From positions 124,001 through 188,000 of the IMG/VR virus record IMGVR_UViG_3300035070_002626: 64,000 nt of DNA; one strand, 5' to 3'. The translations under genes were made by a program, and so were the position numbers. The notes beneath the pieces were generated by a model. The model searched no databases. It saw only the letters and a program-made list of their open reading frames with translations, and had not been told where the DNA came from. This document shows positions 1 to 64,000 of the stretch, piece after piece (within the stretch, counting starts at the first letter, position 1; every line of letters begins with the position of its first letter).

Positions 1-177
1 TTGAAATGTGCGCAGACCTTTTCCTCGAATCAATGCTCCATAGTTTTTAAGGAAACGGTTGCATTTTGCTTCAGTTGAGAAGCTCCTACTGTATACGTTA
101 ACGACTTCGTCGAGCTGTGCTCCGTCGGGTGCTGTAATAGAAAGACTAAACAACAACATGAATGTAGCGGTTGACAT
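1..177 (-). CDS. Hypothetical protein, 5' part only (runs off the window edge)
   Basis: Manual translation MSTATFMLLFSLSITAPDGAQLDEV...; AGGAGG RBS and a TTGACA promoter upstream. Confidence 0.7.
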   Translation of the reverse strand, partial: MSTATFMLLFSLSITAPDGAQLDEVVNVYSRSFSTEAKCNRFLKNYGALIRGKGLRTFQ

Positions 178-209
178 GATTACCTCCTGATTATATTAAC
201 TACACCACT

Positions 210-237
210 AATATAGCATATATCAAAATATTGTCAA
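210..237 (-). promoter_or_regulatory. Sigma70-type early promoter
   Basis: TTGACA-N16-TATATT with extended TG. Confidence 0.65.
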
Positions 238-309
238 CCGAATTATGTCTTATGGATGTTACTGAAAGGTATACGATAAATAATATAATAACAATATAGG
301 AGTTTTATT

Positions 310-1104
310 TTGAGTACCCCATCGAGTATTAATGCATTGCATTGCAAACAACGTAGTTTGTTAATGGCTAAGTTGTCTCGTATTTCTTACTTTGATGTAA
401 AAACAGCAACCAAGGAAGCAAGAAAATTGGGGTTTACTACAGTAGAGTTTTACGATAAAGACGGAGCACAAGCATATCGCTTTATGAATAAAACGGACCT
501 GGTTATTGCATGCCGAGGTACACAACCCAGCGAGTTTAATGATATCAAAGCAGACTTAAAAGCAATGCCGGTTCTTGCAGAAACAGTTAGCAGGGTGCAC
601 AGAGGATTTAAAAAGGAAGTCGACGACCTTTGGCCAATGATACAAGAAGATTTGTTGCGCAAAACAAATTTAGACAAAACTCTTTGGTTCTGTGGACATA
701 GTTTGGGAGCAGCAATGGCTACTATCATGGCTAGCCGTTGTGTGCACAATATAGAACTAAATGATCCAGCCGAACTACACACATTTGGTAGCCCGCGAGT
801 AGGCTGGCGCAAGTATGTTAAGAGTCTAGGTGTAGTACATCATCGCTGGAAGAACAATAATGACATTGTCACTACTGTTCCTCTTGCTATTATGGGATAT
901 GTGCATCATGGTAATCTATATTATCTCAATGCCTACGGACGAGTGCGTACACCCACTGGATGGCAATTAATCAAAGACAAATGGCGTGGCATTTGCATGG
1001 GTCTAAAACAAGGTAAAATAGACAACTTTAGTGATCATTCGATTGATGAGTACGTCAAATACATACAACGCCATATTGAATGGTTACCAAATAAAAATGA
1101 TTAA
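310..1104 (+). CDS. Class 3 lipase (alpha/beta hydrolase)
   Basis: CRGT, VHRGF, GHSLG nucleophile elbow, TFGSPRVG, DIV, DH motifs; true start may be ATG at 364. Confidence 0.9.
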   Translation: MSTPSSINALHCKQRSLLMAKLSRISYFDVKTATKEARKLGFTTVEFYDKDGAQAYRFMNKTDLVIACRGTQPSEFNDIKADLKAMPVLAETVSRVHRGFKKEVDDLWPMIQEDLLRKTNLDKTLWFCGHSLGAAMATIMASRCVHNIELNDPAELHTFGSPRVGWRKYVKSLGVVHHRWKNNNDIVTTVPLAIMGYVHHGNLYYLNAYGRVRTPTGWQLIKDKWRGICMGLKQGKIDNFSDHSIDEYVKYIQRHIEWLPNKND

Positions 1105-1280
1105 GATTCAGCTTTAACTGCTAACTTTGCAATTCTGTAACTCAGTCTAGCAGCATTACGGCGAGCAGATCGATATTCTTCTGCAGGACGGATACCACCT
1201 TTTGACCGTGCATACCCGTGCATAAAATCTCCTACTTTAGTAAATTTATCTTTGTGAATGTGTCCAGTACCTTTGTACAT
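1101..1280 (-). CDS. Small basic hypothetical protein (59 aa)
   Basis: Manual translation MYKGTGHIHKDKFTKVGDFMHGYARSKGG...KAES; AAAGGAGA RBS; below the ORF-track cutoff. Confidence 0.7.
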   Translation of the reverse strand: MYKGTGHIHKDKFTKVGDFMHGYARSKGGIRPAEEYRSARRNAARLSYRIAKLAVKAES

Positions 1281-1302
1281 GTTAGTCTCCTTTGATTAAA
1301 TT

Positions 1303-2343
1303 TTAAGCAACTAGTTTTTCTTCGTTGTTGCTGTAATAATGTTGTAACAACATTGCGCTTGCTAGATTTTTGCACTTTGCTTCTACCATAATGTCTGCCC
1401 AGTGCCAGTGTGACAATACATAATCATTCAATGCATCATTAGGAAGGTAATCACTATGTGCTCGTAGCTTACCTCGGGCAATACCACTTTCCATCAGTGC
1501 TGCACGATCAGGGCGTGTGTGGGTATCAAGTGGCAGTAAGATTTGTTCTTGGCTTTGGCTGTAATGCATGGCTGGTCGCTCGCCACGCCAGCTGTCTACA
1601 ATGCGTTTAATACGGTCATCGTTGGCTTCAATGTACGAACCTTCACGTACCCAATGGTGATGTACATCTAGCACCAAAGCGAGATCGTTTGCAAGCTCAA
1701 GACTGTCGTCGATTCCCCATCTGTTTTCGTCGTTTTCGATTGTAATAGTGTTTCTGGCTTCCGGCGTGAAGCGTTTAATTGCGTCTTTGATACCGGCTGG
1801 ACCTTGTCGGCCTGAGATGTGTACGTTGCACTTGAAGTCTTGGAACTTCTTGCCGTAACCCATCCACCGTATGAGAGTGGCGTGATATTCAAATTCTTCT
1901 ATGCTCCGTTCTACAATTTCAGGATTATCACTTGCAAGCACAACAAATTGTCCTGGGTGCATGGATAGTCTAACATCAAGTGCTCGTGCTGTGTCACCTA
2001 CCATGCCATAGTGTTTTTCACCGTATGCAATCACATCTGGACGTTGCCAGAAGTAGCGCCATTCTGGGTGAGTAGCACAAGGAAGCTGGTTACTACCAAT
2101 TCGTACCATGCGTAACTCTGCAGGGAGGCTACCAACATACTCAACCAATCGTTTTGCTGCGGCAGCATTGTGAATCATTATATCCCACAAACGCTCTTCT
2201 GCTACTTCACGTGTTTGTCTGCCTAACCAAGTAACTGTTGTGCTGCGCTCCGTTAACGGGCGTTGCAATTCTTCAAGGATCTTTTTCTTTTGTGTTTGAT
2301 CTTCGTGCAAATACTTGCAAGCAAAGCCTATACGAGCAACCAT
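1303..2343 (-). CDS. uvsE: UV DNA damage endonuclease UvsE/UVDE
   Basis: RIGFAC, RLSMHPGQF, TIENDE, LVLDVHHHW, HYSQ, AHSDY, DIMVEAK motifs; AGGAGG RBS. Confidence 0.93.
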   Translation of the reverse strand: MVARIGFACKYLHEDQTQKKKILEELQRPLTERSTTVTWLGRQTREVAEERLWDIMIHNAAAAKRLVEYVGSLPAELRMVRIGSNQLPCATHPEWRYFWQRPDVIAYGEKHYGMVGDTARALDVRLSMHPGQFVVLASDNPEIVERSIEEFEYHATLIRWMGYGKKFQDFKCNVHISGRQGPAGIKDAIKRFTPEARNTITIENDENRWGIDDSLELANDLALVLDVHHHWVREGSYIEANDDRIKRIVDSWRGERPAMHYSQSQEQILLPLDTHTRPDRAALMESGIARGKLRAHSDYLPNDALNDYVLSHWHWADIMVEAKCKNLASAMLLQHYYSNNEEKLVA

Positions 2344-2351
2344 GGAACCTC

Positions 2352-2915
2352 CTAGGTATCTATGTCTAAGTTACCTAATAATTGTAACACATTCTCGTAA
2401 GTATCGCAAGAGATATTTTCCATATTTGCAAAAGATTTAGCCAGATCTTCTAGATGATCAATCACAACCCAGGTAGTGTCTGCGTTGTTTTTAATTACTC
2501 CGCTGGCTGCCGCCTGGTAATTCTTTTTAAGATGTCTAGCAGTTGGATCAGTGTCTGTTATTTCTTGCAAGTCAAATCCTAGCAATAGCACCAAGTCGCT
2601 TTTGCTAACAAGATGCATAGCAACAATATCTTCTTGGTTGTCGAACTCTGTTGGAAATTTCCCATCAAACACATTTACACCAGGAGGTCTTTCTAATGCT
2701 GCATAACTCTGTTGTGGTATGTAAAAGTTACATACGCCATGGAAGGCACGTTTAATTAGCTCACGTGCCTTTTCGTCATTGGCGCACAATACATTAGCAG
2801 TATTGTATAACCGCCAGGTTTTCCAGCTTCCCCAGGTGTTGCCAATGGCTTTTAGCTGCTCTGGTTTTGCTTTGTCATCTTTGTATTCTGCTGATATTAC
2901 CCAACTAACTTGCAT
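2352..2915 (-). CDS. Hypothetical protein, possibly a Maf/sialyltransferase-like fold
   Basis: TAATG coupling to the upstream gene at 2915; LVLLLGFDL motif. Confidence 0.5.
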   Translation of the reverse strand: MQVSWVISAEYKDDKAKPEQLKAIGNTWGSWKTWRLYNTANVLCANDEKARELIKRAFHGVCNFYIPQQSYAALERPPGVNVFDGKFPTEFDNQEDIVAMHLVSKSDLVLLLGFDLQEITDTDPTARHLKKNYQAAASGVIKNNADTTWVVIDHLEDLAKSFANMENISCDTYENVLQLLGNLDIDT

Positions 2916-3937
2916 TATGCTGATTTCAACTCCGTCCATCTAAATGCACCCAAACATAACCAGGCGAACGGTGCGCCTTGTTTATAGTTAGCATTAAACA
3001 CTAGATCACCTTTTGCACCTTCGTACCCAGGAGTTTCCGGCGATGTAGAAATTTTATTGCGACCAATTTGTAATTGTTTGACCCAAGTTAGTCCATCTTT
3101 GTTGATTGTTAATTGCTGTTGATTGTTGGTTACCAGGCTTAGGTTATGTGGTTTTGCTGTACCAATCTGCCCAGTATTTGCACTGTGCTTGCCTACTTCG
3201 ATGTTTACTTCGTTGTCCCATATGCTTAGTGCACTGGTGGGATTTGGAGTGTTAATACCCACTCTATGGTTCTTTACACTAAGATAAGTGTTTACTTGCA
3301 AATCATCAAGTTTGCCAACTTCGGTAATGTTGGTACGTTTAACGTGCGAACTAAGAGTGCCGTTATCAACTAGCAACTCGCCGCCGACGCTTAGTTGTTG
3401 TAAATCAATGCCATTTTGCATGCGTTCAAAAAGTGTGTCACTCATAGTTTCAACAAAATCATGTTTAAGTTTGTCTAGCGCATTTTTTTCAATAGTTTCG
3501 GCAAGTTCTACAAAACTTCTGTTGTTTACGTTGATGCGACCCTTGATTGCTAAATCGCCATCAATTGTAAGTGACCCGTGCATGTATGCATCTTGGGCAA
3601 TATCTAGTTCGCCTACGTCAATGCTGTCTGCACTTAGATGTTTTCTTACAACAACTAAACCATCTTCGACTGTGAGCTCTCCGTTAATGTCTTTAGTAAG
3701 TATACCTGCATTTTCAATAACTACTTCACGCAATACATCTTTGATGTTTTCTTGTCGAATTGTTTTGGTAATTCGATCACTCATTTCACGAGCAATGTGT
3801 GTTTGGATTTTTGCTAACCATTGTTCATCGAACAACAAGTTTTCAATAGTGTCCTCAACTAATTGTTCAACTGCTTGGTCAACAGACTGCTTGAGTTGAA
3901 CTTCAATTAAACTGTTGATTGCATTTTGGTCAATCAT
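2915..3937 (-). CDS. Putative virion/fibre-like protein
   Basis: N-terminal helical region followed by beta-rich fibre-type motifs (RVGINTPNP, LSLVTNNQQQLTI, GAKGDLVFN). Confidence 0.55.
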   Translation of the reverse strand: MIDQNAINSLIEVQLKQSVDQAVEQLVEDTIENLLFDEQWLAKIQTHIAREMSDRITKTIRQENIKDVLREVVIENAGILTKDINGELTVEDGLVVVRKHLSADSIDVGELDIAQDAYMHGSLTIDGDLAIKGRINVNNRSFVELAETIEKNALDKLKHDFVETMSDTLFERMQNGIDLQQLSVGGELLVDNGTLSSHVKRTNITEVGKLDDLQVNTYLSVKNHRVGINTPNPTSALSIWDNEVNIEVGKHSANTGQIGTAKPHNLSLVTNNQQQLTINKDGLTWVKQLQIGRNKISTSPETPGYEGAKGDLVFNANYKQGAPFAWLCLGAFRWTELKSA

Positions 3938-4850
3938 TTTCTCTCCAAGTGTCTAGTGTCACACAATGATGTCCGCCGCCTAGTGTTCTACTGTGTCGTA
4001 GGGTATGTGGTATAACTGTGAACTTGTGTTTCTCTAATGTATTTATAAGTTCAGTCTGGGCAGCATCCATTATTACGGTATCGCTATTAACGGCCAACAT
4101 GTTAAGACCAATCCACTTGCTAGCATATGGATATTCATGAAAGCTTTGTGGAACCATGTCGTTGACCCAAATAATGTCCCAATTTCTGATACTTGGTGGC
4201 AAATTATCCTTTGACTTTATGCGAGGCTGATTGCAAACCACGAGTCCTTCACGCAGCGGAACAATAGTACTGTCGATGTGTACACCAGCGTAGAAATTAA
4301 CTTTTTCAATGTTGATGTGCGAAAAGCGATCACACAACCAATCGTATGCAGATCTATTACCTGACTCGCTTTCAAGGTAAATCCAGGTATCACCTAGCCT
4401 GCATATGTTTGCAGCATCTAATGTCATGCCTTCGTTCCTTGGCATGTGAACAACAGTGTTATCACTTAGCATCGGGAGGTAACATTGTTCCTCAAGATCT
4501 CTACAAGGGTACATCATTGCTGGATCGAGTATCTTGTCTCCAGCAATTAGAAATCTATCACGTGGGCAATAATTATACATACCCCCTATTTCTTGAAAAT
4601 CAAGATCAGTTGGGCGATTAACCTTTACACTCTCGCCTTCAAGTAATTTAGTAAGAGCATCCAAATCTTCGTTTGCTTCATCAATGATCCAGCCTGGTAC
4701 TGCTCCACCAGGAACTGGAGTTTCTTTCCATAGTGTTTTTTCACTTTCGTTGGCAAACACTGGATCATCACTGGGCCAGTTAGCATGTGTAGCCACACCA
4801 ACATAGATCTCTCTTAATTGATCCCACTCATTGTAACTGTGAATTTTCAT
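3930..4850 (-). CDS. L-arginine-dependent amidinotransferase (StrB1/glycine amidinotransferase family)
   Basis: SYNEWDQL, CPRD, DAAN, HIDST, TLGGGHHCVTLD; Asp-His-Cys triad intact. Confidence 0.92.
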   Translation of the reverse strand: MKIHSYNEWDQLREIYVGVATHANWPSDDPVFANESEKTLWKETPVPGGAVPGWIIDEANEDLDALTKLLEGESVKVNRPTDLDFQEIGGMYNYCPRDRFLIAGDKILDPAMMYPCRDLEEQCYLPMLSDNTVVHMPRNEGMTLDAANICRLGDTWIYLESESGNRSAYDWLCDRFSHINIEKVNFYAGVHIDSTIVPLREGLVVCNQPRIKSKDNLPPSIRNWDIIWVNDMVPQSFHEYPYASKWIGLNMLAVNSDTVIMDAAQTELINTLEKHKFTVIPHTLRHSRTLGGGHHCVTLDTWREND

Positions 4851-5374
4851 TCTATAACTCCAGTTATTTGCAAACTGTATCTGTGCGTTTTACCAACGTT
4901 AGCAGCTAGGTGTTCAGTGTCATTTTGCCATATAAAATAATCACCAGCGTGCCATTTTGTTTGTGGTTCACCATCTATTTCAAACACGTGTCCACTTTCC
5001 CAGTCTTTCATAAAGAAGATTGCTCTATGTATAGTATCAGCATCATTGATATTGTGATACTTGATAAAACGTGCATAAGTGTCACTGTGTGTAGGGAGAC
5101 AGCAACCAGGTCCCATGCGGTATACACTCCAAGAAAAGTGTTTCCATGGTAATACAGTTTGAATTTTATCCATCCATTTGGGTGCAGGATTACGCATGTC
5201 ATACATGTCGCCTGTAAACTTGGTTTGTGTATAACCTAACTCTCTCCACTCAGCCAAGCTTACAGGATCATTGAAAGGCTCGTTGCTATAAGGCAAGTCT
5301 TCAAATGCATTTTGCCAGACTGGTGCTGTGCTGCCCTGCCACCACTTTTTACTAGGCTTGTCTTGTGTTTCCAT
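4847..5374 (-). CDS. 2OG-Fe(II) oxygenase / cupin-fold protein
   Basis: HSD (HxD) plus distal H (EHLAANVG) and RYSLQITG. Confidence 0.75.
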   Translation of the reverse strand: METQDKPSKKWWQGSTAPVWQNAFEDLPYSNEPFNDPVSLAEWRELGYTQTKFTGDMYDMRNPAPKWMDKIQTVLPWKHFSWSVYRMGPGCCLPTHSDTYARFIKYHNINDADTIHRAIFFMKDWESGHVFEIDGEPQTKWHAGDYFIWQNDTEHLAANVGKTHRYSLQITGVIE

Positions 5375-6584
5375 AATGTACTACTTCTATATCTTTCATT
5401 GTTTTAGGCAAGCGTCTCCATGGATCAACCACTGTGCTTCCACTAGGAAGCGGGCAATAGAAACTGTCGTCGCGAACATCACCGGTATAGCCGTATGTAA
5501 TGAATCTATTGTGTGCCATAAGCACTACACTTGCTTCATCAATACTTTCAACTACGTTGGTTTGATCATCAGCAAGTGGGTCTAAGTAAACCACACTATG
5601 CCCGAGTTCTTCTACATACCATCCAATTAATGTGCTGTAACTGCCAATACAAAACGGAACATCGGGTTTATAAGCTTTACCGTGAATTACAATTGGGCGA
5701 CCTTTACTGTGTTCAACTAAAAAATGTGCTAGATTTTTTGCTTGTACTTCCCTGGCACCCATGATTGTGTTAAACATATCATACCCAACATCATACTCTT
5801 CGGCCAGCCAACGCAGTGCAATATTATCACGTGGATGACATGCACCTGCATCCCCCATGCCTGCTGTCATGTATTTAGGACCCATGATACGCATTGTACT
5901 TTGTGCCAGTGCATCAGTAACAACATCAACATCAATGTTGCCAATTTTCATTGCAAAGTCTTGAATCATGTTAACCAAGCCAACTTTTGCACTAATAAAT
6001 GTGTTGTAGAAGATTTTAATTGCTTCGCACTCGTCCCATGTGCCTGTAACATATCTTGGATTATTCAGCATAAGTGGGCGATACAAATTAATAAGATCTC
6101 TCATCTCACTTGGGTCACCTGTTTCGGTGCCAATCATAACCATTTCTGGATTAGCAAAATCCCACTTAACACTACCCATTGCAATCAGATATGGATTGTA
6201 CAAGAATTGGTGGTTGCTGTCCAGCAAACTATAAAACTCACGGCGTGTTGTGCCCGGTAGTACTGTCGAAATAAGAACAACACGTTTTGGTTCTGTAGCA
6301 TGCTCGTTTACTAAACGGATAGCATCTTTAACGGCATCGTGGCCAAAGTCTTTTGGCTCCATGTGTGCACTGGGCGTACTACCATCGTACCCTTCTGCAT
6401 GTGGAGTTTGTACAGCAATAAAAATCCAATCGCTGTTGGTAATCATTTCTTCAGGGGTATTACAAACTTTTACCCTGTCGCTTGTGCGTGGGTAAATATC
6501 ATAACCACACACGTTATACTTTTCTGCCATTACTTCCGCACAATCGAGCCCAAGTTTGCCGAGCCCAATAAATCCAATATTCAT
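5352..6584 (-). CDS. ugd: UDP-glucose/GDP-mannose dehydrogenase family
   Basis: GLGKLG Rossmann motif, AVQTP, STVLPGT, IKIFYN, GACHPRD catalytic Cys, GKAYKP. Confidence 0.92.
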   Translation of the reverse strand: MNIGFIGLGKLGLDCAEVMAEKYNVCGYDIYPRTSDRVKVCNTPEEMITNSDWIFIAVQTPHAEGYDGSTPSAHMEPKDFGHDAVKDAIRLVNEHATEPKRVVLISTVLPGTTRREFYSLLDSNHQFLYNPYLIAMGSVKWDFANPEMVMIGTETGDPSEMRDLINLYRPLMLNNPRYVTGTWDECEAIKIFYNTFISAKVGLVNMIQDFAMKIGNIDVDVVTDALAQSTMRIMGPKYMTAGMGDAGACHPRDNIALRWLAEEYDVGYDMFNTIMGAREVQAKNLAHFLVEHSKGRPIVIHGKAYKPDVPFCIGSYSTLIGWYVEELGHSVVYLDPLADDQTNVVESIDEASVVLMAHNRFITYGYTGDVRDDSFYCPLPSGSTVVDPWRRLPKTMKDIEVVHYGNTRQA

Positions 6585-6603
6585 AATTAAGGTACCTTCC
6601 TAG

Positions 6604-7806
6604 ATGTCTATCCCTACTAATAATTTATACGATTTTGTCCACCAGGTGTTAGAAAGTAAGTTCTTTCTTCGCTACTTTTATCCCTGGGGAGAAAAAGATA
6701 TAGAAAATATAATCGAACACCCTAACAACAAGTTCAGTGCAGATATTGCCAAGACACTAATTGCTGCTAATTTAAATCCTGTACGGTATAGCCCAGTGAT
6801 ATTATGCCACGACCAAGAGCCGTTAGACTTTGATTTATATAGTGATCATATGCTGAAACTACTAGAGGACGACGATATACAACCATTGGTTAAGTACGGG
6901 GTTAAAGATTTGAATCTAAGATGGCGTTTTCCAAGAAGTAGTACTAATACTTGGATATTATTACATAGCGAATTAAATAGCGATCAAGTACAAAAATATA
7001 ATTATACAGGATTATTTAAATGTGCATACTGGTGGAGTCATGCGTTAATTGCCCGAGATTGGTATAGATTTGCACAGCATGACCAACAGCTCAACCAAAT
7101 CTTACCTAAAATTGCTAACTGGCTAGTTTATGCCAGGGCTACATCTGGAAAACGTGAGTACCGACAAGGTTTTCTAGAAAAGCTCAAAACTGTAAAGAAT
7201 GTGCAGTTCGGCAGTATCGACACAAGTAAAGTAGTTAGTAGTAATAGCAGTGCCGAGTACGAATGGAAAGACTATACACAAACAAATTGCAGTATTATAT
7301 TGGAAACTGTGTACGACGATCGCATACACTTAACCGAAAAGACACTGCGGCCAATTGCTTGCGGGCACCCTTTTATGATTCTTAGCGGTCCAGGGACATT
7401 AGCGTATTTGCGCAAGATGGGATTTAATACGTTTAGCCCACTTATTGACGAAAGTTACGATCTCGAAACAGATCCAGCTAAACGTATGCAAATGGTACTA
7501 GAAGAAATGCATAGGATCAACAACCTAAGCGACAGGTATCAACGATATATCTGGAAAGAATGTCAGGCAATAACCACATACAACAAGAATTATTTCTTTA
7601 GTAAAAAGTTTCAACAGAAGGTGGTTGCCGAACTAACAGACAATGTAAAGGCTGTTGGCATGCCAGCAGTTGACTGGAAACTTGTACAAAAATATCATCT
7701 AATGAGGGATACTAAAGAACGGCGTACTGCACCTGATAGAGTACCAACTATAAAATTGATAAAGCATTTACGCAGTGGCGGCACGATTGACAATTTTGTT
7801 ATATAA
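6604..7806 (+). CDS. Glycosyltransferase-like protein (GT10/GT-B-type C-terminus)
   Basis: ILET...LTEKTLRPI..GHPF...LRKMGFNTF..IDESYD motif typical of phage GT10-like proteins. Confidence 0.6.
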   Translation: MSIPTNNLYDFVHQVLESKFFLRYFYPWGEKDIENIIEHPNNKFSADIAKTLIAANLNPVRYSPVILCHDQEPLDFDLYSDHMLKLLEDDDIQPLVKYGVKDLNLRWRFPRSSTNTWILLHSELNSDQVQKYNYTGLFKCAYWWSHALIARDWYRFAQHDQQLNQILPKIANWLVYARATSGKREYRQGFLEKLKTVKNVQFGSIDTSKVVSSNSSAEYEWKDYTQTNCSIILETVYDDRIHLTEKTLRPIACGHPFMILSGPGTLAYLRKMGFNTFSPLIDESYDLETDPAKRMQMVLEEMHRINNLSDRYQRYIWKECQAITTYNKNYFFSKKFQQKVVAELTDNVKAVGMPAVDWKLVQKYHLMRDTKERRTAPDRVPTIKLIKHLRSGGTIDNFVI

Positions 7807-8394
7807 TTTTACATCCTTGGCAAGATAGTTATGAATCCATGCTTCGTTTTTAGTAAACCAGGCGTTATACTGTTCAGTAAACTCATCTGTGTACTTGGTG
7901 CGATTTTCGTGCATCCAAGGCAGATCAACTCTGCTGATTGTACTAAGATGTCGATGTAGGTCTCGCATTTGCCCAGTATGATAGTAATGATCAACTTTAA
8001 CTGGTGCTCTTTTAATAAACACATGTTGAGGTACAAAATGAGTTAATAGCTCTTCGTGCCGCTTAACTGGATTTTGTTTTATCAACAATTCTCCTATACT
8101 ATCAACAGTGTGTTCATAATGGAAGCGTTGTCCTAGGCCGTACGCAAACGCACTTTTTAATCTGCCGTATGGGTCACGTAATACTGTAAACTTAAAAGGG
8201 TCTTGTATGCGATAACTTTGTTCTTGTGTTTTAATTTTTCGTGCCCAATGAAGAACTGTAGTACTAACATTTTTAGGAATATTAACAAAATAAAAGTTTT
8301 CAACTCTGGGATATTCAGGCCAGCAGTAATAATCTATCACTGTGGGTTGCCAGAATTTATCCTTAATAAATAGTTTTTTTATGCCACTGAACAT
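7768..8394 (-). CDS. Sulfotransferase family 2 protein
   Basis: FVNIPKNVSTT (5'-PSB), VLRDPYGRLKSAF (3'-PB), HFVPQ. Confidence 0.8.
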   Translation of the reverse strand: MFSGIKKLFIKDKFWQPTVIDYYCWPEYPRVENFYFVNIPKNVSTTVLHWARKIKTQEQSYRIQDPFKFTVLRDPYGRLKSAFAYGLGQRFHYEHTVDSIGELLIKQNPVKRHEELLTHFVPQHVFIKRAPVKVDHYYHTGQMRDLHRHLSTISRVDLPWMHENRTKYTDEFTEQYNAWFTKNEAWIHNYLAKDVKLYNKIVNRAATA

Positions 8395-8720
8395 TACTTT
8401 TTGCTAGTGCCAGTATACAACCCAAACCATGCAGCACCTGCGCCAACAACAATACTAATTAAACCTGATTGTTCCATACTTGGATCTGCTAGGTTCATGT
8501 ACCAAATAACACATTTGTATAGTAGAATAATATAAACAGTTAAGAACAAACGTGGGAAAATTCTCCAAGCATCAACTGCTTTTGCTAAATGAATAAGTTT
8601 GGCATATGGATTAGGGCCCATATCTCTTACACTTGTATCTACTTCTAAATCTAATCTGACTTTGCGTGTTGTGCTGTCTTCTGTAGCAACAACAGTATCA
8701 TTATATTCTTCCATTGGCAT
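8394..8720 (-). CDS. Small two-TM membrane protein, holin-like
   Basis: DAWRIFPR followed by two hydrophobic segments; GGAG RBS. Confidence 0.55.
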   Translation of the reverse strand: MPMEEYNDTVVATEDSTTRKVRLDLEVDTSVRDMGPNPYAKLIHLAKAVDAWRIFPRLFLTVYIILLYKCVIWYMNLADPSMEQSGLISIVVGAGAAWFGLYTGTSKK

Positions 8721-8779
8721 TCTCCTATAATAATATTTAGTTTATTAACGTACTAAATACTACCGTAAAGGGGCACACA

Positions 8780-9061
8780 ATGGATAGCATGTTTAAATTA
8801 ATACAAGATGTAGGCTTTCCGATTGCAGCGGCGGGCGCATCTGGGTACTTGGTTTTCCTTACAATTAAATTCATTCTCGACGGAGTTACTGGTAGTGTAC
8901 AAACATTAGCAAACATTATTAAGCAATTAGACAACCGTGTGCAAACAATGAACAACGATCTTGTCAAGATCGACGCACTGATGAGTCATACATTAGGAGT
9001 AAGACCTAATGTTGATAGAATTGCTGCCAACGAAGGTAAAGAAGATGCACGAAGGGATTAA
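8780..9061 (+). CDS. YvrJ-like TM/coiled-coil protein, paralog 1
   Basis: VGFPIAAA motif, TM segment and coiled coil. Confidence 0.65.
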   Translation: MDSMFKLIQDVGFPIAAAGASGYLVFLTIKFILDGVTGSVQTLANIIKQLDNRVQTMNNDLVKIDALMSHTLGVRPNVDRIAANEGKEDARRD

Positions 9062-9063
9062 TA

Positions 9064-9381
9064 ATGAACAATTTTGCTGATTGGGTCAACCAATATGGTT
9101 TTCCAATTGTTGCCGCAGTCGGGCTAGGCTATTTTATCTATTATATATGGGTGTGGGCAACCACAAAAGTTAAACCTGTAATAAGTGCAGCTATGGGAGA
9201 TTTGATTGCATTAGTTGATAGAATTAGAATGTTAGACAACGATATGATACGATTAAACAGCAAGTTGTCAATGGTGCTAGAACATCAAAGTAAAATAGAC
9301 AAAAAGCGTAGAGAAGAACTAGAAGAAATAGTAGCAAGATACCAGAGTAAAAGCGAATCATTTAACAGCACTGGCAAATAA
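9064..9381 (+). CDS. YvrJ-like TM/coiled-coil protein, paralog 2
   Basis: YGFPIVAA motif; aligns with the preceding ORF (DNRVQTMNNDLVKI vs VDRIRMLDNDMIRL). Confidence 0.65.
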   Translation: MNNFADWVNQYGFPIVAAVGLGYFIYYIWVWATTKVKPVISAAMGDLIALVDRIRMLDNDMIRLNSKLSMVLEHQSKIDKKRREELEEIVARYQSKSESFNSTGK

Positions 9382-9386
9382 TATAC

Positions 9387-9674
9387 ATGAGGTACTATTT
9401 AGGACAATGTGAATATAAATGGACTCATTCATTTACTCACATGGAAGAATACTGGATACGCAGTAAACTAGGTGACGAACTTTACGAAATTATAGAATTA
9501 AATAATTGGAAGTGGAGTTTAATACATTCAAGTAGTACACATCTACCTGGTGATACATATTGTCGTTGTGATATATATGTTGTCAGCGATGATGATGAAC
9601 GAGATACGTATTTTTTGTTAAGATATCCTGATGTAATATCAACACCACAAGAAGACTTTTTAATTAAAATCTAA
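9387..9674 (+). CDS. Hypothetical protein
   Basis: 95-aa ORF packed directly behind the YvrJ-like pair. Confidence 0.6.
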   Translation: MRYYLGQCEYKWTHSFTHMEEYWIRSKLGDELYEIIELNNWKWSLIHSSSTHLPGDTYCRCDIYVVSDDDERDTYFLLRYPDVISTPQEDFLIKI

Positions 9675-9680
9675 ACTGTG

Positions 9681-11720
9681 TTACTTTGTCTGTGCTATGA
9701 AAACGCCATTCCAGTCTGAAGGAAGGTCTTGTGTTTTCATATACTCGCATCTTTCAATCCACATGTCGTAATATTTTTCCATTTGATGATCAAAGTGGTC
9801 ATGTAACAAGCGACATTTATCAATAGCATCATCGAATCTCTGCGCACGATAATCTTCGTGCATTTGTATGTGTTTCTTCTGCGCATTACGCCATGCCGGG
9901 GCAGTATTGTCGAGAACTGTGTAGATAGTTAATCCAACTGATTTACCTTTTACTTGTAAATCATCTACTTTAAGATAGAAGAAGTCATCCTTTGTTGCTG
10001 CGTATGTTGTTTCGCCTACAAGTAACAGGCATCCGTATTCTTTACACTTGCTTTCTACTCTTGCTGCGGTGCTCACAGCGTCTCCAAGGACATCATATGA
10101 ATGACGTTTAGTACTTCCCATCTCACCAAGGTATCCCAACCCCGTGTTGATGCCAGCGCCCATACCAACAGCAGGACGGCCATCAGGTATAATAACTTCT
10201 TCATTAAACTTCTCCACTGCACGAAGCATGTCTAAGCCACACTGTACGGCGGTCTTAGCATGTTTAGCGTCATCTATAGGCGCATTATGTATGTGCATAC
10301 TAGCATCGCCGATGTATTTAATTATCATTCCGTCCGCATCAAGCACAGGTTGTGTAATGCTGTCCATGTAGCCGTTCATAATAGTTGTCAGACCTTTTAC
10401 ATCATCACCAAAACTTTCACCCAATGGAGTAAAGCCACGCAAGTCACTAAACACAATAGAGACTTCTTTCTTTTGCCCGTCTTTAATTAGACTTGGATTT
10501 TCTTGTAGCAGTTTAACCACTGTAGGCGATGCGTATCCAGCAAACTGTTTCTTGATTGCTTGTTTCTCTAAAAACTCTTGTACAAACTTAATGCCATATA
10601 CTTGCAATGCTATTATAATAAACACTATAACAGGTGCTGTAACGTCTAAAAGAAACTTATCAGTTGCGTATGCGTATATGCTGTAAGGTATAACTCCGAC
10701 TATCATTGTAACAGTTGTAGCAAGCCCAACCCACATCCAACGACTTAATAATATAAGCAATAATCCGCCTACTACTAGTGCAACAAGCTCTGCTGTTGGT
10801 GCCCAATTGGGACGTTGTATGTTTGTACCAGCAAACATAGTGCCTAGTACTGCGGCTTGTGTAGTGCCTGCATACTGCGCTCCCAGTGCCGTGGGAACAG
10901 GGTTAGCAATGCCTGCGGCAGTAACGTCTACAATAACTACTGCACCTCCTAGATCATTAGGTAAGTCTGCAACACTTACATTCTTGCTACGTTGACTCCA
11001 ATCAATCCACACTCTACCCTCGCTGTCTGTAGGAATAACACCAAACTTTGGTATGCGCATTTTTTCTATACCAAACTGATTTAGTTTAATTTGAAAGTTG
11101 GGATCACCTGCAATGACTCGTAATGTCTCGAGCGCCAAGCTTGGATATAATGTGCCGTTTACAACAGCAACAGTTGGCATACGACGAACCACACCATCTA
11201 TCTCTGGTTCAGTGCTTACAATACCTGCACCCACTGAATTGTTTTCAAGTTCTGATATATTAGCAATAATACCACCATATGGCAAGATACGATCTAAGTA
11301 CTGAGGTTGGATAATTGCTGCGCCCGGATTAATTGGTTCGTTTACAGTTTTGTTACTAGGACGGCTAGCAAGTATAACCGGATAGTCTAACATAGTATCA
11401 GCTAGGTATGCATCTCCACCTAGTCTATCCTCTTCAGGCATCATTACATTCCACACAACCAATCCAGCACCTCTGTCGTACAAGTCTACAATAATGTCTG
11501 CGTATATGTCTCGGGGGAAAGGATACTGTCCGTACAGTTCTAGTGCTGCTTCGTCTATCTCTGCAACATAGATATTATTCTCTACTGCTGGTTGATTTAC
11601 AATAAGCTGATCAAAATAATTTAATTTAATACTTTGTATAAAGTTATTAGGTACTGCAAATGCATACACTAATGCAGCCAGTGTAATCAATGCCCACCAA
11701 GGAGATAATAATCGTTTCAT
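9681..11720 (-). CDS. CHASE2-domain class III adenylate cyclase
   Basis: N-terminal TM; CHASE2 (EIDE..L..YGQYPFPR, DGVVRR, PSLAL); 3 TMs; cyclase motifs FSDLRGFT, KYIGDA, GINTG, YDVLGDAVSTAARVES, VKGK. Confidence 0.95.
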   Translation of the reverse strand: MKRLLSPWWALITLAALVYAFAVPNNFIQSIKLNYFDQLIVNQPAVENNIYVAEIDEAALELYGQYPFPRDIYADIIVDLYDRGAGLVVWNVMMPEEDRLGGDAYLADTMLDYPVILASRPSNKTVNEPINPGAAIIQPQYLDRILPYGGIIANISELENNSVGAGIVSTEPEIDGVVRRMPTVAVVNGTLYPSLALETLRVIAGDPNFQIKLNQFGIEKMRIPKFGVIPTDSEGRVWIDWSQRSKNVSVADLPNDLGGAVVIVDVTAAGIANPVPTALGAQYAGTTQAAVLGTMFAGTNIQRPNWAPTAELVALVVGGLLLILLSRWMWVGLATTVTMIVGVIPYSIYAYATDKFLLDVTAPVIVFIIIALQVYGIKFVQEFLEKQAIKKQFAGYASPTVVKLLQENPSLIKDGQKKEVSIVFSDLRGFTPLGESFGDDVKGLTTIMNGYMDSITQPVLDADGMIIKYIGDASMHIHNAPIDDAKHAKTAVQCGLDMLRAVEKFNEEVIIPDGRPAVGMGAGINTGLGYLGEMGSTKRHSYDVLGDAVSTAARVESKCKEYGCLLLVGETTYAATKDDFFYLKVDDLQVKGKSVGLTIYTVLDNTAPAWRNAQKKHIQMHEDYRAQRFDDAIDKCRLLHDHFDHQMEKYYDMWIERCEYMKTQDLPSDWNGVFIAQTK

Positions 11721-12064
11721 GTTTTCTTTCCCATTAGTTTTGCTCGCATTGCATCTAGCTCTGCATTTCGCTGTTGTTCTTCTACGCTGGTTTGATTGGA
11801 CGAGATTTGTACTCTGGGTTTGGTACGCCTGGTTTGTACTGTACTACTGGATTGTACTTTATTTTTTGTTTGTTGTTGAACCCGCGATGGCGATGAATTT
11901 CCAATTTCTTGTCGAAGTTGTTCAATTCGGTATTTGATGTCTTGGGTTGCACTTCCGTCATACTTTTTACTTGCTGAATTTCTAAGTTGCTGATCAACTA
12001 ATTGGTTGATATTCTTACTAAAGTATTTATTTAGGACCCATTTAATCATAGTGGTATTTAACAC
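11717..12064 (-). CDS. Hypothetical basic protein within the curli/cyclase operon
   Basis: Stop overlaps the cyclase start (ATGA); Q/K-rich. Confidence 0.6.
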   Translation of the reverse strand: MLNTTMIKWVLNKYFSKNINQLVDQQLRNSASKKYDGSATQDIKYRIEQLRQEIGNSSPSRVQQQTKNKVQSSSTVQTRRTKPRVQISSNQTSVEEQQRNAELDAMRAKLMGKKT

Positions 12065-12086
12065 TATTGTGACCTAATAGTGTATT

Positions 12087-13268
12087 TTAGTATTGCGATA
12101 CACTCATGCTGCATCCGCCTGGATTAACACATGTACTTGTTATTGAGTATGACTTTGCTGTACCACTGTATTGTTCTAAACTAAAGTTGTATGCTGGTCC
12201 GTTCACACTAGATAAATTTACAGTTGCACTGTGTCCGCCACTGCCATGTTGTAGTATATCAACCAAGTTACTGTCGCCTGTTAAGTCAAGGTCAAGGCTT
12301 ACAGTGTCACTGTTTCCTAGTTGCGCTGCTTCAACATTGTTATAGTCTCCGTCTACGTCAACATTCATTGTATGAGCACCGTTTTTACGTTGTGACAATT
12401 CTACATCATTATAGTCACCTTCAATGCTTGTGGTCATTTCATGTGATGCCCAACAACAGTTCTCGGCTTGGTCAGTTTGTGCTGAATGGTATGTGTTATT
12501 GTTGCCGGTAATAGTTACATATGCGTCGTGGTCACCGGCTTCTGTTGTATCAGTATAACCATCTAATTGTTTACCTTGCCATACTTTTATATTGTTGTCA
12601 TCACCGATTAATATTAGTCTACTGAAGTTGCTTTCGCCGTTGCCACCTTGATAACTATCCACTGTGTTGTCATTGCCCGTGATTGCTGCTTCTGTTTGTT
12701 CGTATTGTGATCCATTTTGTGTTACTGTGACTGTATTCCTGTCGCCAGTGATGGGTGTATCATTGTAGCCATACACCATATGATTATTACCGTCTTGATC
12801 TACAGTTATAGAGTTGCCATCACCGTCTGCTTTGACGTATGCTAGGTTGTTATCACCGTCTTGTGTAATGGTTGCAGTTTGATCAGTATCACCACCATCT
12901 CCTAGTCCTGCGTAGGCTAAATTAGAGTCGCCAGTTTGTGTAATATCAATTCTGCAGTTGCTACCATAACAATGTGAATACGCTTCGTTATCATCGCCTG
13001 TTTGTGTTGTGTTGTTTATTCCATTATCTGCGCTCATGTACACACCTATTAGATTGATATCTCCTGTTTGAGTGTATGTAGTGCTTGCATTGTTGCCACT
13101 AATAGTCGCTTTGCCATTGGTAGGCCATCCATCACTAACAACATTGTCAGTGCCATCTTGTGTAATAGTTAAGTCAGTGTTGTTGCCAACTTGGTTGATA
13201 TAGATTTCATTTGCATAACAGATTTGGCTAAAAAAACAAGTTATTATTGTTGCAATTATTAATTTCAT
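12087..13268 (-). CDS. Long curlin-repeat protein (CsgA/CsgB-like)
   Basis: Signal peptide, then about 15 repeats of N-x-A/x-x-I-x-Q-x-G-x-x-N. Confidence 0.88.
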   Translation of the reverse strand: MKLIIATIITCFFSQICYANEIYINQVGNNTDLTITQDGTDNVVSDGWPTNGKATISGNNASTTYTQTGDINLIGVYMSADNGINNTTQTGDDNEAYSHCYGSNCRIDITQTGDSNLAYAGLGDGGDTDQTATITQDGDNNLAYVKADGDGNSITVDQDGNNHMVYGYNDTPITGDRNTVTVTQNGSQYEQTEAAITGNDNTVDSYQGGNGESNFSRLILIGDDNNIKVWQGKQLDGYTDTTEAGDHDAYVTITGNNNTYHSAQTDQAENCCWASHEMTTSIEGDYNDVELSQRKNGAHTMNVDVDGDYNNVEAAQLGNSDTVSLDLDLTGDSNLVDILQHGSGGHSATVNLSSVNGPAYNFSLEQYSGTAKSYSITSTCVNPGGCSMSVSQY

Positions 13269-14395
13269 TATTGCCTCTGATTTATATCTATAGTGTTGTT
13301 ACCAGCACCTAATAGGTAATCATATACCACTTCGTCACCTTGTTGAATATTAATACGATACCCATATTCTTGCGATAACGTCAATCTCAAATAATTATTT
13401 ACATCTACACTGGTTCTTTGTACAACCCAATCATCATTTCCTATTTGTAGCGAGATTCGTGTTGTTTCGTCGTATCCGCCGAGCTGTTGTTCAAAAAACT
13501 GCGAGTTTTGTGTTTTAAGTTCGTCTCTAAACAATGCTGCAAGAGCTAAATTTAATTGATCTATCATGTCGACTAGTAGTTCACCTAAGTAATAGTCCAC
13601 ATTATGATCTAAATCTGTTATCCAAATATCTTTAATGCTTTCTACTAACACATCTTCGTCGAGTTCATCAAACTCTAGTGCATCGATGTCAAGAAACTCA
13701 AACATTTTTCGTGTACGTTTGCGTATTTGATCTTCTTCATCTGCTATAACTGTTCGCTTGCGTAGTATTAACAAGTTGTTGATTTGGTCTTCGTTTACAC
13801 TAATAATTACCGGCTTGCTTGGAAGTTTTCCACTGTGTGAAACTTGTGTTGCTTGAAATGCTTGATTCATTACAACAAAACCTTCGTCTGTTTCTACTTT
13901 GATTTCGCCTGTTACACAATAACCTGCACTATCACAGCTAGGCAATAGAGTAACCATTGAGCCACCAATTTCATCTACAACCATAATAAAGTCTGTACCA
14001 CGCACAGAGATAGTTGCACTTGGTGTGCGCACTCTTACGTTTTGTCTTGAGTTTTTAGCAATTTGTCCACTGGCATAACGAACAGTTCCTAAGGCAGCTC
14101 GCATGTCCAAACTGCCTTTGCCTGTGTTAGGGTCGTATACAAAGTCGTCAATTACTAGTATACTATTGTCAATAACATCTACTCTGGTATCGTCAATAAA
14201 ATCTAAACGCATTTTACCACGTTTGGTTCTGGCAGTATCCATTGATTCCAGCAGAGTGCCTTTTTCGCTGCCGACTACATTGCTCTCACGCACAATTTCG
14301 CCAGACCCATCAAGTTCAGTCACTGTGCCAATACTAGCACTCGTTTGCGAGACTGTAACTAAGAGGCTGATAATTGCAAAAGCGAATATTTTCAT
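13268..14395 (-). CDS. FecR-domain periplasmic protein
   Basis: Signal peptide; IGTVTELDG, IDDFVYDP, VRTPSATISVRGTDF, GEIKV motifs. Confidence 0.9.
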   Translation of the reverse strand: MKIFAFAIISLLVTVSQTSASIGTVTELDGSGEIVRESNVVGSEKGTLLESMDTARTKRGKMRLDFIDDTRVDVIDNSILVIDDFVYDPNTGKGSLDMRAALGTVRYASGQIAKNSRQNVRVRTPSATISVRGTDFIMVVDEIGGSMVTLLPSCDSAGYCVTGEIKVETDEGFVVMNQAFQATQVSHSGKLPSKPVIISVNEDQINNLLILRKRTVIADEEDQIRKRTRKMFEFLDIDALEFDELDEDVLVESIKDIWITDLDHNVDYYLGELLVDMIDQLNLALAALFRDELKTQNSQFFEQQLGGYDETTRISLQIGNDDWVVQRTSVDVNNYLRLTLSQEYGYRINIQQGDEVVYDYLLGAGNNTIDINQRQ

Positions 14396-14396
14396 A

Positions 14397-15116
14397 TTAA
14401 TCGCTTTGCGTTATATCTACGTCTTGACTGTCGCCGTTAAATGTTGCATCAATTGTGCTACCGTCCACACCACTTTGTGTGATGTTGTACGTGCTGCCGC
14501 CTCCGGTGATGTTCAAATTAACAGTATGCCCATCCAAGCTTGCACCGCCGCTGGTATTGATAGTAATTGCATTGCCTTCGTCGCTAGCAGCACTTGTAGT
14601 TGCCAATGACGATGAATTATCTGCGACTATCGAAATTCTACTGTCAACCCCGTTTACTGTTAAGTTAGTAATATTGTTATCACCGTCCATATCAAAAGTA
14701 ATAATGCCGCCGCTTGCGTCTGCTGATTCACCAATATTAAATGTATATGTGTTATCGTCGCCGTCACCATCAATATCTAATTTTACAGTTTCACAGTTAC
14801 CTGCACCTGCTGTTCCTAAACTAGCACAATTTAGTGTTACATCATTCGAGTCTCCAAAAAAGTCCCAAGTACCTGTGTAATTTGCTCCGTTGATTATAGC
14901 ATCAATGGTGTTAGTGTTACCTGTTTGGGTAATACTAAACGTCATATCGTCGCCGTTGATTGTAAAATTGGTCGCCTGTTGGCCAATTTCGTTGTCAGTG
15001 CCATCTTGTACCAAGTCTAGATCTAAGTTATCCCCAACTTGGGTAATGTAAATATCATTTGCCAGTGAGGTACTGGATATAAACAACAAAGATAATACAT
15101 ATAAAAGTTTTTTCAT
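14397..15116 (-). CDS. Curlin-repeat protein (CsgB/CsgA-like)
   Basis: Signal peptide (SLA-N), NDIYITQVG, repeated I-x-Q-x-G-x-x-N strands. Confidence 0.85.
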   Translation of the reverse strand: MKKLLYVLSLLFISSTSLANDIYITQVGDNLDLDLVQDGTDNEIGQQATNFTINGDDMTFSITQTGNTNTIDAIINGANYTGTWDFFGDSNDVTLNCASLGTAGAGNCETVKLDIDGDGDDNTYTFNIGESADASGGIITFDMDGDNNITNLTVNGVDSRISIVADNSSSLATTSAASDEGNAITINTSGGASLDGHTVNLNITGGGSTYNITQSGVDGSTIDATFNGDSQDVDITQSD

Positions 15117-15151
15117 GTTCTGTTTGCTCCTAAGGCTTTACGCCTTTATTT

Positions 15152-15967
15152 TTATTTTTTAAATTTCCACATATTGCGCTTCTTACCCTCGAAAACCATT
15201 TCAATCACACCTTGCTCTATTGCTGCTCTTACTGCATAGTTAACTGGCTCATTAACACTATAACCAGTTTCGGCTTCTACAAGTTTTGTTCCTAAGTCGA
15301 AAAACTTAAAAATATCTGCACCCGATCTATAGCTTGCAATAGTCTTCTCAGTTGCTATGCTCATTAATACTTTACCAGTGCTAACGCTAACTAAACGCAT
15401 TACAACAGTTACAGTGTCTACTCTGTATTCTGTTTGCACACCGATACCTAAGTATCTTGCTCCTGCGCCTCCTACTGCTGTGTTGCTGTCATACCCAACA
15501 ATTCCCCCTTCAAGTATAAGCCCTGCAAACAACATTGGCTTCAACGGTGTAGGGCCGTTTGGAAGTTCTTTTTCGTACACTTCCCTCGTACTACGAATAA
15601 GTTGACGTTCTTTAATCAAATTATCCATACCTACACGCTCTACCACTTCAAACCAAACGCCATTACCTACATCTTGGAGTGCTTTAATAACCCATACTTC
15701 TGATCCTTGGGTTACTGCGCTCGACAAGTTGGCGATATTATCCGCCGGCTTACGCTGTCCTGTTGCATCTCTGAAACCGTAAACAGCGATTGTAATCTTT
15801 GGTCCATCTATTGCGGGGACCGCCGCAAGCCTATCTTCAATTGGACTAACTTGTACTATAGGAGATGTTTTACTATCTTCTAGAACTTGAAGGCTTTTGT
15901 TAGTTGCGCAGCCTTGTAATATTAGTACACTAAATCCAATTAGTAAAAACGTTTTTATCAGTTTCAT
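15152..15967 (-). CDS. csgG: Curli secretion channel CsgG
   Basis: Lipobox LQGC; AVYGFRDATGQRKP, SSAVTQG, WFEVVER, LIKERQLIR, EGGIVGYDSN, GARYLGIG, NEPVNYAVRAAIE. Confidence 0.96.
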   Translation of the reverse strand: MKLIKTFLLIGFSVLILQGCATNKSLQVLEDSKTSPIVQVSPIEDRLAAVPAIDGPKITIAVYGFRDATGQRKPADNIANLSSAVTQGSEVWVIKALQDVGNGVWFEVVERVGMDNLIKERQLIRSTREVYEKELPNGPTPLKPMLFAGLILEGGIVGYDSNTAVGGAGARYLGIGVQTEYRVDTVTVVMRLVSVSTGKVLMSIATEKTIASYRSGADIFKFFDLGTKLVEAETGYSVNEPVNYAVRAAIEQGVIEMVFEGKKRNMWKFKK

Positions 15968-16425
15968 TAGAAGTTAAACTCCCCGCCGCCGGGTATGCTA
16001 ATTTCTGTAGTTGTACCATCGTCGTCGACAATTGTTAACGTGATAGTTCCTGTTGTTGCGTCTTTAACCCAGGTTATATTTGCTCCTTCAATATCTGCTG
16101 TGCCTGTATTTGCACATGAGTCTCCGCAATTAGCAAACATAGCGTCTACCATTTGCTTACTTAGGTTAGCGTAGATTCTTGATTCCACGTTTCTAAGAAA
16201 CTTGTTTAGTGTTGTATTTTCAAGCTCGCGCTCTAAACGTGATGCCTCTGCCTCTGCCTTCTTTCGCAAGTCTTCACTGCGATTATGTTGTAACTGTTCT
16301 ACACTTAATACATGCGTAGAATATCCGTTTCCAAAATGAAACGCTGGAGATTTAAACCCCCAAACAAGATCAGCATTTGCTGACCCTGCAATTAACAGTA
16401 ATAAAACAGTGTATAAATTTTTCAT
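15967..16425 (-). CDS. csgF: Curli assembly protein CsgF
   Basis: Signal peptide, DLVWGFKSPAF..GNG N-terminus, C-terminal ITLTIVD..GTTTEISIP; directly upstream of csgG. Confidence 0.88.
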   Translation of the reverse strand: MKNLYTVLLLLIAGSANADLVWGFKSPAFHFGNGYSTHVLSVEQLQHNRSEDLRKKAEAEASRLERELENTTLNKFLRNVESRIYANLSKQMVDAMFANCGDSCANTGTADIEGANITWVKDATTGTITLTIVDDDGTTTEISIPGGGEFNF

Positions 16426-16442
16426 GGTCACCCTCTTATATG

Positions 16443-16450
16443 TATTTATA
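16443..16450 (-). promoter_or_regulatory. T4-type late promoter for the csg operon
   Basis: Exact TATAAATA just upstream of csgF. Confidence 0.6.
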
Positions 16451-16499
16451 GGACCATTTAAAATCTTTAACTGTGTTACTAATTTATTTATTATGCCTA

Positions 16500-16517
16500 G
16501 TGTAAATATTTTTACAC
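16500..16517. promoter_or_regulatory. Palindromic operator between csgF and the Fis-like gene
   Basis: GTGTAAA-TATT-TTTACAC (TGT-N10-ACA). Confidence 0.55.
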
Positions 16518-16541
16518 CTATATAATAAAATAAATATTATT

Positions 16542-16769
16542 ATGACCGAGCAAGACGTATTTTTTAACACATTTGATGAGATGTGGACCGAGAAGGAAAT
16601 ACAACATGTTTATGCAGAAAATCTCAACGAACAGTTGGAAACTCTTGAACTAAATTGTATTGAAACTGCACTGCAAGCACACAACGGTAATCGCACAAAA
16701 GCGGCCCAGTTGTTAAACATAGGCCGCACTTGTCTGCTTGCTAAAATGAAAAAATATAATCTAGTCTAA
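16542..16769 (+). CDS. Fis-family helix-turn-helix protein (stand-alone HTH_8)
   Basis: LETLELNCIETALQAHNGNRTKAAQLLNIGRTCLLAKMKKY. Confidence 0.9.
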   Translation: MTEQDVFFNTFDEMWTEKEIQHVYAENLNEQLETLELNCIETALQAHNGNRTKAAQLLNIGRTCLLAKMKKYNLV

Positions 16770-17288
16770 ATGTTTCATTAATTCGTCAATGTTAACTGGT
16801 GTATAGTCAGTATGTTCTACGCACACACACCTATATGGCCCTTCCGGGCTTGGATTACTATGAATATGCCCGTGTATATTAAGTATAGACTGTTTGCTAA
16901 ATCTACTCTTTTGGGCTATTGTATCAGGATGCTGCGAAGTGTGCGATAGTAACAACTTAGGAAAGTTTACTTCCCACATCATAATATGTTCAAAATACGG
17001 TAAAAGAGTTTTAGGGTTGTCTCGATTGCCAATGACTAGACGTTTCTTTCCAGGTAACTTAGCAAAGTTAGCAGCTAGCCATTCAGACTGATTTTCGCCG
17101 CACACTACATCTCCCAGGTGGTATACAATGTCGTCGACTTTGACAGTATCGGCCCAGTTGTCCAACATTGCTTCGTTCATCTGCTTTACTGAATCAAAAG
17201 ACCTTATCAACGAACCAGAGGCATCAAAAAATCCTAGAAGAGGTTCGTCGTTAAAATGTGTATCACTGATTACCCATGTATCGGACAT
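16761..17288 (-). CDS. Calcineurin-like metallophosphoesterase
   Basis: SDTHF, HLGD, GNRD (canonical GNHD), SH, HGHIH. Confidence 0.88.
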   Translation of the reverse strand: MSDTWVISDTHFNDEPLLGFFDASGSLIRSFDSVKQMNEAMLDNWADTVKVDDIVYHLGDVVCGENQSEWLAANFAKLPGKKRLVIGNRDNPKTLLPYFEHIMMWEVNFPKLLLSHTSQHPDTIAQKSRFSKQSILNIHGHIHSNPSPEGPYRCVCVEHTDYTPVNIDELMKHLD

Positions 17289-17307
17289 ATAGCTTACTTT
17301 TCTAATT

Positions 17308-17391
17308 TGGTACTCGCACCCGGACTCGAACCGGGACGCCCTACGGCCACAGATTTTAAGTCTGTTATGTCTACCATTCCATCATGCGAGC
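17308..17391 (-). tRNA. tRNA-Leu (TAA)
   Basis: GCTCGCA/TGCGAGT acceptor stem, ACAGA-CTTAAAA-TCTGT anticodon arm, long variable arm, GGTTCGAGTCC, encoded CCA. Confidence 0.95.
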
Positions 17392-17393
17392 GT

Positions 17394-17470
17394 TGGTGCT
17401 CCCGGTAGGACTCGAACCTACGACCGACCCGTTATGAGCGGGGCGCTCTAACCAACTGAGCTACAGGAGC
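17394..17470 (-). tRNA. tRNA with CAT anticodon, probably tRNA-Ile2 (lysidine) rather than Met
   Basis: GCTCCTG..TAGCTCAGTTGGTTAGAGC..CCCG-CTCATAA-CGGG..GGTTCGAGTCC..ACCA; lacks the initiator C1:A72 mismatch and GGG:CCC anticodon stem. Confidence 0.9.
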
Positions 17471-17481
17471 GGTAATGTTTT

Positions 17482-17616
17482 TTATCGATAATCTTTGATG
17501 TTGTAGGCGTCTTTATATGCACGATCCATATCTTTGCCTCCATGATTATAACCAACAATATAACCGATAATAACACCGCAGATTGCAATGCACAATGAGA
17601 TCATAATAACTTCCAT
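17482..17616 (-). CDS. Small membrane protein (44 aa)
   Basis: Manual translation MEVIMISLCIAICGVIIGYIVGYNHGG...; GGAGG RBS. Confidence 0.65.
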   Translation of the reverse strand: MEVIMISLCIAICGVIIGYIVGYNHGGKDMDRAYKDAYNIKDYR

Positions 17617-17619
17617 GGC

Positions 17620-17886
17620 TTAAGCCTCCATTCCGTCAAACATTTCGTATTCACGTTCACTTGCTGCTTCTTCGCTGCGTTGAGCAATCATGTTTCCTAC
17701 GATTTCGTCAAACGCTTCGTAAAACAATTCTTCGCTTGCAAAATCGCCACGGCATGCAGTGTACGCATCAGCATCAACAAAGTTCCAATTGATGCTGTAA
17801 TCTTCATTGAGATTTTCGGCACGATCTGCTACAGCTTCGACTACATTACGGAGTGTGATATAATTTTGCATGTTGTACACTTTCAT
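17620..17886 (-). CDS. Acidic hypothetical early protein
   Basis: ORF directly behind a sigma70 promoter. Confidence 0.75.
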   Translation of the reverse strand: MKVYNMQNYITLRNVVEAVADRAENLNEDYSINWNFVDADAYTACRGDFASEELFYEAFDEIVGNMIAQRSEEAASEREYEMFDGMEA

Positions 17887-17905
17887 TGTTGCTTTCTATA
17901 CATAC

Positions 17906-17934
17906 TTTATAGCATATACAAATATAATTGTCAA
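17906..17934 (-). promoter_or_regulatory. Sigma70-type promoter driving the small ORFs and tRNAs
   Basis: TTGACA-N17-TATAAA. Confidence 0.7.
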
Positions 17935-17957
17935 CCGGAATATGTGTTTTATTCAAT

Positions 17958-18089
17958 TTATTTTTTTGTAAGTTCTACAAATCTATCTGCAATTTCACGC
18001 ATTTGTTTTGCATTCAAGTTTGCTGTACCCATCGATTCTACAGTACGAGCAATATCGTGTAATTTAATTGCAATTTCGCTGTCCGTCAT
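17958..18089 (-). CDS. Small hypothetical protein (43 aa)
   Basis: Manual translation MTDSEIAIKLHDIARTVESMG...LTKK; abuts the upstream gene. Confidence 0.6.
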   Translation of the reverse strand: MTDSEIAIKLHDIARTVESMGTANLNAKQMREIADRFVELTKK

Positions 18090-18090
18090 G

Positions 18091-18372
18091 CTACTTTTTC
18101 TTTTCTAATTTTTTAATACGTGTTTCTAGTTCGTCTATCTTTTTAGTTACATGTGGATACTTTTTACGCCATGCATCTTCGGGTTGTTGCAACCAAGTCC
18201 ATCCCCAACGGTGCACCAAATAATTTAATGTACGATTAAACCAACTGTATGCCCATAATCCAAGACGAGTGCCTTGGAAGTATGCTAAAAATGCAGCTCC
18301 AAATAAACTCCCTGCAAGTGCAGTGTAAATCCATAGCCTGTCGCTGGCCATTCTTTCTAACATTTCCCACAT
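18091..18372 (-). CDS. Hypothetical membrane protein
   Basis: TM segment plus C-terminal coiled coil. Confidence 0.7.
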   Translation of the reverse strand: MWEMLERMASDRLWIYTALAGSLFGAAFLAYFQGTRLGLWAYSWFNRTLNYLVHRWGWTWLQQPEDAWRKKYPHVTKKIDELETRIKKLEKKK

Positions 18373-18381
18373 TATAATTTC

Positions 18382-18729
18382 CTACTTGTAAACCACAGGG
18401 TCCCAGTCAGATACATCTGTGTCTTTGTATTTAACAATTCTGTCTAACATTACATCATAAAAACTATCCAACTGTTTGCCCCATTTACCTTTAAGGTGCT
18501 CGAGTGCTTGTTCACAAAAATTAAAGTCAGGCTTTTTGTAATTTTCAACTAGTTTGGTGTGTAAATTTGTCACACGTTCTAATTCTGCAATCTCAGTAAC
18601 CGGAATGTCTTCTATTACGCAATATGCAGTTACAACTGGTGAATCGCCTATTTTCATATCGTCAAGTGGTAAAATTGTATATTTGCTTTTCATATTGGTT
18701 GCAATTTCGTCGCCGAAAATAATGTGCAT
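18382..18729 (-). CDS. Stand-alone homolog of the adenylate cyclase C-terminal region (non-catalytic)
   Basis: AAGGAGA RBS before ATG 18729; aligns by eye with the last ~115 aa of the cyclase at 9681-11720. Confidence 0.7.
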   Translation of the reverse strand: MHIIFGDEIATNMKSKYTILPLDDMKIGDSPVVTAYCVIEDIPVTEIAELERVTNLHTKLVENYKKPDFNFCEQALEHLKGKWGKQLDSFYDVMLDRIVKYKDTDVSDWDPVVYK

Positions 18730-18758
18730 TGGTGTCTCCTTGTGTAAGTAATTATGCA

Positions 18759-19553
18759 ATGAAAATACACTTTGATTTAATTTCTGATCTTCACGTAGAT
18801 ACGTGGGAAGAACCGTTTAGTTGGGAAGGCAAAGCTACTAGCTTGTATGCTGTAGTTGCCGGTGATATTAGTAGAGAGCGCAGTGACATTAGACCTGTGC
18901 TCAAAGAGCTATCATCTCATTATAAACTTGTCATATTCGTCGACGGCAATGATGAACATAGATGGGAGTTAGAAAACCTAGGACAAAGTTACGAATCTCT
19001 ACGCCATGAAGTTGCTGGCATTGGTAATGTTGTTTGGTTGCAAGATAATTCTGTAGTAGTCGATGGTGTTGCATTTGTAGGCGTTAATGGCTGGACAGGT
19101 TTTGATTTTGATTGCGACCTTTCTTATCAAGACAGTAAACGCTGGTTAGAAGAAAGATACGGTGTTAGTATGTATGCTGGGCAACAAATCGAAGCACTAT
19201 CATTAAGTGATGCTGGATTCTTATGCAAAACAGTTAGTAAACTACAGACACACCACGATGTTAGAAAAATAGTATTAATTACACATTATGTACCCAATGT
19301 GCGGTTAATCGAACACGATGTTGAGCTAGAAGGTACTCATGCATTAAACTGCACTGGTAATAGCATGTTATCTCGTTGCCTTGACGAAGACCATGAAAAT
19401 AAAGTTCATACATGGTGTTTTGGACATTATCACAGTGATGTTGATACAACCATTGATAACATAAGATATGTAAATAATTGCAGAGGAAGCAATGGCACCA
19501 ATTGGTGCAAAGCCGTGTACTATCCCAAACGCATCGAAATTGATATCAGTTAG
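18759..19553 (+). CDS. Calcineurin-like metallophosphoesterase
   Basis: SDLH, AGD, GNDE, TH, FGHYH motifs. Confidence 0.88.
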   Translation: MKIHFDLISDLHVDTWEEPFSWEGKATSLYAVVAGDISRERSDIRPVLKELSSHYKLVIFVDGNDEHRWELENLGQSYESLRHEVAGIGNVVWLQDNSVVVDGVAFVGVNGWTGFDFDCDLSYQDSKRWLEERYGVSMYAGQQIEALSLSDAGFLCKTVSKLQTHHDVRKIVLITHYVPNVRLIEHDVELEGTHALNCTGNSMLSRCLDEDHENKVHTWCFGHYHSDVDTTIDNIRYVNNCRGSNGTNWCKAVYYPKRIEIDIS

Positions 19554-19554
19554 A

Positions 19555-19860
19555 TTAACTTTCGGGCTCGATTTTAACTTGCAACGGATATCCATTAGCA
19601 CGGGCAAGTAGAGTAACTTCAATTCCTTTTTGTTCAGCCATTTCGTACGGCATAACTGCTACCACAGCTGATCCCGTTTCGTGCACGTTGAGTGTTAAAT
19701 TTTCCGCAGTTGCTTCGGTATAATTGAAAATATCAACTAGTGTGTGGATAACAAACTCATGTGAAGTTTGGTTGTCGTTAATGTAGATCAACTTAAACAA
19801 CGTTGGTTCTTTAAGAAAAATGTTTGTTTGCACTTTATTTTTTGTTTCGGTTTGGCTCAT
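19555..19860 (-). CDS. clpS: ATP-dependent Clp protease adaptor ClpS
   Basis: EP..FKLIYIND..T..EFV..L..IF, VHETGSAVV, AEQK, GYPLQVKIE. Confidence 0.92.
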   Translation of the reverse strand: MSQTETKNKVQTNIFLKEPTLFKLIYINDNQTSHEFVIHTLVDIFNYTEATAENLTLNVHETGSAVVAVMPYEMAEQKGIEVTLLARANGYPLQVKIEPES

Positions 19861-19937
19861 AACAATCCTTATTCTTTTATAGTGTATGCAGAGCAATAGC
19901 CACTCTGCATACTATTTTTATATACTTATCTTAGGAG

Positions 19938-20381
19938 TTAGGTTTCAACTGTTATGTCGATAACTTTTGGCTTCATTACTTCTGGAATAAGTCGCTCAAG
20001 GTCAATCTTGAGAATTCCATCTTTCAATGTTGCTGCTTTAACTTCTACGTAGTCTGCTAAGTTGAATGTGCGTACAAAAGGTCTAGTACTAATGCCCTTG
20101 TGCAGGAATTCACACTCATCGTCAGAATCTGTTTTTCCTGTAACTGTTAGTACCCCTTCTTTCAGCTCAACATTGATGTCCGCCATTTGAAAACCAGCTA
20201 CTGCCAGTCTGATGCGATAAGTTTCTTCTCCTGTGCGAAGAATATCATATGGGGGATAATTTTGCACAGCACCATTGGCTGTTGCTCTGTCAATGTTGTT
20301 AGTGATACGATCAAAAAGTTGATCAAATCCAACTGCGTTGCGATAAAATGGGGTGAGGTCTAGTGAGGTAAGTCTTGTCAT
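19938..20381 (-). CDS. Small heat shock protein Hsp20 (IbpA-like)
   Basis: VGFDQLFD, NYPPYDI, LAVAGF, FLHKGIS.R.F.R.F.L, GILKIDL, PE..KP..I. Confidence 0.95.
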   Translation of the reverse strand: MTRLTSLDLTPFYRNAVGFDQLFDRITNNIDRATANGAVQNYPPYDILRTGEETYRIRLAVAGFQMADINVELKEGVLTVTGKTDSDDECEFLHKGISTRPFVRTFNLADYVEVKAATLKDGILKIDLERLIPEVMKPKVIDITVET

Positions 20382-20442
20382 TTTGTTTCTCCTTTATAAA
20401 AGCAAGATTTAAAATTGTAGGTCCTGTTTAGCAACCTACAAT
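20382..20442 (-). ncRNA. ROSE-like RNA thermometer in the hsp20 5'UTR
   Basis: AUCUUGCU-UUUAUA-AAGGAGA hairpin occludes the SD; preceded by an AUUGUAGGU/ACCUACAAU hairpin. Confidence 0.7.
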
Positions 20443-20444
20443 AT

Positions 20445-20475
20445 TATTTATACACGATACAACCAACAATGTCAA
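20445..20475 (-). promoter_or_regulatory. Composite early/late promoter of hsp20
   Basis: TTGACA-N17-TATAAA in which the -10 box is also TATAAATA. Confidence 0.7.
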
Positions 20476-20484
20476 TATATCAAT

Positions 20485-22872
20485 TTACCATTTAATGCTA
20501 TATGATACTTCGGCTACGTTATTGCCTGTTTGGCTCATTGCTGCACCTAGTGTTATGTCGCCATTGTTGTATGCAGTAGTGTATTCAATTCTAGCATATG
20601 CATTTATATCTGATGGCATACCAAATTGTTGCTGTGTGTACTGTGTTGTTCCGTTGCTGTCAATACTAGTAGGAATACTTGTGCTAACGTTACCGCTGAG
20701 TGCAACTGGGTGTATACCTGCAAACGCTTGTAACCCACCGTCAGTATAGCTTGCTTCGGCCCACACTCCTGTTTGTGTCGAAACATTTGTAACCAATCCA
20801 GGTGTGATGTCTGTGCTCACATGCATTACGCTACCTGTGAATGCAAACTTGTCTTTAGCATAACTTGCAACGTTGTCGATAACTGTGCTACTCTTAACAT
20901 CGCCCCAAACCCCATTAAAATCTAACCAAGGATTGTTTTTCATATTTGTTGCATAGACACTGTAATCAAAGTTACCTACACTATACATACTATGCCCAAG
21001 TGATATTTCATTGGAATCAAGATTGAATCTAATTGTTGTATCGCTGTTTCCAAACGATACACTGCCATTATTTTGTAATGTGTTGTACATTGTGGTATTA
21101 CTGTTTACTGTAGATTGACTTAGATCAACTGTATAGCCTCGACCAATGGTGTCAGTTGCTACGCCGGATACTTCGCCAATGTTTAGTCCAGTGATGTTGC
21201 CACTTAGTGACGATCCGTTTAGTGACAATCCTCCCAATGGATTAAATGCCGATTTGATGTCGATGATATTGCCGCCTGCATATGTTGTGCCACTGGCTAT
21301 TAGTGCTTGTGTTGCATCGGCATCACTTAAATAATTCCACTCATCTTGCAACATGCTTTTAGCTGTGCCTGCTGCAATGGTTGATCCATCTATTTGGCTC
21401 ATAAACACAGCCATTTGTCTATCTGATCCGTTCATAAATGGTATGTATGTTACAAGATAATCATTACCATCGTCGCCTTTAAACACATTAACTGTGTTAC
21501 CACTACTGTTAGCACTACCACCATATGTATTTGTTGAATCAGTGATAAAATTTGTTAATGTGTTCTGATGTGCAGCAACATATTTGTTGTCTGATGTTTT
21601 AATCAAGAACTGATGGCTGTCATTAGCTCCACCAAAGTCTCCGCCAGACACTAGAATATCTTCTTTTCCGTCGCCATTAATATCGAAAAATTTGGGCTGG
21701 TATGTACTGTGACTGTTAGTGTTATATCCACTTAGAATGCTACTCGTAACATCGCTAAAGTCCCCAGTGCCGTTGTTTTGTAAAAACTGTATGTCACTAA
21801 ATTCTCGGAACACATCTGATGAACGAGCAAACACCATAACATCGTCGATGTTATCTTCGTTGAAATCGTAGTTAACTACACGCACCTGGTGATCAGTTCC
21901 AGTTACATTTGAACTTGCTGGCAAGTCTTTAACAAATGTGTATTCTACAACAGCTTCACCCTCTCGCGCATCCCAACCTTGCGGATTAGTAAAATCTACA
22001 CTGTACATCTTGGTTAAATTAGCACTGCTACATCCAGCTACGTTAAGATACGACAATGGGCAAGAAGCATCAGTTATAATGATTTCGTTGTTGCCGCCAT
22101 CTCCTAAGAAATTACCAATAGTTACACCTGAACCACCACTGCGAAGATGTCCGCTGTTATTCCATGGATCTATATATGTAGTAAACCCATCAATTGTATT
22201 GTTAAGAGCAATTGTTGTGTTTGGTCCATAATCTGTCATGATAATATCATCGTATGTGTCGTTGTTCAAGTCGCCGACATCACTATCATGTGACCATATA
22301 CCTACAGTGGGAATTGAAATTTTGGCAAAATTACTACCGTCATTACGAAATACATTTGCTGGACCATACACAACATTGTTATCGGTGCTGTGGCTTACAA
22401 ACATGTCATTTCGGCCTGTCTTAAAAAAGTCTGTAAACTCAATATCAGGCTCAGTGCCTAAGATTATATTATCATCACCGGAAAACCATTGAGATGTTTT
22501 ATCAACCAAACTGCCGTTTTCAAAACTCATTATGTTTATTCGACTGCTCACCCAATTGTTATAATCATTTGTTGCTGTCTGTCTACCAGCAAACACAATA
22601 TCGTCACTAGCTCCGTCTCCATCCAAATCGCTGATGTAGGAGTCGTATACAGAATATACACTAGTAGCACCGCCTGCTAGTGGATCAATGGTTCCTTGGT
22701 ATGTTGGAAGAGCATACAACCAAGCAATTGGACTAGGCGAAGGACTGCCCGGATTACTAGGAGTTGCCCCTGCTTGTGTTGCAGGCTGTCCGCCTCCACC
22801 TCCACCACCACATGCACTAAGAGCAGTGGTTGCTAGCAGGGCTGCTACAAGTTTAGGTCTTGCGTGTTGCAT
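20485..22872 (-). CDS. Lipoprotein with FG-GAP/VCBS repeats and a probable C-terminal beta-barrel (autotransporter-like)
   Basis: Lipobox LSAC followed by poly-G; DLDGDG..DIV, GDLNND..DII, DFNED..DVM, DINGDG.EDILV repeats; ends VSYSIKW. Confidence 0.75.
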   Translation of the reverse strand: MQHARPKLVAALLATTALSACGGGGGGGQPATQAGATPSNPGSPSPSPIAWLYALPTYQGTIDPLAGGATSVYSVYDSYISDLDGDGASDDIVFAGRQTATNDYNNWVSSRINIMSFENGSLVDKTSQWFSGDDNIILGTEPDIEFTDFFKTGRNDMFVSHSTDNNVVYGPANVFRNDGSNFAKISIPTVGIWSHDSDVGDLNNDTYDDIIMTDYGPNTTIALNNTIDGFTTYIDPWNNSGHLRSGGSGVTIGNFLGDGGNNEIIITDASCPLSYLNVAGCSSANLTKMYSVDFTNPQGWDAREGEAVVEYTFVKDLPASSNVTGTDHQVRVVNYDFNEDNIDDVMVFARSSDVFREFSDIQFLQNNGTGDFSDVTSSILSGYNTNSHSTYQPKFFDINGDGKEDILVSGGDFGGANDSHQFLIKTSDNKYVAAHQNTLTNFITDSTNTYGGSANSSGNTVNVFKGDDGNDYLVTYIPFMNGSDRQMAVFMSQIDGSTIAAGTAKSMLQDEWNYLSDADATQALIASGTTYAGGNIIDIKSAFNPLGGLSLNGSSLSGNITGLNIGEVSGVATDTIGRGYTVDLSQSTVNSNTTMYNTLQNNGSVSFGNSDTTIRFNLDSNEISLGHSMYSVGNFDYSVYATNMKNNPWLDFNGVWGDVKSSTVIDNVASYAKDKFAFTGSVMHVSTDITPGLVTNVSTQTGVWAEASYTDGGLQAFAGIHPVALSGNVSTSIPTSIDSNGTTQYTQQQFGMPSDINAYARIEYTTAYNNGDITLGAAMSQTGNNVAEVSYSIKW

Positions 22873-22899
22873 TAATGTCTCTCCTTAACTATTACATTA

Positions 22900-22927
22900 A
22901 GTATAACATCTCGTGCAGCAAAGTCAA
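22900..22927 (-). promoter_or_regulatory. Sigma70-type promoter of the lipoprotein gene
   Basis: TTGACT-N16-TATACT with extended TG. Confidence 0.65.
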
Positions 22928-22940
22928 CCGTTTTCTAGTG

Positions 22941-24152
22941 TTAGGCTGCTATTTTTTGTGGATTGTTTACTAACTCGGGTGTAATTTCAACTTGAGTTAT
23001 TTTACTGTTAGCATACTCTTTAAGACTGTACATATGCGGCATTAGAATTCTTTCCAATTCAGCTTGCAAACTACGTGCACCTGTTTTGCGTTTATGTGCA
23101 TGTTGTGCAATCTCACGCAATGCATCTACACTAAATGTTAATGCAACACCATCAGTTTCAAACAAGTATGTGTATTGTGCTACTAAACTGTTGCGTATCT
23201 CTGTGAGTACATATACTAGCTGATCTTCGGTTAATTGCTCAAGAGCTACATTGGTCGGAAAACGTCCTACAAATTCCGGAATTAATCCAAATTTTACCAG
23301 ATCGTCGGGCTCAATATCTCCTAGGCTACCAGGTGTGTTGTCTTTGATTGTAACACCAAAGCCGATACCCGAGTCAGACGATGCTCTACGTTTTACTACA
23401 TCTTCGAGTCCAACAAACGCTCCGCCTGCAATAAACAATATATTTTTAGTGTCTATTTCGATCATTTCCGCTTGTGGGTTTTTCCTACCGACATTGCCAG
23501 CTGGTACACGACAAATTGTGCCTTCTACTAGTTTAAGCAATGCTTGCTGCACACCTTCGCCACTAACATCGCGAGTGATCGACGAACTTTCACTTTTACG
23601 TGATATCTTGTCAACTTCGTCTAAAAACACAATACCTCTTTGTGCTTTTTCAACATCCCCGTCTGCTGAGTTTAGCAACTTACCGATTAATGTTTCGACA
23701 TCGTCCCCAACATACCCAGCTTCGGTAATAGAAGTTGCATCCGCAATTGCAAATGGCACATCTAAAAATCGTGCTACACTTTTTGCTAACAATGTCTTAC
23801 CGCAGCCCGTTGGCCCAAGCAATAGTATATTGGCTTTGTCTAATTCTATCTCTGTTGATGTATTATTAATTCTTTTGTAATGATTAGCAACTGCTACCGA
23901 AAGCACAACTTTTGCCATTTCTTGACCAATCACGTATTTGTCAAGGAATTCTTTTAGCTCGACAGGGTCTATGTCATTGACATTATTTGCATGTACTGTA
24001 TTACTTGCTAGCTCTTGTAGTAAGTCTCCACATAGATCCACACATTCATTGCAGATAGCAACATTGTCGCCAACTATGAGCTTTGTTACACTGTTTTTAT
24101 CCTTATTACAAAAATTACATTTTTCGTATGCTAACATGGTATCCTCGGTCAT
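22941..24152 (-). CDS. clpX: ATP-dependent Clp protease ATP-binding subunit ClpX
   Basis: CNFC...CNEC zinc finger, GPTGCGKT, AGYVG, FLDEVDK, RDVSGEGVQQALLK, IGF loop, TGARSL. Confidence 0.96.
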   Translation of the reverse strand: MTEDTMLAYEKCNFCNKDKNSVTKLIVGDNVAICNECVDLCGDLLQELASNTVHANNVNDIDPVELKEFLDKYVIGQEMAKVVLSVAVANHYKRINNTSTEIELDKANILLLGPTGCGKTLLAKSVARFLDVPFAIADATSITEAGYVGDDVETLIGKLLNSADGDVEKAQRGIVFLDEVDKISRKSESSSITRDVSGEGVQQALLKLVEGTICRVPAGNVGRKNPQAEMIEIDTKNILFIAGGAFVGLEDVVKRRASSDSGIGFGVTIKDNTPGSLGDIEPDDLVKFGLIPEFVGRFPTNVALEQLTEDQLVYVLTEIRNSLVAQYTYLFETDGVALTFSVDALREIAQHAHKRKTGARSLQAELERILMPHMYSLKEYANSKITQVEITPELVNNPQKIAA

Positions 24153-26939
24153 TTAAATTCCCTGGTCTCTAAGTTGCTGTTCAAGTTGACTGCGTTCTAC
24201 GTCATTTAATAATTCTGGATCATATTCGCCAGAACCAAGTTTTTCAATCAAGTGCTTAATATATTCATCATTGTATGCGTATGTGTCTGAATTGTTTTTG
24301 TCAATTTCAATCCAGGTAGTGCCGTTCCATTTAAATACTTTAGTCGGGAGATAGTCAACCCTAATGTAAATATCGCCCTTGACTGCTCTGTCAGGAAACA
24401 CTGTACCAAATTCCACTGTGGTGTAGTTTGTTTCAATTTCATTGTCACTTAGTTCTAAGTACTGTGCCCAAGGTAATACGTCTATTTGTTTCTGAGAAAA
24501 TTTTTGTTCTTGCTCTTTAAGTGTTAAATCTGGATTAAGTCGTTTCCAGATACGTTTAGCCTGTTTTTCATCGTCATCGCCCTCAACTACTATAATGTCA
24601 TCAGTTCTTTCATCCTCATAGTCGGCTGCTTTATATCCTGCTATAGCCTCGTCTGGCAGAGGAGGTGGAGTGGGTAGTTCAAATTCTATTGTAGGCGGAA
24701 CATTATCAGCAACCAATTGGGCTCTTGCTGCTTCATAATCTTTGCGTTCTTCTTCTGCTAATTCGTCTGCGCTCACATCTTCAAATTTAAGTTCAACTTC
24801 TTCTTCCTTGTACTCAGGAAAAACAATGCGCTCAACGTGAACTGCTATTTTTTTAGGAGATTGATCAAGCGAATCACCTTCGTCTCTATTCTCTCCAGTC
24901 TCTCCTCTAACTGATTCAATTTGTACTGCAGAGTTGCCGCTGTGGGAGGTTTCTTTTGTATCTTTTTGCGATTCATCTTTTCTTTGAATTTTGATACTAT
25001 CTTCTGGCACGGTATTAGCCGTTTGTATTTCTTCATTTGCGGTGTTTTCCTTGGGTATTTCGTTGACAACTGGCAATGCAGTCAACCTGTCTTTTTGTCT
25101 CCAGCTAAAAGTTTCTGTTGCAGCTAACAACATCATAATTGCAAGTGGATCGAATACAAAAACAATTAAGATAATAACCCATCTAACAGCAGATTCTAAC
25201 ACATTACTATTAGTGTCCTCGCCGTAGATTAATTGTGCAATATACTTGATTGGTCCTACTTCTGCTTCTAGTTTGCGAACTTCAGATTCAAGTGCAAACT
25301 TGTTTTCAATTATAAAATCAATTTCACTGTTTGCAACTCTAATACGTTCTTGTTGTTCATCAATTAATGTGTCAAGATCAACATCATCGCCTACTTGTAT
25401 TTGCGCTCTTAAACGTTCAATAACAGCTTGGCTGTTTGCAATCTCTTCTTCTGCTACTGCACGTATTCTAGAAATCTCTGCTCTGGCAATTTCAATTCTA
25501 GGGTCTTCTTTATTGCGCAGTTCAGTGATGGTGTCCTGTGCTGTTTTACGTGCTACTCGATTGTCGGGAATCTCCACATTCAACACATTGTCAATTTTTT
25601 CTTGAATACTACTACGTTGAGATTCTAATCCAGCAACTGCATCTGTCCGTATACGGTCAATGGTGTCTAGCAATGCTTGCTTGCGCTGTTGTACGCTTTC
25701 GATTTGTGAGCCACGTATGTTGTTTACTAATTTAGTTAAACGATCACGTTCTGCTTCTACATTTGCCTGAGCAGCATTGCGTATTTCACTTGATTGTTCT
25801 TGCAAATTGTTGATAAGCTCGCTTAAACGTTCACGCTCTGTTGCTACTACTGTCTGTGCTTGCTCTTTGAAAGATGTTTCTTGTCCTTGAAGTTCGGCAA
25901 TACGAGAACGTTGAGACTCTACCCAAGATGCTAACGCTCTGCGTGTGTTACCGCCAAACAAGCCGTCACTGGTTACGCCGATAACTGCCTGACCTTCTTG
26001 TATTTTAGCACGTTCTGTACTTTGTAATTTGTTTGTAACTAATATTATTTGTTGTTCAACTGCGCTAATTTGTTCTTGCAGTGTATTTACAGCACTATAG
26101 TCAGGTGTCAGTTCAGCAATGCGAGTTTCTAATACAGAAATTTGTTCTTTTAAAGTTGATAATGCACTCAAATCTGGTACTAGTTTACCGATACGTGCTT
26201 CATAGTCTACTACTTGGTTGTTAAGTGTTGCTAAGTCTACATCTAGTTGTGTAATTTGCTCTAGGTAAGGTTGTATTTGTTGTTCAACACTTGCAACACT
26301 AGCACCTTCCAGTGAATTTCTAAAGTTACTAACTACATTGTTTAGTCGTGATAGTTCTGTATCTAAACTAATAATTTCATCTTCGTATACTGCTACACGA
26401 TTTAATAGTGTGTTTTCCTGTGCTGTAATAATAGCTTGTTGTTCGTCAATACTAGGTTGACGTCTAGTATATGCGCTGTTAATACGTTCCTGTTCTCTAT
26501 CAATCTTAGATTGAATGCCTAAATCTTGTTTGTCAGCATCAGTTTCGCCTTTGGCAATACGTGCTTCTGCTCTGGCAATAATGTCTTGTTGACGAATTAT
26601 TTCTTCGTCCATACGCACAAGTTGTGCCGCCTGTTCTTCTGCTGCACTGGTTTGTTCGATGTGTGCTTTGCTTAAAAAACCAAAAATGCCCATGCTTGTA
26701 ATAAACATAAGAACAAGGACAGCAGGTACCATATAAAATTTCATTATATAGCTAGCACGTTGCCAATTCTGGTGTAACCATACCGTAACTGTAAGTTTTG
26801 CAACCTCTAACACACTTCCCATCACAACAATAGGAATAATAGCAGATGCAAAGATTGCAGCCAAGCCGACGATACTGTAATAAGCAGCAATAGCACTTAA
26901 ACTAAGTGCAACGAAGAGAACTAAGAGAGCCATAAACAT
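24153..26939 (-). CDS. Membrane-anchored long coiled-coil protein with a central peptidoglycan-binding motif
   Basis: 3 N-terminal TMs, ~480 aa coiled coil, GVTSDGLFGGNTRRAL, EVGPIKYIA, TM ending VFDPLA, acidic tail. Confidence 0.75.
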   Translation of the reverse strand: MFMALLVLFVALSLSAIAAYYSIVGLAAIFASAIIPIVVMGSVLEVAKLTVTVWLHQNWQRASYIMKFYMVPAVLVLMFITSMGIFGFLSKAHIEQTSAAEEQAAQLVRMDEEIIRQQDIIARAEARIAKGETDADKQDLGIQSKIDREQERINSAYTRRQPSIDEQQAIITAQENTLLNRVAVYEDEIISLDTELSRLNNVVSNFRNSLEGASVASVEQQIQPYLEQITQLDVDLATLNNQVVDYEARIGKLVPDLSALSTLKEQISVLETRIAELTPDYSAVNTLQEQISAVEQQIILVTNKLQSTERAKIQEGQAVIGVTSDGLFGGNTRRALASWVESQRSRIAELQGQETSFKEQAQTVVATERERLSELINNLQEQSSEIRNAAQANVEAERDRLTKLVNNIRGSQIESVQQRKQALLDTIDRIRTDAVAGLESQRSSIQEKIDNVLNVEIPDNRVARKTAQDTITELRNKEDPRIEIARAEISRIRAVAEEEIANSQAVIERLRAQIQVGDDVDLDTLIDEQQERIRVANSEIDFIIENKFALESEVRKLEAEVGPIKYIAQLIYGEDTNSNVLESAVRWVIILIVFVFDPLAIMMLLAATETFSWRQKDRLTALPVVNEIPKENTANEEIQTANTVPEDSIKIQRKDESQKDTKETSHSGNSAVQIESVRGETGENRDEGDSLDQSPKKIAVHVERIVFPEYKEEEVELKFEDVSADELAEEERKDYEAARAQLVADNVPPTIEFELPTPPPLPDEAIAGYKAADYEDERTDDIIVVEGDDDEKQAKRIWKRLNPDLTLKEQEQKFSQKQIDVLPWAQYLELSDNEIETNYTTVEFGTVFPDRAVKGDIYIRVDYLPTKVFKWNGTTWIEIDKNNSDTYAYNDEYIKHLIEKLGSGEYDPELLNDVERSQLEQQLRDQGI

Positions 26940-26980
26940 AACGTATTACTTATACTTTTGTGCGAATGATATTGTATTTA

Positions 26981-27262
26981 CTATGTCTTTGTAAAGTATC
27001 GTTGATATATGTTTTCCAATCCTGCTTTATCTGGGTGTTTTCTTATCCACATACCAGTTGCTGGATCAAAATGTTTTTTAAAAAAGTTGTCCATTTTACG
27101 ATTGCCTGTGGCCACGCTGGTATCAACTGCATAAGACATTTCGTCAAACAACGCATCAGACATAATCGAATCATTCTTGTACTCGTATGCATACGCTGCA
27201 ACTGATAATCTTATGCGCCGTCTAATCTCAGCTTCTACTGTAGATCGATCAATCTGTTGCAT
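26981..27262 (-). CDS. Stand-alone NAD-dependent DNA ligase domain Ia-like protein
   Basis: AYAYEYKNDSIMSDALFD matches Y..Y....P.iSD..YD of LigA domain Ia. Confidence 0.65.
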   Translation of the reverse strand: MQQIDRSTVEAEIRRRIRLSVAAYAYEYKNDSIMSDALFDEMSYAVDTSVATGNRKMDNFFKKHFDPATGMWIRKHPDKAGLENIYQRYFTKT

Positions 27263-27389
27263 CGGCAACATTTGTAGCAATAGTATGTACTACGTGCTGA
27301 CTTGTATCTACTATATCTGTTATTGACGCACCTGTGTATAAACTATACCCAATAATGCCGCATACAACAAAAATTGCTGGTTTAATCAT
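27249..27389 (-). CDS. Small membrane protein
   Basis: MIKPAIFVVCGIIGYSLY...; sits behind a promoter and AAGGA RBS. Confidence 0.6.
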   Translation of the reverse strand: MIKPAIFVVCGIIGYSLYTGASITDIVDTSQHVVHTIATNVADATD

Positions 27390-27416
27390 AGTGATGATCC
27401 TTTTAAAACACAATAC

Positions 27417-27445
27417 AATATAACATTTATGTGTATTAATGTCAA
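27417..27445 (-). promoter_or_regulatory. Sigma70-type promoter
   Basis: TTGACA-N17-TATATT. Confidence 0.65.
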
Positions 27446-27448
27446 CCA

Positions 27449-29545
27449 CTATTTTACAATTATAGCACTTGCTTCGGCTTCGGTATATTGTGACGAACTG
27501 AGTGCACCCGGATTAGGCGGAGGTGTTAGATCTAGTGCGCCGTCTTGTTGCAAATGTGCCGCATCTAAGTTGTCGGTGTTGCGTGATTCTCTCATTGCTG
27601 CAATTGCAGCTTGCCCGCCAAGTGAATCAATGTTCATTATTCTTTCGAGGTACTCACTTGCGCCGCCGCTGGATGTATCTAATGCATACACTGGCAGACT
27701 GCTACTTAATGATATAGCATTGTTTTCACTTGGCACCAACGCCGAAACTGTCATATCCATTTTTGCACGAATTAACTTTTCTCGTGCTAATTGTTCTTGT
27801 ACACGCTTGAAATTTGCTTGTACCGTTTGTGCTGTTGTATTACCAGAATAAACACTTTGCATAAGTGACACAGCGGCAGTAATAACGGCTGTGTATGCAT
27901 CAGCAAATGAACTATACGTTCCAGCGCCATATACTCCTACTGGTATAACCCAATTTGGTCCACTAACATATGTGCCGTCTATTAAGTATTCAAGAACAAC
28001 CAACACTCCGGTAGTAGCACTGCTTGAACCATCGTCCTTGTAAAATACATCAAGATCACCGTTGGCGTTCATTGTGGTTAATAAGTCGTAATTTTGTTGC
28101 AACGGTGCTGCGCTATTATAACCCGCAGCATACCCAATACAGTCAGCAATTGTAAAATTAGCACTTGGCCCGGTTGCAAGTTGTATATTGCTTTGCACTC
28201 CGTAGTAGTCTTGCCAATACCCAGCAACACCTGCTGGCACATAAGTTGTTAAATTTTGTATGTCAGGTAAATCTTTCATAGTTTCAAGATTACTAGCAGC
28301 ATTAGTAAATGTAGCAATGCCTGATGCTTCAATGCCTTTAATCTGTCCTAGGCTCAACGACAATGCACCATTGGCAACTGCTATGTTGTCTGGAACCATT
28401 CCGCTCAACCTAGCGCCTAAATCATTAAACATAGGATTAACACTTCCGCCACTATCTACATAGATGGCCCTGGTACCAAGTTTGCCTGTGCGTACCGGTG
28501 CTGTTAATGTCTGAAAACTTGTTGGAAACAGTTTTGTAGGATCAAACAAATCACTACCAGCGACAACAGATGCTTGGGTGCATTGTAGGATAGCTTTAAC
28601 TTGAGATACATCAGCTATTGACAATGTTGCAAATGCTATATAGATTTGCTCTTGAATACCCTGTGGTAAGCCTGCACCAACTCTAGCAAGATTGTTTAAA
28701 TCAAGTCCAAGACTGCCTAACAATATGTTTGTTGTTGGAACTGGGCTTGCACCTAGTGTTGCAGCAAGCCTTGGGTTTAGTACTACTTTAGATAACTGTG
28801 CGTACATAGGTCCTAATGTACCTGCGTCCAGCATGTTGCTCAACATCTGCCCTGGGCTTCCCAAGTTTGGCAATGCTGCAAAGTTAATAACTGTACCAAG
28901 CAATGCACAATCAGCACCAAATGCTGTGCCAGCTAAATTGACTCCGCTTAGTGCACCACTTGCAACATTGTCCATTCCGGCAAACGTGCCGCCTGTAAAA
29001 GCATTTGCACTATTGTTAGCAGCATTAATGTATTGGTTGCTGTTTTGCACAAAAGAAATTGAACCAGTTAATGCTGTGGCAAACTTTCTAGCATCGCCTT
29101 CGATTTCACTGCCGTTGATTGCACCGCCTAGTACACTAGCACTTTCGGTGCGACCAAATGTTAACACACTATCAACACTATCGTCGGTGTGCATTACTGT
29201 ATACGCATTGCCGGAGTATAAATCAAAAGGTGCTGAAAACACGTTGTCGCCGAGGCCATTGGTCATACTACTAAATTCGTTTATATATGTATTGGCTAGG
29301 TTTGCCACCTTGGCTGTTACATCATACAATACGCTCTGAATGCTTTGTATTTGTACAGTGTAGTAATTCATACTATACAAAGTTGGATTGCCAGTTAAAC
29401 CTGTTGTACTATCAACTAAGTTTAACGTTACCCCGGCGTTACTAGCTATCGGCTTAGCACCAATAGTTGGATCACTGCCGTTAGCAAGCATACTCGCACC
29501 TGCTGTTAATGTCATTGAGGTAACTGTCATATCACATTGCGCCAA
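27449..29545 (-). CDS. Putative virion structural protein (baseplate/tail associated)
   Basis: 698 aa, A/G/S/T/N-rich, overlaps the PAAR gene. Confidence 0.6.
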   Translation of the reverse strand: MAQCDMTVTSMTLTAGASMLANGSDPTIGAKPIASNAGVTLNLVDSTTGLTGNPTLYSMNYYTVQIQSIQSVLYDVTAKVANLANTYINEFSSMTNGLGDNVFSAPFDLYSGNAYTVMHTDDSVDSVLTFGRTESASVLGGAINGSEIEGDARKFATALTGSISFVQNSNQYINAANNSANAFTGGTFAGMDNVASGALSGVNLAGTAFGADCALLGTVINFAALPNLGSPGQMLSNMLDAGTLGPMYAQLSKVVLNPRLAATLGASPVPTTNILLGSLGLDLNNLARVGAGLPQGIQEQIYIAFATLSIADVSQVKAILQCTQASVVAGSDLFDPTKLFPTSFQTLTAPVRTGKLGTRAIYVDSGGSVNPMFNDLGARLSGMVPDNIAVANGALSLSLGQIKGIEASGIATFTNAASNLETMKDLPDIQNLTTYVPAGVAGYWQDYYGVQSNIQLATGPSANFTIADCIGYAAGYNSAAPLQQNYDLLTTMNANGDLDVFYKDDGSSSATTGVLVVLEYLIDGTYVSGPNWVIPVGVYGAGTYSSFADAYTAVITAAVSLMQSVYSGNTTAQTVQANFKRVQEQLAREKLIRAKMDMTVSALVPSENNAISLSSSLPVYALDTSSGGASEYLERIMNIDSLGGQAAIAAMRESRNTDNLDAAHLQQDGALDLTPPPNPGALSSSQYTEAEASAIIVK

Positions 29546-29825
29546 TTATTACATCTGGACTACCCTGTGTACGAATATCAAAACACGTATCGATATTGCC
29601 AACAAAATTAATTGTTTGAAATTCTGCTAAAACACTGGGTGAGCCTAGTGAGGTTTTTGCAACACAATGTTTAGCACAAGGGCCAGGACCGCAGCATGGA
29701 TGCGGACTAACTGGTGTAAATTCAAGACACGCTGGTTGACCATTGATTAGTACACTCAGTGCACCTGGTCCTGTTGCAATGCCTCCCATGCTGTTTGCGT
29801 CACCTATTCTTACTGCCTGTGGCAT
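29532..29825 (-). CDS. PAAR-type spike tip protein (T4 gp5.4-like)
   Basis: QAVRIGD, SVLINGQPA, H..C, GSPSV, GSPDVIIG. Confidence 0.85.
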   Translation of the reverse strand: MPQAVRIGDANSMGGIATGPGALSVLINGQPACLEFTPVSPHPCCGPGPCAKHCVAKTSLGSPSVLAEFQTINFVGNIDTCFDIRTQGSPDVIIGAM

Positions 29826-29864
29826 ATTCATCCTCACTATTACAACAGTATTTATGGTGACTTT

Positions 29865-30155
29865 TTAGGCTGGTACAATACCCGAAGTGGTTGCCAAATA
29901 TTGTTTAGCAATATCTGCTTCTGTTTTTGCAACACAACTCACAGCATGTGCTTGCAATATAAACTTTCCTTCAGGATTTACGCCGAACATAAACGGTGCT
30001 AGTCCCAATCCTTGCTGTTGCGCAATCAAGCACATTGGCTTTTTTAAAGTGTAAGATGTAGCACTTTCGGCATCTAACCGTGCTACTAATTCTTCACCTG
30101 ATGATAACTTAAAAGAAACTGTGTCTCCAGTTTTATACGGTGTTTCGATGATCAT
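29865..30155 (-). CDS. Conserved phage protein, Sm-like fold suspected
   Basis: VSFKLSSGEELVARL...Y...TSGI pattern. Confidence 0.65.
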   Translation of the reverse strand: MIIETPYKTGDTVSFKLSSGEELVARLDAESATSYTLKKPMCLIAQQQGLGLAPFMFGVNPEGKFILQAHAVSCVAKTEADIAKQYLATTSGIVPA

Positions 30156-30241
30156 TTTTTTCTCGTTTTTCCAATTTTAGTTGCTTTTTTTGCAGCGGCT
30201 TTCATTTTAGTTTTAGTTGCTCGTGGTTTGCGTAATGCCAT
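30152..30241 (-). CDS. 29-aa highly basic peptide
   Basis: MALRKPRATKTKMKAAAKKATKIGKTRKK; TAATG overlap with grx and ATGA overlap with the next gene. Confidence 0.7.
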   Translation of the reverse strand: MALRKPRATKTKMKAAAKKATKIGKTRKK

Positions 30242-30495
30242 TATAACGAATGTTCTCCTGTGCCAGTATAATTTGTTTCTTCCAAATATTGCGGGAAGTC
30301 CGACCATCCGCCAATCTTTGTTCCGTTTACTTTAATTTGCGGAAAGGTGCGAGCTCCTGGAAACTTTTCGAGTACCTCGTCACGAGTAAAGTCTATATCT
30401 AGTTGATAGTACTTGTACTCAAGTTGTCGTTGTTCGCACAATGCCTTTGCTCTATCACAAAACGGGCATTGTGCTTTACCATATATTTCGATCAT
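30241..30495 (-). CDS. Glutaredoxin
   Basis: CPFC active site, TFPQI, IGG. Confidence 0.95.
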   Translation of the reverse strand: MIEIYGKAQCPFCDRAKALCEQRQLEYKYYQLDIDFTRDEVLEKFPGARTFPQIKVNGTKIGGWSDFPQYLEETNYTGTGEHSL

Positions 30496-31622
30496 AACGA
30501 GAACCCCTTAAAAGTGTCTGTACCAACGTCTTGTTTTGTACCGCCGCTTACATAACTTGTAATTTCAGTTTCTTGCGGTGCCACTTGTACTTCAGCACCG
30601 CTGATCCATTTTTGTGTCCACGGCAATGGATTTGCTTGTGGTGTTTGATATGGACTTTTTAGATTTACATTGGTCATTCGACGTGCACAAATCCATTCAA
30701 TGTATTCACCTAGTAGCTGTGCGTTAAGACCAATCATTGATCCATCTTTAAATAGATAATCAGCCCAAGCTTTTTCCTGATCCACAGCGTCAACAAACAT
30801 TTGAATACATGCTTCTTCTGTTTCTTCGGCAATTTTTACGTAATCAGGATCGTCTTTTTTGAGAATCTTTAGCAACATTTGTGTGCTTGCTAAATGCAAG
30901 TTTTCATCCCGTGCAATTAACTTGATAATCTTTGCATTGCCTTCCATTTGCTTCATTTCTGCAAATGCCCAGCTACATGCAAAGCTCACGTAGAAACGCA
31001 CACCTTCGAGGATGTTAACACTCATCAATGTAAGCCACAGTAGCTTCTTTAGTTCATAAAGATCAACTGTAATCTTCTTACCATTGACTGTATGCGTACC
31101 TTCGCCGAGCAACTTGTACCAACGTGTAGTTTCAATAAGGCCATCATAGTACTTAGAGATATCCCCAGCACAGTCTGCAATCTCTTCGATGTCCATCATC
31201 TCATCAAAGATTTTGCTAGGATTATTGTATACATTCCGAATAATATGTGTATAGCTGCGACTGTGGATAGTTTCACTGAATGTCCACGTTTGAATCCAGT
31301 TTTCAATCTCAGGTAAACTTACAATAGGAGCAAATGCTTCTACCGGAGCACGACCTTGTACACTGTCTAGTAGGATCTGACGCTTCAAGTTTGATGTAAA
31401 GATATGACGTTCGTGTTCACTAAGAGCTTTAAAGTCTTTGCTGTCTTTGGTTACATCAACTTCTTCAGGACGCCAAAAGAATCCTAATTGTTTGTCCGTA
31501 AGTCCATCAAAACTTTTGTACTTTAGCGTATCATAACGCTGAATCGTAGGCCCGCCTGTTGGATCTAGAAATGCTAATACTTTTGTATGGTCTGCTTTGT
31601 TCTCAGTGTTAAAAACGCTCAT
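30492..31622 (-). CDS. nrdB: Ribonucleotide reductase class Ia beta subunit
   Basis: FFWRPEEV, QILLDSVQ, ETIHSRSY, EGVRFYVSF, RDENLH, VAPQETE. Confidence 0.97.
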   Translation of the reverse strand: MSVFNTENKADHTKVLAFLDPTGGPTIQRYDTLKYKSFDGLTDKQLGFFWRPEEVDVTKDSKDFKALSEHERHIFTSNLKRQILLDSVQGRAPVEAFAPIVSLPEIENWIQTWTFSETIHSRSYTHIIRNVYNNPSKIFDEMMDIEEIADCAGDISKYYDGLIETTRWYKLLGEGTHTVNGKKITVDLYELKKLLWLTLMSVNILEGVRFYVSFACSWAFAEMKQMEGNAKIIKLIARDENLHLASTQMLLKILKKDDPDYVKIAEETEEACIQMFVDAVDQEKAWADYLFKDGSMIGLNAQLLGEYIEWICARRMTNVNLKSPYQTPQANPLPWTQKWISGAEVQVAPQETEITSYVSGGTKQDVGTDTFKGFSL

Positions 31623-31655
31623 ATAATTTTTACCTATTCATCGTGTGTGTGTATT

Positions 31656-31684
31656 AATATAACATGCTACAGATAGCATGTCAA
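31656..31684 (-). promoter_or_regulatory. Sigma70-type promoter of nrdB with a palindrome spanning the spacer
   Basis: TTGACA-N17-TATATT; ACATGCT-N6-AGCATGT. Confidence 0.65.
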
Positions 31685-31692
31685 GTATTAGA

Positions 31693-33990
31693 TTAGATGG
31701 TGCAGCTTTCGCAATCTTCGTCATCAACTTCTGCAATTGCAAGTTCGCCCATCATTTTGTCAACATCAACTTCGCCCTGTCCGTCATTGGTGTTAAAATA
31801 ATACAATTGCTTGCCACCATATTTGTAAAACATTAATAGATGCTGCAACATCAAGCTCATTGGGATCTTTTCGTCTTCAAAGTGCACAGGATTATAACTT
31901 GTGTTTACGCTAATGCCCTGGTCAATGTACTTCTGTAGTACTGCCATAATCTTTAGGTAACCTTCGGGTGACTGTTGATCCCAAAGCAAATCATATTTGT
32001 TTTTCAAACGCTTGAACTCTGGTACAACTTGCTTGAGAACGCCGTGCTTTGATTGCTTCACACTAATCAATGAGCGTGGAGGTTCAATCCCGTTAGTTGC
32101 GTTTGCAATCTGCGCACTTGTTTCACTTGGCATAAGTGCCATTAGTGTGCTGTTACGGATGCCTGTTGCTTTAAGTTGCTCACGCAGTCCTGTCCAGTCC
32201 ATACGCTCAACATGTGGTACTAGTTCATCTAAGTCCTTCTTGTATGTTTGGTTAGGCGTAATACCGTGTCCATACTTTGTTTCCATGTTGCCACTTGGTG
32301 CGCCGAACTCTGTTGCTAGATCAGCACTTGCTTTGATTAAGTAGTAGGACCAGGCTTCTGCCCATTCATCTACAAGTGCAAGTCCTTCCGGTGTAATGTT
32401 TTGGTATGATAAGTCATTCTTAGCCAACCAATATGCAAAGTTAATAATGCCAACGCCTAGTGGACGGCGCTTCTCTGTGCTCAACTGTGCAGCTAGAATA
32501 GGATAGTTTTGGTAGCTTAGTAGTGCATCTAGTCCACGTACTGCTAGACGACACACACGCTCAAAGTCTGCTGGAGTACGAATGTTGCCCCAGTTAATTG
32601 CACTGAGTGTACATAAGCTGATTTCACCTTCTGGATCGTTTAGATCTTTGAGCGGCTTAGTTGGTAGATCAATCTCTGCACACAGGTTGCTCTGTTTGAT
32701 AGGCGCAACGTCAGGAAGAAATGCACCATGCTCGTTGGCGTTGTCTACATTCTGCAAGTAAATACGTCCTGTGTTCTTGCGCTCTTCCATAAACGAACCA
32801 AACAACTCGCTTGCTGGCAAAGTTTTCTTGCGCAGTCTTGTATTGCGCTCAGCACGTTCATATAGGTCGCGAAACTTGGCTTGATCTGCAAAGAAAGCAT
32901 CATACAATCCTGGCACATCTGCAGGCGAGAACAAAGTTATGTTGCCGCCAGTGATTAATCGCTCGTACATCAATTTATTAAACTGTACACCATAGTCCAT
33001 GTGGCGCACACGGTTTTCTTCTGTGCCTTTGTTGTTCTTCAGCACCAACATTTCTTCTGCTTCTAGATGCCAAATTGGATAATAGATAGTTGCTGCTCCG
33101 CCACGCACACCACCTTGACTACAACTCTTTACTGCACTTTGAAAATGCTTGTAAAAAGGAATAATGCCTGTGTGATAAGCGTCACCTTTGCGGATTGGGG
33201 AACCAATTGCACGGATACTTCCTCCACCAATACCAATACCTGCTTTTTGACTTACATATTTAACCACACTAGCGGCGGTAGCGTTAATGCTATCCAAACT
33301 ATCGTCAGTCTCAATAAGAACGCAGCTTGAGAACTGTCTTTGCGGAGTTCGTACGCCAGCCATAACAGGAGTAGGCAAACTAATATCGTGTAAACTAATG
33401 GCATCATAGTACTCCTTTACCCATCTTAGTCGTGTGTCAGTAGGGTAGTCTTGGAATAAACTTGCTGCAATAAGAATATAACACATTTGTGGAGTTTCAA
33501 ATATTTCTCCAGTTACTCTGTTTTGACATAGATACTTGCCACGCAACTGTTCCATAGCAACATATGTTAGGTTTTCGTCACGTTCGTGCCTGATAAACGT
33601 GTTGATTTTATCCCAATCGTCATCGGTATACTTAGTAATAAGTTCTGAATCGTAAAACCCTGCTTGTGTATTTTTGATTACCAATTCTTTTACATGACAT
33701 GGATCAAATCCCCCATACACTTCTTTGCGTAGTGCATAGTTTACAAGTCTGCCGCCAACATATTGATAGTTAGGAGTCTGCTCATTGATGAGATCTGCTG
33801 CGGCCTTGATAAGTGTTTCTTGAATTTCTTTACTAGTAATACCATTATAAAATTGTATTTGGCTTTTAAGTTCTACCTCGCTAGGACTAACTCCGGTGAT
33901 ATCTTCACATGCATAAAACACAACCTTGTGTAGTTTATCAATGTCTAGAAATTCTTTAGTACCGTCACGTTTTAAAACTTGAATGCTCAT
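31693..33990 (-). CDS. nrdA: Ribonucleotide reductase class Ia alpha subunit
   Basis: ATP cone VLKRDG, QFSSCVL, SNLCAEI, MPSETS, LYY, C-terminal CESC. Confidence 0.97.
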   Translation of the reverse strand: MSIQVLKRDGTKEFLDIDKLHKVVFYACEDITGVSPSEVELKSQIQFYNGITSKEIQETLIKAAADLINEQTPNYQYVGGRLVNYALRKEVYGGFDPCHVKELVIKNTQAGFYDSELITKYTDDDWDKINTFIRHERDENLTYVAMEQLRGKYLCQNRVTGEIFETPQMCYILIAASLFQDYPTDTRLRWVKEYYDAISLHDISLPTPVMAGVRTPQRQFSSCVLIETDDSLDSINATAASVVKYVSQKAGIGIGGGSIRAIGSPIRKGDAYHTGIIPFYKHFQSAVKSCSQGGVRGGAATIYYPIWHLEAEEMLVLKNNKGTEENRVRHMDYGVQFNKLMYERLITGGNITLFSPADVPGLYDAFFADQAKFRDLYERAERNTRLRKKTLPASELFGSFMEERKNTGRIYLQNVDNANEHGAFLPDVAPIKQSNLCAEIDLPTKPLKDLNDPEGEISLCTLSAINWGNIRTPADFERVCRLAVRGLDALLSYQNYPILAAQLSTEKRRPLGVGIINFAYWLAKNDLSYQNITPEGLALVDEWAEAWSYYLIKASADLATEFGAPSGNMETKYGHGITPNQTYKKDLDELVPHVERMDWTGLREQLKATGIRNSTLMALMPSETSAQIANATNGIEPPRSLISVKQSKHGVLKQVVPEFKRLKNKYDLLWDQQSPEGYLKIMAVLQKYIDQGISVNTSYNPVHFEDEKIPMSLMLQHLLMFYKYGGKQLYYFNTNDGQGEVDVDKMMGELAIAEVDDEDCESCTI

Positions 33991-34003
33991 ATTAAATTTT
34001 TCC

Positions 34004-34438
34004 TTATCGTATGTTGTGTGCAAACATGGCAGAATCCATGCTACTGTGTATATTCGTTTGTTCTACTGAACTGATATTTAACACTCGAGACACATCCCAA
34101 TTCAATATATATTTCCCTTGGTTGACCGACACTATATAAGAACCATCTGTTGTTTCTTGTATGCACAAGTCATTGATATTCTTGTTGTCTAGCATTAGGA
34201 TAGTGTAACTGATGCCTAGACATTTTGCAAGTTCGCAGTATATATCATCAGCAAGCAAGTCCCAAGGATTTGGCCATTCTTGCGGCAATGTCCAATGTAA
34301 GTATCGTAATTTAGTTGGGCATTTCTGCCACCAAGTATGTATTAAAGAAATCACTATGTCGAGATTTTCTTCGTGTTTGCATTGTTCGCGGAGGAGATTC
34401 CATGCGATTAGTTGCTGCTCAGGACGGTGTTCCCACAT
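34004..34438 (-). CDS. Hypothetical protein (weak transglutaminase-like resemblance)
   Basis: WPNPWDLL....YC pattern; between the tailspike gene and nrdA. Confidence 0.6.
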   Translation of the reverse strand: MWEHRPEQQLIAWNLLREQCKHEENLDIVISLIHTWWQKCPTKLRYLHWTLPQEWPNPWDLLADDIYCELAKCLGISYTILMLDNKNINDLCIQETTDGSYIVSVNQGKYILNWDVSRVLNISSVEQTNIHSSMDSAMFAHNIR

Positions 34439-34443
34439 GTATT

Positions 34444-36024
34444 TTAAGTGCCAAGATGCTCGAGTGAATATTTAAATGTGCCAGAGGCAGTTGATGTGTA
34501 GCGTACACTAATTGTACTACCACTTTGTATTACGTCAAGCACAATCGCACTTGGATTGTCTTCGGTGTATTCGTCAACGTAACTTAGTGTGCCTGCGCTA
34601 TCGTCACTGTCTTGTGCTACAACTCTAAGAGAGCCAAAACGTATAACATTAGTCAGCGGGTCTTTGAATTGGTACATACAATCAAACGCAGCGGCATCTT
34701 CTGTGGTAACAGTAAAGATTACAGTTGGCGATCCTTGTACAGTAAGTTCTGTACTCACTCCGGCAAGCTTATGATATGTACCAAATTCAATCTCTTCGCC
34801 ATTAACAAGAGCATAACATGCTTTATTGTTTAAATCAATTCTTGCTTGTGTTAGTGCATCAGCATCACTGCGATCAAACATGTCACCGACACTAACGTTG
34901 TTATCACCATTGATATCAATAACAGTTGATGCTGGATTTCCTGCACCTAAAAAATCGTTAGCAACATCAAGAAAAATATTGTACGCACTAACGTTTTGAG
35001 ATACTGCACCAATGATAATACCTTCTTTAGCAACATCATCAAACAAGTTTTGCACAATTCGTACACCTTGCGGGCCACCATTTACTGGGGTACCGTCGCC
35101 AAGCAATACTCCTTGGTACAATGTGTTAAACCGCGAGTTTTGCACAGTTACACCTTGGATATTTTCGTCAGTGTTAAGCCCGTAAGTTAGCCCAGTGAAC
35201 TTACAATTGTTAAACTCGATTTGTTTTGTTGTATTTGCAACTGTGCCGTCGAAGCGCACGGCAGCAATGTTAGCACTTGCATTAGTTAATGTTGCTTGTA
35301 CCAATGGGCCAATAAAATTAACATTATTAAATGAAACTTGCTCTGCACGATCAACTAAAACTAGATCAACACTATCAACGCTCTTGAATGTCATTCCTGA
35401 AATTTCAATGTTACTCGGTGGTGTAGCACCGTTGTTGCCAATATTAACTCCAGTTTGTTGCAAACTATCAGCTGTGCGCATAACATAAGTGCTGCCGCCG
35501 TTCATCTCAATTGTTGAACTGTTGCTGCCTTCGCCGTACAATTGTGCAAATGGCGGAACATTAATTGTAGAGGTTACTTTGTAAGTGCCTGCTGGAAAAA
35601 ACAAACTGCGGCGCACTGTTGTGTTTGTTTCTCTACAAAACAATTGATATAACGCCCTATTAATAGCAGCGGTATCATCAGTTACACCGTCTCCAGTTGC
35701 ACCAAAGTCAAGCACACTTGCATAGTTGTCCAGTTTTGCTTGTATAGTTTGTGTTACTGCATCATCCGCACTGGCACCAGTTTGCACTGTGTATCCTGCA
35801 TGCTGACCTTTGTACACGTAGCTAGTTGCAAGGTTTAAAATATCACTGTACTGTGTGAGAATTTCAGTGTTACCGACTGTAGGAGCACCTTCAGCAACAG
35901 TGCCATTGCCAATATAAAGCTGGCGGCTATCAATTACCCAGCCAAACTCTGCGCCTGCTAATTGAGGTAAATTTTCACTAAGACCTTTACGGTTTGTAAT
36001 GCGTGATACTTGAACTATTGCCAT
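34444..36024 (-). CDS. Tailspike/fibre protein with a pectate-lyase-3-type beta-helix
   Basis: N-terminal LPQLAGAEFG..D..QLYIGNG adaptor; SVLDFGATGDGVTDDTAAI, FFPAGTY. Confidence 0.85.
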   Translation of the reverse strand: MAIVQVSRITNRKGLSENLPQLAGAEFGWVIDSRQLYIGNGTVAEGAPTVGNTEILTQYSDILNLATSYVYKGQHAGYTVQTGASADDAVTQTIQAKLDNYASVLDFGATGDGVTDDTAAINRALYQLFCRETNTTVRRSLFFPAGTYKVTSTINVPPFAQLYGEGSNSSTIEMNGGSTYVMRTADSLQQTGVNIGNNGATPPSNIEISGMTFKSVDSVDLVLVDRAEQVSFNNVNFIGPLVQATLTNASANIAAVRFDGTVANTTKQIEFNNCKFTGLTYGLNTDENIQGVTVQNSRFNTLYQGVLLGDGTPVNGGPQGVRIVQNLFDDVAKEGIIIGAVSQNVSAYNIFLDVANDFLGAGNPASTVIDINGDNNVSVGDMFDRSDADALTQARIDLNNKACYALVNGEEIEFGTYHKLAGVSTELTVQGSPTVIFTVTTEDAAAFDCMYQFKDPLTNVIRFGSLRVVAQDSDDSAGTLSYVDEYTEDNPSAIVLDVIQSGSTISVRYTSTASGTFKYSLEHLGT

Positions 36025-36063
36025 ATTGTGTTAAACTCCGGAATCTAAGTGTATTTACCTATA

Positions 36064-36768
36064 CTATGCATGTTTCTCGTAATATGCATATACCCTGTTG
36101 TACCATTCGTTGCGCCATTCATCATATTCATCTGGCCATACATCAAATTGCTGATATGTTTCGCCGCCTAAGATCATGCCGTCATCACCGCGACTACACA
36201 TAAAGATATGCCCTTCGCGAATGTTTGTGCCGTAAATTTCGTTGTGTGCTTCTGCGTATGCTACTAGCTGTAAGAAGTAGTTCTGTACATACTCTAGCTT
36301 TTTAGGTTTGTTGGTCTGTTTAAAGTCCATAATGCACGGCTGTCCTTTGTACTGGCCTACTAGGTCAGTTGTGCCTGCGTACATCTGCGGAACATAAAGT
36401 GCAACCTCGCTACCCCAAATTTCATCAACATCTACCAGAGCATTGTCACGTACTTGTGTTGCCATTGCATGTGCTTTTTTAGCAAACGGATTACTACCCG
36501 GAGTAGGCCATTCGCCAAACTCAACATAGTCCTCAAGATACTTGTGCATACGTGTGCCAACGCCAGCAGCTTCAGTTACAACTTCCTGTGCTTTCTTCTC
36601 GCCCACACGTTTTCGCCAGGCAACAAGACCAGACTTATCGCTTGTAGCATCAAGAATAGTCGTAACACTTGCAACAGCACCGCCATCAGGTGTCATGTAC
36701 TTGCGTTTACCATCTATCTGTTTACGGGAAATGGGTGTATAATCGTACTTGGGTTTAATTAATGTCAT
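36064..36768 (-). CDS. PD-(D/E)xK exonuclease
   Basis: SVTTIL, GTRMHKYLE, SE, AGTTD, DFKQ, QLVAYA. Confidence 0.9.
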   Translation of the reverse strand: MTLIKPKYDYTPISRKQIDGKRKYMTPDGGAVASVTTILDATSDKSGLVAWRKRVGEKKAQEVVTEAAGVGTRMHKYLEDYVEFGEWPTPGSNPFAKKAHAMATQVRDNALVDVDEIWGSEVALYVPQMYAGTTDLVGQYKGQPCIMDFKQTNKPKKLEYVQNYFLQLVAYAEAHNEIYGTNIREGHIFMCSRGDDGMILGGETYQQFDVWPDEYDEWRNEWYNRVYAYYEKHA

Positions 36769-36774
36769 ACTACT

Positions 36775-36803
36775 AATGTAGCATACTATTAATTGCTTGT
36801 CAA
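36775..36803 (-). promoter_or_regulatory. Sigma70-type promoter (leaderless transcript)
   Basis: TTGACA-N17-TACATT, 6 nt before ATG. Confidence 0.6.
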
Positions 36804-37144
36804 GTTAAATCGTTGGCCGAATCAGCCATATCTGCAACTGTGTCTCTTGCTTGATCAACTGTCATAGTATCGTCAACTTCTATGTTAGCACCGCCGCTGA
36901 GTATAACTTCATCGTCAGTTACATTAACGATAACATTTTTCAACGGATCATGCCCTGCCAAGTTGCGAAGTTGTTTATCGGTTATGGCTACACCCATGTT
37001 GTGTGCCATGCTTAAAAAAGCATCAATGGGCACTGCTTTTTCACTGTCAGCGTCATCAGTTCGTCCCAGCAAGTATTCAGCAAGTGCCATAAGTTCCTGG
37101 GGCGATGGGTGGTCAACTGATTCTCTGAACTCGCGAAATCGCAT
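36800..37144 (-). CDS. Hypothetical protein, putative internal head protein
   Basis: N-terminus MRFREFRES resembles T4 capsid-targeting sequences. Confidence 0.65.
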   Translation of the reverse strand: MRFREFRESVDHPSPQELMALAEYLLGRTDDADSEKAVPIDAFLSMAHNMGVAITDKQLRNLAGHDPLKNVIVNVTDDEVILSGGANIEVDDTMTVDQARDTVADMADSANDLT

Positions 37145-37145
37145 A

Positions 37146-38198
37146 TTATCTACGAGCTCTTCCTAGACTGCCCATTTCTGGTTCTTCAACATCAACGTCT
37201 ATGTCTACATCAACATCGTCAACTTCAGCATCTACATCCATATCTGCATCAAAGCCAACTTCTTCTTCGGCACCGGGGACTACTGGTTCTTGACCAGTAA
37301 GTGTGCCTTGTGCACTTTCAACACCAAGTTTAGCAGCTTGTACTGCATCAACTAGTGCAGCTAGTGCTGCACTGGCTTCGTTGTTAAATGCTTGTGCTTC
37401 ATTTGTACCAACTGTGCTTGCAATACTAGTGCTCAACGCAGGCAAATCTTTAAATTGCATAGCAGTCACATCTTCTAGCATGCTTTGCATTCTGTCGACC
37501 ATATCCTGTGCAGCTAAAACAACTTGAGCTTGCTGTACTTCGTCTTCAGTTAAGTAACGACCATCCATTGTTACTGTGGTTCCTTCGTTGCGTAGCTTGT
37601 TTAGCACGGCGCCAGCAACACGCTGTCCTGCTGCTTTTGATCCATACTTCTTAGCAGCATTTTTAGCAATTTTAGCAAAATTCTTACCTGGTTTACCAAT
37701 GTCTTTGCCAGCGGCTGCCTTTTTAGCAGAGTAGTCATCTTTGGCTTCGGTTGTAGCAAGCATGCCCGCTAGCTGATCAGCTACTGCCTTGTCTGGACCA
37801 GCAACGGCTGTGCCTGCTAGTGCTTTTGTTAGCGATTGAGGATTTGTATTAAGTTTTTTAGCAAGTGCATTTTGTTCTGCTGGACTGATTGTTTGTTGAC
37901 TTTTGATTTTATCTAAGCTTTGCTTGACCATTGGATCTGCCATAGTGTTTTCGTCCATTGACAATCTGGCACTAAGTCCACGTTCCATGACCAGTAGTTT
38001 TAAGTACCCGGCATCTTTTTCACTAGTGTGCAACTTGCTGGTATTACGGTGCTCGCTCATTAAACTGCGAACTTTTTTCAGCATGCCTTTGGCTTTTTCT
38101 GGAGCCAATGTAGTGAAGTCAACTTTGTTGTGAAAATAACTTTCCATAACTTTTTGTGACTGTTTAGTTTGTGACGATTCCAGGTCAAATAGTTTCAT
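37146..38198 (-). CDS. Putative prohead core/internal head protein
   Basis: Several L/hydrophobic-x-E sites, basic K/A-rich insert, acidic tail ending LGRARR. Confidence 0.6.
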   Translation of the reverse strand: MKLFDLESSQTKQSQKVMESYFHNKVDFTTLAPEKAKGMLKKVRSLMSEHRNTSKLHTSEKDAGYLKLLVMERGLSARLSMDENTMADPMVKQSLDKIKSQQTISPAEQNALAKKLNTNPQSLTKALAGTAVAGPDKAVADQLAGMLATTEAKDDYSAKKAAAGKDIGKPGKNFAKIAKNAAKKYGSKAAGQRVAGAVLNKLRNEGTTVTMDGRYLTEDEVQQAQVVLAAQDMVDRMQSMLEDVTAMQFKDLPALSTSIASTVGTNEAQAFNNEASAALAALVDAVQAAKLGVESAQGTLTGQEPVVPGAEEEVGFDADMDVDAEVDDVDVDIDVDVEEPEMGSLGRARR

Positions 38199-38679
38199 TA
38201 TCAAATCCTTTTTGCTGACAGTATTTAGCAATGTTTATATATTTATCAATGTATTTCTGTAATATGTGATAACGATTCTTAGTATCATCTAACCTGTCAA
38301 TTGTGATATTTCTTTGTGTTTCGGTGATTTTACTACTGTTGATAAAACAGCGATAGTGCATCATTTCGCTTTGACGTCTAACTAATTCGTTTTCATGTTT
38401 AATTAATTGCTGCGCATCTGTTAATTTGCAATTTTTATCGTAAATGCACCAGGCAAGTGCAATTCTACTCGAGCTCACTGTTGTGATCAATTGGTTCTTT
38501 TTATAAATGTTGTATGAATGATTTTCTGTTTTAACAATTTGATAGTACTTGAATGCAGAAATACTATCACCACTTCTGGTAATAGCATTGTTGTTTTCTA
38601 ATAAATTTTCTTTTAAAATATCTGTTAATTTATTAACAGCTTTAGTTATGTACCGATGACGTATGTTATCAATAACCAT
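38185..38679 (-). CDS. Hypothetical protein
   Basis: ORF in a tightly packed operon; start uncertain. Confidence 0.6.
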   Translation of the reverse strand: MVIDNIRHRYITKAVNKLTDILKENLLENNNAITRSGDSISAFKYYQIVKTENHSYNIYKKNQLITTVSSSRIALAWCIYDKNCKLTDAQQLIKHENELVRRQSEMMHYRCFINSSKITETQRNITIDRLDDTKNRYHILQKYIDKYINIAKYCQQKGFDNETI

Positions 38680-38912
38680 CCGACTACTCCAATGAGAGTT
38701 GCAATTATACCAGCTCCCCAGCTGATTAGTTGGTCATTGCGGCGTTGGGTCATCGCTGCTACCATATCGTGCACTTCCTTGATCAACATCTCGAGTTGAT
38801 CAACTTTACTATTTACCGAAATGATCTGATGAGACATTAATTTATATCTCTCAGCACATAAGTCGACGTGCGCTTCTAAGCTTTTCTTTTCAATGGGAGT
38901 AGTGTCATTCAT
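38646..38912 (-). CDS. Coiled-coil protein with C-terminal TM
   Basis: LEAHVDLCAERY, coiled coil, C-terminal hydrophobic helix. Confidence 0.7.
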   Translation of the reverse strand: MNDTTPIEKKSLEAHVDLCAERYKLMSHQIISVNSKVDQLEMLIKEVHDMVAAMTQRRNDQLISWGAGIIATLIGVVGWLLITYVIGT

Positions 38913-38957
38913 AGTAGCCTCTAATATATTTTGTTGTAAATATTTATCAATTACAAG

Positions 38958-39407
38958 TTATTTTAAAGTTACCACTTTGAATTTAATATTAGATTTAGCG
39001 CCGTGTGTAATCAAGTAAGGAAATAAAAATCCTTCTTTATAGTGTTCTGTAAGCCCTACTATCATTGGAACACCGTGCATGTCGTTTTTTAGTAAGCCAA
39101 GTTCATCTTCACCGTCGTCGAATATACCAAGTTGTTCAACACAAAACGAAAGTTTCCAGTATTTGCTTTTCCCTAGAGTGGTACAAACTGGATATGTGAT
39201 GTCAATTGCTTGTGTTTTTAGTCCAACACACTGCAATATGGTTTCCCAATTGCGTTGTTGATTTCTACTGAAATTCCACTCATCAATTGTACTAATAGAT
39301 GTACCGACTTTGTTTATAATAGGTGTATCTTGTAGTTTTCGATGACTTGTTGTGCCGGTGCAAGTGCAGTCAAATACTGTTACTATTTCAATTAATTGCA
39401 TGTCCAA
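38958..39407 (-). CDS. Hypothetical protein
   Basis: 149-aa ORF, RNQQRNWET motif. Confidence 0.7.
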   Translation of the reverse strand: MDMQLIEIVTVFDCTCTGTTSHRKLQDTPIINKVGTSISTIDEWNFSRNQQRNWETILQCVGLKTQAIDITYPVCTTLGKSKYWKLSFCVEQLGIFDDGEDELGLLKNDMHGVPMIVGLTEHYKEGFLFPYLITHGAKSNIKFKVVTLK

Positions 39408-39444
39408 AGTCCAATACTACAAGCTGGTAATATTACTTAGCCAC

Positions 39445-39476
39445 AAAAAAACCCTAGTTACAAAAACCAGGGTTTT
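39445..39476 (-). terminator. Rho-independent terminator
   Basis: AAAACCCT/AGGGTTTT stem with T-tract after the 39501 gene. Confidence 0.6.
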
Positions 39477-39500
39477 AATGAATAAACTTAAATTAAGTTA

Positions 39501-39758
39501 TTATGCAGATGGGTTAGCGAATGTTGCTACTAGTGAGATACCAGTGACTGCTTCTGCGCCACCCGGGCCGCCTTGTACAGCAACGTGGTTGCCGTCTGCA
39601 ACACCTTCAACAGCGGCAATTGTGCCACCATATGTTGTTGTGATTGCTGTGCAAGCGGCTGCTACTGTGATATCTCCAGTTGCTACTGCATAGATGTAAG
39701 TTGTTGGACCAAGACCTTGGCCTTGCTTAACTGTTGCGTTTGTTGAAATTTCAGCCAT
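39501..39758 (-). CDS. Small A/G/T-rich protein, possibly a capsid decoration protein
   Basis: AGGAGA RBS, TAAATA upstream, own terminator. Confidence 0.65.
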   Translation of the reverse strand: MAEISTNATVKQGQGLGPTTYIYAVATGDITVAAACTAITTTYGGTIAAVEGVADGNHVAVQGGPGGAEAVTGISLVATFANPSA

Positions 39759-39815
39759 TTTATTTCTCCTAAATAATGGTTGGAACAATACTGTCCCTAC
39801 TTTTATTTAGCACGT

Positions 39816-40748
39816 TTACGAGATATCGAGTGTTCTCAGTCTTTCATAGCTTTCGTTCTGAAATCCACGTTCACGCATTTGTAGCATGAGTCGATCTACA
39901 ATAACTTTCCTGTCCTGCGGCTTTGTACGATCCCAATTTCCAATTTGTCTACGCATTTGTATCAGTGGAGCTGGTAGATAATCTTGCATTTCTCGTTGTA
40001 ACATCAACATCAAATAATTATAATCGCCAGCATTATATTTGTTTTTTGCTATTGCTCTTAGATTACGCTTTAACCGCAACTCTGGCACACTCACTTGCAC
40101 ATCTTGTACAATTTGATCGTCGAAGCGGTCTGGGTCAACCATAATAGTTAACACATTGTAAAGGTCTGGCTGGCTGGTACGAAACCCATCAAAGTTTTGT
40201 AATCTCATAATTTGTGCAGCTTGTTGTGCTGCATAAGTAGGGTCGCTTTGTGCAAAAATCTGCAATGCCAATAACTGTTCGAACATCAGTTCAGCAACCT
40301 TGCTCATTTTAAGACCAGTTAGTTGCTTCATTTGTCGCCACATGCGACTTTCACTGAGCTCGTGAAATATGCTTGTCTGCTCAACTGCAAATTCTTTGTT
40401 AGGAGTCTTGAAATCTTTTTTACGCATCACAGTTTTAGCAATCAAATCTAGTTCTTGGTTTGCACTATCCCACACAAGTGCAAACGGCACATTAATATCC
40501 GATGATAAATCTTTCAGCACCGCTTGTGCATCTGGTCCTAGTTGTGCAATCGGCTTGGCATACTTTTGAAATTCTTTTTTAAATAGTATTGCCAGCTCTT
40601 GTATTGTGATTTGCCGCACGTTGCGTTCATCATTTACACGATCTAGAAAGTGTCTTGTAAACTCAACATCGATTCCTACTTGGGCAAACACTTTATCAAG
40701 TGCTTTTTCTAGTGCATCAAGTTGTATTTGTGTTACTGGCTGATCCAT
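39816..40748 (-). CDS. Two-domain protein with an N-terminal RegB/RelE(BECR)-like RNase domain
   Basis: VEFTRHFLDRVND resembles T4 RegB LKYSQHLLDRAI; KTVMRK at the domain end; LSE linker. Confidence 0.5.
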   Translation of the reverse strand: MDQPVTQIQLDALEKALDKVFAQVGIDVEFTRHFLDRVNDERNVRQITIQELAILFKKEFQKYAKPIAQLGPDAQAVLKDLSSDINVPFALVWDSANQELDLIAKTVMRKKDFKTPNKEFAVEQTSIFHELSESRMWRQMKQLTGLKMSKVAELMFEQLLALQIFAQSDPTYAAQQAAQIMRLQNFDGFRTSQPDLYNVLTIMVDPDRFDDQIVQDVQVSVPELRLKRNLRAIAKNKYNAGDYNYLMLMLQREMQDYLPAPLIQMRRQIGNWDRTKPQDRKVIVDRLMLQMRERGFQNESYERLRTLDIS

Positions 40749-42628
40749 TAGTTTTGCCCTGGATTATTTTGTGCAAAGTTAGCTTGCGAAAATCTCATAC
40801 GATCCACAAACTTCATTCCTGCCCCTACATATCCTTCATGACCGGGTTCGCCTGCAATGTCGGCTTTTACATCTTGGTCTTGTGCATCCAACTGTCGTAC
40901 CAAGTCATTTTTAAGTTGACTGATATTTAAAAATCCACTGAACAATGCCGCAACTGCGCTTTTATTTTGATTCATCCAGTCAATGATACGAGCTGCCTTG
41001 GTCGGCTGTTTTTGTTCAATCCAGGGACCAAAGTCTTTGATCATGTTTTTATAATTGCCGCTGCGCACTTTACTGTTGATATATTGCTTTATTAATGCTG
41101 GTGTGTTTGTTATCTTTCTGCTGCGCAGCTCACCTGGGGCAAAAAATGCATCAATTTCGGGTGCATAGTTGTTGTAAATATTTTCCACTTGTGCAATTAA
41201 ATCTGCATTTAATTCAATTTTACTACCAGTGTCTTTCATAGTTGGGTCGAGTATGAGAACACCCGGTGCTTTGTTTAATACTGCACTGGTAATAGGAGTT
41301 GCAGGACCGCCAGGGCCGTCAATTGATGTGTGTACTGCAACACCTGCTTCACTATTACCAACTGCCTTTCCAATTGGTGTGTTTGCACCAACACGATATG
41401 TAACAGTGTTAGGAGTAAAAACATACATACCATCTTCCAGTGGAGGAGTATCGCTGTACAACAAATCACCTTGCACATATCCGCGGAAGTCTTTGGGCAC
41501 TGTGCGACTTAGCAACGGAAACAATTTAGCATACACTGCAATTAGATCTGTTCTATCACCTTTGCGCATACTCATAATACGTTCAATATCTTTTGGAGAC
41601 TTGGCTAGGCCGTTGTAGCCTTTTGCAAGGAACCCTGACTTATCAGTAAGCACAAAGTCTCCTGTGCTGTCTCTACCAAATATAACTGCTGGCTTACCGT
41701 CCCATTTAATAGTGTTTGTTTTAGCAGGTTCTGCGGCAGCACGTTTGAGACCTGCAAGTGCTTGTGTAAGACCTTTACTACCGTAATCAAAGATTAAGTC
41801 TTCAGGGTGTTCAATTCGCACACCTTCGGTTAGTTTGTAAGGTGTGTATGGATTTTCAGTGATGACTTCCATGCCCTGATATACAATTCTATCACGCAAC
41901 CGTGCAAGCCAAGCAGTTCCAGATTCGTTTACTTCTTCAAAAGTAAACCCTTCTCGTTCAGCGTAGCCGCGGAAATCATCTAGTTTAGCATCACGTTGCT
42001 TGTCTGATTTAAGTTGAGCCATAATAGATTCTACACTAGCTAGGTCATCTCTGTTTGCATTTTTATTTAATAACAGTGTGGCAATTTTATCTGGGTCATC
42101 AGTTATAAATGCATTGTCTTCCCTGCGGTACAATCCCGAATTTTGATTAAGTTTAAGCCCTGCCGCTTTTGCAATACTATTAATGAGTACATTTCGTGTT
42201 GCACCCTTGTATTCACTGTTGGGATCACTGCGCAGTATAAACTTGCTAAACGCTGGCTTTTGCACAAACATAAAGTCAGTTTGCACATATCCGCGGTCTT
42301 CTCGTCCTGTGATAGGTGTTTTAAAATGCACACTAATGCCGCTTTTCTTTGTCCACTCTATTGGATCAAAACCGTGACTGGTTGCCCATTGTGTTAACCT
42401 GTTACTGAGTTCTTCTTTGCTCATAACTGTGCTGTCAACTGCAAGGTCTAAATCACCAGACGTTGGTTTTTGTCCTGTGCTTCCCAGCATGTTGTCCATG
42501 AGGGGCAGGCCAGTTAGTTGTTCAAGCCAGGCCACAGTTGACTTAACATCAGTTTGGTTAATGCGCTGTGTAGCACTTGCACCATCAGAATCTTTAAAAA
42601 CGTTGCCGCCTTCTTTGAGAAGTTTCAT
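40748..42628 (-). CDS. Fusion of a Pol-beta-type nucleotidyltransferase and an RNA-ligase-like domain (DUF6267-like)
   Basis: LGSTG.K..SGDLDL and VQTD; then IEHPED, KWDG, QGDL, EGYV, MKFVDR ligase-type motifs. Confidence 0.7.
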   Translation of the reverse strand: MKLLKEGGNVFKDSDGASATQRINQTDVKSTVAWLEQLTGLPLMDNMLGSTGQKPTSGDLDLAVDSTVMSKEELSNRLTQWATSHGFDPIEWTKKSGISVHFKTPITGREDRGYVQTDFMFVQKPAFSKFILRSDPNSEYKGATRNVLINSIAKAAGLKLNQNSGLYRREDNAFITDDPDKIATLLLNKNANRDDLASVESIMAQLKSDKQRDAKLDDFRGYAEREGFTFEEVNESGTAWLARLRDRIVYQGMEVITENPYTPYKLTEGVRIEHPEDLIFDYGSKGLTQALAGLKRAAAEPAKTNTIKWDGKPAVIFGRDSTGDFVLTDKSGFLAKGYNGLAKSPKDIERIMSMRKGDRTDLIAVYAKLFPLLSRTVPKDFRGYVQGDLLYSDTPPLEDGMYVFTPNTVTYRVGANTPIGKAVGNSEAGVAVHTSIDGPGGPATPITSAVLNKAPGVLILDPTMKDTGSKIELNADLIAQVENIYNNYAPEIDAFFAPGELRSRKITNTPALIKQYINSKVRSGNYKNMIKDFGPWIEQKQPTKAARIIDWMNQNKSAVAALFSGFLNISQLKNDLVRQLDAQDQDVKADIAGEPGHEGYVGAGMKFVDRMRFSQANFAQNNPGQN

Positions 42629-42637
42629 GCTTTTACC

Positions 42638-43180
42638 TTATTTGTTTTTTTCAGCCGCAGCAACTTTTGCTGCCAGTGCCGGATATCTCGGATCGGTTGG
42701 TAGTATTCCACCAATTGCAGGAAGCTTGGATTGCTTGGTTGCTTTGGCTTTTTGTCCCGGTACCGGTGTCGGGGCAACTGGTGTTGACTTTGCAATTCCT
42801 GTAGCAATGCTGCTAGGGCGTTTTTTCTTTTGTCTAGCAATGCTTTTTGCAATAGCAGCTTTTTCAACTTTTTCTTGGCGTGCTTTTTCTAACTTTTCTG
42901 GGTCCATGCCTTGTTTTTTCATTAGCTGCGATTTACGTGCTGCCTGTTCTATTTCTTTTTGGTTAGCATCCCATGTTGCTTGAGGATCAGCTGCTGATTT
43001 CTTTACACTAGGCTTAGATGGATCATAGTCTTGTATTTTTTTGCCAAGATTACTAAGTTTATCTAAACCTGTAGCAACACCAGAAACAGCTTTCCCGGCT
43101 TTTTTAAAAAATTCAATTTCAGATACTTTTTCAAGTTCTGCTAATAGATTTTCTTGTATTAGTTGTGCTTTACTTTTCAT
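42638..43180 (-). CDS. Lys/Ala-rich hypothetical protein, putative internal head protein
   Basis: LIQE/LLAE/VSE sites; low-complexity basic body. Confidence 0.6.
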   Translation of the reverse strand: MKSKAQLIQENLLAELEKVSEIEFFKKAGKAVSGVATGLDKLSNLGKKIQDYDPSKPSVKKSAADPQATWDANQKEIEQAARKSQLMKKQGMDPEKLEKARQEKVEKAAIAKSIARQKKKRPSSIATGIAKSTPVAPTPVPGQKAKATKQSKLPAIGGILPTDPRYPALAAKVAAAEKNK

Positions 43181-43430
43181 TTGTACGCCTTACCGATCTA
43201 GAAAACTTGCCAGGATCTCGTGCTCGGATGGCATTTAACAATTTGCGTTGTAAATTTTCAGCTTGCTCAGCAGTGTATAATTCTTCAATTTGTTCCATCA
43301 GGCGCACTGCGCTAGCAATAACATTACTAGCACGACTCTCGACAACATATTCACGTTCTTCGAGTTGTTTATAACGCTCATTGTAAATGCCATCTAGCTC
43401 TTCAAAGATGCTGCGAGTCTTTTTTTGCAT
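43170..43430 (-). CDS. Hypothetical protein
   Basis: AAGGA RBS, TAAATA upstream; first gene of a late operon. Confidence 0.7.
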   Translation of the reverse strand: MQKKTRSIFEELDGIYNERYKQLEEREYVVESRASNVIASAVRLMEQIEELYTAEQAENLQRKLLNAIRARDPGKFSRSVRRTNEK

Positions 43431-43454
43431 GACTTTGTTTGTCCTTTTTAGTAT

Positions 43455-44045
43455 TTATGTATATTTAAAAAGTTGTTGGTTTTCTGTTTCCCAGACTGCT
43501 TCGCTAAACCTTTTTAGTGTCCACATATTTTTTTCATACAGGTAACTGTTTTTTTCTTTCCAGATTTCCCATTGAGCATTATTTGTATCAAATAATTCGT
43601 GATCGCCTTCGATTAAATCAATTAATTCTATACTTTTGCACCCTGAGCGGGCTTTAATTATTTTTGGTATAGCATATGTTTTTGCTAATTCTCTTATTTT
43701 ATCTATCGATTCTGGTGTAGTATCTTCCGTCCAATTTGGATGTAGAAACTTATAACATCTTAAAAATATTATATACCGACTGTAGATGTTCTCTGTAGTA
43801 ATGATTAATTTTTCGTCAAAAAGATCAAGTGGCACGTCTTCGATGTGTGTATGATACCAAACGCCTGGTTTGGTTGTACGGTAGCCTTCGTGAAAAAGTT
43901 CAATGGTTTTAAGGTCTTGGTGCTCATAACTATCTACACTGCCGTCCAGTCTGGGGTTCCATTTGATTTGCTGATTGTTTAAAATAGTAGTAACAATTCC
44001 GCCGCATGCAAAATCAGTGGCTATTAAAATATTTGGTAATTTCAT
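43455..44045 (-). CDS. Hypothetical protein
   Basis: 196-aa ORF; N-terminal ACGG motif similar to 53500-54162. Confidence 0.65.
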   Translation of the reverse strand: MKLPNILIATDFACGGIVTTILNNQQIKWNPRLDGSVDSYEHQDLKTIELFHEGYRTTKPGVWYHTHIEDVPLDLFDEKLIITTENIYSRYIIFLRCYKFLHPNWTEDTTPESIDKIRELAKTYAIPKIIKARSGCKSIELIDLIEGDHELFDTNNAQWEIWKEKNSYLYEKNMWTLKRFSEAVWETENQQLFKYT

Positions 44046-45090
44046 GGAAGGTTGTATCCCATTGCAGATTTCGCCATTTGTCTAATGTGTTTGCCCAATT
44101 AATTGCTGATTCGTGCTCAGTATACGGATACTGACTTAACATGATGGATATTTCATGCTCACTTCCGTACCTTTCTTTTATCTTTTTTCGCAGTGCAGTT
44201 GGTGTTTTTTCAATTCCTATAGTACCGTGGCACGGGTGTATATTAAAATCACTAGGATCACCAAATCTATTTGTCGGCATTGTATCCCTGTGCCACTCTT
44301 TTATTTTATCATAGTAAAAGACGTTGAAAGGATTTAACGTATGTTCTATGCCAAACATAACATTTCCCGGACATTCCGCTACGGCTTTACTAACCAGCTT
44401 TTCAACTGTTGAAAATTTTGCTGGCCAACGCAAATATTCAAATTGTTTGCCTACTCCGTCGATACTACCAATCCATTTAACTAATTTAAAACGTTGCCAC
44501 TGTGCTAGTGTTTTATCCGAAGGATACAATGTGTAATTGCTGGTATACTGTATTGTGATGTCTTGTGGGTTGTTAACAAGTTCTAGTATTCGTAAATGAG
44601 TATTATTCATTAATGGTTCGCCGCCACCAAACTTGATATACCTAAGGTTTGTAGTATCCAGTGTTTCGAACCAACTTACTAGTTTGTCGTCGGTGTTTGT
44701 GCCTTTTCGATCCAACACTTTAATGTTCTCTACGCCATTTCGAACGTTTTCGTCTTGCCAGAAACTGCTACTATTGCTATCACAACTAGCACAAGCAAGA
44801 TTGCATTGCTTGGTAACTGCGATAGTGAGCATCTGCAACCCATCATTGTCTGTCATTAAATCAAAACCAGCTTGCCTGTAGCTGATTTGTTTTTGTTGTT
44901 CTTGATGTATGCAAAGACTGCAAGTTTTTGTTAAATCACCCGAGTTCCACTTTTCTCTCAACTGAGGCAAGGTTGAAAGATCGTGTACACTCTCATTGTG
45001 CGAGAAATAACAACACGGACTGACAGTAAAATCTCCGCCAAGGTTGTTGATTGCAAGTGCACTGCTCAGATGTCTACAAAATTGGGTCAT
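44014..45090 (-). CDS. Radical SAM protein with an N-terminal SPASM/twitch-like domain
   Basis: CNLACASC, GGEP, SIDG; N-terminal C..PCC..C..C. Confidence 0.9.
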   Translation of the reverse strand: MTQFCRHLSSALAINNLGGDFTVSPCCYFSHNESVHDLSTLPQLREKWNSGDLTKTCSLCIHQEQQKQISYRQAGFDLMTDNDGLQMLTIAVTKQCNLACASCDSNSSSFWQDENVRNGVENIKVLDRKGTNTDDKLVSWFETLDTTNLRYIKFGGGEPLMNNTHLRILELVNNPQDITIQYTSNYTLYPSDKTLAQWQRFKLVKWIGSIDGVGKQFEYLRWPAKFSTVEKLVSKAVAECPGNVMFGIEHTLNPFNVFYYDKIKEWHRDTMPTNRFGDPSDFNIHPCHGTIGIEKTPTALRKKIKERYGSEHEISIMLSQYPYTEHESAINWANTLDKWRNLQWDTTFHEITKYFNSH

Positions 45091-46493
45091 CCGTTTTGTT
45101 TAATTCCTGCCAGCATTTGTTTGAGCTTGCTGCTCTGTACATCGGCTACTACCTTGGGAGCATCCTGCGGCATGCTGTCAGTTACATCTTTTTGTACCAT
45201 TTGACTTTTAGCTTTAATGCCTGCTAATATAGTGCTGCCTTGTGTTCCTGCACCTGATGCTGCTTCATCATCATCCAATCCAGTGATCCTCAGACTTTCC
45301 ATGTCAAACTCCAAGTCAATCTTTTGCCCAACACCACTACTGCTTCTAGTTTTCATTGCTTGTATTTGATAGCGCCCACGTTCTTTCATTGCTCTACTTG
45401 TAAAAATACCAAACACATTGTCTGCTGTGTTAATCTTACTAATACCACCCGAAATATGCGAATGATCAAATTCAATTTCCTCAACAGCACTTCTGTTCAA
45501 CTGACTTGCTGTAACAAATAATATGTTTAATTCACGTGCCAAGTTGCGCAGTTCTTCACTTACATACTTGTCTTTCACAAACAAATCATTTGGACTAACT
45601 TTTGCACTCACTGGCATAAGCAAGTCCAGGTAGTCAACCAACATAAAGTCAATATCTTTGCCTTGTTTAATACTAAGTTCTTTTACAAATGCACGAATAT
45701 CGTTAACAGTGCTTTGTGCTGGCATGTATTTAATCTGCAGATTACCTGCTTTTTTGCCTGCCATCTTGACTTTCATTTCAACAGTGTCAATATCTTTAAA
45801 CAACTGTTTGCTGGGTGTTCCAGTTAACATACTATCAAGTCGCATGGCTGTCAAGCCCTCACTAAGCTCCAATGTAATGTAAGTCCCATTGAGCCCAGCT
45901 TCCATCCAATTAACTGCCAAGTTTTGCATAAACAAACTCTTGCCCGATCCTGATCCGCCTGCAAAAATTTGTAGTTCGCCTCTATTAAAGCCGCCATACA
46001 ACAGCTTGTCCAAGTTTTTCCAGCCTGTGCTGTTCTGTCCATTGTTGTCTTTAAGTGCCGACAGCCTGGCTTTGGGATCTTCAAAGTAATTTGTTCCCAA
46101 GTCTTTTGTTAAACTTATCTGCACAGCATCTTTGATTAGTTTTTCAACAGGCGAGTACTCGCCTTTTTCCAACAAGTCTGCACTTTGTAAAATTGCACGT
46201 TCAAGTTCTTGCCTGCGAGTAAAGCTTTCAAACTCGCCTAAAAACCAATCAGTGTGCCCACTGTTGAGATCGGGTATCTCCTGTAAATCAACACCGGTAA
46301 CTGCCTTTACTTGCATACGGTCCGGAAGTGTTTTGTGCTCATTTGCATGGTCATAGATAAACTCAGCAGCTTCACGCAGATCTTTATCAAAATTTTCTTT
46401 GTTGAAAATGTTTTGTACACGCAAGTAACTTTGTGCATCTTGCATTGCCATTTCTAAGAATAATTTTTGTACTTCATATGTATATTCAGTCAT
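45087..46493 (-). CDS. Replicative DNA helicase (T4 gp41/DnaB-like)
   Basis: GGSGSGKS, TLELSE, VDYLDL, TASQLNR, KTRSS. Confidence 0.93.
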   Translation of the reverse strand: MTEYTYEVQKLFLEMAMQDAQSYLRVQNIFNKENFDKDLREAAEFIYDHANEHKTLPDRMQVKAVTGVDLQEIPDLNSGHTDWFLGEFESFTRRQELERAILQSADLLEKGEYSPVEKLIKDAVQISLTKDLGTNYFEDPKARLSALKDNNGQNSTGWKNLDKLLYGGFNRGELQIFAGGSGSGKSLFMQNLAVNWMEAGLNGTYITLELSEGLTAMRLDSMLTGTPSKQLFKDIDTVEMKVKMAGKKAGNLQIKYMPAQSTVNDIRAFVKELSIKQGKDIDFMLVDYLDLLMPVSAKVSPNDLFVKDKYVSEELRNLARELNILFVTASQLNRSAVEEIEFDHSHISGGISKINTADNVFGIFTSRAMKERGRYQIQAMKTRSSSGVGQKIDLEFDMESLRITGLDDDEAASGAGTQGSTILAGIKAKSQMVQKDVTDSMPQDAPKVVADVQSSKLKQMLAGIKQNG

Positions 46494-47155
46494 ACTTTTA
46501 ATTTATTCCTTATTTGGTCAGCTACGTGTTTATGTGTTAGCGGCCCTGGATGTGATCCGTCCTCGGCTACGTCAAGTTTGTTTTTGTACATGCTATCCCA
46601 AGGATCGATCCACAAATCCCAATCTACCAATTCCATGTTGTTTTGCATTTGTTCAACAAATCTATCATGGTCACTGCTAGCATCCTGCACTAGTTTATTC
46701 ATCCAGTCTATGCTGTCGCTCCAGCTAATCAATCCGTTAACAAACAACAGTTTTACATTGTGACTGCTTGCTTGATCTTGTAATATACGGCAAAAGTCTA
46801 TTAGTTGCATTATATTACCATAATCGTGATTGAGCAACTGATATTGGACAATAAACTTGTCATTAGTTGATATTGCATCTTGAGTCGATCCAAAATAGAT
46901 ACCTCGGTCTGGTGCTGGGTAAACCCAATGCCGATGGACAGAACTCCATTGTACAATATATATATCAGCTAAGTTGTCAACAATTGCTTTGCTTGTGTGT
47001 AAAAATATTTTCAAGTTACTTGCGCCACCGCTAGCATCATTGATATGATCAGTTGCAATCAAGTTAGGATATATTCTAGCATCGGCTTTTTCGTTTGTAA
47101 AGCCAGCACCTTGGGTGATACTACATCCATTAAAATAGAACTTCATACTAGCCAT
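46490..47155 (-). CDS. SGNH/GDSL-like hydrolase
   Basis: FNGCSIT, GASN, VQWS..R, DGSHPG. Confidence 0.7.
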   Translation of the reverse strand: MASMKFYFNGCSITQGAGFTNEKADARIYPNLIATDHINDASGGASNLKIFLHTSKAIVDNLADIYIVQWSSVHRHWVYPAPDRGIYFGSTQDAISTNDKFIVQYQLLNHDYGNIMQLIDFCRILQDQASSHNVKLLFVNGLISWSDSIDWMNKLVQDASSDHDRFVEQMQNNMELVDWDLWIDPWDSMYKNKLDVAEDGSHPGPLTHKHVADQIRNKLKV

Positions 47156-47838
47156 CCTAGTTTTTGCATTGTAGGTTTTGCTGTAATATTAAAATAATGC
47201 TTGTTGCCAGCAGCACCATGATGCCCAAACCAGCCATATGTATCATAATCTACTGGTTCATTTATATGTAAGTTTACACTGTAGTATGTGTTTTTGCAAG
47301 TCTGAAATTGCGGTTTTTTTGTCTTTTTGATCAGAGTTTTTATTGTAGGCCAACTTGACTTTTCCATAAAAGGAGTAGACATAACACAAAACATAACTTT
47401 ATCTAATAGAACATCCAATAACAATAATTCTTTTAACGCAGTAGCTTCGGCCCAACTATTGTCCCATCTGTCGATATTTTCTTTTTCAGTTTGGTGCGTT
47501 GGTATTTGCAACAAGCCTGTGTGACACAACTCGGGCTGTGTGTACTGTTGTTGCATAGCATGATTGTAAACTGTATAATGCTGCATCTTACCGGCTTCTC
47601 CTGCAAAGTGTGTAATTCGTCCCATTGGTGGCACTGCAACAATAATAAAATCATCACGGCTGATATCAGTATGTAGAATTGTATGAGAAATACTTTCAAT
47701 GTTATTTCCGGGCCAACTATGGTTGTGTATTTCATCAACTGGCAACAACCCTGCGCAAAGAGCCCACCAACTATCTTGTGGATCAACACAAAAGTTGGGT
47801 GTAGTGTAGCTGTCACCAAACACATAAAGCTTACTCAT
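47143..47838 (-). CDS. SGNH/GDSL-like hydrolase
   Basis: VFGDSYT, PGNN, C-terminal GHHG. Confidence 0.65.
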   Translation of the reverse strand: MSKLYVFGDSYTTPNFCVDPQDSWWALCAGLLPVDEIHNHSWPGNNIESISHTILHTDISRDDFIIVAVPPMGRITHFAGEAGKMQHYTVYNHAMQQQYTQPELCHTGLLQIPTHQTEKENIDRWDNSWAEATALKELLLLDVLLDKVMFCVMSTPFMEKSSWPTIKTLIKKTKKPQFQTCKNTYYSVNLHINEPVDYDTYGWFGHHGAAGNKHYFNITAKPTMQKLGWLV

Positions 47839-48808
47839 TTAGTTTCCTTTGCAGTCTTTTCTTAAACATTTCAATTTTAATCTTGCTCGATTCGGCATGT
47901 TTGTGTATTTGTAGTAGTGTATTTACTACTCCATATTTCACAACTGCATCATTTACGTCTTTAACATCATCTGGCCATTCGGGTATGCTTACTTCAAACT
48001 TGTATTCAACTGCTGCGTCTATAATACTTAATCCTGCTTTGTCTTGGTCAGGAACAACAATGATCCTACGCTTCAGCTGTTTTAGTAATTGTGCTTGCTG
48101 TGGGCTAATAGTATCATGCATGACTGCCAAGCCACTAATGCTTAATGCATCAAAAATCCCTTCAGTGACAATTGCACTAGTCCAGTCTGCTTTTTGCAAG
48201 TCATACCCAAACACATACCCGGGTTGCTGGCTGTTAATAAACTTAGGTGTACGATTGTCCAAGTACCTCGAAGTATGTCCAACGATTCTATTTTTGTATG
48301 TGTATGGAACCACTATCCTATCTCGTATTCCACGTTTCTTGTCAACTAAAAACGGGTATTCTAACACTATTCTCCGACTTGCTAGATAGTCTGAATATCG
48401 TTGATGATCTGCATTGCCGGGATCAATTACTTCAACACCGTCCGGTACTTCAGTTTCATTGAACGCCACGTCTACATGGCGTATTTGATTGCGCTCTGCT
48501 GTTAAGTCTAGCAGACTCTTGCGTTTAAGACTTTCTAAATTAAGACGTTCAACATCAACACTGTCCACACCAAGCCATTCTAGAAAGCGTCTAGCTTTAT
48601 AACTCACCGGCCTACCTGGAGTAAAGCTAGCAGTAAATCCGCAATTAAAGCAATGATAACTCCATTCATCGTCCTGTTGCCGTAGCCCGCCACGACTTCG
48701 TCGATCCGTTGATTCACCGTTGTGAATGCAACACGGAGCATTAAAACTAATCCATCCAGAACTAGTTACTTTATGCTTTGTAGGCAGATAGCTGAGTATG
48801 TCTAACAT
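47831..48808 (-). CDS. DNA primase (T4 gp61-like, zinc finger plus TOPRIM)
   Basis: PCC...YHCFNCG, RIVVP, TEGIFDAL, PDQD, KDVND. Confidence 0.9.
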   Translation of the reverse strand: MLDILSYLPTKHKVTSSGWISFNAPCCIHNGESTDRRSRGGLRQQDDEWSYHCFNCGFTASFTPGRPVSYKARRFLEWLGVDSVDVERLNLESLKRKSLLDLTAERNQIRHVDVAFNETEVPDGVEVIDPGNADHQRYSDYLASRRIVLEYPFLVDKKRGIRDRIVVPYTYKNRIVGHTSRYLDNRTPKFINSQQPGYVFGYDLQKADWTSAIVTEGIFDALSISGLAVMHDTISPQQAQLLKQLKRRIIVVPDQDKAGLSIIDAAVEYKFEVSIPEWPDDVKDVNDAVVKYGVVNTLLQIHKHAESSKIKIEMFKKRLQRKLNE

Positions 48809-49551
48809 TATGCTATTATATTAGCATACTTTATGTGTTCGATCAAGTGTTTTGATATAATTTCATGCCCTTTTTCATTCGGGTGCCCTTTTGCAGCAAA
48901 AAGTCCAACTGATAATTCTTTCTGTTTAGATTGAAGGATCCCCCGCCAATTCATTCCAGGATAAAGTAACGTAGATGATTGTGTTTTCCAATTATTTTCC
49001 AGCACACTAAACTGTAATAATTTTGCACCAGATTTGTTAGCAAAATGATCAAACAAATTAATTGTTTGACGAAAATTGTATTCGCTCCAGCTTCGATGAT
49101 AGCTCATTCCTAGCCATAATTTTTGTAGCTTAAACCAGTTATCATCAATATCAGGATTGGGTTGTGTTAACCAAGTTCCGTGCATGTGACGATTCCATGG
49201 AGGATCTTTACTGCTCACTTCGTGCAACGGATTAAACCAACTTTGTCTGCTACTATCAGTTAATCCTACTAGCCACAACGAATCCTGTAGATCTTGGTTG
49301 TTATTATTTAACAACCAATCCACTGTCCAACGCATGCTTTCGAGGCTGCTACCAGGAAATGCTAGGTTTTCTAATTTAACACCGTAATGATTAGCAACAA
49401 GCCCGGCGTAACAATGATCTAACCGATATTTTGTATTTTCAGTATAATGATCAAGTATTCCTTTATCTGGATGTGCACTGAATTGCGGATCCAATAGTTC
49501 GTCACCATAAGTCCAGCTATCGCCAAATGCTATAATTCGTTTAATAGCCAT
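48808..49551 (-). CDS. SGNH/GDSL-like hydrolase
   Basis: AFGDSWTYG, PGSS, GHPNEKGH. Confidence 0.75.
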   Translation of the reverse strand: MAIKRIIAFGDSWTYGDELLDPQFSAHPDKGILDHYTENTKYRLDHCYAGLVANHYGVKLENLAFPGSSLESMRWTVDWLLNNNNQDLQDSLWLVGLTDSSRQSWFNPLHEVSSKDPPWNRHMHGTWLTQPNPDIDDNWFKLQKLWLGMSYHRSWSEYNFRQTINLFDHFANKSGAKLLQFSVLENNWKTQSSTLLYPGMNWRGILQSKQKELSVGLFAAKGHPNEKGHEIISKHLIEHIKYANIIA

Positions 49552-49561
49552 GTAGTACCTT

Positions 49562-50557
49562 TTATCTATAGAGAATTTGAGTAATTTTTCCGCTGTTTAA
49601 TTTTACTTCTGGTACTGTTATATATCCTTGCCCGGTGGTAACCAACGAAATACTTGATACTGCATTAGCTGCAACTGTAGCTGTAGCTGTTGCGCCTGTT
49701 CCTCGGCCACCTTCGATGTCAACATTAGGATTACCAGTACCATACCATTCAACACCGCCGCCATTTAATGAAATGTTACTAACACGCCCGTCAGCAACTT
49801 CTGCAACTGCACTTGCACTATACCCATATTGGTTAATTTCAAAACGCACCCAATTGTGTGTGCCATCAACGTTGATGTAATCACGTGTGTCTTGATTGCT
49901 GTACACTGTTTGTGATCCGATATCATACCACGGCCCGAGTTGCGAATCACTGCCTTGTGCTTTTACATTACCAGTAAAGTTGTCAAAGTCAAGTTGAAAA
50001 GTTGTCAATGTATTGTCTGCTGTGTATGCTATACTGCTATAATTTCTATCATTGTTTGCTGCTGGTGTATTTTGCTTCAATGGTGAAGGTACTTCGAGTA
50101 TTGCACTCTCTACATAGTTTGGATAAACACTGTCAACAATATCCACTTGTCCTCTACCACTAGAATACGCATCAGTAAAGACTGCTTCAAACAATTCGCC
50201 ACTTGCTCTTTCCAAACTCCAGCTAGCAGTCTGAGCTTCAATACTACTCAACAATTCGTGTGATAAAACCACTTTGGCACGACCATATGCTGCTGACAAT
50301 ATGTCCAAGTCCTTAACAGCCAGTAATTCCTCGCCGTCGGTGCTCATCATTCTGAATGTGATCGTGCTACCTGAAATGTTTACAGGCTTTTGATCTTGGT
50401 TGATAAATTCAAAAAGAATAACATTATCAACTCCTAGGTTCACTTTAAGTTTCTTTGCATACACCGGTTGCCATCTCCTTTGAAAATACGCACCACTGGT
50501 GTCGACTAATAACACCTGTTGCTTTTGTTGATATAAATACACAGTGGTAGAATACAT
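49562..50557 (-). CDS. Putative virion structural protein (BppU-like N-terminus)
   Basis: GVDN.I.FEF.NQDQKPVNI; GGRGTGATATATV...G.GY...P repeat seen in myovirus virion proteins. Confidence 0.65.
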   Translation of the reverse strand: MYSTTVYLYQQKQQVLLVDTSGAYFQRRWQPVYAKKLKVNLGVDNVILFEFINQDQKPVNISGSTITFRMMSTDGEELLAVKDLDILSAAYGRAKVVLSHELLSSIEAQTASWSLERASGELFEAVFTDAYSSGRGQVDIVDSVYPNYVESAILEVPSPLKQNTPAANNDRNYSSIAYTADNTLTTFQLDFDNFTGNVKAQGSDSQLGPWYDIGSQTVYSNQDTRDYINVDGTHNWVRFEINQYGYSASAVAEVADGRVSNISLNGGGVEWYGTGNPNVDIEGGRGTGATATATVAANAVSSISLVTTGQGYITVPEVKLNSGKITQILYR

Positions 50558-50584
50558 TAATTATAACTCCAATACAAGGTATTT

Positions 50585-50962
50585 ATGGGCGTAGAACTCT
50601 TCCAAAAGATCGCTGAGCGATATCCATTTATTACGTTTTGTACATATGCAAAGAACGAATATGTCGGCGTGGTTCAAAATCGAGATGATCAAGTTACAAC
50701 TATATACGATTTTGGTAGCATAGTAAACGATCAACAAAAACGAGATTTTATCGAACTAGCATCGCAGTGGTGGTGGGAAAGTAATCGCAGTATACCTATC
50801 AACATTTTTCTCAAAAATGATTGGGATCAATTTAGGCCTTATCTCAGAACATTTATCAACAAGGACTTGGATATATTGCTTGGGCCTGCAACAAGTTTAG
50901 CAGAACTGTCACGTAAGAAAATTAAACGCCGTAGTATTACTCTTGTTCGCAGAGTAGATTAA
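50585..50962 (+). CDS. Hypothetical protein
   Basis: 125-aa ORF, WWWESNRSIPINIFL. Confidence 0.75.
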   Translation: MGVELFQKIAERYPFITFCTYAKNEYVGVVQNRDDQVTTIYDFGSIVNDQQKRDFIELASQWWWESNRSIPINIFLKNDWDQFRPYLRTFINKDLDILLGPATSLAELSRKKIKRRSITLVRRVD

Positions 50963-51500
50963 GATGCAATGCTACTAGTGTTGCATAGCTAACAGCATGT
51001 GATTTCTTAAACACAAACCCATCACTACTATCACCATCCCACACACTAGCAAACACTTCATCCCATGGCTTGTTTTTCAGGTGTGCTTTACCGGGTCGAA
51101 TAATAGATATAAATGCAGCCATACGCTGTATGTTGTCTGGGCGCATTTCATTGAGTAGTTGTGTATAGTTACCTACATGCACTAGCTTTTGTGCAAGCTC
51201 GTTGTTAGTCCACATCAAGTCCCATTGGGGTTCTTTTGCTAACAATTCGTCATAGTGCTGCTGATCTCGTATTGATGTGTACACACTCATGTTAAGAAAG
51301 TCTAGTTTAAAGTATCCACGACTTTCAGCTTCGTCGTATGTTATACTAGCACAATTGTTTTTTGCATCATACGGAACAGGCGTAACATATACACCGGAGT
51401 TATGACGTCGACCTTGTTCGTTTTGCCTAGCAGAAGTACATTGAATTAAATCAATGATTGCTTGCCTGTCAGCAAAGTCAATGTCGACGTCTGCACTCAT
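50937..51500 (-). CDS. Minimal DNA polymerase III alpha (DnaE)-like catalytic core, 187 aa
   Basis: DVDIDF, HNSGVYV, GYFKLDFL, SIIRPG, FKKSHAVSYA in DnaE order; ATGA coupling at 51497-51500. Confidence 0.85.
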   Translation of the reverse strand: MSADVDIDFADRQAIIDLIQCTSARQNEQGRRHNSGVYVTPVPYDAKNNCASITYDEAESRGYFKLDFLNMSVYTSIRDQQHYDELLAKEPQWDLMWTNNELAQKLVHVGNYTQLLNEMRPDNIQRMAAFISIIRPGKAHLKNKPWDEVFASVWDGDSSDGFVFKKSHAVSYATLVALHLNLLCEQE

Positions 51501-51751
51501 ACTAAGTCGCGAATAAACGAAGTAATATTTGCCACCAAAAACAACCCTGCTGCATATGTAAACCATTGCCCAAGATTAACTGCTGGCAGCTCTGCAACAT
51601 AAATTGCTTCGCCGAGCACAACACCGCCGTTGTACAGTGCATAACATGCACCTAGATATGCAGCTACTTTTATTACACTAAGATAAAACTTTTTGTCTTT
51701 ATGCTTAGGTTTTACTTGAACTTGTGAAATCTTTGGTCGAGTTAGTCCCAT
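51497..51751 (-). CDS. Small two-TM membrane protein
   Basis: AAGGAGA RBS, promoter upstream. Confidence 0.7.
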   Translation of the reverse strand: MGLTRPKISQVQVKPKHKDKKFYLSVIKVAAYLGACYALYNGGVVLGEAIYVAELPAVNLGQWFTYAAGLFLVANITSFIRDLV

Positions 51752-51774
51752 TGGTATCTCCTTTTGTTGCTTTA

Positions 51775-51803
51775 CTTATAACACATGTAATACAACTTGT
51801 CAA
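51775..51803 (-). promoter_or_regulatory. Sigma70-type promoter
   Basis: TTGACA-N17-TATAAG. Confidence 0.65.
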
Positions 51804-51806
51804 CCT

Positions 51807-52508
51807 TTACCAGCCTGCTTTTTTAAGTATTTCTTCTGCATACGCTTTGTCATCTGGATAATCTTTAAACTTTTTCTGCCAGAAGTCTGGATCAATCCAA
51901 GGCCACACTATCTTAATCTGATCACCGTTCATGTTTTCAAGATAGTCTTGCCCAGACTTGCTGTTAAACAATAACCACGGACTAATGCGCCCAGTTGATA
52001 TTGCAAATGCTACAGTGTTTTCGTTTCCATATCGTAAAAAGTCGTGTGCTGGATTGCCAGTTTTGTCACTCCATTTCATGCTGTACTTGATACCACGCTC
52101 AAGTGCATCTTGAAGTGCTTCACGTTTTATATATTGTTGCAAGTATTCATCATACAATGCTTCTTTACACCAGTGATCTATCTTTTTATTATTTGAAAGC
52201 AACCAGTTTAAAAACTTGGGCACATTTATAGCATTAATGGCTTGGCAATATCTTCCCCATGTTACAAACGCTTTGTAGTACGGACTTTTAGCAAAATCTG
52301 CAAATGTTTTTATTTTAGCACTGCCTTGTGTTGTTTCATAGAAACGCAAATAGGCTTGTAAACCTATTTGTACACCTACTTCTTTTTCTTCTTGAAATCT
52401 CTTTTTTGGTTCACACAGATGAACAGACAAACTGTTTTCACGTTTGAACTCACGCTTGCAATATTTGCAAACATAGACTTCACTTTTTGTCTGCGGTGCC
52501 GCTGTCAC
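51807..52508 (-). CDS. Hypothetical protein with an N-terminal C2H2/C2HC zinc finger
   Basis: YVCKYCKREFKRENSLSVHLC. Confidence 0.75.
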   Translation of the reverse strand: MTAAPQTKSEVYVCKYCKREFKRENSLSVHLCEPKKRFQEEKEVGVQIGLQAYLRFYETTQGSAKIKTFADFAKSPYYKAFVTWGRYCQAINAINVPKFLNWLLSNNKKIDHWCKEALYDEYLQQYIKREALQDALERGIKYSMKWSDKTGNPAHDFLRYGNENTVAFAISTGRISPWLLFNSKSGQDYLENMNGDQIKIVWPWIDPDFWQKKFKDYPDDKAYAEEILKKAGW

Positions 52509-52929
52509 GCATGAATTCCTTTAGCTCTTTGTTGGTTATTAACTTACTTAGTAAGTCAATTTCATCTGCTTTCATTGCTGGATACAACTCCATCAGCGTT
52601 TTCTTTGCTATGTTGTTGCCTTTGTCTTTTTTCTTAGGTGCAATCCACTGATGCCTGTGATTTCCCATACCCGGACTAACACTTGTTGCACACAACCATT
52701 GTAGTTTTGGATGCTTGTTGATATCAAAGAAATGCTTGTTAAAACGCTCGTTGCAGGATATCAAATAATATTCTTGTAGTTCGCTGCTTCCTTGCACACT
52801 GCTTCCCCAGCGTATCATAAGATAGTTTGAAAACTTTTTACGCTCTTCGTCAGTGAGACTGTCATAAAAGTCTCGATCTTTACTATCAAAGCAACGCATT
52901 TCGTTTGCTATGTTAAGCTTGTCACTCAT
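52480..52929 (-). CDS. Putative clamp-loader small subunit (gp62-like)
   Basis: KFSNYLMIRW.S, N, HPKLQW, W..PKKK pattern; replication context. Confidence 0.5.
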   Translation of the reverse strand: MSDKLNIANEMRCFDSKDRDFYDSLTDEERKKFSNYLMIRWGSSVQGSSELQEYYLISCNERFNKHFFDINKHPKLQWLCATSVSPGMGNHRHQWIAPKKKDKGNNIAKKTLMELYPAMKADEIDLLSKLITNKELKEFMRDSGTADKK

Positions 52930-53429
52930 TAAAATGCCTGCGTGATGTCAACAATTTCACAGTTCCTAGAGATATCTTTAACAAAGTATACACAACGGGG
53001 ATTAGGGCTGTCGTCAATTGGCACTGCCAACATCTGTCCGTTCTTCAACTTTGGCACATACCAAGTTACATCTTGATACACATCAACAATCTCAATGTTT
53101 AGGTAAGTAGGAGCAAAACTAGTCAACGGATTAAATTCAAAGACCTTGAATCCCCTGTCGTTGATACTAGTAAGTGCTAACATTTCTAAGTCGCCCACAT
53201 CTGGCTCTCCAATCAACACTTGCCAGTCAATGGGCATTTTCATAGTAGTGTTACCAATTTTAAGCACTAGTGCTGGACTATTAAACGTTTCTAGGAAAAT
53301 CAACGGAATGTAAAAATGATCTGCGTTTGCTGGATCGCTGTTATCAAAGATTGCAAAACGCATATCGTCGATTTCTTCTGGCAATGCATCCAACTCGAAT
53401 ACAGTATTATCTAGTGTTAATATTTTCAT
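52929..53429 (-). CDS. Hypothetical beta-rich protein
   Basis: 166-aa ORF, TAATG-coupled to the next gene. Confidence 0.7.
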   Translation of the reverse strand: MKILTLDNTVFELDALPEEIDDMRFAIFDNSDPANADHFYIPLIFLETFNSPALVLKIGNTTMKMPIDWQVLIGEPDVGDLEMLALTSINDRGFKVFEFNPLTSFAPTYLNIEIVDVYQDVTWYVPKLKNGQMLAVPIDDSPNPRCVYFVKDISRNCEIVDITQAF

Positions 53430-53474
53430 AGTTTTTTACATTCTCTATTATTGGTATTTAAATTTTATGTTACT

Positions 53475-53503
53475 AGTATACACGGTGTTATTAACATTGT
53501 CAA
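53475..53503 (-). promoter_or_regulatory. Sigma70-type promoter
   Basis: TTGACA-N17-TATACT. Confidence 0.7.
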
Positions 53504-54162
53504 TCATCCCGGATGAATCCTAGTAGTTTTTTAAAAGAGTCCAAGTCCTTGTACTCAAGTGTTGTTTGCTTCCATTGTCCGTATAATGTCTTTATTGCAT
53601 TCAGTTCATCTATGCTCGGTGTACGGCCAATTATAGTGCATGTTTTTATGAATTCTACTTTAAAATCTTTCCAATCTCCTAAAAAGTTTTTTAATTGAAT
53701 TTTATGCACATCGGTGTTACGAAGCATTTCTTGCCCGTTTTGAAACCAGTTTGCCTGTAGCGAACTATCTTTGTATAGTGCATTCATATACGCCCATTCA
53801 AAGTGATCGCCTGTGTCTATGTAAAAATTGTAGACTTCATCATCTTTCCCTGCCAAATCGTATAGGTTTGTGTGCGAATGACTATTAGTTACAGGATGCC
53901 CAAATACAATGTATACAGCATCAGACAGCAAGGTAGGGTCATGCACTACACGATCTACAGAAAATTCAAAGTCGCACCAGTTTCGGGTATTAAAAGATTT
54001 ATTAATCACAGATGTATAATCTAAAATTTTAAGCTTGTTGCTAGCTGTTAACTCAATATCATCGGGCATTGAATAACAATGTGCATTATCTAATAGGTTC
54101 AAGCATCTAGAAAAAAAATTACCACAAGCCCCAGGCAAAAATGCTATCGACACATATTTCAT
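53500..54162 (-). CDS. Hypothetical protein (possible sulfotransferase/P-loop-like fold)
   Basis: N-terminal FLPGACGNFF motif. Confidence 0.6.
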   Translation of the reverse strand: MKYVSIAFLPGACGNFFSRCLNLLDNAHCYSMPDDIELTASNKLKILDYTSVINKSFNTRNWCDFEFSVDRVVHDPTLLSDAVYIVFGHPVTNSHSHTNLYDLAGKDDEVYNFYIDTGDHFEWAYMNALYKDSSLQANWFQNGQEMLRNTDVHKIQLKNFLGDWKDFKVEFIKTCTIIGRTPSIDELNAIKTLYGQWKQTTLEYKDLDSFKKLLGFIRDD

Positions 54163-54168
54163 TTGGCT

Positions 54169-55632
54169 TCACTCATTCCACTTTAACTTTTCTACAGTAA
54201 ATGGATAGTTTGCTTCTTTGTAAAATTGTTTACGTTTAGTTAAATGCCTTTTGGCAAATCTACAAGTTGACGTTATATCCCAAATTTGCACATGGTCTTT
54301 GTCTTCTGCTTTTCGAATACCACGGCCAATACTTTGTATAACCCTTACAAAACTTTTACCTGGCTCTAGTAGTACAAGATTAAAAATACGTGGTAAATTA
54401 ATACCCACAGCCGCAACACCGTATGTTGCAATAATAATTTTACCAGTTGATGTGGCTATTTCATCATACTCGTCTTGGCGTTCTTTGGATTTGGTTGCAC
54501 CACTTACAAATACAGCGTTGTCTCCTAGTCTGCTTAACAGTTCTTGTCCTGCTGATATTCTGTCTACTAGCACAAGAGTATTACCGGTTTTGTTTACTTC
54601 CAAAACTACTCCGGAGATTGTGTCTAGTCTGCCCTTGTCTTCAAACAGATATTTTAGTTCACTTTGATAGTTTGTAAACTCAGCATTGTCTACTAGCTGC
54701 ACCACATTCACGTGGCAGTTTGCAAGTACACCTTTTTCCTGTAGCTCACTGGCTGCAAGTTGATTGATCACTGGGCCCAGCCCAACGTGCAGTGCTTGAA
54801 ATTCAAATTGTTCTTTGGGCACTGTGCCTGTTAGTCCCCAGCGCAGCGGTATCTGGCTCATTACGCCGGTTAGCAGTGTTTTTAGTGCATCTGCTTTTGC
54901 CATGTGCACTTCGTCAACAATAACAGCCACAACGTCCTCTAAGAACTCGTGTATTGTAATATCTACTTTATGATTCTTGGTATTCTTTAGCAACACGTTT
55001 AAACTTTGCCATGTGCAAATTGTGTGCTTGTGTCCAAATTCTTTTCTGTCACCATAAAACACACCTACATCTAATTGCATGTTTATGTAATCTGCTTCAG
55101 TCTGTGTTACCAGACTTTTGTTTGGAACAATAATAATACTACGCCCGTAATTTTCAACACGTTCGCTCAGTGCCGCAGTCATGATAGTCTTGCCTGCACC
55201 TGTTGCAATTTCTTGTATGCACTGAGGATTTTCTAAAAATCGATTTACAATTTCAACTTGATAGTCACGCAGTTTAACTGACTGCCCAACTGCTGGATGA
55301 TTCTTTGGCCAAAGTATATCAGCATACGATTCTTCAGTTACTGGCTCGAACTTGAATGTGGTTTGATATTCTCTATTGTCTTGGACTTCGATGTCGTAGT
55401 TAAAGTCTTCGAGTATAGGAATAATGTCAGGTAGCAGGTTTAAATATGTACTGCCGCCCATTTGAAAGTATGCAACTTTGCCGTCCCAGCGGCCTAACCG
55501 AACTGCTGGCAAGTATCTTGCATGTGGCACATCATACTTAAAAGTATTAACCAGCTTCTTGCGAACATCCAGTTCTAAGCCAGTGATTTTTAAGTTAACT
55601 TCATCATTTATTACTAGTGTTGCTGTTCTCAT
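54169..55632 (-). CDS. uvsW: SF2 DNA helicase, UvsW-like
   Basis: WDGK, LRDYQ, ATGAGKT, DEVH, GLTGT, QSIGRGIR. Confidence 0.92.
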   Translation of the reverse strand: MRTATLVINDEVNLKITGLELDVRKKLVNTFKYDVPHARYLPAVRLGRWDGKVAYFQMGGSTYLNLLPDIIPILEDFNYDIEVQDNREYQTTFKFEPVTEESYADILWPKNHPAVGQSVKLRDYQVEIVNRFLENPQCIQEIATGAGKTIMTAALSERVENYGRSIIIVPNKSLVTQTEADYINMQLDVGVFYGDRKEFGHKHTICTWQSLNVLLKNTKNHKVDITIHEFLEDVVAVIVDEVHMAKADALKTLLTGVMSQIPLRWGLTGTVPKEQFEFQALHVGLGPVINQLAASELQEKGVLANCHVNVVQLVDNAEFTNYQSELKYLFEDKGRLDTISGVVLEVNKTGNTLVLVDRISAGQELLSRLGDNAVFVSGATKSKERQDEYDEIATSTGKIIIATYGVAAVGINLPRIFNLVLLEPGKSFVRVIQSIGRGIRKAEDKDHVQIWDITSTCRFAKRHLTKRKQFYKEANYPFTVEKLKWNE

Positions 55633-55637
55633 AATGT

Positions 55638-55666
55638 ATTATACCACATTTTTTCCATATAGTCAA
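55638..55666 (-). promoter_or_regulatory. Sigma70-type promoter (leaderless uvsW transcript)
   Basis: TTGACT-N17-TATAAT, 5 nt before ATG. Confidence 0.7.
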
Positions 55667-55676
55667 GATATATCGG

Positions 55677-56549
55677 TTAATAAACAAATACTGATTGTAT
55701 GTTGTTGTAGTTTTTTAAGTTGTCTAAAACTAATTGTTTGTCGTCATACCTTAACTGTGCTATTTTAATATGCCCAGTGGTTAGCTCAGGGTCGCCCCAA
55801 CGGTAGCCCTTATCATTGAAGTACGCTGCATTAGCATCATAAAATTCTTTACATTTATGAATAAAAAAGTTGTCAGTGTTATCATAAAAACCAACTTGAA
55901 AGTCTACGCTGTAGTGCAAATTTGGAACAAAATCATGATGGTGGTCGTCGTCATCAATTGCTAGTGCGTCCAAAGGCTTACCGACATCGGCATACAGAGT
56001 GTACATCCCGCCGAAGTCAACAGTGTTTACAAATAACTTATAATCCTCTTCAGTAAAACGTTCAGTCTTTGGCAAATCAAAGTACACCACTCTAAGTTTT
56101 GGATCAAGCCGTGCATGCCCTTCGCAACGATGTACAGTTTGATTGATGTGGCTGAGGCACTGTCGTAATTGATTTCCCTGTTCAGTCTGAAAAATAGGAT
56201 TAGTTTGCCAAGTATCTAATTGTCCATGATGCAACTCAAATACACTGTGCAGGTAATTCAAGGTATCTTGATCGTTAATGTCAGAAATATTTCTAGTAAA
56301 CATACCCGGGTGTATATTATTACAGGTGTTGATATTTTGATTTAAAAAATCAACTGTATACTGTGCATTCCATTGATCATTGAGATTGTACAATGCCCAA
56401 GGTTCACTGATGTTATCCTGGCGTTGTTGTGCATGTAAGAATCTATCAATCCATTTTGACAGAAAACTACTAGAGATTAAATCAAAGTTCAGATCATAAG
56501 TATCTTGATGATTGTCTTTTTTACTAAGTCTAACAGTTATGTTCTTCAT
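55677..56549 (-). CDS. Hypothetical protein
   Basis: QDTLNYLH..FE, IN..VHRCE, Y..VGK motifs. Confidence 0.7.
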   Translation of the reverse strand: MKNITVRLSKKDNHQDTYDLNFDLISSSFLSKWIDRFLHAQQRQDNISEPWALYNLNDQWNAQYTVDFLNQNINTCNNIHPGMFTRNISDINDQDTLNYLHSVFELHHGQLDTWQTNPIFQTEQGNQLRQCLSHINQTVHRCEGHARLDPKLRVVYFDLPKTERFTEEDYKLFVNTVDFGGMYTLYADVGKPLDALAIDDDDHHHDFVPNLHYSVDFQVGFYDNTDNFFIHKCKEFYDANAAYFNDKGYRWGDPELTTGHIKIAQLRYDDKQLVLDNLKNYNNIQSVFVY

Positions 56550-56567
56550 ATAATCTCGTTTTTCTTT

Positions 56568-56603
56568 TAAAAGGGCGGGCAGTGCATGATGCAACTGCCC
56601 GCC
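56568..56603 (-). terminator. Rho-independent terminator after the AAA ATPase gene
   Basis: GGCGGGCAG/CTGCCCGCC stem followed by TTTT on the minus strand. Confidence 0.7.
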
Positions 56604-56609
56604 AAGTGC

Positions 56610-56643
56610 TAGATCGCCTAGGAGCTAGATATCTGGCGATCTA
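56610..56643 (-). promoter_or_regulatory. 3'UTR hairpin whose loop is complementary to the RBS of the same gene
   Basis: TAGATCGCC/GGCGATCTA stem; loop UCUAGCUCCU pairs with AGGAGCUAGA at 57463-57472. Confidence 0.6.
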
Positions 56644-56645
56644 CT

Positions 56646-57461
56646 TCACCTACGGCGCATAACAGTGTTCTCTGCAAGTTCTTTCCAATTCGGAGATACC
56701 TTTGTAAGATCAGCTATTTTGAGTGCCATACGTAAACTCATTTCACGTAATGTTTCTTTTTTGTCGTTCATAAAGCCAAGTATTGCGTTTTCTTGTTCTT
56801 TAGATATATCGTACCCATTAAACAGTTCGCCTGTGTTGCAAATTTGTTTGATGCGCAGATATTTGTCACGCATTGTATCTAGTGTAAGATCTAGATAGTG
56901 GCAACGGCTTTGCAATGCTTCGAGGTGATCCTGCATTTTTTTGCTGCGAATGTTTTCAAACTTAACGTTGGTAATAAAAATAACACCGCCTTTGAATTCA
57001 AACTTGTTTGGAATACCTTCTGCACGAAGTTTTGCACTATCTGCATTCCAATGCAGTACACGCTTCTTACCACTGTCCAGTGCAGCTTTTAGGATGTTGA
57101 GACTGAGCTCATCCATTAGCACACTGTCACAGTCATCAAATACCAGCACATGATTCTTGTCTGCGTGTTCATATAATTTGGCATACAATCCTAGTGCAGT
57201 CATTGCACCTTTAACTACTTCATATTTGATACTGCGCCCAGCAATAGCATCCATCATCGAACTTTTGTCTAGTTCTTTTTCAACACCGTATGATTTACCC
57301 ACACCCGGAGGTCCAGTTACAATCATTGCACGAACATCGCCTGCGATAACCGCTTTGGTCATATCGTGTAAGATATCAAATCGAGTTTCGATGCGTTTCA
57401 TTACTGCATCATCAGATTCAAATTTAATTGTTTCTGCTTGTTTTTGCTTTAGTTTAGGCAT
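56646..57461 (-). CDS. AAA+ family ATPase (large-phage type)
   Basis: GPPGVGKS Walker A, LVFDDCD Walker B, FITN, ALQSR. Confidence 0.88.
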   Translation of the reverse strand: MPKLKQKQAETIKFESDDAVMKRIETRFDILHDMTKAVIAGDVRAMIVTGPPGVGKSYGVEKELDKSSMMDAIAGRSIKYEVVKGAMTALGLYAKLYEHADKNHVLVFDDCDSVLMDELSLNILKAALDSGKKRVLHWNADSAKLRAEGIPNKFEFKGGVIFITNVKFENIRSKKMQDHLEALQSRCHYLDLTLDTMRDKYLRIKQICNTGELFNGYDISKEQENAILGFMNDKKETLREMSLRMALKIADLTKVSPNWKELAENTVMRRR

Positions 57462-57504
57462 TTCTAGCTCCTTACAGTGTTTGCTTTTTTAGCTTATGTA
57501 TAAC

Positions 57505-57533
57505 ATTATAAGATAGTTTTATTGTGCTGTCAA
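57505..57533 (-). promoter_or_regulatory. Consensus sigma70 promoter of the AAA ATPase gene
   Basis: TTGACA-N17-TATAAT. Confidence 0.8.
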
Positions 57534-57537
57534 CCTT

Positions 57538-57633
57538 TTAGTTAACAATATAGCAAATAATTCCAACAAGTGCAATTAAAGACATAACATCGGAAGTAAA
57601 TTGAATTGCTAAATTTTTAAATAAACTCGTCAT
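57538..57633 (-). CDS. Small hydrophobic peptide (31 aa)
   Basis: MTSLFKNLAIQFTSDVMSLIALVGIICYIVN; ATGA coupling. Confidence 0.5.
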   Translation of the reverse strand: MTSLFKNLAIQFTSDVMSLIALVGIICYIVN

Positions 57634-57800
57634 TTTTTACCTTTAGGGCCAGGATTTGCTTTTGGCCGACCTCGCTTGCGTTGCCACGGATTTATCAAAA
57701 GTTCTTCAGTGCGAGCATTGGGTTCACACACTGTGATTTCGTTGCCCTTGGCTAGCCATTCGTCAATGACCTCTTGCGGAGTGGGTTCATGATTTGACAA
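57630..57800 (-). CDS. Small protein (56 aa) with a SutA-like motif and an AT-hook
   Basis: TTG start with AAAGGA RBS; IDEWLAKGNEITVC and RKRGRPK. Confidence 0.65.
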   Translation of the reverse strand: MSNHEPTPQEVIDEWLAKGNEITVCEPNARTEELLINPWQRKRGRPKANPGPKGKK

Positions 57801-57824
57801 TATATTTTCCTTTCTTTTTTTATC

Positions 57825-57917
57825 TTATACAATAATCATTGCTATTGCAATTATAGGAATTACAATAAATGCAACAGTTAGCGATATGTGTATGATTTGC
57901 CATATAACTTTATTCAT
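57825..57917 (-). CDS. Small hydrophobic peptide (30 aa)
   Basis: MNKVIWQIIHISLTVAFIVIPIIAIAMIIV. Confidence 0.45.
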   Translation of the reverse strand: MNKVIWQIIHISLTVAFIVIPIIAIAMIIV

Positions 57918-57922
57918 CTGTG

Positions 57923-58153
57923 TTAACTCTTTTTGCATTTCATAATCATGTCATGTGCATCAGTGTATGTACTCATATCATTGACTAGTGCATCAATACT
58001 GTCAAGTATAACCAACTCAACTAGTACAGCAACTTCGTCCCTTTGCTTAGGTGGTAATGTAACAACCCAATCAAGTAGATCGCTTTCTTTATCTACAGAC
58101 CAAATTTTATCTAGTAGATTTTTTTGATATTGTGATAATCCATCATTTAGCAT
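57923..58153 (-). CDS. Hypothetical protein
   Basis: MLNDGLSQYQKNLLDKIW...; AAGGA RBS. Confidence 0.7.
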   Translation of the reverse strand: MLNDGLSQYQKNLLDKIWSVDKESDLLDWVVTLPPKQRDEVAVLVELVILDSIDALVNDMSTYTDAHDMIMKCKKS

Positions 58154-58310
58154 TATTGCGTTCCTTGAACATACGCTTGAGTACATATTTGTGTTTGTTA
58201 AAGTAATAGGTGTCGTCGTAACAAACTAACTCGTTGGTCCAGTTGTAAATTTCATCTTTGTGTTCAAACCACTTGTCTTGACAAAATTTCCTAAACTTTG
58301 AAATTTGCAT
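58143..58310 (-). CDS. Small hypothetical protein (55 aa)
   Basis: MQISKFRKFCQDKWFEHKDE...; AGGAG RBS, promoter upstream. Confidence 0.7.
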   Translation of the reverse strand: MQISKFRKFCQDKWFEHKDEIYNWTNELVCYDDTYYFNKHKYVLKRMFKERNNAK

Positions 58311-58338
58311 ATTTGTACACTCCTGCGTTTATAGTAGT

Positions 58339-58367
58339 ATACTAGCACAGTGCAACAGCAATGTCAA
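58339..58367 (-). promoter_or_regulatory. Sigma70-type promoter
   Basis: TTGACA-N17-TAGTAT. Confidence 0.55.
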
Positions 58368-58368
58368 G

Positions 58369-58394
58369 AAAAAAGCACCCGCAAAGGTGCTTTT
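58369..58394. terminator. Bidirectional intrinsic terminator
   Basis: AAAAGCACC-CGCAAA-GGTGCTTTT. Confidence 0.75.
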
Positions 58395-58416
58395 AACTTA
58401 GTTTATGTGTTATTCT

Positions 58417-59004
58417 TTACCAAGCGGACCATTTTGCTGGGCATCTGGCTGAGCACGTAAATACATCGCCTGCTTCTAGCCCAAAGAACCAACCAAGGTA
58501 TGTTGGAGCATCGCTAGGTCCTGTTGGTATATACCCTTCTGCAATCACTGGGGCAGATCCATTAATTAAAATGTTGCTTCTATCTGCAAAGTAATCATTT
58601 GGATCATCATCAGAAGTAAGTGTAGCATAACCCGGCCATGGATACGGTTTTAAAAACCCTGCGCCTACTAGATTAAAGCTCTCAGTGATACCTTTACTGC
58701 CTAATGATGCATCTTCGCTGTTTACTCCATCTGTGCTAAACCACAATGATCCGAGATTTAACGAACCCGAATTAACTGTTACACTTAATGTGTGTTCATG
58801 TAACGCACCGTCATCGTCATCTTCAAATGTCCAGGTTCCGATTAACTCGAAGCCTTCCTCATCATCTGGGCCCGGGCCAGCCCATACGCCATCTCTGGTA
58901 ACCGGAGTCACTGCACCTGTTTGCACTTCTGCGCCGTCCCAGAGGATGGTTAAATCTGCTGTTGATACACTTGTACCTAACAATTTTACTGTTCTTAATG
59001 CCAT
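58417..59004 (-). CDS. Acidic beta-rich hypothetical protein (monocistronic late gene)
   Basis: AGGA RBS, own terminator, structured leader. Confidence 0.7.
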   Translation of the reverse strand: MALRTVKLLGTSVSTADLTILWDGAEVQTGAVTPVTRDGVWAGPGPDDEEGFELIGTWTFEDDDDGALHEHTLSVTVNSGSLNLGSLWFSTDGVNSEDASLGSKGITESFNLVGAGFLKPYPWPGYATLTSDDDPNDYFADRSNILINGSAPVIAEGYIPTGPSDAPTYLGWFFGLEAGDVFTCSARCPAKWSAW

Positions 59005-59024
59005 ATTTATTTCCTAAACTTGTT

Positions 59025-59117
59025 TTACCTAGCCCGCAGTATTAGGCAGGCCGCTGTAGTGCGTAGCCTTGCCCGGTAATTGTACTAACACTACCCAACT
59101 GCGGCCGTTGTAGTGTT
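59025..59117 (-). ncRNA. Candidate structured RNA leader with a pseudoknot
   Basis: GC-rich intergenic region; two stem-loops; CCGCAGT/ACTGCGG long-range complement; 13-nt near-direct repeat. Confidence 0.5.
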
Positions 59118-59136
59118 TGTGTTATTATAATTGTAT

Positions 59137-59892
59137 TTAGCACCAATGTTGAGATATTATATTATCTTTAACTTCATGCGGTTTTGGATTTCCGTGAAAT
59201 ATTAGCACACTTGCTTCTGGCGGCACAACACTTGCAGCACCAGGGTCCTTATGTTTTCTATATCGAAAATCATATCCACCTTGCATTACTTGCCATCGAT
59301 AACTGAGAATCTGATCAGAATTATAAAACGCAACATTGTTTTTTACTTTTTCAAAAATGTAGTCTTGGTCTCCGTGCCACGGGCATCTTGGATTATTAAT
59401 AATCGAGTTTGGATCGAATTCATTGTATACATGTGCATAGTCCTTTGGATCAAACCACATTACACTACTGTTGATTGCCCATTTGCTACTTTTCATAAGA
59501 TATTTAAAATCTCGTGCGGCCCAAAATTTATCTTTGTTAACTTGCCACAACCAATCGATATTCCCTACAATGACAGTATCAAGATCAAAGTACAGCATTT
59601 TTCCTTGATCTTTTAAACAGTTTTGTGTGTTAAAGAGTTGTATCTTGTACCACCAACTGCGCTTAGGCCCCCTAACACCATCCCATTCTTCTAGTGCATG
59701 CTTGATGTAAGGTGCAGGTACGTGACGTGTACTTTCTGTGTACACATGCATTCTAACACTGGGTGTTAGGTTGCGGCATAGACTATTATAAAGTCTATCT
59801 ACATATGTCCAGTCATACAGTGTGTCATGTATTAAACATGCACAATCTATCACATCATCCACTCCAGTGAGTCGCTTAATCTTTTTAGCCAT
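59137..59892 (-). CDS. GT-A glycosyltransferase (GT8-like)
   Basis: WWYKIQLF, YFDLD, NSSVM, GDQDYI, FHGNPKPH. Confidence 0.85.
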   Translation of the reverse strand: MAKKIKRLTGVDDVIDCACLIHDTLYDWTYVDRLYNSLCRNLTPSVRMHVYTESTRHVPAPYIKHALEEWDGVRGPKRSWWYKIQLFNTQNCLKDQGKMLYFDLDTVIVGNIDWLWQVNKDKFWAARDFKYLMKSSKWAINSSVMWFDPKDYAHVYNEFDPNSIINNPRCPWHGDQDYIFEKVKNNVAFYNSDQILSYRWQVMQGGYDFRYRKHKDPGAASVVPPEASVLIFHGNPKPHEVKDNIISQHWC

Positions 59893-60725
59893 AATCCTTG
59901 TTCTATTTCTGGCACAGTGTATTCAGTGTGGCATATTTCTACAAACCATTGTTCTCTGTCCACTGGCTTAGGGTGTTCAATATTCTCCAAGTGTGTACTA
60001 ACTGGATGTGCAAGACTGCTCGAATTGGTTAGCACATTTGCGCCAGCAATTGCTGCACTAATGCCAGGGCCGCTACAGTGATTTACTACTGCATGATATC
60101 CGTAGTCAATGTTGTATTTGTCATAAGTGTCGTCCACTCGTATAGGTTGTTCCATTGTGCAGTTAGCAAAGTTTTCCAACATAAATCGATGTGGGGGGAT
60201 AAATGCAGGACTGCGTGGATGCGGCCTAACTACTATTGGCCGGTCTGTATACTTGCGTAGATGGGCAATAGTCTCTCTAGTCCAAGTTGGAAGATCGGGC
60301 ATGTTTTCCCATTGCAAACTTTTACGATGCTGCAATGCTATCAAAATACCATCACTTTGTTGTGATAACTTGCTTAGTTTTAATCCCAGGGCAGCTGGCC
60401 TATCCCAGTCTAAATTTTGTTGATGTCCGTAATAGCCAGTGGCATTGATATTGTTAATTGCTATCTTCCATGTTACCTCACGATCGAGTGCCCCAACATC
60501 AATCACAATAACTGGTTTGTTTTGGCTGCGATAATGGTCGTATACTTGTTTGTTCTTTGCCATACGCCCATTCCACAGTACACTCCATATTACAACAGCA
60601 TCACAATCTAAACTATTTTCAACTGGCGTTATACCTGCTGCTCTACAACTACTGAGAAATGCTTCCAGCACTGTAGAGCTGTTCAGTGCACACTGTTCTG
60701 GATAATATGCTATGTTAATGATCAT
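59850..60725 (-). CDS. Capsule-biosynthesis-like (KpsC/KpsS-type) GT-B protein
   Basis: ILIALQ, RPIVVRPHP, S...I.A.I.G, Y...EI..G. Confidence 0.65.
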   Translation of the reverse strand: MIINIAYYPEQCALNSSTVLEAFLSSCRAAGITPVENSLDCDAVVIWSVLWNGRMAKNKQVYDHYRSQNKPVIVIDVGALDREVTWKIAINNINATGYYGHQQNLDWDRPAALGLKLSKLSQQSDGILIALQHRKSLQWENMPDLPTWTRETIAHLRKYTDRPIVVRPHPRSPAFIPPHRFMLENFANCTMEQPIRVDDTYDKYNIDYGYHAVVNHCSGPGISAAIAGANVLTNSSSLAHPVSTHLENIEHPKPVDREQWFVEICHTEYTVPEIEQGLWLKRLSDSLEWMM

Positions 60726-60741
60726 GGTTATAAATACTCGT

Positions 60742-61572
60742 ATGAAACGTTATACAGTAGTTACCACATTTCATCAGGAGGGCTTGGAATTGTACGGCCA
60801 GCGGATGATTGATTCATTTGAGCAGCATTGGCCCGACAGTGTCGATATGATTGTTTACACAGAAAATTGCACTCCAAGAATAACCAAGAAAAATATACGT
60901 TGTGTTGATCTACTTAGTGTTAGCAGCGAGTGCAAAAGTTTTGTTGAAAGACACAAAAACAACCCGGAAGCACACGGTGGATTAGGTCCTCACAATCAAG
61001 GGGAATGGAGTGAACGCAAGCACTTTAAATGGCAAGGTGTGAGATTTTGTTACAAAGTATTTGCAGTACACCACGCAGTAAACACGGTTGACAGCGATTG
61101 GATTATTTGGTTAGACGCAGACAGTCACACCCATAGCCCATTAAGTGTTGAATTTTTAGACAGCATTAGCCCAGATGATTTTATTGCAACCCACCTGGGA
61201 CGGACTGATAGATACCACAGCGAATGCGGATGGGTAGGGTACAATCGTCAACACCCATTGGGCATTGAGTTTGTTAATGACTTTGCCGGAATGTACATCA
61301 ACGACACCATGTTCAATGAACGTGAATGGCATGATAGTTACTTGTTTGATGTGCAGAGAAAACATTATCGAGATAGCAAAGGTGTAAGCTTTTATGATCT
61401 CAATCCCGAACCTGATACCAAGGGACTAGCAGGGCACCCGTTTATTAACAGCAAGCTAGGAATGTATTTGGATCACATGAAAGGTGATCGCAAACAACGT
61501 GGACACAGTAAAGCAAAAGAAGTTAGACTGCACAGCGACCACCCGTACTGGAAGAAGATTTTAAATGTATGA
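60742..61572 (+). CDS. GT-A glycosyltransferase
   Basis: RFCYKVFA, WLDAD, ECG, EWHDS, DHMKG.RK. Confidence 0.8.
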   Translation: MKRYTVVTTFHQEGLELYGQRMIDSFEQHWPDSVDMIVYTENCTPRITKKNIRCVDLLSVSSECKSFVERHKNNPEAHGGLGPHNQGEWSERKHFKWQGVRFCYKVFAVHHAVNTVDSDWIIWLDADSHTHSPLSVEFLDSISPDDFIATHLGRTDRYHSECGWVGYNRQHPLGIEFVNDFAGMYINDTMFNEREWHDSYLFDVQRKHYRDSKGVSFYDLNPEPDTKGLAGHPFINSKLGMYLDHMKGDRKQRGHSKAKEVRLHSDHPYWKKILNV

Positions 61573-62215
61573 AAAACACAGCTGGTGGTTTCCAGACCAA
61601 GATACACACTTTGTAGAAATGCTGGATAAGAATATACACAAAGGTTTTGAGCCAGTGTATCAAGAACCTGTGCGCAATAAAAGTTTACGATATGTAAAGC
61701 AAAAAAGTGTTGCACTTGATATTGGGGCAAACATTGGCTTGTGGAGTAGGGACCTTGCACTGCATTTTACAAAAGTTATTGCATTTGAACCAGTAAGCGA
61801 CTTTCGTGATTGTTTGATTAAAAATGTTGTTAACGGCAATATAGACATTCGACCTTATGCACTAGGGCCAGAAGACACAACCATTGACATGGTTGTTACC
61901 GAAGGTAACACTGGCCACAGTCATGTTGACAACAATACAATTGGCAGCGGATCCATTGACATGCGCAAGTTGGATAGTTTGAAATTTGATGCTGTTGATT
62001 ATATTAAAATTGACTGTGAAGGATATGAGCTATCCATACTACAAGGTGCAGAGCAAACTATTAAACATCATCAACCTGTGATTGTAGTTGAACAAAAACT
62101 ACACAAAGATACCGGCATAACCAAAGAAACACAATATGGCAGTGTTGAATTACTAAAAAGTTGGGGCATGATTGAACTGGCCAGAGTGAGAAACGACTGT
62201 ATACTAGGCTGGTAA
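61565..62215 (+). CDS. FkbM-family methyltransferase
   Basis: LDIGANIGLWS, AFEP, LDS, IKIDCEGYE. Confidence 0.92.
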   Translation: MYEKHSWWFPDQDTHFVEMLDKNIHKGFEPVYQEPVRNKSLRYVKQKSVALDIGANIGLWSRDLALHFTKVIAFEPVSDFRDCLIKNVVNGNIDIRPYALGPEDTTIDMVVTEGNTGHSHVDNNTIGSGSIDMRKLDSLKFDAVDYIKIDCEGYELSILQGAEQTIKHHQPVIVVEQKLHKDTGITKETQYGSVELLKSWGMIELARVRNDCILGW

Positions 62216-63139
62216 GTGCGGTTCAAAGTGTCGATATATTTCACCATTTTGACTTTGTGCAATAGTCCAATGTGCTTGACATAAATTATTCAACCACTGT
62301 TCTCTGTCCGGCATTTGAGGATTGTTAATATTTCTAGTATTATGATTTGCAACGTCCCAAGTAACTGCACTTTCTTCATTGATAAATGTTGGTACACCTT
62401 CCAATACACTCAATACACTGCTCGAGCTGTTGTAAAATACCGCAGCCCTGGCGCCCTTAACATCTTGTTGAAGTGTGCGCTTGGTACTATCAACAATGTC
62501 AACGTGTTGTTGTCGGCCGATTAATTCTGCCCATGGTTTGTCCATAGTACCTGGATGTGGGCGTATTTTAATAACAGTGCCAACTTGACTGCGTATAATT
62601 TTTAATGTTTTTTGTAGCCAAGCTATTTGGTCAAATCCTTTAGCATTCCAGCCGTTATCACGCTGCAAGCATAATAAAATATGATCACCATAATTTTTCC
62701 ACGGCTTTAATTCAAGTCCTAATGTATCACGCACCATATGCCAGTGATTATGATTGCTGTTACTGTTAGCATATTCACCTTCGTTGTAAAACACACTGTC
62801 AAGGCTGTAACGCAACCACATGTTTTCGTGCTCATTGTGAAACTTAAAGCAACTTCCATCAATGCTCATAACTCTGCCGCCAATTGCCTTTTGATGATTA
62901 ATAATAGCTTCTCTATGATAAATGTGCGGACCACTATAGCTCATACCGACCCACCCAATGATTACTGCTAGTTTTGCACGATGTAATTGCCGATCACGCA
63001 AATTTTCATCAACCAACACACGGGCACCACATTGTCTTGCGCCGTCTGCAAATGCTCGCATGATCTGTACTTTAATATTATGATTGCGAATCTTCGGAAG
63101 ACTGCTCAAGTACACAACAACATCATAATCCCACGTCAT
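62204..63139 (-). CDS. Capsule-biosynthesis-like GT-B protein
   Basis: HILLCLQ, IKIRPHP, YNSS..V..VLEGVP, DREQW, W...Q..G. Confidence 0.65.
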   Translation of the reverse strand: MTWDYDVVVYLSSLPKIRNHNIKVQIMRAFADGARQCGARVLVDENLRDRQLHRAKLAVIIGWVGMSYSGPHIYHREAIINHQKAIGGRVMSIDGSCFKFHNEHENMWLRYSLDSVFYNEGEYANSNSNHNHWHMVRDTLGLELKPWKNYGDHILLCLQRDNGWNAKGFDQIAWLQKTLKIIRSQVGTVIKIRPHPGTMDKPWAELIGRQQHVDIVDSTKRTLQQDVKGARAAVFYNSSSSVLSVLEGVPTFINEESAVTWDVANHNTRNINNPQMPDREQWLNNLCQAHWTIAQSQNGEIYRHFEPHLPA

Positions 63140-63990
63140 CTGCTGTAGTTCTCCTGCAAAATATGCCAGGCGGTGCCTTCCTGCATTTCTTTAGGTGTAA
63201 ATTGATTGTATGCTAAATTGCAACAAAGATTTCTAACTTCGGGTATAGACGGCATGTAAGGAGTTGCAATTTTCTTTAAGTCTGTGTTAGCCAATGGCTG
63301 CGCTGCATTTGGTCCCATTGTGAACACAGGCTTTCCAAATATCAATGCTTCTACCGCAGCAATACTGTTGTAAGTTACCAAACAGTGCACATCTTGAGAT
63401 AGTGCCATTTCCATTGTGTCCACATTAACACGAGCATGTCGGCTTTGTTTTTCCCTGACTACAATAGGCCTGTCAGTGTGCTGTTTAATTTCGTTGATTG
63501 TTGTTTCTACCCATTCTGTTAAATCTACACCCCAATAAGACAGTGCTTTTTGACTAGGAGGACACAGCAAGATATTTCTCCCTGGAAGATGTCTGTTAAT
63601 TGTAACACCTGTTTTGAGAAATCTATCATCTTGGCACTGTTGGTATAATGGTGCACTATATTGCAATGCATTTTTAGTAATTCGGTGATATTTTTTATGC
63701 TTGCCGTTGCCAAAATAGCCAGTGTCAATGTAATAAAAATCTCGCTTTTCTTCTAAGCATCTATGTATTACTTTCTTTTTAGCAATACCTCTTACTACAA
63801 CCGGCACTGACAAATCAGTTAATTCTACGTGCTTGCTTGCTCCAAACACTCCGTTGGACCCTAATAAAAAACTCTCTACTATTACATCCAACTTTGATTC
63901 TCCTTTTGGTTGAGTAACGCCAGCATCAACAATGCCCATACAGCCCGGGGTATTATGAGATTGTATTATACGTTCAATGATGTTGTCCAT
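63136..63990 (-). CDS. Capsule-biosynthesis-like GT-B protein
   Basis: YIDTGY, ILLCPPS, RPIVVREK, TYNSIAAVEA..GKP, NQF...EM..G; start may lie at or beyond the window edge. Confidence 0.65.
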   Translation of the reverse strand: MDNIIERIIQSHNTPGCMGIVDAGVTQPKGESKLDVIVESFLLGSNGVFGASKHVELTDLSVPVVVRGIAKKKVIHRCLEEKRDFYYIDTGYFGNGKHKKYHRITKNALQYSAPLYQQCQDDRFLKTGVTINRHLPGRNILLCPPSQKALSYWGVDLTEWVETTINEIKQHTDRPIVVREKQSRHARVNVDTMEMALSQDVHCLVTYNSIAAVEALIFGKPVFTMGPNAAQPLANTDLKKIATPYMPSIPEVRNLCCNLAYNQFTPKEMQEGTAWHILQENYSR

Positions 63991-64000
63991 ACTGTCTTCG

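What the first reader, a model, noticed from the sequence alone, without database searches (positions are those of the whole stretch)
2352..8394. Phage-encoded amidinotransferase inside a sugar-modification cluster
Seen: coupled genes for a UDP-sugar dehydrogenase, a 2OG-Fe oxygenase, an amidinotransferase with an intact Cys-His-Asp triad, a fibre-like protein and an LLGFD-motif protein, flanked by GT10-like and sulfotransferase genes. Established: this family transfers an amidino group from arginine to glycine or to aminocyclitols (StrB1 in streptidine synthesis). Inference: a pathway making a guanidinylated, hydroxylated or sulfated glycan for virion or host-surface decoration (or a DNA hypermodification), which would be unusual chemistry for a phage.
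Basis: partly seen in the sequence, partly recalled or inferred. Interest (0 to 1): 0.72.

Follow-up and report, generated by a model that had tools for sequence, protein, structure and literature searches.

The report
Phage amidinotransferase in a sugar-tailoring module
A marine jumbo phage carries a streptomycin-type amidinotransferase locked into a conserved gene set with a UDP-sugar dehydrogenase, an iron/2-oxoglutarate oxygenase and a glycosyltransferase, which most likely builds a positively charged (guanidino-bearing) sugar for a glycan, a chemistry not yet described for any virus.

Summary
The window is part of a 300-kb marine jumbo myophage related to Methylophilales phage Melnitz and Pelagibacter phage HTVC008M. 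ORF 3930-4850(-) is a true StrB1-like amidinotransferase: PDB 1bwd scores E 7.8e-54, and the Asp145-His191-Cys296 triad and the arginine-binding residues are all intact.

The gene is not isolated. In 84 of 84 related loci it sits beside the same small 2OG-Fe(II) oxygenase. A divergent UDP-sugar 6-dehydrogenase is present in 81 of 84 and a GT-B glycosyltransferase in 77 of 84. The trio also survives in a second gene order in T4-like phages.

Bdellovibrio genomes and two other phage types place homologous genes next to a short DegT-type aminotransferase, epimerases, radical SAM enzymes and further glycosyltransferases.

The fibre-like, LLGFD and sulfotransferase genes are accessory (44, 24 and 3 of 84 loci).

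No entry enzyme for DNA-base hypermodification or aminocyclitol synthesis was found.

Best reading: amidination of an amino-sugar nucleotide, then glycosyl transfer to a virion or host-envelope acceptor. The product and target are inferred, not shown.

The parts
3930..4850 (-). StrB1-like L-arginine amidinotransferase (306 aa). Catalytic Asp145-His191-Cys296. Donor-binding Asp98, Asp193, Arg210 and Ser244.
   Evidence: PDB 1bwd at E 7.8e-54 with residue-by-residue alignment. These residues are invariant in 24 phage homologues. It forms a monophyletic phage clade with SH-aLRT 100.
4847..5374 (-). Small 2OG-Fe(II) oxygenase (175 aa, double-stranded beta-helix). Always immediately upstream of the amidinotransferase, overlapping it.
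   Evidence: Marginal Pfam hits to Asp_Arg_Hydrox and 2OG-FeII_Oxy_3. Invariant H96-x-D98...H155...R165. Atlas structural neighbours are 2OG-FeII_Oxy_3 proteins. Present in 84/84 loci. 30% identical to S-SCSM2R ORF308, which also precedes that phage's amidinotransferase.
5352..6584 (-). Divergent UDP-sugar 6-dehydrogenase (410 aa) with the catalytic Cys motif GACHPRD.
   Evidence: Pfam N-terminal and central domains score above cut-off, and phrog_9148 scores 8.5e-87. Aligned to solved UGDHs. Present in 81/84 loci at a median 71% identity. 47-51% identical to the dehydrogenases in the Bdellovibrio clusters.
6604..7806 (+). GT-B fold glycosyltransferase of no assigned CAZy family (400 aa), transcribed divergently from the dehydrogenase across a 19-bp gap.
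   Evidence: AF2 model with pLDDT 85. All Foldseek PDB hits are GT-B enzymes. VIA-align gives T4 BGT Z 11.4 and GT10 FucT Z 10.5. Invariant E234-T235...H242-L243-T244-E245-K246. Present in 77/84 loci. At least 5 paralogues elsewhere in the genome.
2915..3937 (-). Accessory fibre-like protein (340 aa): N-terminal and central coiled coils plus a C-terminal beta domain. A possible glycosylation substrate or virion fibre.
   Evidence: AF2 model with pLDDT 74. Only weak fibre or tail-spike matches. Present in 44/84 loci at about 33% identity.
2352..2939 (-). Accessory 195-aa protein with an LLGFD motif. Relatives' models resemble Rossmann-like folds. Function unknown.
   Evidence: No Pfam, PHROG or NCBIfam hit. 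The Atlas gives a weak lead to MptE/Maf-like proteins at 0.88. Present in 24/84 loci.
7768..8394 (-). Accessory sulfotransferase-like protein (208 aa) with 5'-PSB (IPKNVSTT) and 3'-PB (RDPYGRLKS) motifs.
   Evidence: Pfam Sulfotransfer_2 at 20.5 bits (cut-off 22) and phrog_3347 at 2.5e-4. Motifs read from the translation. Present in only 3/84 loci.
1303..2343 (-). UvdE UV-damage endonuclease. A conserved downstream neighbour that is probably functionally unrelated.
   Evidence: Pfam UvdE at 4.4e-38. Downstream of the module in 71/84 loci.

Best explanation
The amidinotransferase is one step of a phage-encoded nucleotide-sugar tailoring pathway.

Proposed sequence of steps:
1. The dehydrogenase oxidises a UDP-hexose or UDP-N-acetylhexosamine to the uronic acid.
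2. An amino group is installed on the sugar. The candidates are the lineage's short DegT-type aminotransferase or the WbpB/WbpE-like pair encoded elsewhere in the genome. The 2OG-Fe(II) oxygenase either supplies an oxidation or hydroxylates the sugar.
3. The StrB1-like enzyme forms its usual Cys296 S-amidino intermediate from L-arginine and passes the amidino group to the sugar amine, giving a guanidino sugar and ornithine.
4. The GT-B enzyme transfers the finished cationic sugar onto a macromolecular acceptor, most likely a virion fibre or capsid protein, or else a host envelope glycan.

Shown here: the enzyme identities, the intact active sites, and the tight co-conservation of the four genes.

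Inferred: the order of steps, the amino-sugar acceptor, the guanidino product and the target.
For: Identity of the enzyme
- It is a StrB1-type amidinotransferase. The catalytic triad and the arginine-binding Asp98, Asp193, Arg210 and Ser244 are intact.
- It is far closer to StrB1, whose active site is open and takes a bulky acceptor (my recollection of the StrB1 structure paper), than to the glycine and polyamine enzymes: E 1e-54 against about 1e-23 to 1e-25.

Gene linkage
- In 84 loci chosen only by amidinotransferase homology, the oxygenase is present in 84, the dehydrogenase in 81 and the GT-B in 77, all in fixed order.
- In 23 loci chosen by the oxygenase, 21 carry an amidinotransferase and the other two are cut by contig ends. 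Six of these show a different order (AT-UGDH-oxygenase) with a 36%-identical amidinotransferase.
- In one such T4-like contig the run is 2OG oxygenase, short DegT, GT25, AT, UGDH, oxygenase.

Counterparts elsewhere
- A Bdellovibrio chromosome and a Pseudobdellovibrionaceae MAG cluster an amidinotransferase (37% identity) with a dehydrogenase (47-51%), a p400-like GT-B, an SDR epimerase/dehydratase, a short DegT, radical SAM enzymes and GT2s.
- Cyanophage S-SCSM2R has short DegT, radical SAM, GT, oxygenase, AT and GT2 in a row. Campylobacter phage CP220 has its amidinotransferase among radical SAM enzymes and two glycosyltransferases.

Supporting genes in this phage
- It carries an orthologue of the short DegT (43% identity) next to a GalE-like epimerase and a GT1-like gene.
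- It also carries a GFO/IDH/MocA-DegT pair resembling WbpB/WbpE, three further amidinotransferase-like paralogues and at least 5 further p400-like GT-B genes.
- The short DegT is present in 7 of 7 amidinotransferase-bearing relatives that are at least 90% complete.
Against: - There is no biochemical or mass-spectrometric evidence for any step.
- In this genome the aminotransferase is about 80 kb away, so its link to the module is by analogy with other genomes. Its presence in all complete relatives may only reflect lineage-core status.
- The dehydrogenase's sugar specificity is not resolved. It scores below the TIGR03026 cut-off and its UDP-binding domain is weak.
- No natural guanidino-sugar glycan turned up in the literature search, so there is no precedent for the proposed product.
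- The glycosyltransferase's acceptor is unknown, and its closest structural neighbour is a DNA glucosyltransferase.
- The AT-oxygenase complex prediction gave no answer.
- Lipid-carrier, flippase and polymerase genes were not searched for.
Confidence: 0.55

Rival explanations
1. DNA hypermodification. The GT-B enzyme glycosylates phage DNA, and the dehydrogenase, oxygenase and amidinotransferase tailor the attached sugar or a base side chain. The result would be guanidinylated DNA that resists host nucleases.
For: - The best structural neighbour of the GT-B is T4 beta-glucosyltransferase, Z 11.4.
- Bacillus phage SP-15, whose DNA is known to me to carry glucuronate-containing hypermodified bases, also encodes a UGDH.
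- Campylobacter phage CP220, from a group I recall as having modified guanine, carries an amidinotransferase among radical SAM enzymes.
Against: - The 86%-complete genome has no thymidylate-synthase-family hydroxymethylase and no TGT/DpdA, and it does encode ThyX. No TET/JBP hit was found either, but that search's control genomes also gave no hit, so it is uninformative.
- The fucosyltransferase and exostosin folds score nearly as well as T4 BGT, Z 10.5 and 10.0.
- The genome holds at least six paralogous GT-B genes plus DegT, epimerase and carbamoyltransferase genes typical of glycan assembly.
- The cellular counterpart clusters in Bdellovibrio carry GT2 enzymes.
Confidence: 0.12
2. Small-molecule auxiliary metabolism. 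The enzyme makes a free guanidino compound (guanidinoacetate, homoarginine or an amidino-polyamine as HsvA does), or runs in reverse to regenerate arginine. On this reading the adjacency to sugar genes is only synteny.
For: - The family includes glycine, lysine and polyamine amidinotransferases, and HsvA scores E 3e-25.
- S-adenosylmethionine decarboxylase genes lie within a few kb in related phages, which hints at polyamine metabolism.
- The core four-gene module carries no aminotransferase of its own.
Against: - The linkage to the dehydrogenase and oxygenase survives a rearrangement and divergence to 36% identity.
- The linkage recurs in Bdellovibrio, S-SCSM2R and CP220, each time with glycosyltransferases.
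- The enzyme is much closer to StrB1 than to AGAT or HsvA.
Confidence: 0.15
3. A diffusible aminoglycoside-like guanidino glycoside. The phage makes a small secreted or intracellular streptomycin-like compound, as the S-SCSM2R authors suggested when they labelled these as 'antibiotic synthesis genes'.
For: - The set recalls aminoglycoside pathways: StrB1-like enzyme, DegT-type aminotransferases, radical SAM enzymes, GT-B transferases and an NTP-transferase/APH-like kinase.
- The S-SCSM2R paper makes this suggestion (PMC12801897).
Against: - There is no 2-deoxy-scyllo-inosose/DHQ-synthase-type gene and no myo-inositol-phosphate synthase gene in the genome.
- To my knowledge a UDP-sugar 6-dehydrogenase is not part of known aminoglycoside routes.
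- No export or self-resistance logic is evident.
Confidence: 0.06
4. The pentein-fold enzyme is a hydrolase (a deiminase or dihydrolase acting on arginine, agmatine or a methylarginine) and not a transferase.
For: Automatic annotations call many homologues 'N-dimethylarginine dimethylaminohydrolase'. NCBIfam gives faint DDAH and arginine dihydrolase hits at E 0.01-0.07.
Against: Those hits are far below cut-off (15 bits against 300) and cover only the C-terminal Cys loop. The full-length match to StrB1 is 186 bits.
Confidence: 0.04

Closest known systems
StrB1, L-arginine:inosamine-phosphate amidinotransferase of Streptomyces griseus (PDB 1bwd)
   Same: It is the best solved relative, at E 7.8e-54. 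The Cys-His-Asp triad and the arginine-binding residues are identical, and the loop before the catalytic His has StrB1-like length.
   Different: The phage enzyme is 306 aa against 348 aa and lacks about 34 residues that correspond to StrB1 139-172. It forms its own long-stemmed clade outside the actinomycete StrB1 clade. No aminocyclitol pathway genes are present.
Pseudomonas aeruginosa Wbp pathway (WbpA/B/E/D/I plus WbpG) to 2,3-diamino-mannuronic acids carrying an acetamidino group (from my own knowledge)
   Same: It starts from a UDP-sugar 6-dehydrogenase and uses a GFO/IDH/MocA oxidase with a DegT aminotransferase. It yields an amino uronic acid that ends up with an amidine-type cationic group. 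The phage encodes homologues of all three enzyme types.
   Different: In that pathway the amidine is made by an asparagine-synthase-like amidotransferase acting on an N-acetyl group. It is not made by a pentein amidinotransferase using arginine. Here the product would be a guanidine, not an acetamidine.
Glycan ('LPS-like') gene clusters of pelagimyophages and cyanomyophages (HTVC008M, Bellamy, S-SCSM2R)
   Same: These are the same phage supergroup. They have orthologous UGDH (48-57% identity) embedded among glycosyltransferases, carbamoyltransferase, methyltransferase and 2OG oxygenases. The genes have been described as auxiliary LPS genes (PMC7029224).
   Different: HTVC008M and Bellamy pair the UGDH with a NadE-like enzyme and a carbamoyltransferase, not with an amidinotransferase. 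The AT-oxygenase-UGDH-GT-B module is not mentioned in that paper.
Amidinotransferase gene clusters of Campylobacter phage CP220 and of Bdellovibrio sp. HCB2-146
   Same: In both, the amidinotransferase is flanked by radical SAM enzymes and glycosyltransferases. The Bdellovibrio cluster also shares the dehydrogenase, the GT-B and the short DegT.
   Different: No 2OG oxygenase homologue was detected there. Both clusters are themselves uncharacterised.
T4 beta-glucosyltransferase (GT63) and H. pylori alpha-1,3-fucosyltransferase (GT10)
   Same: They share the GT-B fold and are the top structural neighbours of the 400-aa protein, Z 11.4 and 10.5. The protein also has an E...TEK-type motif in its C-terminal domain.
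   Different: Sequence identity is only 9-11%, there is no Pfam hit to either family, and the donor and acceptor are unknown.

Membership tests
Amidinotransferase family (AGAT/StrB1; pentein superfamily) | Full-length sequence homology to characterised members | tested here: met
   1bwd at E 7.8e-54 (186 bits), matched in two stretches covering residues 5-128 and 139-303. HsvA, SxtG and AGAT score 1e-23 to 1e-25.
Amidinotransferase family (AGAT/StrB1; pentein superfamily) | Cys-His-Asp catalytic triad | tested here: met
   Asp145, His191 and Cys296 align with StrB1 Asp179, His227 and Cys332. They are invariant in the phage family.
Amidinotransferase family (AGAT/StrB1; pentein superfamily) | Arginine-donor binding residues (StrB1 Asp108, Asp229 and Arg246, and the Ser of the S-x-W loop) | tested here: met
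   Asp98, Asp193, Arg210 and Ser244 are conserved in alignment. The roles of these residues are taken from my knowledge of the AGAT and StrB1 structures.
Amidinotransferase family (AGAT/StrB1; pentein superfamily) | Pfam PF02274 match above the gathering score | tested here: not met
   No Pfam family at E <= 0.01. Only 1 of the 120 listed homologues carries PF02274. That model is centred on arginine deiminases, so this failure is weak evidence.
Amidinotransferase family (AGAT/StrB1; pentein superfamily) | Amidino transfer from L-arginine to an amine, with release of ornithine | not testable with these tools
   Needs an enzyme assay.
StrB1 orthologue (streptidine/aminocyclitol pathway) | Genomic company of inositol or aminocyclitol biosynthesis genes | tested here: not met
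   No DHQ-synthase-type gene and no myo-inositol-phosphate synthase gene in the 86%-complete genome. In the tree the phage clade lies outside the Streptomyces StrB1 clade.
UDP-glucose/GDP-mannose dehydrogenase family | NAD-binding and central domains, with the catalytic Cys | tested here: met
   PF03721 scores 50.8 bits (cut-off 27) and PF00984 scores 57.6 bits (cut-off 25.4). 'GACHPRD' aligns with 'GGSCFPKD' of 4a7p.
UDP-glucose/GDP-mannose dehydrogenase family | Equivalog-level assignment of the sugar substrate | tested here: not met
   TIGR03026 scores 130.5 bits (cut-off 189.8), and all equivalog models are far below cut-off. The UDP-binding domain scores 16.8 bits (cut-off 30).
2OG-Fe(II) oxygenase superfamily | His-x-Asp...His iron triad plus the 2OG-binding Arg on a double-stranded beta-helix | tested here: met
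   H96, D98, H155 and R165 are invariant in 32 sequences. Atlas structural neighbours are 2OG-FeII_Oxy_3 proteins with TM 0.69-0.73. Pfam scores are just under cut-off.
Glycosyltransferase family GT10 (fucosyltransferase) | Sequence membership (PF00852) and a GT-B fold | tested here: inconclusive
   The GT-B fold is clear. No member of the 50-sequence family hits PF00852. T4 BGT scores slightly higher than GT10 structures. The Atlas similarity to GT10 is only 0.81-0.82.
Sulfotransferase (Sulfotransfer_2 / Gal-3-O-sulfotransferase-like) | PAPS-binding 5'-PSB and 3'-PB motifs and a family-level score | tested here: inconclusive
   Both motifs are present in the translation. Pfam gives 20.5 bits against a cut-off of 22, and PHROG gives 2.5e-4.

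The most novel reading that the evidence does not exclude
A globally distributed lineage of 300-360 kb marine and freshwater jumbo phages, along with some T4-like cyanophages, makes a guanidino-substituted (arginine-mimicking, permanently cationic) sugar. The phages then attach it to their own virion proteins or to the host envelope. This would be the first natural guanidino-glycan outside aminoglycoside-type natural products, and a new enzymatic use of the StrB1 amidinotransferase family.
Probability: 0.35. Interest if true: 0.82.

Novelty: new variant of a known kind. Interest (0 to 1): 0.66.

Why it matters
- Phage glycan genes are usually written off as generic 'LPS-like' auxiliary genes. 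Here one such set has a defined, tightly conserved four-enzyme core with an unusual catalyst.
- If the core makes a guanidino sugar, it adds a new building block to glycobiology. It would also extend a family known from creatine, toxin and streptomycin biosynthesis to a new acceptor class.
- It offers a plausible way for abundant marine jumbo phages to change the charge of their fibres or of the host surface, which would affect adsorption, superinfection exclusion or protection from proteases.
- The hypothesis can be tested directly, because the cultured Synechococcus phage S-SCSM2R carries the same oxygenase-amidinotransferase pair.

Tried and rejected
- **Megablast against GenBank phages.** 20 kb of the window gave no match. 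tblastn with the 400-aa GT-B also gave none.
- **Pfam scan of 50 GT-B family members.** Only chance hits.
- **Oxygenase homologues in CP220 and Bdellovibrio.** hhalign of the oxygenase family against CP220 gp085 and the Bdellovibrio 161-aa ORF showed no relationship. BLASTP against HTVC008M gp163 showed none either.
- **AT-oxygenase complex prediction.** The verdict was 'no answer' (score 0.10), so it counts neither for nor against binding.
- **Promoter and terminator scan.** Counts were no higher than in shuffled sequence, so it was not used.
- **Metatranscriptomes.** Four RNA libraries hold 90-95% identical relatives. One 5.7-kb contig spans genes on both strands, so DNA carry-over cannot be excluded and transcription is not shown.
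- **DNA-modification entry enzymes.** Thymidylate-synthase family and TGT are absent, and a TET/JBP search found nothing but had no positive control.
- **Aminocyclitol entry enzymes.** DHQ-synthase type and inositol-phosphate synthase are absent.
- **Tree.** The backbone is unresolved, so no donor lineage for the phage amidinotransferase can be named.
- **Literature.** No paper combines amidinotransferase, UDP-glucose dehydrogenase and glycosyltransferase, and none describes a natural guanidino sugar glycan.

Full report
**What the window is.** The window is bases 124,001-188,000 of a 299,910-bp IMG/VR virus record that CheckV estimates to be 86% complete. It encodes class Ia ribonucleotide reductase, a DnaB-type helicase, a primase, further helicases, a tail-spike-like protein and virion proteins. 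A 679-aa cyclase-domain protein is 53% identical to one in Methylophilales phage Melnitz and 34% identical to one in Pelagibacter phage HTVC008M. Near-identical DNA occurs in many seawater and marine metagenomes from different studies. Relatives that carry the same module are 316-364 kb long, and two have terminal repeats. This is therefore a marine jumbo myophage of the pelagimyophage/cyanomyophage supergroup. 'Phage-encoded' is correct.

**Checking the observation.** The minus strand carries overlapping ORFs at 2352-2939, 2915-3937, 3930-4850, 4847-5374 and 5352-6584. ORF 3930-4850 has no Pfam hit at E 0.01. Against PDB sequences, however, it matches StrB1 (1bwd) at 7.8e-54, well ahead of HsvA (3e-25), SxtG (2e-23) and AGAT (4e-23).

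Counting along that alignment puts Asp145, His191 and Cys296 opposite StrB1 Asp179, His227 and Cys332. Asp98, Asp193, Arg210 and Ser244 fall opposite the residues that bind the arginine donor in AGAT and StrB1 (the residue roles are from my knowledge of those structures). All seven are invariant in 24 phage homologues.

The other genes check out as follows:
- The 410-aa protein is a divergent member of the UDP-glucose/GDP-mannose dehydrogenase family, and its catalytic cysteine motif is aligned.
- The 175-aa protein scores just under the Pfam cut-offs, but it has an invariant His-x-Asp...His...Arg motif and 2OG-oxygenase structural neighbours.
- The divergently transcribed 400-aa protein has no family hit. 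It folds with confidence (pLDDT 85) as a GT-B glycosyltransferase. Its best neighbours are T4 beta-glucosyltransferase (Z 11.4), GT10 fucosyltransferase (Z 10.5) and exostosin (Z 10.0).
- The 208-aa protein is a borderline sulfotransferase with both PAPS-binding motifs.
- The 340-aa protein is built of coiled coils plus a C-terminal beta domain and resembles fibres only weakly.
- The LLGFD protein matches no named family, and the nearest leads are Rossmann-like folds.

**Which genes belong together.** I fetched 80 IMG/VR loci and 4 other contigs by amidinotransferase homology alone (60-100% identity) and asked which window genes recur nearby.

| Gene | Loci with it (of 84) | Note |
|---|---|---|
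| 2OG oxygenase | 84 | always directly upstream, overlapping |
| Dehydrogenase | 81 | median 71% identity |
| GT-B | 77 | divergent strand |
| UvdE | 71 | downstream |
| Fibre-like | 44 | |
| LLGFD | 24 | |
| Sulfotransferase | 3 | |
| Small membrane protein at 8394-8720 | 0 | |

Sampling from the oxygenase side gave the same result. Of 23 loci, 21 carry an amidinotransferase and the other two are cut by contig ends. Six loci have a different order (amidinotransferase, dehydrogenase, oxygenase) with an amidinotransferase only 36% identical. One of these is a T4-like contig in which the run reads 2OG oxygenase, short DegT-type aminotransferase, GT25, amidinotransferase, dehydrogenase, oxygenase, and is followed by T4 neck genes. 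The core unit is therefore GT-B / dehydrogenase / oxygenase / amidinotransferase. The fibre-like, LLGFD and sulfotransferase genes are accessories.

**Counterparts elsewhere.** A scan of one genome per prokaryotic species found five MAG contigs carrying the phage-type module, which are probably phage DNA binned into MAGs. Below these there is a gap down to 33-40% identical, roughly 335-aa StrB1-like proteins.

Two of those cellular loci are informative: a Bdellovibrio chromosome and a Pseudobdellovibrionaceae MAG. In both, the amidinotransferase clusters with the following genes:
- a dehydrogenase 47-51% identical to the phage one;
- a p400-like GT-B;
- an SDR epimerase/dehydratase;
- a short (222-aa) DegT-type protein;
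- radical SAM enzymes;
- GT2 transferases (in the MAG cluster).

Cyanophage S-SCSM2R has short DegT, radical SAM, GT, oxygenase (30% identical to the window's), amidinotransferase (36% in the alignment) and GT2 in a row. Campylobacter phage CP220 has its amidinotransferase among radical SAM enzymes and two glycosyltransferases. In a maximum-likelihood tree the jumbo-phage enzymes form one clade (SH-aLRT 100) on a long stem. S-SCSM2R groups with the Bdellovibrio enzymes. The Streptomyces StrB1 clade is separate, and the backbone is unresolved.

**The rest of the genome.** The same phage encodes the following:
- an orthologue of the short DegT (43% identity) next to a GalE-like epimerase and a GT1-like gene;
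- a GFO/IDH/MocA oxidoreductase next to a full-length DegT, an arrangement that recalls WbpB/WbpE;
- a second, shorter dehydrogenase with an SDR, a DegT and a nucleotidyltransferase/kinase just beyond the window;
- a carbamoyltransferase and an FkbM methyltransferase;
- at least five radical SAM enzymes;
- at least five further p400-like GT-B genes;
- three more amidinotransferase-like paralogues that keep the cysteine loop.

Two of those paralogues resemble S-SCSM2R ORF266, a protein reported in that phage's virion proteome (PMC12801897). The short DegT is present in all seven amidinotransferase-bearing relatives that are at least 90% complete.

By contrast, the genome has no thymidylate-synthase-family hydroxymethylase and no TGT/DpdA, and it does have ThyX. 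A TET/JBP search also found nothing, but its control genomes gave no hit either, so that result is uninformative. It also lacks DHQ-synthase-type and inositol-phosphate synthase genes.

**Most likely mechanism.**
- *Shown:* the identities of the four enzymes, their intact catalytic residues, and their persistent linkage.
- *Established for the family:* arginine amidinates the active-site cysteine, and the amidino group is then passed to a primary amine.
- *Inferred:* the amine is on a sugar nucleotide.

The proposed route is as follows. The dehydrogenase produces a uronic acid. A DegT-type enzyme adds an amino group after an oxidation supplied by an SDR, a GFO-type oxidase, a radical SAM enzyme or the 2OG oxygenase. 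The amidinotransferase converts that amine into a guanidine. The GT-B enzyme then transfers the cationic sugar.

Two points favour a bulky acceptor. The enzyme is much closer to StrB1, whose active site is open (my recollection of the structure paper), than to the glycine enzymes. It also lacks a further 34 residues or so.

The target is undecided. I favour virion proteins or the host envelope for three reasons: the abundance of glycan-type genes, the optional fibre-like gene inside the operon, and the absence of DNA-modification entry enzymes. I give this overall reading 0.55.

**Rivals.**
- DNA hypermodification: 0.12.
- A free guanidino metabolite or polyamine: 0.15.
- An aminoglycoside-like small molecule: 0.06.
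- A hydrolase role: 0.04.

**Comparison with what is known.**
- Phage amidinotransferase genes have been annotated before, in CP220 in 2010 and in S-SCSM2R in 2025, where they were labelled 'antibiotic synthesis' genes. Neither has functional data.
- Pelagimyophage genomics noted UGDH, glycosyltransferases, radical SAM proteins and an Asp/Asn beta-hydroxylase-like core gene as LPS-type auxiliary genes. It did not note an amidinotransferase.
- The closest chemical analogy I know is the Pseudomonas Wbp route to acetamidino-substituted diamino uronic acids, but there the amidine is made by an unrelated amidotransferase.
- I found no report of a natural guanidino-sugar glycan.

**Verdict.** I class it as a new variant of a known kind: a phage glycan-tailoring cluster with a conserved, uncharacterised amidinotransferase core. 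There is a realistic chance (about 0.35) that it makes a new kind of sugar.

**Limits.**
- Everything beyond enzyme identity and gene linkage is inference.
- The complex prediction gave no answer.
- Transcription is not demonstrated.
- The dehydrogenase's substrate and the transferase's acceptor are unknown.

Noticed in passing
G000:C1:3574-4599(-), 29559-30575(-) and about 295803-296792(+), all outside the window: The same phage genome has three further amidinotransferase-like paralogues that keep the Cys loop. Two of them resemble S-SCSM2R ORF266 (about 30% identity), which was reported in that phage's virion proteome. One sits next to two p400-like GT-B genes, a carbamoyltransferase and an FkbM methyltransferase. 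Another sits next to three radical SAM genes at the contig end.
   Followed up: partly
L121:5870-16928 (Bdellovibrio sp. HCB2-146 chromosome) and L174:134-10711 (Pseudobdellovibrionaceae MAG): These are uncharacterised bacterial clusters. They combine a StrB1-like amidinotransferase, a phage-like UGDH, a p400-like GT-B, an SDR, a short 222-aa DegT, one to three radical SAM enzymes and, in L174, GT2 transferases. They look like a cellular counterpart of the phage module.
   Followed up: partly
L097-L101 (MAG contigs labelled Bacteroidetes UBA11400, Terrimicrobiaceae, Haliscomenobacter sp. EUL_031 x2, Legionella sp.): These contigs carry the phage-type module (amidinotransferase 57-66% identical, with oxygenase, UGDH, GT-B and UvdE). 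They nest inside the phage clade. They are probably phage DNA binned into bacterial MAGs. They could also be a host hint.
   Followed up: partly
window:9681-11720(-): A 679-aa protein annotated in relatives as having an adenylate/guanylate cyclase catalytic domain. It is 53% identical to Melnitz and 34% identical to HTVC008M, and it is a conserved neighbour in 22 of the related loci.
   Followed up: no
window:8780-9061(+) and 9064-9381(+): Two small adjacent paralogous ORFs of 93 and 105 aa (22% identical to each other), conserved in 24 of the related loci. Function unknown.
   Followed up: no
L004 and L007 (276-kb and 350-kb relatives), within 8 kb of the module: Relatives encode ClpX-like and ClpS proteins, ribosomal protein S21, HSP20, SAM decarboxylase and either ClpP or Cpn10/Cpn60. 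One also has an isocitrate lyase/PEP-mutase-family gene with a class II aldolase. The window itself has a ClpX-like AAA protein at 22941-24152(-).
   Followed up: no
window:310-1104(+): A class 3 lipase/esterase gene (Pfam Lipase_3 at 7e-20) lies next to the UvdE gene. It is present near the module in only 7 of 84 related loci.
   Followed up: no
window:2352-8351, laid on RNA runs X17-X20: Marine and salt-marsh metatranscriptome libraries contain contigs 90-95% identical to the whole region. One is a 5.7-kb contig spanning genes on both strands, which looks more like DNA carry-over than a single transcript.
   Followed up: partly
L088 (Synechococcus phage Bellamy) and L089 (HTVC008M): Orthologues of the window's UGDH (57% and 48% identity) sit in a different conserved set: Nol-like carbamoyltransferase, NadE-like enzyme, methyltransferase and UGDH. 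The NadE-like enzyme suggests that in those phages the uronic acid is amidated and not paired with an amidinotransferase.
   Followed up: no

What the first reader, a model, noticed from the sequence alone, without database searches (positions are those of the whole stretch)
9681..16769. Phage curli operon wired to a FecR protein and a CHASE2 adenylate cyclase: candidate amyloid-fibre-to-cAMP trans-envelope signalling system
Seen: one tightly packed minus-strand operon, csgF-csgG-curlin-FecR-long curlin-ORF-CHASE2 cyclase, with mostly overlapping or abutting stops and starts, a TATAAATA late promoter and a divergent Fis-type regulator. Established: CsgG/CsgF export curli amyloid, csgF/csgG occur in some marine myophages (e.g. 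SAR11 pelagimyophages), and CHASE2 sensors are often encoded beside FecR-domain proteins in bacteria. Inference: the components span every envelope layer (surface fibre, OM pore, periplasmic FecR, IM cyclase). This looks like a surface-contact or assembly sensor that changes cAMP in the infected cell, for example to sense superinfection, aggregation or lysis timing, rather than a simple adhesin. No CsgE/CsgD is recognisable in the window.
Basis: partly seen in the sequence, partly recalled or inferred. Interest (0 to 1): 0.92.

Follow-up and report, generated by a model that had tools for sequence, protein, structure and literature searches.

The report
Phage curli module with receptor cyclase
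A marine jumbo phage carries an already published, widespread gene module joining a curli-fibre secretion system to a periplasmic FecR-like protein and a membrane receptor adenylate cyclase; the genes are real and always travel together, but fibre-to-cAMP signalling is untested.

Summary
Window 9681-16431 (minus strand) encodes CsgF, CsgG, a short curlin paralog, a secreted FecR-domain protein, a long curlin-repeat protein, a 115-aa ORF and a CHASE2 class III cyclase. A divergent Fis-type HTH gene lies upstream. In 52 of 52 viral loci with enough flank, csgG is accompanied by FecR and the cyclase.

The cluster is not new. Wittmers et al. 2022 (PMC9599517) described T8SS+FecR+AC(+'HK') in podo- and myo-pelagiphages, and GenBank annotates it in Melnitz and HTVC008M.

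New here:
- The cyclase is a CHASE2 receptor.
- Its closest bacterial homologs (0/80 near curli genes) often abut FecR-domain proteins, many of them giant cadherin/Ig/RTX adhesins.
- The phage FecR N-half has the PupR/FecR fold plus a match to the periplasmic RIN plug of RTX adhesins. Its C-half has no fold match.
- The published 'HK' genes are 93-105-aa single-TM proteins without kinase domains.
- The carrier looks like a jumbo phage.
- 92/96 phage cyclases share a phage-specific remodelled catalytic domain in which the transition-state Asn is Ser.

Against tight FecR-CHASE2 coupling: FecR distances track CsgF/CsgG, not CHASE2. The fibre-to-cAMP reading is plausible by analogy but unproven.

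The parts
15967..16431 (-). csgF: secreted curli assembly factor. The likelier start is the ATG at 16425.
   Evidence: Pfam PF10614, E 1.6e-12, covering residues 8-147. phrog_35372, E 1.8e-50. N-terminal signal-peptide-like sequence read directly. Present in 129 of 157 viral loci.
15152..15967 (-). csgG: outer-membrane lipoprotein secretion channel.
   Evidence: Pfam PF03783, E 1e-49. Full-length match to E. coli CsgG structures 3x2r/4uv3/6l7a, E 1.6e-50. In the constriction loop Asn is kept, Phe is replaced by Leu, and Tyr is not kept. Lipobox LQGC.
14397..15116 (-). Short curlin-repeat paralog (239 aa, secreted); candidate CsgB-like subunit.
   Evidence: Only weak direct hits: CsgA NCBIfam E 0.008, Pfam Curlin_rpt E 0.2. 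hhalign against the long-curlin profile gives prob 99.9%, E 5e-31. Annotated as a curlin repeat protein in Melnitz. Present in 39/39 surveyed loci.
13268..14395 (-). Secreted FecR-domain protein (375 aa). The N-half has a PupR/FecR-like and RIN-like beta fold; the C-half is phage-specific.
   Evidence: Pfam PF04773, E 2.6e-7. AlphaFold model pLDDT 77. Foldseek hits 4m0n and 6ovk_R at E about 3e-4, and 5ix9 (RIN) with prob 1.0 and TMt 0.69. The C-half has no fold match, best E 0.35. Bacterial relatives match only profile positions 12-198.
12087..13268 (-). Long curlin-repeat protein (393 aa, secreted); candidate major fibre subunit.
   Evidence: Pfam Curlin_rpt, E 2.5e-25, 3 stretches. CsgA/CsgB NCBIfam hits, E 3e-8 and 2e-7. 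Repeats of the x-T-Q-x-G-D-x-N type spaced 22-30 residues apart.
11717..12064 (-). 115-aa basic, Q/S-rich ORF of unknown function; optional cassette member.
   Evidence: No family hit. Its stop overlaps the cyclase start by 4 nt. Homologous ORFs sit directly upstream of the cyclase in about 22 loci and in 8 of 39 surveyed loci by tblastn.
9681..11720 (-). CHASE2 receptor fused to a class III nucleotide cyclase. The catalytic domain is the phage-specific remodelled type.
   Evidence: Pfam CHASE2 E 3.9e-30 and Guanylate_cyc E 1.3e-18. Hydrophobic segments at 4-28, 305-334 and 352-384. D426, K468, D472, R554 and K593 are conserved, but residue 550 is Ser where all 80 bacterial homologs have Asn. 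phrog_35576, E 1e-174.
9064..9381 (+). Small single-TM coiled-coil protein (105 aa); conserved companion of the module. This is the published 'HK'.
   Evidence: Present in 124 of 157 viral loci, while other window flanks are not shared. Lies directly upstream of csgF in Melnitz and HTVC008M. No kinase domain at E<=1. One hydrophobic segment at 12-33.
8780..9061 (+). Paralog of the previous small membrane protein (93 aa).
   Evidence: blastp E 1e-9 to the 105-aa protein, with a shared GFPI motif followed by a TM segment. Present in 123 of 157 loci.
16542..16769 (+). Fis-type HTH protein (75 aa), divergent from csgF; an optional neighbour.
   Evidence: Pfam HTH_8, E 9.4e-14. Found in a minority of loci, always on the opposite strand: 23 upstream of csgF and 11 between csgG and the short curlin.
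16443..16450 (-). TATAAATA motif upstream of csgF; promoter status unproven.
   Evidence: no enrichment in the window; present upstream of csgF in 18 of 99 distinct loci, with several at a fixed distance of 19-21 nt.

Best explanation
This is a copy, in a probable jumbo phage, of a mobile eight-gene phage module that is already published. Its members are two small membrane proteins, CsgF, CsgG, two secreted curlin-repeat proteins, a secreted FecR-domain protein and a CHASE2 receptor cyclase.

Most likely mechanism:
- During infection the Sec-exported curlins pass through the CsgG/CsgF outer-membrane channel and form curli-like fibres on a host that has no curli genes of its own.
- The inner-membrane cyclase reads a periplasmic or envelope cue through its CHASE2 domain and changes a cyclic nucleotide, most likely cAMP, in the cytoplasm.
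- The FecR/RIN-like periplasmic protein is the probable coupling element between the secretion apparatus or fibre and the CHASE2 domain.
- In effect the phage version replaces the giant adhesin found beside homologous bacterial cyclases with a curli fibre.

Shown here: gene identities, predicted topologies, strict co-occurrence, the bacterial FecR-cyclase synteny, the fold of the FecR N-half, and the remodelled catalytic domain.

Inferred: fibre formation, the identity of the signal, any FecR-CHASE2 contact, the nucleotide produced, and the benefit to the phage.
For: - Domain calls.
- Curlin paralogy.
- Full-length CsgG homology to solved structures.
- Signal peptides, lipobox and TM pattern.
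- 52/52 co-occurrence from CsgG anchors and 39/39 from cyclase anchors.
- The module is shared while the window's other flanks are not.
- The same order is annotated in Melnitz and HTVC008M and described by Wittmers 2022, with metatranscriptome expression.
- Around the closest bacterial cyclases, 26 of 51 loci with full flanks have a FecR-domain ORF, 12 of them abutting the cyclase and 17 with ORFs of 900 aa or more.
- Four of the eight bacterial FecR partners scanned carry Cadherin_4, Big_9, RTX or BapA_N domains.
- The FecR N-half folds like the PupR cell-surface signalling domain and matches the periplasmic RIN plug of MpIBP.
- S. meliloti NsrA (outer membrane) signalling to CyaK/CyaD (CHASE2 cyclases) is an experimental precedent, and deleting CHASE2 makes CyaD1 constitutive.
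Against: - No experiment links fibre, FecR and cyclase.
- Buchholz et al. saw no clumping in Melnitz infections.
- FecR is separated from the cyclase by the long curlin and by variable inserts; the FecR-end to cyclase-start distance is 633-3612 bp.
- In two loci the csg block is inverted relative to the cyclase.
- FecR distance matrices track CsgF/CsgG (rho 0.69-0.77), not CHASE2 (0.40). Partial correlations with CHASE2 are about zero. This fits FecR being a T8SS accessory protein, although physical linkage could produce the same pattern.
- The catalytic domain lacks the transition-state Asn in 92 of 96 phage copies, so activity and product are uncertain.
- A crude motif search found no cyclic-nucleotide receptor in the window.
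Confidence: 0.4

Rival explanations
1. There are two independent functions that merely share a mobile island. FecR is a periplasmic accessory factor of the T8SS, standing in for the missing CsgE/CsgH-type chaperone or gate of the CsgG channel. The CHASE2 cyclase separately senses some unrelated envelope or environmental cue to reprogram the host.
For: - FecR (both halves) co-varies with CsgF/CsgG (rho 0.69-0.77) and not with CHASE2 after controlling for shared history.
- The cyclase forms its own recombining block: CHASE2 and TM distances correlate at rho 0.84, and catalytic domains are swapped.
- Variable genes are inserted between the long curlin and the cyclase.
- The csg block is inverted relative to the cyclase in L144 and L160.
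- The FecR C-half is phage-specific.
- The phage systems lack CsgE.
Against: - Cyclase and FecR co-occur with csgG in 52/52 loci.
- FecR-domain proteins abut the homologous cyclases in bacteria that have no curli genes nearby, so the FecR-cyclase link predates the phage module.
Confidence: 0.3
2. The cyclase and FecR regulate the T8SS rather than report on it. cAMP made by the phage cyclase switches on expression or activity of the curli genes, as proposed by Wittmers et al. by analogy with cAMP/CsgD control in enterobacteria.
For: - Published proposal.
- An optional Fis-type HTH regulator lies divergent to csgF in the window and in about 30 loci.
Against: - No CsgD, CRP or cyclic-nucleotide-binding protein is found in the module.
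- FecR here is a secreted protein without the cytoplasmic anti-sigma domain, so it cannot act on transcription directly.
- The cyclase's sensor faces the periplasm, so information flows inward.
- The genes are tightly packed on one strand in the window, consistent with co-transcription.
Confidence: 0.12
3. The CsgG/CsgF pore has been repurposed as a gated channel for lysis timing or for macromolecule uptake, and no fibres are made (Buchholz et al. 2022; Zaragoza-Solas et al. 2020).
For: - Published hypotheses.
- No clumping was seen in Melnitz cultures.
- The CsgG constriction residues are only partly conserved.
Against: - Both papers assumed that csgA/B are missing. In fact two secreted curlin-repeat proteins are present and strictly conserved, as Wittmers et al. 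also found.
- CsgF, which is needed for fibre nucleation and not for the pore, is conserved.
Confidence: 0.1
4. The curlin-repeat proteins are virion fibres or decorations rather than host-surface fibres.
For: Repeat-rich proteins are common in phage fibres.
Against: - Both curlins, FecR and CsgF begin with Sec-type signal peptides, and CsgG has a lipobox. They are therefore exported from the cytoplasm, where virions assemble.
- The module lies away from structural genes and is mobile between unrelated phage backbones.
Confidence: 0.03

Closest known systems
Pelagiphage T8SS-FecR-adenylate cyclase cluster (Wittmers et al. 2022, mSystems, PMC9599517). Annotated in Methylophilales phage Melnitz MZ577097 and Pelagibacter phage HTVC008M KC465899.
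   Same: - Same genes in the same order: ('HK' x1-2)-CsgF-CsgG-curlin-FecR-curlin-AC.
- Protein identity to Melnitz/HTVC008M: 47-53% for CsgG, 43-45% for FecR, 53%/34% for the cyclase.
   Different: - The carrier here looks like a roughly 300-kb jumbo phage. Its helicase and a structural protein resemble those of PA5oct, Atu_ph07 and XacN1-type phages.
- The two small genes are convergent with the cyclase instead of preceding csgF.
- An extra 115-aa ORF and a Fis-type HTH gene are present.
- The paper does not mention CHASE2, and its 'HK' label is not supported here.
Alphaproteobacterial-type curli system (type VIII secretion: CsgG, CsgF, CsgA/B, without CsgC/D/E).
   Same: CsgG lipoprotein, CsgF, and two secreted curlin-repeat proteins.
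   Different: - Encoded by a phage.
- A FecR protein is inserted between the two curlin genes, and a receptor cyclase is attached.
- None of the 80 closest bacterial cyclase loci has curli genes within 10 kb.
- Wittmers et al. state that FecR and AC are not within bacterial T8SS operons.
Bacterial FecR-domain protein paired with a CHASE2 sensor (Burkholderia BiofilmReg operon LysM-FecR + CHASE2 histidine kinase, PMC5192318), and the FecR-adhesin + CHASE2 cyclase pairs found here in Bradyrhizobium and other Alphaproteobacteria.
   Same: - A periplasmic FecR domain is encoded next to a CHASE2 membrane sensor.
- The cyclases are full-length homologs at about 30% identity, including the C-terminal extension.
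   Different: - In bacteria the FecR domain is fused to LysM or to giant cadherin/Ig/RTX adhesin repeats and usually abuts the sensor gene.
- In the phage it is a 375-aa protein with a novel C-half, separated from the cyclase by a curlin gene.
Sinorhizobium meliloti NsrA with CyaK/CyaD1/CyaD2 signalling (PMC7529298, PMC5498481).
   Same: An outer-membrane component is required for signal transduction to inner-membrane CHASE2 adenylate cyclases. CHASE2 holds the cyclase off until signalled.
   Different: - The outer-membrane component there is a beta-barrel receptor, not a secretion channel or fibre.
- The output is read by the CRP-like Clr protein; no such receptor was identified here.
FecR/PupR-type cell-surface signalling anti-sigma factors (PDB 6ovk).
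   Same: The fold of the periplasmic domain.
   Different: - No cytoplasmic anti-sigma domain or TM anchor; the phage protein has only a signal peptide.
- No ECF sigma factor or TonB-dependent transducer in the module.
- The 'iron regulator' label used in the literature is therefore not warranted.

Membership tests
Phage T8SS-FecR-AC module (Wittmers 2022) | Adjacent csgF and csgG followed by a curlin-repeat gene. | tested here: met
Phage T8SS-FecR-AC module (Wittmers 2022) | FecR-domain gene after the first curlin, then a second curlin and an adenylate cyclase. | tested here: met
   The same order is seen in Melnitz and HTVC008M.
Phage T8SS-FecR-AC module (Wittmers 2022) | One or two small 'HK' genes accompanying the cluster. 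| tested here: met
   Homologs at 8780-9061 and 9064-9381, present in 123-124 of 157 loci. Here they are convergent with the cyclase rather than upstream of csgF. They lack kinase domains.
Phage T8SS-FecR-AC module (Wittmers 2022) | Carried on a phage genome. | tested here: met
   100% match to IMG/VR contig 3300035070_002626. Phage helicase, RNR and tail-spike-like proteins are present.
Curli / type VIII secretion system | CsgG-family outer-membrane lipoprotein channel. | tested here: met
   PF03783, E 1e-49. Full-length alignment to E. coli CsgG structures. Lipobox present.
Curli / type VIII secretion system | Secreted CsgF. | tested here: met
   PF10614, E 1.6e-12, above the gathering score. 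No direct PDB sequence hit.
Curli / type VIII secretion system | Secreted subunits built of curlin repeats. | tested here: met
   Long protein: Curlin_rpt E 2.5e-25. Short protein: met only through profile homology to the long one.
Curli / type VIII secretion system | Formation of extracellular amyloid fibres. | not testable with these tools
   Needs Congo red/ThT staining, electron microscopy or cryo-ET.
CHASE2 receptor class III adenylate cyclase | CHASE2 domain between an N-terminal TM segment and a TM bundle, followed by a cytoplasmic cyclase domain. | tested here: met
CHASE2 receptor class III adenylate cyclase | Two metal-binding Asp residues, the adenine-specifying Lys with Asp/Ser/Thr, and the catalytic Arg. 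| tested here: met
   D426, D472, K468, D543 and R554.
CHASE2 receptor class III adenylate cyclase | Transition-state Asn (the 'VN' of the GDxVNxAxR motif). | tested here: not met
   Ser550 in the window and in 92 of 96 phage copies; Asn in 80 of 80 bacterial homologs. The alignment to solved cyclases confirms the column.
CHASE2 receptor class III adenylate cyclase | cAMP synthesis. | not testable with these tools
   Needs an enzyme assay.
FecR/FecI/FecA-type cell-surface signalling | FecR-type periplasmic domain fold. | tested here: met
   Foldseek hits 4m0n and 6ovk_R, prob 1.0. PF04773.
FecR/FecI/FecA-type cell-surface signalling | N-terminal cytoplasmic anti-sigma domain and a membrane anchor. 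| tested here: not met
   The protein starts with a cleavable-type signal peptide, and the beta-rich domain begins at residue 23.
FecR/FecI/FecA-type cell-surface signalling | Partner ECF sigma factor and TonB-dependent transducer nearby. | tested here: not met
   None among the module genes or their immediate neighbours. The rest of the window was not scanned exhaustively.

The most novel reading that the evidence does not exclude
The module is an adhesin- or fibre-coupled receptor system with two linked features. First, a RIN/FecR-like periplasmic domain, fused to giant RTX-type adhesins in Alphaproteobacteria and free-standing beside a curli fibre in phages, relays the state of a surface filament to a CHASE2 cyclase. 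Second, phages have evolved their own catalytic domain (Asn to Ser, Ser/Thr to Asp, and two new His residues beside the metal site), whose changed chemistry gives a product or regulation different from ordinary cAMP synthesis. Infected SAR11-type, OM43-type and other marine cells would then sense contact, aggregation or superinfection through a virus-built organelle.
Probability: 0.15. Interest if true: 0.85.

Novelty: new member of a known kind. Interest (0 to 1): 0.45.

Why it matters
The module is among the most widespread accessory gene sets of marine phages. At least 7,750 FecR relatives and hundreds of viral loci were found here. The published survey detected it at all 65 GOV2.0 stations, at about 0.1% of assembled viral proteins.

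Its function is still unknown. If it builds fibres and signals through a cyclic nucleotide, phages would be giving very abundant planktonic bacteria a surface organelle together with a sensor. That could affect aggregation, carbon export and superinfection.

The comparative results here turn a vague 'regulatory FecR/AC' label into specific, testable statements:
- FecR is not an iron regulator but a periplasmic RIN/PupR-like module tied to surface adhesins.
- The cyclase is a CHASE2 receptor.
- The 'HK' genes are not kinases.
- Most phage copies have a remodelled active site.

The bacterial FecR-adhesin-cyclase pairs are a second, genetically tractable system for testing the same idea.

Tried and rejected
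- Megablast of the region against GenBank phages found nothing. Protein-level search was needed.
- TATAAATA as a general late promoter: not enriched in the window and present upstream of csgF in only 18 of 99 loci.
- 'Histidine kinase' identity of the two small genes: no HisKA/HATPase hit at E<=1, and they are only 93-105 aa.
- FecR as an iron or anti-sigma regulator: it has no anti-sigma domain.
- Sequence searches of FecR against the PDB gave nothing significant.
- The idea that the phage-specific C-terminal beta domain of FecR is the RIN-like plug: rejected, because the isolated C-half has no PDB fold match and 5ix9 is absent from its hit list.
- Curli genes next to the closest bacterial cyclases: 0 of 80 loci.
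- A cyclic-nucleotide-binding cassette in window ORFs: none by a crude regular expression.
- Rfam elements near the module: only two tRNAs in the window.
- Inverted repeats in the csgF/HTH intergenic region: only AT-rich chance-like matches.
- Pfam on the optional gap ORF families: no assignments.
- The neighbouring metallophosphoesterase as a linked phosphodiesterase: it is near the module in only 2 of 157 loci.
- A simple basal position of the Asn-type cyclases: rejected in favour of domain mosaicism.
It was rerun without them.

Full report
**1. What is there**

The minus strand of window 9681-16431 carries seven tightly packed genes.
- Pfam identifies CsgF (15967-16431), CsgG (15152-15967), a FecR-domain protein (13268-14395), a Curlin_rpt protein (12087-13268) and a CHASE2 + class III cyclase protein (9681-11720).
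- The 239-aa protein at 14397-15116 has no hit at gathering score. Its family profile matches that of the long curlin (hhalign prob 99.9%, E 5e-31), so it is a second curlin paralog.
- The 115-aa ORF at 11717-12064 has no family hit. Homologs occupy the same position in about 22 related loci.
- Gene junctions are overlaps of 1-4 nt or gaps of 1-35 nt.
- CsgF, both curlins and FecR begin with signal-peptide-like sequences. CsgG has a lipobox (LQGC). The cyclase has an N-terminal TM segment, the CHASE2 domain, further hydrophobic segments and then the catalytic domain.
- CsgG aligns over its full length with solved E. coli CsgG (E 1.6e-50). The constriction loop is only partly conserved.
- A Fis-type HTH gene lies divergently at 16542-16769.
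- TATAAATA sits just upstream of csgF. It is not enriched in the window and is found upstream of csgF in only 18 of 99 distinct related loci.

**2. It is a conserved, mobile module**

The window is 100% identical to IMG/VR contig 3300035070_002626, which is 299,910 bp long.
- CsgG-anchored viral loci with at least 9 kb downstream: 39/39 carry the short curlin, FecR and the cyclase.
- Cyclase-anchored loci with at least 9 kb upstream: 39/39 carry CsgF, CsgG and FecR.
- A second survey anchored on the HTVC008M CsgG gave 13/13.
- Two small paralogous genes at 8780-9061 and 9064-9381 are as widely conserved as the cassette (123-124 of 157 loci). The rest of the window's flanks are not shared.
- In Melnitz and HTVC008M these two genes sit directly upstream of csgF. 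In the window they are convergent with the cyclase.
- The Fis-type gene and the 115-aa ORF are optional.
- The spacing between FecR and the cyclase varies (633-3612 bp) and holds optional, mostly secreted or membrane proteins.

**3. It is already published**

- GenBank annotates csgF, csgG, 'curlin associated repeat protein', 'FecR domain protein' and 'adenylate/guanylate cyclase' in this order in Melnitz. HTVC008M has the same arrangement.
- Zaragoza-Solas et al. 2020 and Buchholz et al. 2022 discussed the 'curli operon' but assumed that csgA/B were missing. Neither mentions the cyclase or FecR.
- Wittmers et al. 2022 explicitly described the cluster HK-CsgF-CsgG-CsgA/B-FecR-CsgA/B-AC in podo- and myo-pelagiphages. 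They reported its global distribution, its expression in metatranscriptomes and an alphaproteobacterial affinity. They also noted that FecR, AC and HK are not part of bacterial curli operons. That paper does not contain the word CHASE2.

**4. What this analysis adds**

(a) *The carrier.* The replicative helicase is closest to PA5oct-like jumbo Pseudomonas phages (49% identity) and to Agrobacterium phage Atu_ph07. A large structural protein hits XacN1, Xoo-sp13, CM1 and SCTP-2, which have 309-440-kb genomes. Together with the 300-kb contig length, the module here appears to sit in a jumbo phage and not in a Kyanoviridae pelagimyophage. Other FecR homologs lie on contigs of 343-347 kb.

(b) *The 'HK' genes.* They encode proteins of 93 and 105 aa with a GFPI motif, one TM segment and a coiled coil. 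No kinase domain is detected.

(c) *The bacterial counterpart.* The 80 closest bacterial cyclases are about 30% identical over the full length and are mostly from Alphaproteobacteria.
- None has CsgG, CsgF or a curlin within 10 kb.
- Among the 51 loci with full flanks, 26 have a FecR-domain ORF nearby, 12 of them abutting the cyclase and 17 with ORFs of at least 900 aa.
- Four of the eight partners scanned carry an N-terminal FecR domain followed by Cadherin_4, Big_9, RTX or BapA-prefix domains. That is the architecture of giant type-1-secreted adhesins.
- These bacterial proteins match only the N-terminal half of the phage FecR protein.

(d) *The FecR structure.* The AlphaFold model (pLDDT 77) has a confident beta-rich N-half, a poorly defined helical linker and a confident C-terminal beta domain.
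- Foldseek matches the N-half to the periplasmic domains of anti-sigma factors, including PupR (4m0n, 6ovk; E about 3e-4).
- It also matches 5ix9 (prob 1.0, TMt 0.69, 28% identity over 61 columns). 5ix9 is RIN, the periplasmic plug that retains the giant adhesin MpIBP in its outer-membrane pore, and it was the template for LapA's retention module.
- The C-half modelled alone has no fold match. It is therefore phage-specific, and the RIN-like match belongs to the N-half.

(e) *The cyclase active site.* Both metal Asp residues, the adenine-specifying Lys, the catalytic Arg and the KGK Lys are invariant.
- The transition-state Asn is Ser in 92 of 96 distinct phage copies, including the window and Melnitz. 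It is Asn in all 80 bacterial homologs.
- This change co-varies with Ser/Thr to Asp at the base-specifying position and with two new His residues next to the second metal Asp.
- Alignment to solved cyclases confirms the columns.
- Domain trees show that all phage CHASE2 domains form one clade. The Ser-type catalytic domains form a separate long-stemmed clade (support 0.999). The four Asn-type catalytic domains fall outside it, and three of them are nearest to each other and then to a SAR86 sequence.
- The phage cyclases are therefore mosaics, and the remodelled catalytic domain is a phage lineage.

**5. Mechanism**

The architecture fixes some things.
- The curlins, CsgF and FecR are exported, so they are not virion parts assembled in the cytoplasm.
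- The cyclase senses on the periplasmic side and acts in the cytoplasm.
- A complete alphaproteobacterial-type T8SS is present.

That FecR couples the T8SS or fibre to CHASE2 is an inference. It rests on the bacterial FecR-cyclase synteny, on the adhesin fusions, and on the S. meliloti precedent of an outer-membrane protein feeding CHASE2 cyclases.

Against a specific FecR-CHASE2 partnership:
- Across 51 non-redundant loci, FecR distances follow CsgF/CsgG (rho 0.69-0.77) and not CHASE2 (0.40). Partial correlations with CHASE2 are about zero.
- Linkage can explain this, because FecR lies next to csgG while the cyclase lies beyond a recombination-prone gap. The result equally fits FecR being a T8SS accessory factor that replaces CsgE.

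I therefore rate the coupled fibre-to-nucleotide model at about 0.4, the 'two functions on one island' model at about 0.3, and the remaining rivals lower.

**6. Verdict**

- The system itself is already in the literature, so this locus is a new member of a known kind, in a new phage backbone.
The module remains functionally unexplained, and the new comparative leads are worth testing. These are the adhesin-linked FecR-CHASE2 pairs in bacteria, the remodelled phage catalytic domain and the unsupported 'HK' and 'iron regulator' labels.

Noticed in passing
window 9681-11720 (residues 476, 478, 543, 550); loci L001-L160: In 92 of 96 distinct phage cyclases four active-site positions co-vary: Asn to Ser, Ser/Thr to Asp, Ala to His and Trp to His. 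All 80 bacterial homologs keep the canonical residues. Only HTVC008M, L141, L142 and L146 retain the bacterial state.
   Followed up: yes
L146, L141, L142, L002 compared with the other viral loci: The phage cyclases are mosaics. The CHASE2 domains of the Asn-type copies nest among the Ser-type copies, but their catalytic domains fall outside the Ser-type clade. The nearest bacterial sequence for three of them is L198, from a SAR86 bacterium. This implies domain swapping by recombination.
   Followed up: yes
window 8780-9061 and 9064-9381 (+): Two tandem paralogous small proteins, each with a GFPI motif, one TM segment and a coiled coil, travel with the module in almost all loci. They correspond to the published 'histidine kinase' genes but have no kinase domains. 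Their function is unknown.
   Followed up: partly
L182:5686-9843, L170:2261-9838, L199:4706-9913, L204:6257-9937: In Bradyrhizobium and other Alphaproteobacteria, giant proteins with an N-terminal FecR domain followed by cadherin-like, Big_9, RTX or BapA-prefix domains directly abut homologs of the phage CHASE2 cyclase. I did not find this adhesin-cyclase pairing described in the papers I searched.
   Followed up: partly
window 45087-46493 and 24153-26939; whole contig: The helicase is closest to PA5oct-like jumbo phages and to Atu_ph07. A 928-aa structural protein hits XacN1, Xoo-sp13, CM1 and SCTP-2. The contig is 299.9 kb. The carrier is therefore probably a marine jumbo phage and not a pelagimyophage.
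   Followed up: partly
between the long curlin and the cyclase in L105, L116, L119, L124, L145 and others: The gap holds optional gene families: a roughly 160-aa protein with a C-terminal TM segment (23 loci), a 480-666-aa secreted protein rich in Gly/Ser/Thr/Asn (18 loci), a roughly 115-aa protein (16 loci) and a roughly 130-aa secreted protein (13 loci). None has a Pfam assignment.
   Followed up: partly
L144, L160 (also L148): The csgF-to-FecR block is inverted relative to the cyclase, so the two are divergent rather than in one operon.
   Followed up: no
window 17308-17470 (-): tRNA-Leu(TAA) and tRNA-Met(CAT) genes lie just beyond the metallophosphoesterase gene at 16761-17288.
   Followed up: no
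window 5352-6584 (-) and 7768-8394 (-): A UDP-glucose dehydrogenase homolog (phrog_9148, E 8.5e-87) and a weak sulfotransferase-like ORF lie a few kb from the module. They may be further cell-surface-modifying genes in the same region.
   Followed up: no
window 13268-13798 (FecR residues 200-375): The C-terminal half of the FecR protein is a helical hairpin followed by a confidently predicted seven-stranded beta domain. It is conserved in phages, has no PDB fold match and has no counterpart in the bacterial FecR partners.
   Followed up: yes

What the first reader, a model, noticed from the sequence alone, without database searches (positions are those of the whole stretch)
12087..15116. FecR protein ends in a curlin-like strand shared with both curlins
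Seen: the FecR protein ends ...YRINIQQGD...GNNTIDINQRQ; the curlins end DVDITQSD and MSVSQY; both curlins start their mature region with AN(D/E)IYI(T/N)QVG. Inference: the shared terminal x-(I/V)-x-Q strand and N-terminal motif could be CsgG-targeting or beta-templating signals. The FecR tail could then thread the pore or cap the fibre while its FecR domain contacts CHASE2, giving a physical signal relay.
Basis: partly seen in the sequence, partly recalled or inferred. Interest (0 to 1): 0.75.

Follow-up and report, generated by a model that had tools for sequence, protein, structure and literature searches.

The report
Curlin-like end on phage FecR protein
A phage-borne curli (amyloid fibre) secretion gene cluster, already described in viruses of marine SAR11 and OM43 bacteria, encodes a secreted FecR-type sensor protein whose small, strongly conserved end domain faintly resembles, and may dock onto, the end of the fibre subunit, hinting at how fibre export could be coupled to cAMP signalling.

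Summary
On the minus strand, 12087-15116 holds curlin-2, a secreted FecR-domain protein and curlin-1. They lie inside CsgF-CsgG-curlin1-FecR-curlin2-(small ORF)-CHASE2 adenylate cyclase, in a 300-kb T4-like virus record.

This module, including FecR and the cyclase, is already published for pelagiphages (PMC9599517). It is annotated in cultured HTVC008M and Melnitz.

What seems new is the FecR end:
- It is not a free tail. It is the last strand of a confidently predicted seven-strand beta domain (residues ~307-373).
- I-x-I-x-Q at the C-terminus is kept in 70/70 curli-linked FecR proteins down to 29% identity. It is absent from about 75 FecR proteins outside curli clusters.
- Profile comparison gives a modest, above-control likeness to the C-terminal unit of curlin-1 (P 1.4e-4, probability 53%).
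- No Curlin_rpt match and no curlin fold match were found.
- A co-fold gave only weak support (0.54 against 0.00) for docking of the FecR end strand on the last two strands of curlin-1.

Best reading: a periplasmic adaptor that binds curlin and pairs with CHASE2. Pore threading or CsgG targeting is unlikely. The system is a known kind, with a modestly interesting and testable detail.

The parts
15967..16431 (-). CsgF homologue (154 aa), first gene of the type VIII secretion module
   Evidence: Pfam PF10614 CsgF, E 1.6e-12. Conserved in position in about 80 viral loci.
15152..15967 (-). CsgG outer-membrane lipoprotein pore (271 aa; lipobox LQGC)
   Evidence: Pfam PF03783, E 1e-49; NCBIfam CsgG, E 9e-55.
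14397..15116 (-). Curlin-1 (239 aa), a divergent curlin with a signal peptide
   Evidence: The window copy has no Pfam hit. hhalign against the curlin-2 family gives probability 99.9%. 35-53% of members of its ESM Atlas clusters carry Curlin_rpt. GenBank annotates the homologue as a curlin-associated repeat protein in Melnitz and HTVC008M.
15033..15062 (-). Curlin-1 residues 19-28 (ANDIYITQVG), the start of the mature protein and shared with curlin-2
   Evidence: N20, I22, Y23, Q26 and G28 are invariant in 39 relatives. The string is found only in the two curlins of the record.
14400..14570 (-). Curlin-1 C-terminal unit (residues 183-239), ending DVDITQSD
   Evidence: Conserved as GHT..L..TGGG....I.QSG..DN.ID.T..GD..DVDITQSD. 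It is the region aligned to the FecR C-domain. Residues 218-239 form the predicted interface.
13268..14395 (-). Secreted FecR-domain protein (375 aa): signal peptide, N-terminal FecR beta domain, acidic helical linker and C-terminal beta domain
   Evidence: Pfam PF04773 at residues 54-148, E 2.6e-7. AF2 model. Foldseek matches to 4m0n and 6ovk_R, E 1e-4.
13796..14332 (-). FecR N-terminal domain (residues 22-200)
   Evidence: pLDDT above 90. Fold of the PupR/FecR periplasmic signalling domain. Profile positions 19-92 match the RTX adhesin anchoring domain 5ix9, E 0.0026.
13490..13795 (-). Acidic, mostly helical linker (residues 201-302), low model confidence
   Evidence: pLDDT 40-68. It is poorly conserved: 6 of 102 columns are at least 90% identical. 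The first half of the C-domain (303-344) is the least conserved region.
13271..13489 (-). FecR C-terminal seven-strand beta domain (residues 303-375)
   Evidence: AF2 on 82 relatives gives pLDDT 93.7 and pTM 0.80. Its fold is found only in its own family.
13271..13363 (-). The 'tail' (residues 345-375): last three strands, GY.IN..Q.. / ..Y.Y.LG.G / .N.I.I.Q..
   Evidence: Y346, Q352, G363, I369, I371 and Q373 are at least 90% conserved. Present in 70/70 curli-linked FecR proteins and 0 of about 75 others. Residues 365-375 lie in the predicted interface with curlin-1.
12087..13268 (-). Curlin-2 (393 aa), with the same N-terminal motif (residues 19-28 at 13185-13214) and ending CSMSVSQY
   Evidence: Pfam Curlin_rpt, E 2.5e-25, 4 stretches. 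It is present in most related loci but not all.
11717..12064 (-). Small 115-aa ORF between curlin-2 and the cyclase
   Evidence: No family match. Conserved in only a few loci.
9681..11720 (-). CHASE2 sensor fused to an adenylate/guanylate cyclase (679 aa)
   Evidence: Pfam CHASE2, E 3.9e-30, and Guanylate_cyc, E 1.3e-18. It follows the module in most loci.
8780..9381 (+). Two small ORFs (93 and 105 aa) that travel with the module
   Evidence: Relatives lie just upstream of CsgF, or beyond the cyclase, in nearly all loci. No Pfam match. They are possibly the small 'histidine kinase' genes of PMC9599517; that identity was not verified.

Best explanation
The gene at 13268-14395 encodes a Sec-exported, soluble periplasmic protein of the pelagiphage-type type VIII (curli) secretion module. 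It has two working ends joined by a flexible acidic linker.

The N-terminal FecR-type beta domain is the half that, by analogy with the widespread FecR/CHASE2 gene pairs, talks to the periplasmic CHASE2 domain of the cyclase encoded downstream.

The C-terminal 70-residue beta domain, ending in the invariant I-x-I-x-Q strand, is specific to curli-linked FecR proteins. It most likely binds the conserved C-terminal unit of curlin-1 by beta-strand packing.

The protein would then act in the periplasm as a curlin-binding adaptor. It would hold or cap subunits before or during export, a role for which the module has no CsgE, CsgC or CsgH. It would also report curlin load or export to the cyclase as cAMP.

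Shown: gene order, domain architecture, conservation and specificity of the end domain, and a faint profile likeness to curlins.

Inferred: periplasmic residence, curlin binding (weak co-fold support only), CHASE2 contact and the cAMP relay.
For: - The module and its order are conserved in about 80 viral loci, in cultured HTVC008M and Melnitz, and in a cellular Caulobacteraceae contig.
- The FecR gene always lies directly after curlin-1, with 1-nt spacing here, which suggests coupled translation.
- The protein has a signal peptide, no membrane helix and no anti-sigma domain.
- The N-domain has the FecR/PupR fold.
- The C-domain is predicted with pLDDT 93.7.
- The tail motif is present in 70/70 curli-linked and 0 of about 75 other FecR proteins.
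- hhalign of the C-domain against curlin-1 scores 27.5 (P 1.4e-4, probability 53%) and aligns the two C-termini flush. Against curlin-2 it scores 24.9. The 100 column shuffles gave a mean of 8.8 and a maximum of 17.7; the reversed profile gave 11.8; other module proteins gave at most 17.2.
- Tail-to-tail local scores average 27.9, against 21.0 for shuffled and 17.6 for FecR N-domain windows.
- Co-fold ipSAE is 0.54 against a best control of 0.00. The verdict is 'weak support': 58 of 80 solved pairs and 2 of 110 mismatches reach the mark, but at 0.60 or below only 7 solved pairs and both mismatches did. The interface is curlin-1 residues 218-239 with FecR 333-346 and 365-375.
- FecR genes next to CHASE2 genes occur in Pelagibacter, Omnitrophota, Methylocapsa and Geobacter genomes and in the Burkholderia biofilm operon (PMC5192318).
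Against: - There is no Curlin_rpt hit on the FecR protein, even at E up to 1.
- HMM-to-sequence searches see no FecR-curlin likeness: the curlin-1 end HMM against FecR gives E 3.2, and the best non-self hit of the FecR C-domain HMM is CsgF at E 0.033.
- The C-domain model matches no solved curlin or beta-solenoid structure. The best Z is 4.2, to CBM56 and Ig-like sandwiches.
- The co-fold pass lies in the score band that is 'more often wrong than right' unless the guess was likely beforehand.
- No lineage-specific co-variation of the two tails was found (permutation P 0.06).
- All curli-linked FecR proteins form one clade, so the perfect motif/context correlation counts as a single evolutionary event.
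- CHASE2 contact and cAMP output were not tested at all.
Confidence: 0.4

Rival explanations
1. The C-terminal domain is a clade-specific docking or oligomerisation domain aimed at something other than curlin. Candidates are the periplasmic face of CsgG (a CsgE-like gate), CsgF, the CHASE2 domain or another copy of itself. On this reading its likeness to curlin ends is convergent, because both are Q/N/D/G/T-rich amphipathic beta strands.
For: - The curlin likeness is visible only at profile-profile level, with probability 53%.
- HMM searches place CsgF (E 0.033), not curlins, as the best non-self hit.
- The fold is a compact domain unlike any solved curlin.
- The module lacks CsgE (PMC9599517).
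- The FecR N-domain resembles the RTX adhesin domain that sits at an outer-membrane pore (5ix9).
Against: - Curlins are the best-scoring module proteins against the C-domain, above CsgF, CsgG, the cyclase and all nulls.
- The co-fold with curlin-1 gave 0.54 against 0.00 for controls and used exactly the terminal strands.
- The FecR gene sits between the two curlin genes in every locus.
Confidence: 0.3
2. The FecR protein is itself a CsgG substrate or fibre component. Its terminal strand is a CsgG-targeting or templating signal, so that the tail threads the pore or caps or nucleates the fibre outside the cell (CsgB-like) while the FecR domain stays in contact with CHASE2.
For: - All three proteins end in a hydrophobic-x-hydrophobic-x-Q strand.
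- The G.G.N.I.I.Q segment recalls the curlin G-x-G-N-x-A-x-x-x-Q half repeat.
- A long flexible linker of about 100 residues could span a distance.
Against: - FecR lacks the N-terminal motif that is invariant in both curlins and lies where CsgA carries its targeting segment.
- The end strand is buried in the strand order of a confidently folded domain.
- The N-domain is a folded beta domain of about 180 residues. Its Cys pair is invariant in close relatives, though some distant ones lack it. It cannot pass a channel of about 12.9 Å (diameter from PMC9004378).
- Curlins end in this strand simply because they are built of such repeats.
Confidence: 0.08
3. The protein is an iron-related regulator, as its name and the published discussion suggest, with no physical tie to curlins. 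The conserved end would be ordinary structural conservation.
For: It has the Pfam FecR domain. PMC9599517 discusses FecR in terms of ferric citrate regulation and iron limitation.
Against: - It has no anti-sigma domain and no transmembrane helix.
- No ECF sigma factor or TonB-dependent transducer is found among the neighbours scanned.
- The cellular counterparts are FecR/CHASE2 sensor pairs, not FecIRA systems.
- The end domain occurs only in curli-linked members.
Confidence: 0.05

Closest known systems
Pelagiphage type VIII secretion (curli) module: HTVC008M-type myophages, HTVC023P-type podophages and OM43 phage Melnitz (PMC7029224, PMC9004378, PMC9599517)
   Same: It has the same genes in the same order: CsgF, CsgG, curlin, FecR-domain protein, second curlin, adenylate cyclase. 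FecR identity to HTVC008M and Melnitz is 43-45%, and those proteins have the same end strand. The record is T4-like, with a Gp23 capsid.
   Different: The record is about twice as long (299,910 bases, estimated 86% complete) as those phages (141-147 kb). The papers treat FecR as a putative iron or regulatory protein. They do not mention CHASE2 or the C-terminal domain, as far as term searches of the three papers show.
FecR/CHASE2 periplasmic sensor pairs of bacteria, for example the LysM-FecR protein plus CHASE2 histidine kinase of the Burkholderia biofilm-regulating operon (PMC5192318)
   Same: A signal-peptide FecR-domain protein is encoded beside a CHASE2 transmembrane signalling protein.
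   Different: Those FecR proteins have other C-terminal parts and none ends in the I-x-I-x-Q domain. They are not linked to CsgG or CsgF.
FecR/PupR anti-sigma regulators of cell-surface signalling (structures 6ovk, 4m0n)
   Same: The fold of the periplasmic domain is shared.
   Different: This protein has no cytoplasmic anti-sigma domain and no membrane helix. No sigma factor or TonB-dependent partner was found nearby.
Curlin subunits CsgA/CsgB and the periplasmic curli accessory proteins CsgE, CsgC and CsgH
   Same: The end of FecR has a G.G.N.I.I.Q strand-loop-strand pattern and a weak profile likeness to curlin ends. The proposed role, binding unpolymerised subunits in the periplasm, is what CsgE, CsgC and CsgH do. 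That last point rests on established knowledge, not on a test here.
   Different: FecR has no Curlin_rpt match, no solenoid fold match and no sequence likeness to CsgE, CsgC or CsgH.
N-terminal retention (cell-surface anchoring) domain of RTX adhesins such as MpIBP (5ix9)
   Same: The first 70 or so residues of the FecR N-domain match it in sequence profile (E 0.0026) and fold (TM 0.71, 27% identity).
   Different: The match concerns the N-domain, not the tail. That domain belongs to type I secretion, and nothing here shows a pore-plugging role.

Membership tests
Pelagiphage / alphaproteobacterial-type T8SS module with FecR and adenylate cyclase (PMC9599517) | Gene order CsgF-CsgG-curlin-FecR-(second curlin)-adenylate cyclase | tested here: met
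Pelagiphage / alphaproteobacterial-type T8SS module with FecR and adenylate cyclase (PMC9599517) | Carried by a T4-like (Kyanoviridae-type) phage genome | tested here: met
   The record is classed as a virus record. It has a Gp23 capsid hit, E 2.8e-100, phage-type replication genes, and homologues in HTVC008M and Melnitz.
Pelagiphage / alphaproteobacterial-type T8SS module with FecR and adenylate cyclase (PMC9599517) | Absence of CsgE, CsgC and CsgD | tested here: met
   No such Pfam or NCBIfam hits were found among the module and neighbouring ORFs scanned.
FecR/PupR anti-sigma regulators | Periplasmic FecR domain (PF04773) and its fold | tested here: met
   E 2.6e-7; 4m0n, 6ovk_R, E 1e-4.
FecR/PupR anti-sigma regulators | Cytoplasmic anti-sigma domain followed by one membrane helix | tested here: not met
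   The protein starts with a 20-residue signal peptide and the FecR domain begins at about residue 22. The model shows no other hydrophobic helix.
FecR/PupR anti-sigma regulators | Adjacent ECF sigma factor and TonB-dependent transducer | tested here: not met
   None was found among the ORFs scanned between 1303 and 55632. Not every small ORF was scanned.
Curlin (CsgA/CsgB, Pfam Curlin_rpt), asked of the FecR C-terminal domain | Match to the Curlin_rpt profile | tested here: not met
   No hit for the whole protein at E up to 0.1, nor for residues 190-375 at E up to 1. The curlin-1 end HMM against FecR gives E 3.2.
Curlin (CsgA/CsgB, Pfam Curlin_rpt), asked of the FecR C-terminal domain | Strand-loop-strand repeat with conserved Q and G-x-G-N loop | tested here: inconclusive
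   There is one such unit (G363.G365.N367.I369.I371.Q373), preceded by I.I.Q352. hhalign against curlin-1 gives P 1.4e-4 and probability 53%, above all controls.
Curlin (CsgA/CsgB, Pfam Curlin_rpt), asked of the FecR C-terminal domain | Beta-solenoid fold | tested here: inconclusive
   The confident model matches no solved curlin or solenoid. Two- and three-residue turns argue for hairpins. Coordinates could not be inspected.
Curlin (CsgA/CsgB, Pfam Curlin_rpt), asked of the FecR C-terminal domain | Conserved N-terminal segment of the mature protein, as in both phage curlins | tested here: not met
   The motif is found only in the two curlins. Mature FecR starts SIGTVTEL.
FecR/CHASE2 sensor pair | Secreted FecR-domain protein encoded near a CHASE2 membrane protein | tested here: met
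FecR/CHASE2 sensor pair | Physical contact between the FecR domain and the CHASE2 domain | not tested
No experiment on this contact was found in the papers searched.

The most novel reading that the evidence does not exclude
The FecR C-terminal domain is a curlin-derived cap. It pairs strand-to-strand with the C-terminal unit of curlin subunits in the periplasm. Through the FecR domain and CHASE2 it turns the state of amyloid export into a cAMP signal. This would be a built-in amyloid-subunit sensor and chaperone that replaces CsgE and CsgC in the alphaproteobacterial and phage type of curli system.
Probability: 0.25. Interest if true: 0.7.

Novelty: new member of a known kind. Interest (0 to 1): 0.42.

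Why it matters
Phage curli modules are among the most widespread auxiliary gene sets of SAR11 and OM43 viruses. Their function is an acknowledged puzzle (PMC7029224, PMC9004378, PMC9599517).

The FecR and cyclase genes have so far been linked to curli only by position. A conserved, curli-specific end domain on FecR gives the first concrete, testable physical link between the fibre subunits and the signalling half of the module. It faintly resembles curlin-1 and may dock on its end.

It also argues against reading this FecR as an iron regulator.

The same domain occurs in a cellular Caulobacteraceae curli locus. Any mechanism found would therefore apply to the CsgE-less curli systems of Alphaproteobacteria too.

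Cultured phages (HTVC008M, Melnitz) carry the same feature, so ordinary biochemistry can settle the question.

Tried and rejected
1. The ESM Atlas shape search returned viral 'hypothetical proteins' of 234-246 aa at TM 0.72-0.82. They looked like curlin-1. A feature search with FecR residues 138-375 hit the same 246-aa, 88-member cluster first. For that row, and probably for the other two, the matches are FecR fragments, not curlins. The lead was dropped.

2. Foldseek and VIA-align searches with the C-domain model against PDB, the AlphaFold DB clusters and BFVD found only its own family, or nothing.

3. Profiles of the C-domain and of curlin-1 against PDB sequences gave nothing significant.

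4. HMM-to-sequence searches between the FecR C-domain and the curlins gave no signal.

5. Lineage-specific co-variation of the FecR and curlin-1 tails, tested by permuting the pairing over 31 lineages, gave P 0.06. This is not significant.

6. The cyclase also ends in F-I-A-Q-T-K, but the Q is T in relatives, so this is a coincidence.

7. The genome search 'relatives' is not available for a virus record.

8. The co-fold gave 'weak support'. It is reported only with its control and calibration counts, and it does not establish binding.
Full report
**What is there.** The window is bases 124001-188000 of a 299,910-base IMG/VR virus record, estimated 86% complete.
- The record has a T4-type major capsid gene (Gp23, E 2.8e-100).
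- The window carries ribonucleotide reductase, a DnaB-like helicase, ClpX, UvdE and many ORFs without a family, nearly all on the minus strand.

The finding's coordinates enclose three minus-strand genes:

| Gene | Coordinates | Length |
|---|---|---|
| Curlin-1 | 14397-15116 | 239 aa |
| FecR-domain protein | 13268-14395 | 375 aa |
| Curlin-2 | 12087-13268 | 393 aa |

They lie inside a longer row of genes:
- CsgF (15967-16431, PF10614, E 1.6e-12)
- CsgG (15152-15967, PF03783, E 1e-49)
- curlin-1, FecR (PF04773, E 2.6e-7) and curlin-2 (Curlin_rpt, E 2.5e-25)
- a 115-aa ORF
- a CHASE2 adenylate/guanylate cyclase (9681-11720)

**The observation.** The N-terminal AN(D/E)IYI(T/N)QVG occurs only in the two curlins among 346 ORFs of the record.

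On a single sequence the C-terminal [IV]xQ is weak. Nine of 346 proteins have it. The cyclase's copy is a coincidence, because its Q is T in relatives.

Comparative data change the picture:
- 176 viral contigs encode relatives. The 80 loci kept and about a dozen contigs filed in MAGs keep the order (two small ORFs)-CsgF-CsgG-curlin1-FecR-curlin2-cyclase wherever the contig reaches far enough.
- All 70 unique FecR proteins from these loci, down to 29% identity, end in [LIVMF]x[LIVMF]xQ plus 0-4 residues.
- Y346, Q352, G363, I369, I371 and Q373 are among the few columns of the C-terminal half that are at least 90% conserved.
- None of about 75 FecR-domain proteins from bacterial loci without CsgG or CsgF has this end.
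- The 50%-identity representatives show the same ending, even where the middle of the protein no longer aligns.

**What the 'tail' is.** AlphaFold2 on 30 relatives gives three parts:
- a confident N-domain (residues 22-200)
- a low-confidence acidic helical linker (about 205-302)
- a C-terminal beta region

Modelled alone with 82 relatives, residues 303-375 form seven strands joined by turns of 2-6 residues, at pLDDT 93.7 and pTM 0.80. The quoted end is therefore strands 5-7 of a compact domain, not a loose tail.

The N-domain has the fold of the periplasmic domain of FecR/PupR anti-sigma factors (4m0n and 6ovk_R, E 1e-4). The protein has only a signal peptide before that domain, with no anti-sigma domain and no membrane helix.

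The C-domain fold matched nothing outside its own family:
- Foldseek against PDB gave E of 0.18 or worse.
- VIA-align against 48,161 chains gave a best Z of 4.2, to CBM56 and Ig-like sandwiches.
- AlphaFold DB clusters, BFVD and the ESM Atlas returned only FecR proteins or FecR fragments.

**Is it curlin-like?** By family membership it is not. There is no Curlin_rpt match, even at E up to 1, and HMM-to-sequence searches see nothing.

At profile-profile level there is a modest, specific signal:

| Comparison | Score |
|---|---|
| C-domain vs curlin-1 family (P 1.4e-4, probability 53%) | 27.5 |
| C-domain vs curlin-2 family | 24.9 |
| 100 column shuffles | mean 8.8, max 17.7 |
| Reversed profile | 11.8 |
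| C-domain vs CsgF | 17.2 |
| C-domain vs CsgG | 11.1 |
| C-domain vs cyclase | 12.2 |
| FecR N-domain vs curlins | about 14 |
| Curlin-1 vs curlin-2 | 218 |

- The curlin-1 alignment pairs FecR 322-375 with curlin-1 183-239, so both C-termini end flush.
- Over 31 lineages, tail-to-tail local scores average 27.9, against 21.0 for shuffled tails, 23.7 reversed and 17.6 for N-domain windows. Same-locus pairs do not beat cross-locus pairs (P 0.06), so there is likeness but no detectable co-variation.
- Distant lineages make the likeness visible by eye. In L082 and L092 both proteins end with a φxφxQ(S/D)G strand and, about 20 residues on, a φxφxQ strand.

**Do they touch?** One co-fold was run, of mature curlin-1 with the FecR C-domain, each with its own alignment.
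- ipSAE was 0.54, 0.53 and 0.58, against 0.00 in three controls. The tool's verdict is 'weak support'.
- 58 of 80 solved complexes and 2 of 110 mismatches reach the mark. At 0.60 or below, only 7 of the solved ones and both mismatches did.
- The confident interface is curlin-1 residues 218-239, its last two strands, against FecR 333-346 and 365-375, which includes the terminal strand.

It does not establish binding.

**Context in what is known.**
- The phage curli module was reported for pelagimyophages (PMC7029224) and for the OM43 phage Melnitz (PMC9004378).
- PMC9599517 explicitly lists small histidine-kinase genes, CsgF, CsgG, CsgA/B, FecR, a second CsgA/B and an adenylate cyclase in podo- and myophages of SAR11. 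It infers an alphaproteobacterial origin and discusses FecR as an iron-related regulator.
- GenBank already annotates a 'FecR domain protein' between two 'curlin associated repeat proteins' in Melnitz. In HTVC008M that gene and the second curlin are labelled 'hypothetical protein', after a 'curlin-associated protein'. Their FecR proteins are 43-45% identical to this one and end the same way.
- Term searches of those papers found no mention of CHASE2, and the FecR passages shown do not mention its C-terminal domain.
- A Caulobacteraceae contig with ordinary cellular flanks carries the same row, including a FecR with the same end. A further alphaproteobacterial contig has curlin-FecR-curlin beside transposases.
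- Separately, secreted FecR-domain proteins next to CHASE2 sensors are common in bacteria, including Pelagibacter, with cyclase or SpoIIE outputs. PMC5192318 describes such a pair with a CHASE2 histidine kinase. Those FecR proteins lack the end domain.

**Mechanism.** The most economical reading has three parts.
- The module joins a curli cassette to a FecR/CHASE2 sensor cassette.
- The FecR protein is the joint. Its N-domain would serve CHASE2; this rests on neighbourhood only.
- Its curli-specific C-domain would serve the curlins; this rests on specificity, faint homology and a weak co-fold.

FecR is probably periplasmic, for four reasons:
- It has a Sec signal peptide.
- It has a folded beta N-domain with a Cys pair (C154, C160) that is invariant in close relatives and absent in some distant ones.
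- It lacks the curlin N-terminal motif.
- The CsgG channel is about 1.3 nm wide (PMC9004378).

It would therefore meet curlin in the periplasm. Acting as a holder or cap there would fill the place of the missing CsgE, CsgC and CsgH, and could gate cAMP synthesis. I put this at about 0.4.

Rivals:
- Docking on CsgG, CsgF, CHASE2 or itself, with convergent likeness to curlin (0.3).
- An iron regulator unrelated to curlins (0.05).

**Verdict.** The system is a new member of a published kind, with one apparently undescribed and testable detail.

Noticed in passing
whole record (window = bases 124001-188000 of 299,910): The record is a T4-like virus (Gp23 capsid hit). It is about twice the size of the cultured curli-carrying phages HTVC008M and Melnitz (141-147 kb), and is still estimated to be only 86% complete.
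   Followed up: partly
window 19555-24152 (-): Proteostasis genes lie just upstream of the amyloid module: ClpS (19555-19896), Hsp20 (19938-20381), a 795-aa FG-GAP repeat protein and ClpX (22941-24152). Relatives of the Hsp20 and ClpS genes lie about 3 kb upstream of CsgF in a subset of related loci, for example L002, L026, L030, L053 and L089.
   Followed up: partly
window 16761-17288 (-); L082 4661-5179; L094 3779-4639: A calcineurin-like metallophosphoesterase is encoded just upstream of CsgF here and in L082. Another, not closely related, lies in the same place in the cellular Caulobacteraceae locus. Given the cyclase in the module, a cyclic-nucleotide phosphodiesterase role is worth testing.
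   Followed up: no
window 14120-14332 (-), FecR residues about 22-92: The first part of the FecR N-domain matches the N-terminal cell-surface anchoring (retention) domain of the RTX adhesin MpIBP, 5ix9. The profile E is 0.0026, and Foldseek gives TM 0.71 with 27% identity. In RTX adhesins that domain sits at the type I outer-membrane pore.
   Followed up: partly
window 15967-16431 (-), CsgF C-terminus: The phage CsgF proteins end in an aromatic motif (GEFNF, GFGF or similar) that resembles the C-terminal signature of outer-membrane beta-barrel proteins. The FecR C-domain HMM's best non-self hit in the record is this CsgF (E 0.033).
   Followed up: no
window 14397-15116 and 12087-13268 (-): Both curlins carry conserved cysteines: C97 and C108 are invariant in curlin-1, and curlin-2 has a C(x6)C pair (TCVNPGGC here) just before its end. 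To my knowledge E. coli CsgA has no cysteines, so disulfides may be a feature of this curlin type.
   Followed up: no
window 8780-9381 (+): Two small ORFs (93 and 105 aa, no Pfam match) co-occur with the module in nearly all loci, usually just upstream of CsgF. Here they lie beyond the cyclase on the other strand. They may be the 'histidine kinase' genes of PMC9599517, which my scans could not confirm.
   Followed up: partly
window 17308-17470 (-): tRNA-Leu(TAA) and tRNA-Met(CAT) genes sit between the metallophosphoesterase gene and the next block.
   Followed up: no
L085-L093 (genome-contig hits): Contigs carrying the phage-type module are filed in MAGs of unrelated taxa: Rhodobacteraceae, Legionellales, Pirellulales, Polynucleobacter, Pelagibacter and Flavobacteriaceae. 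The inconsistent taxonomy suggests viral contigs that were mis-binned.
   Followed up: no
L102, L104, L107 (Pelagibacter isolates HIMB1506, HIMB1495, HIMB1485): SAR11 genomes themselves encode a CHASE2-SpoIIE phosphatase beside large FecR-domain proteins (493-895 aa). The likely host clade therefore has its own FecR/CHASE2 pair, which the phage proteins might cross-talk with.
   Followed up: no
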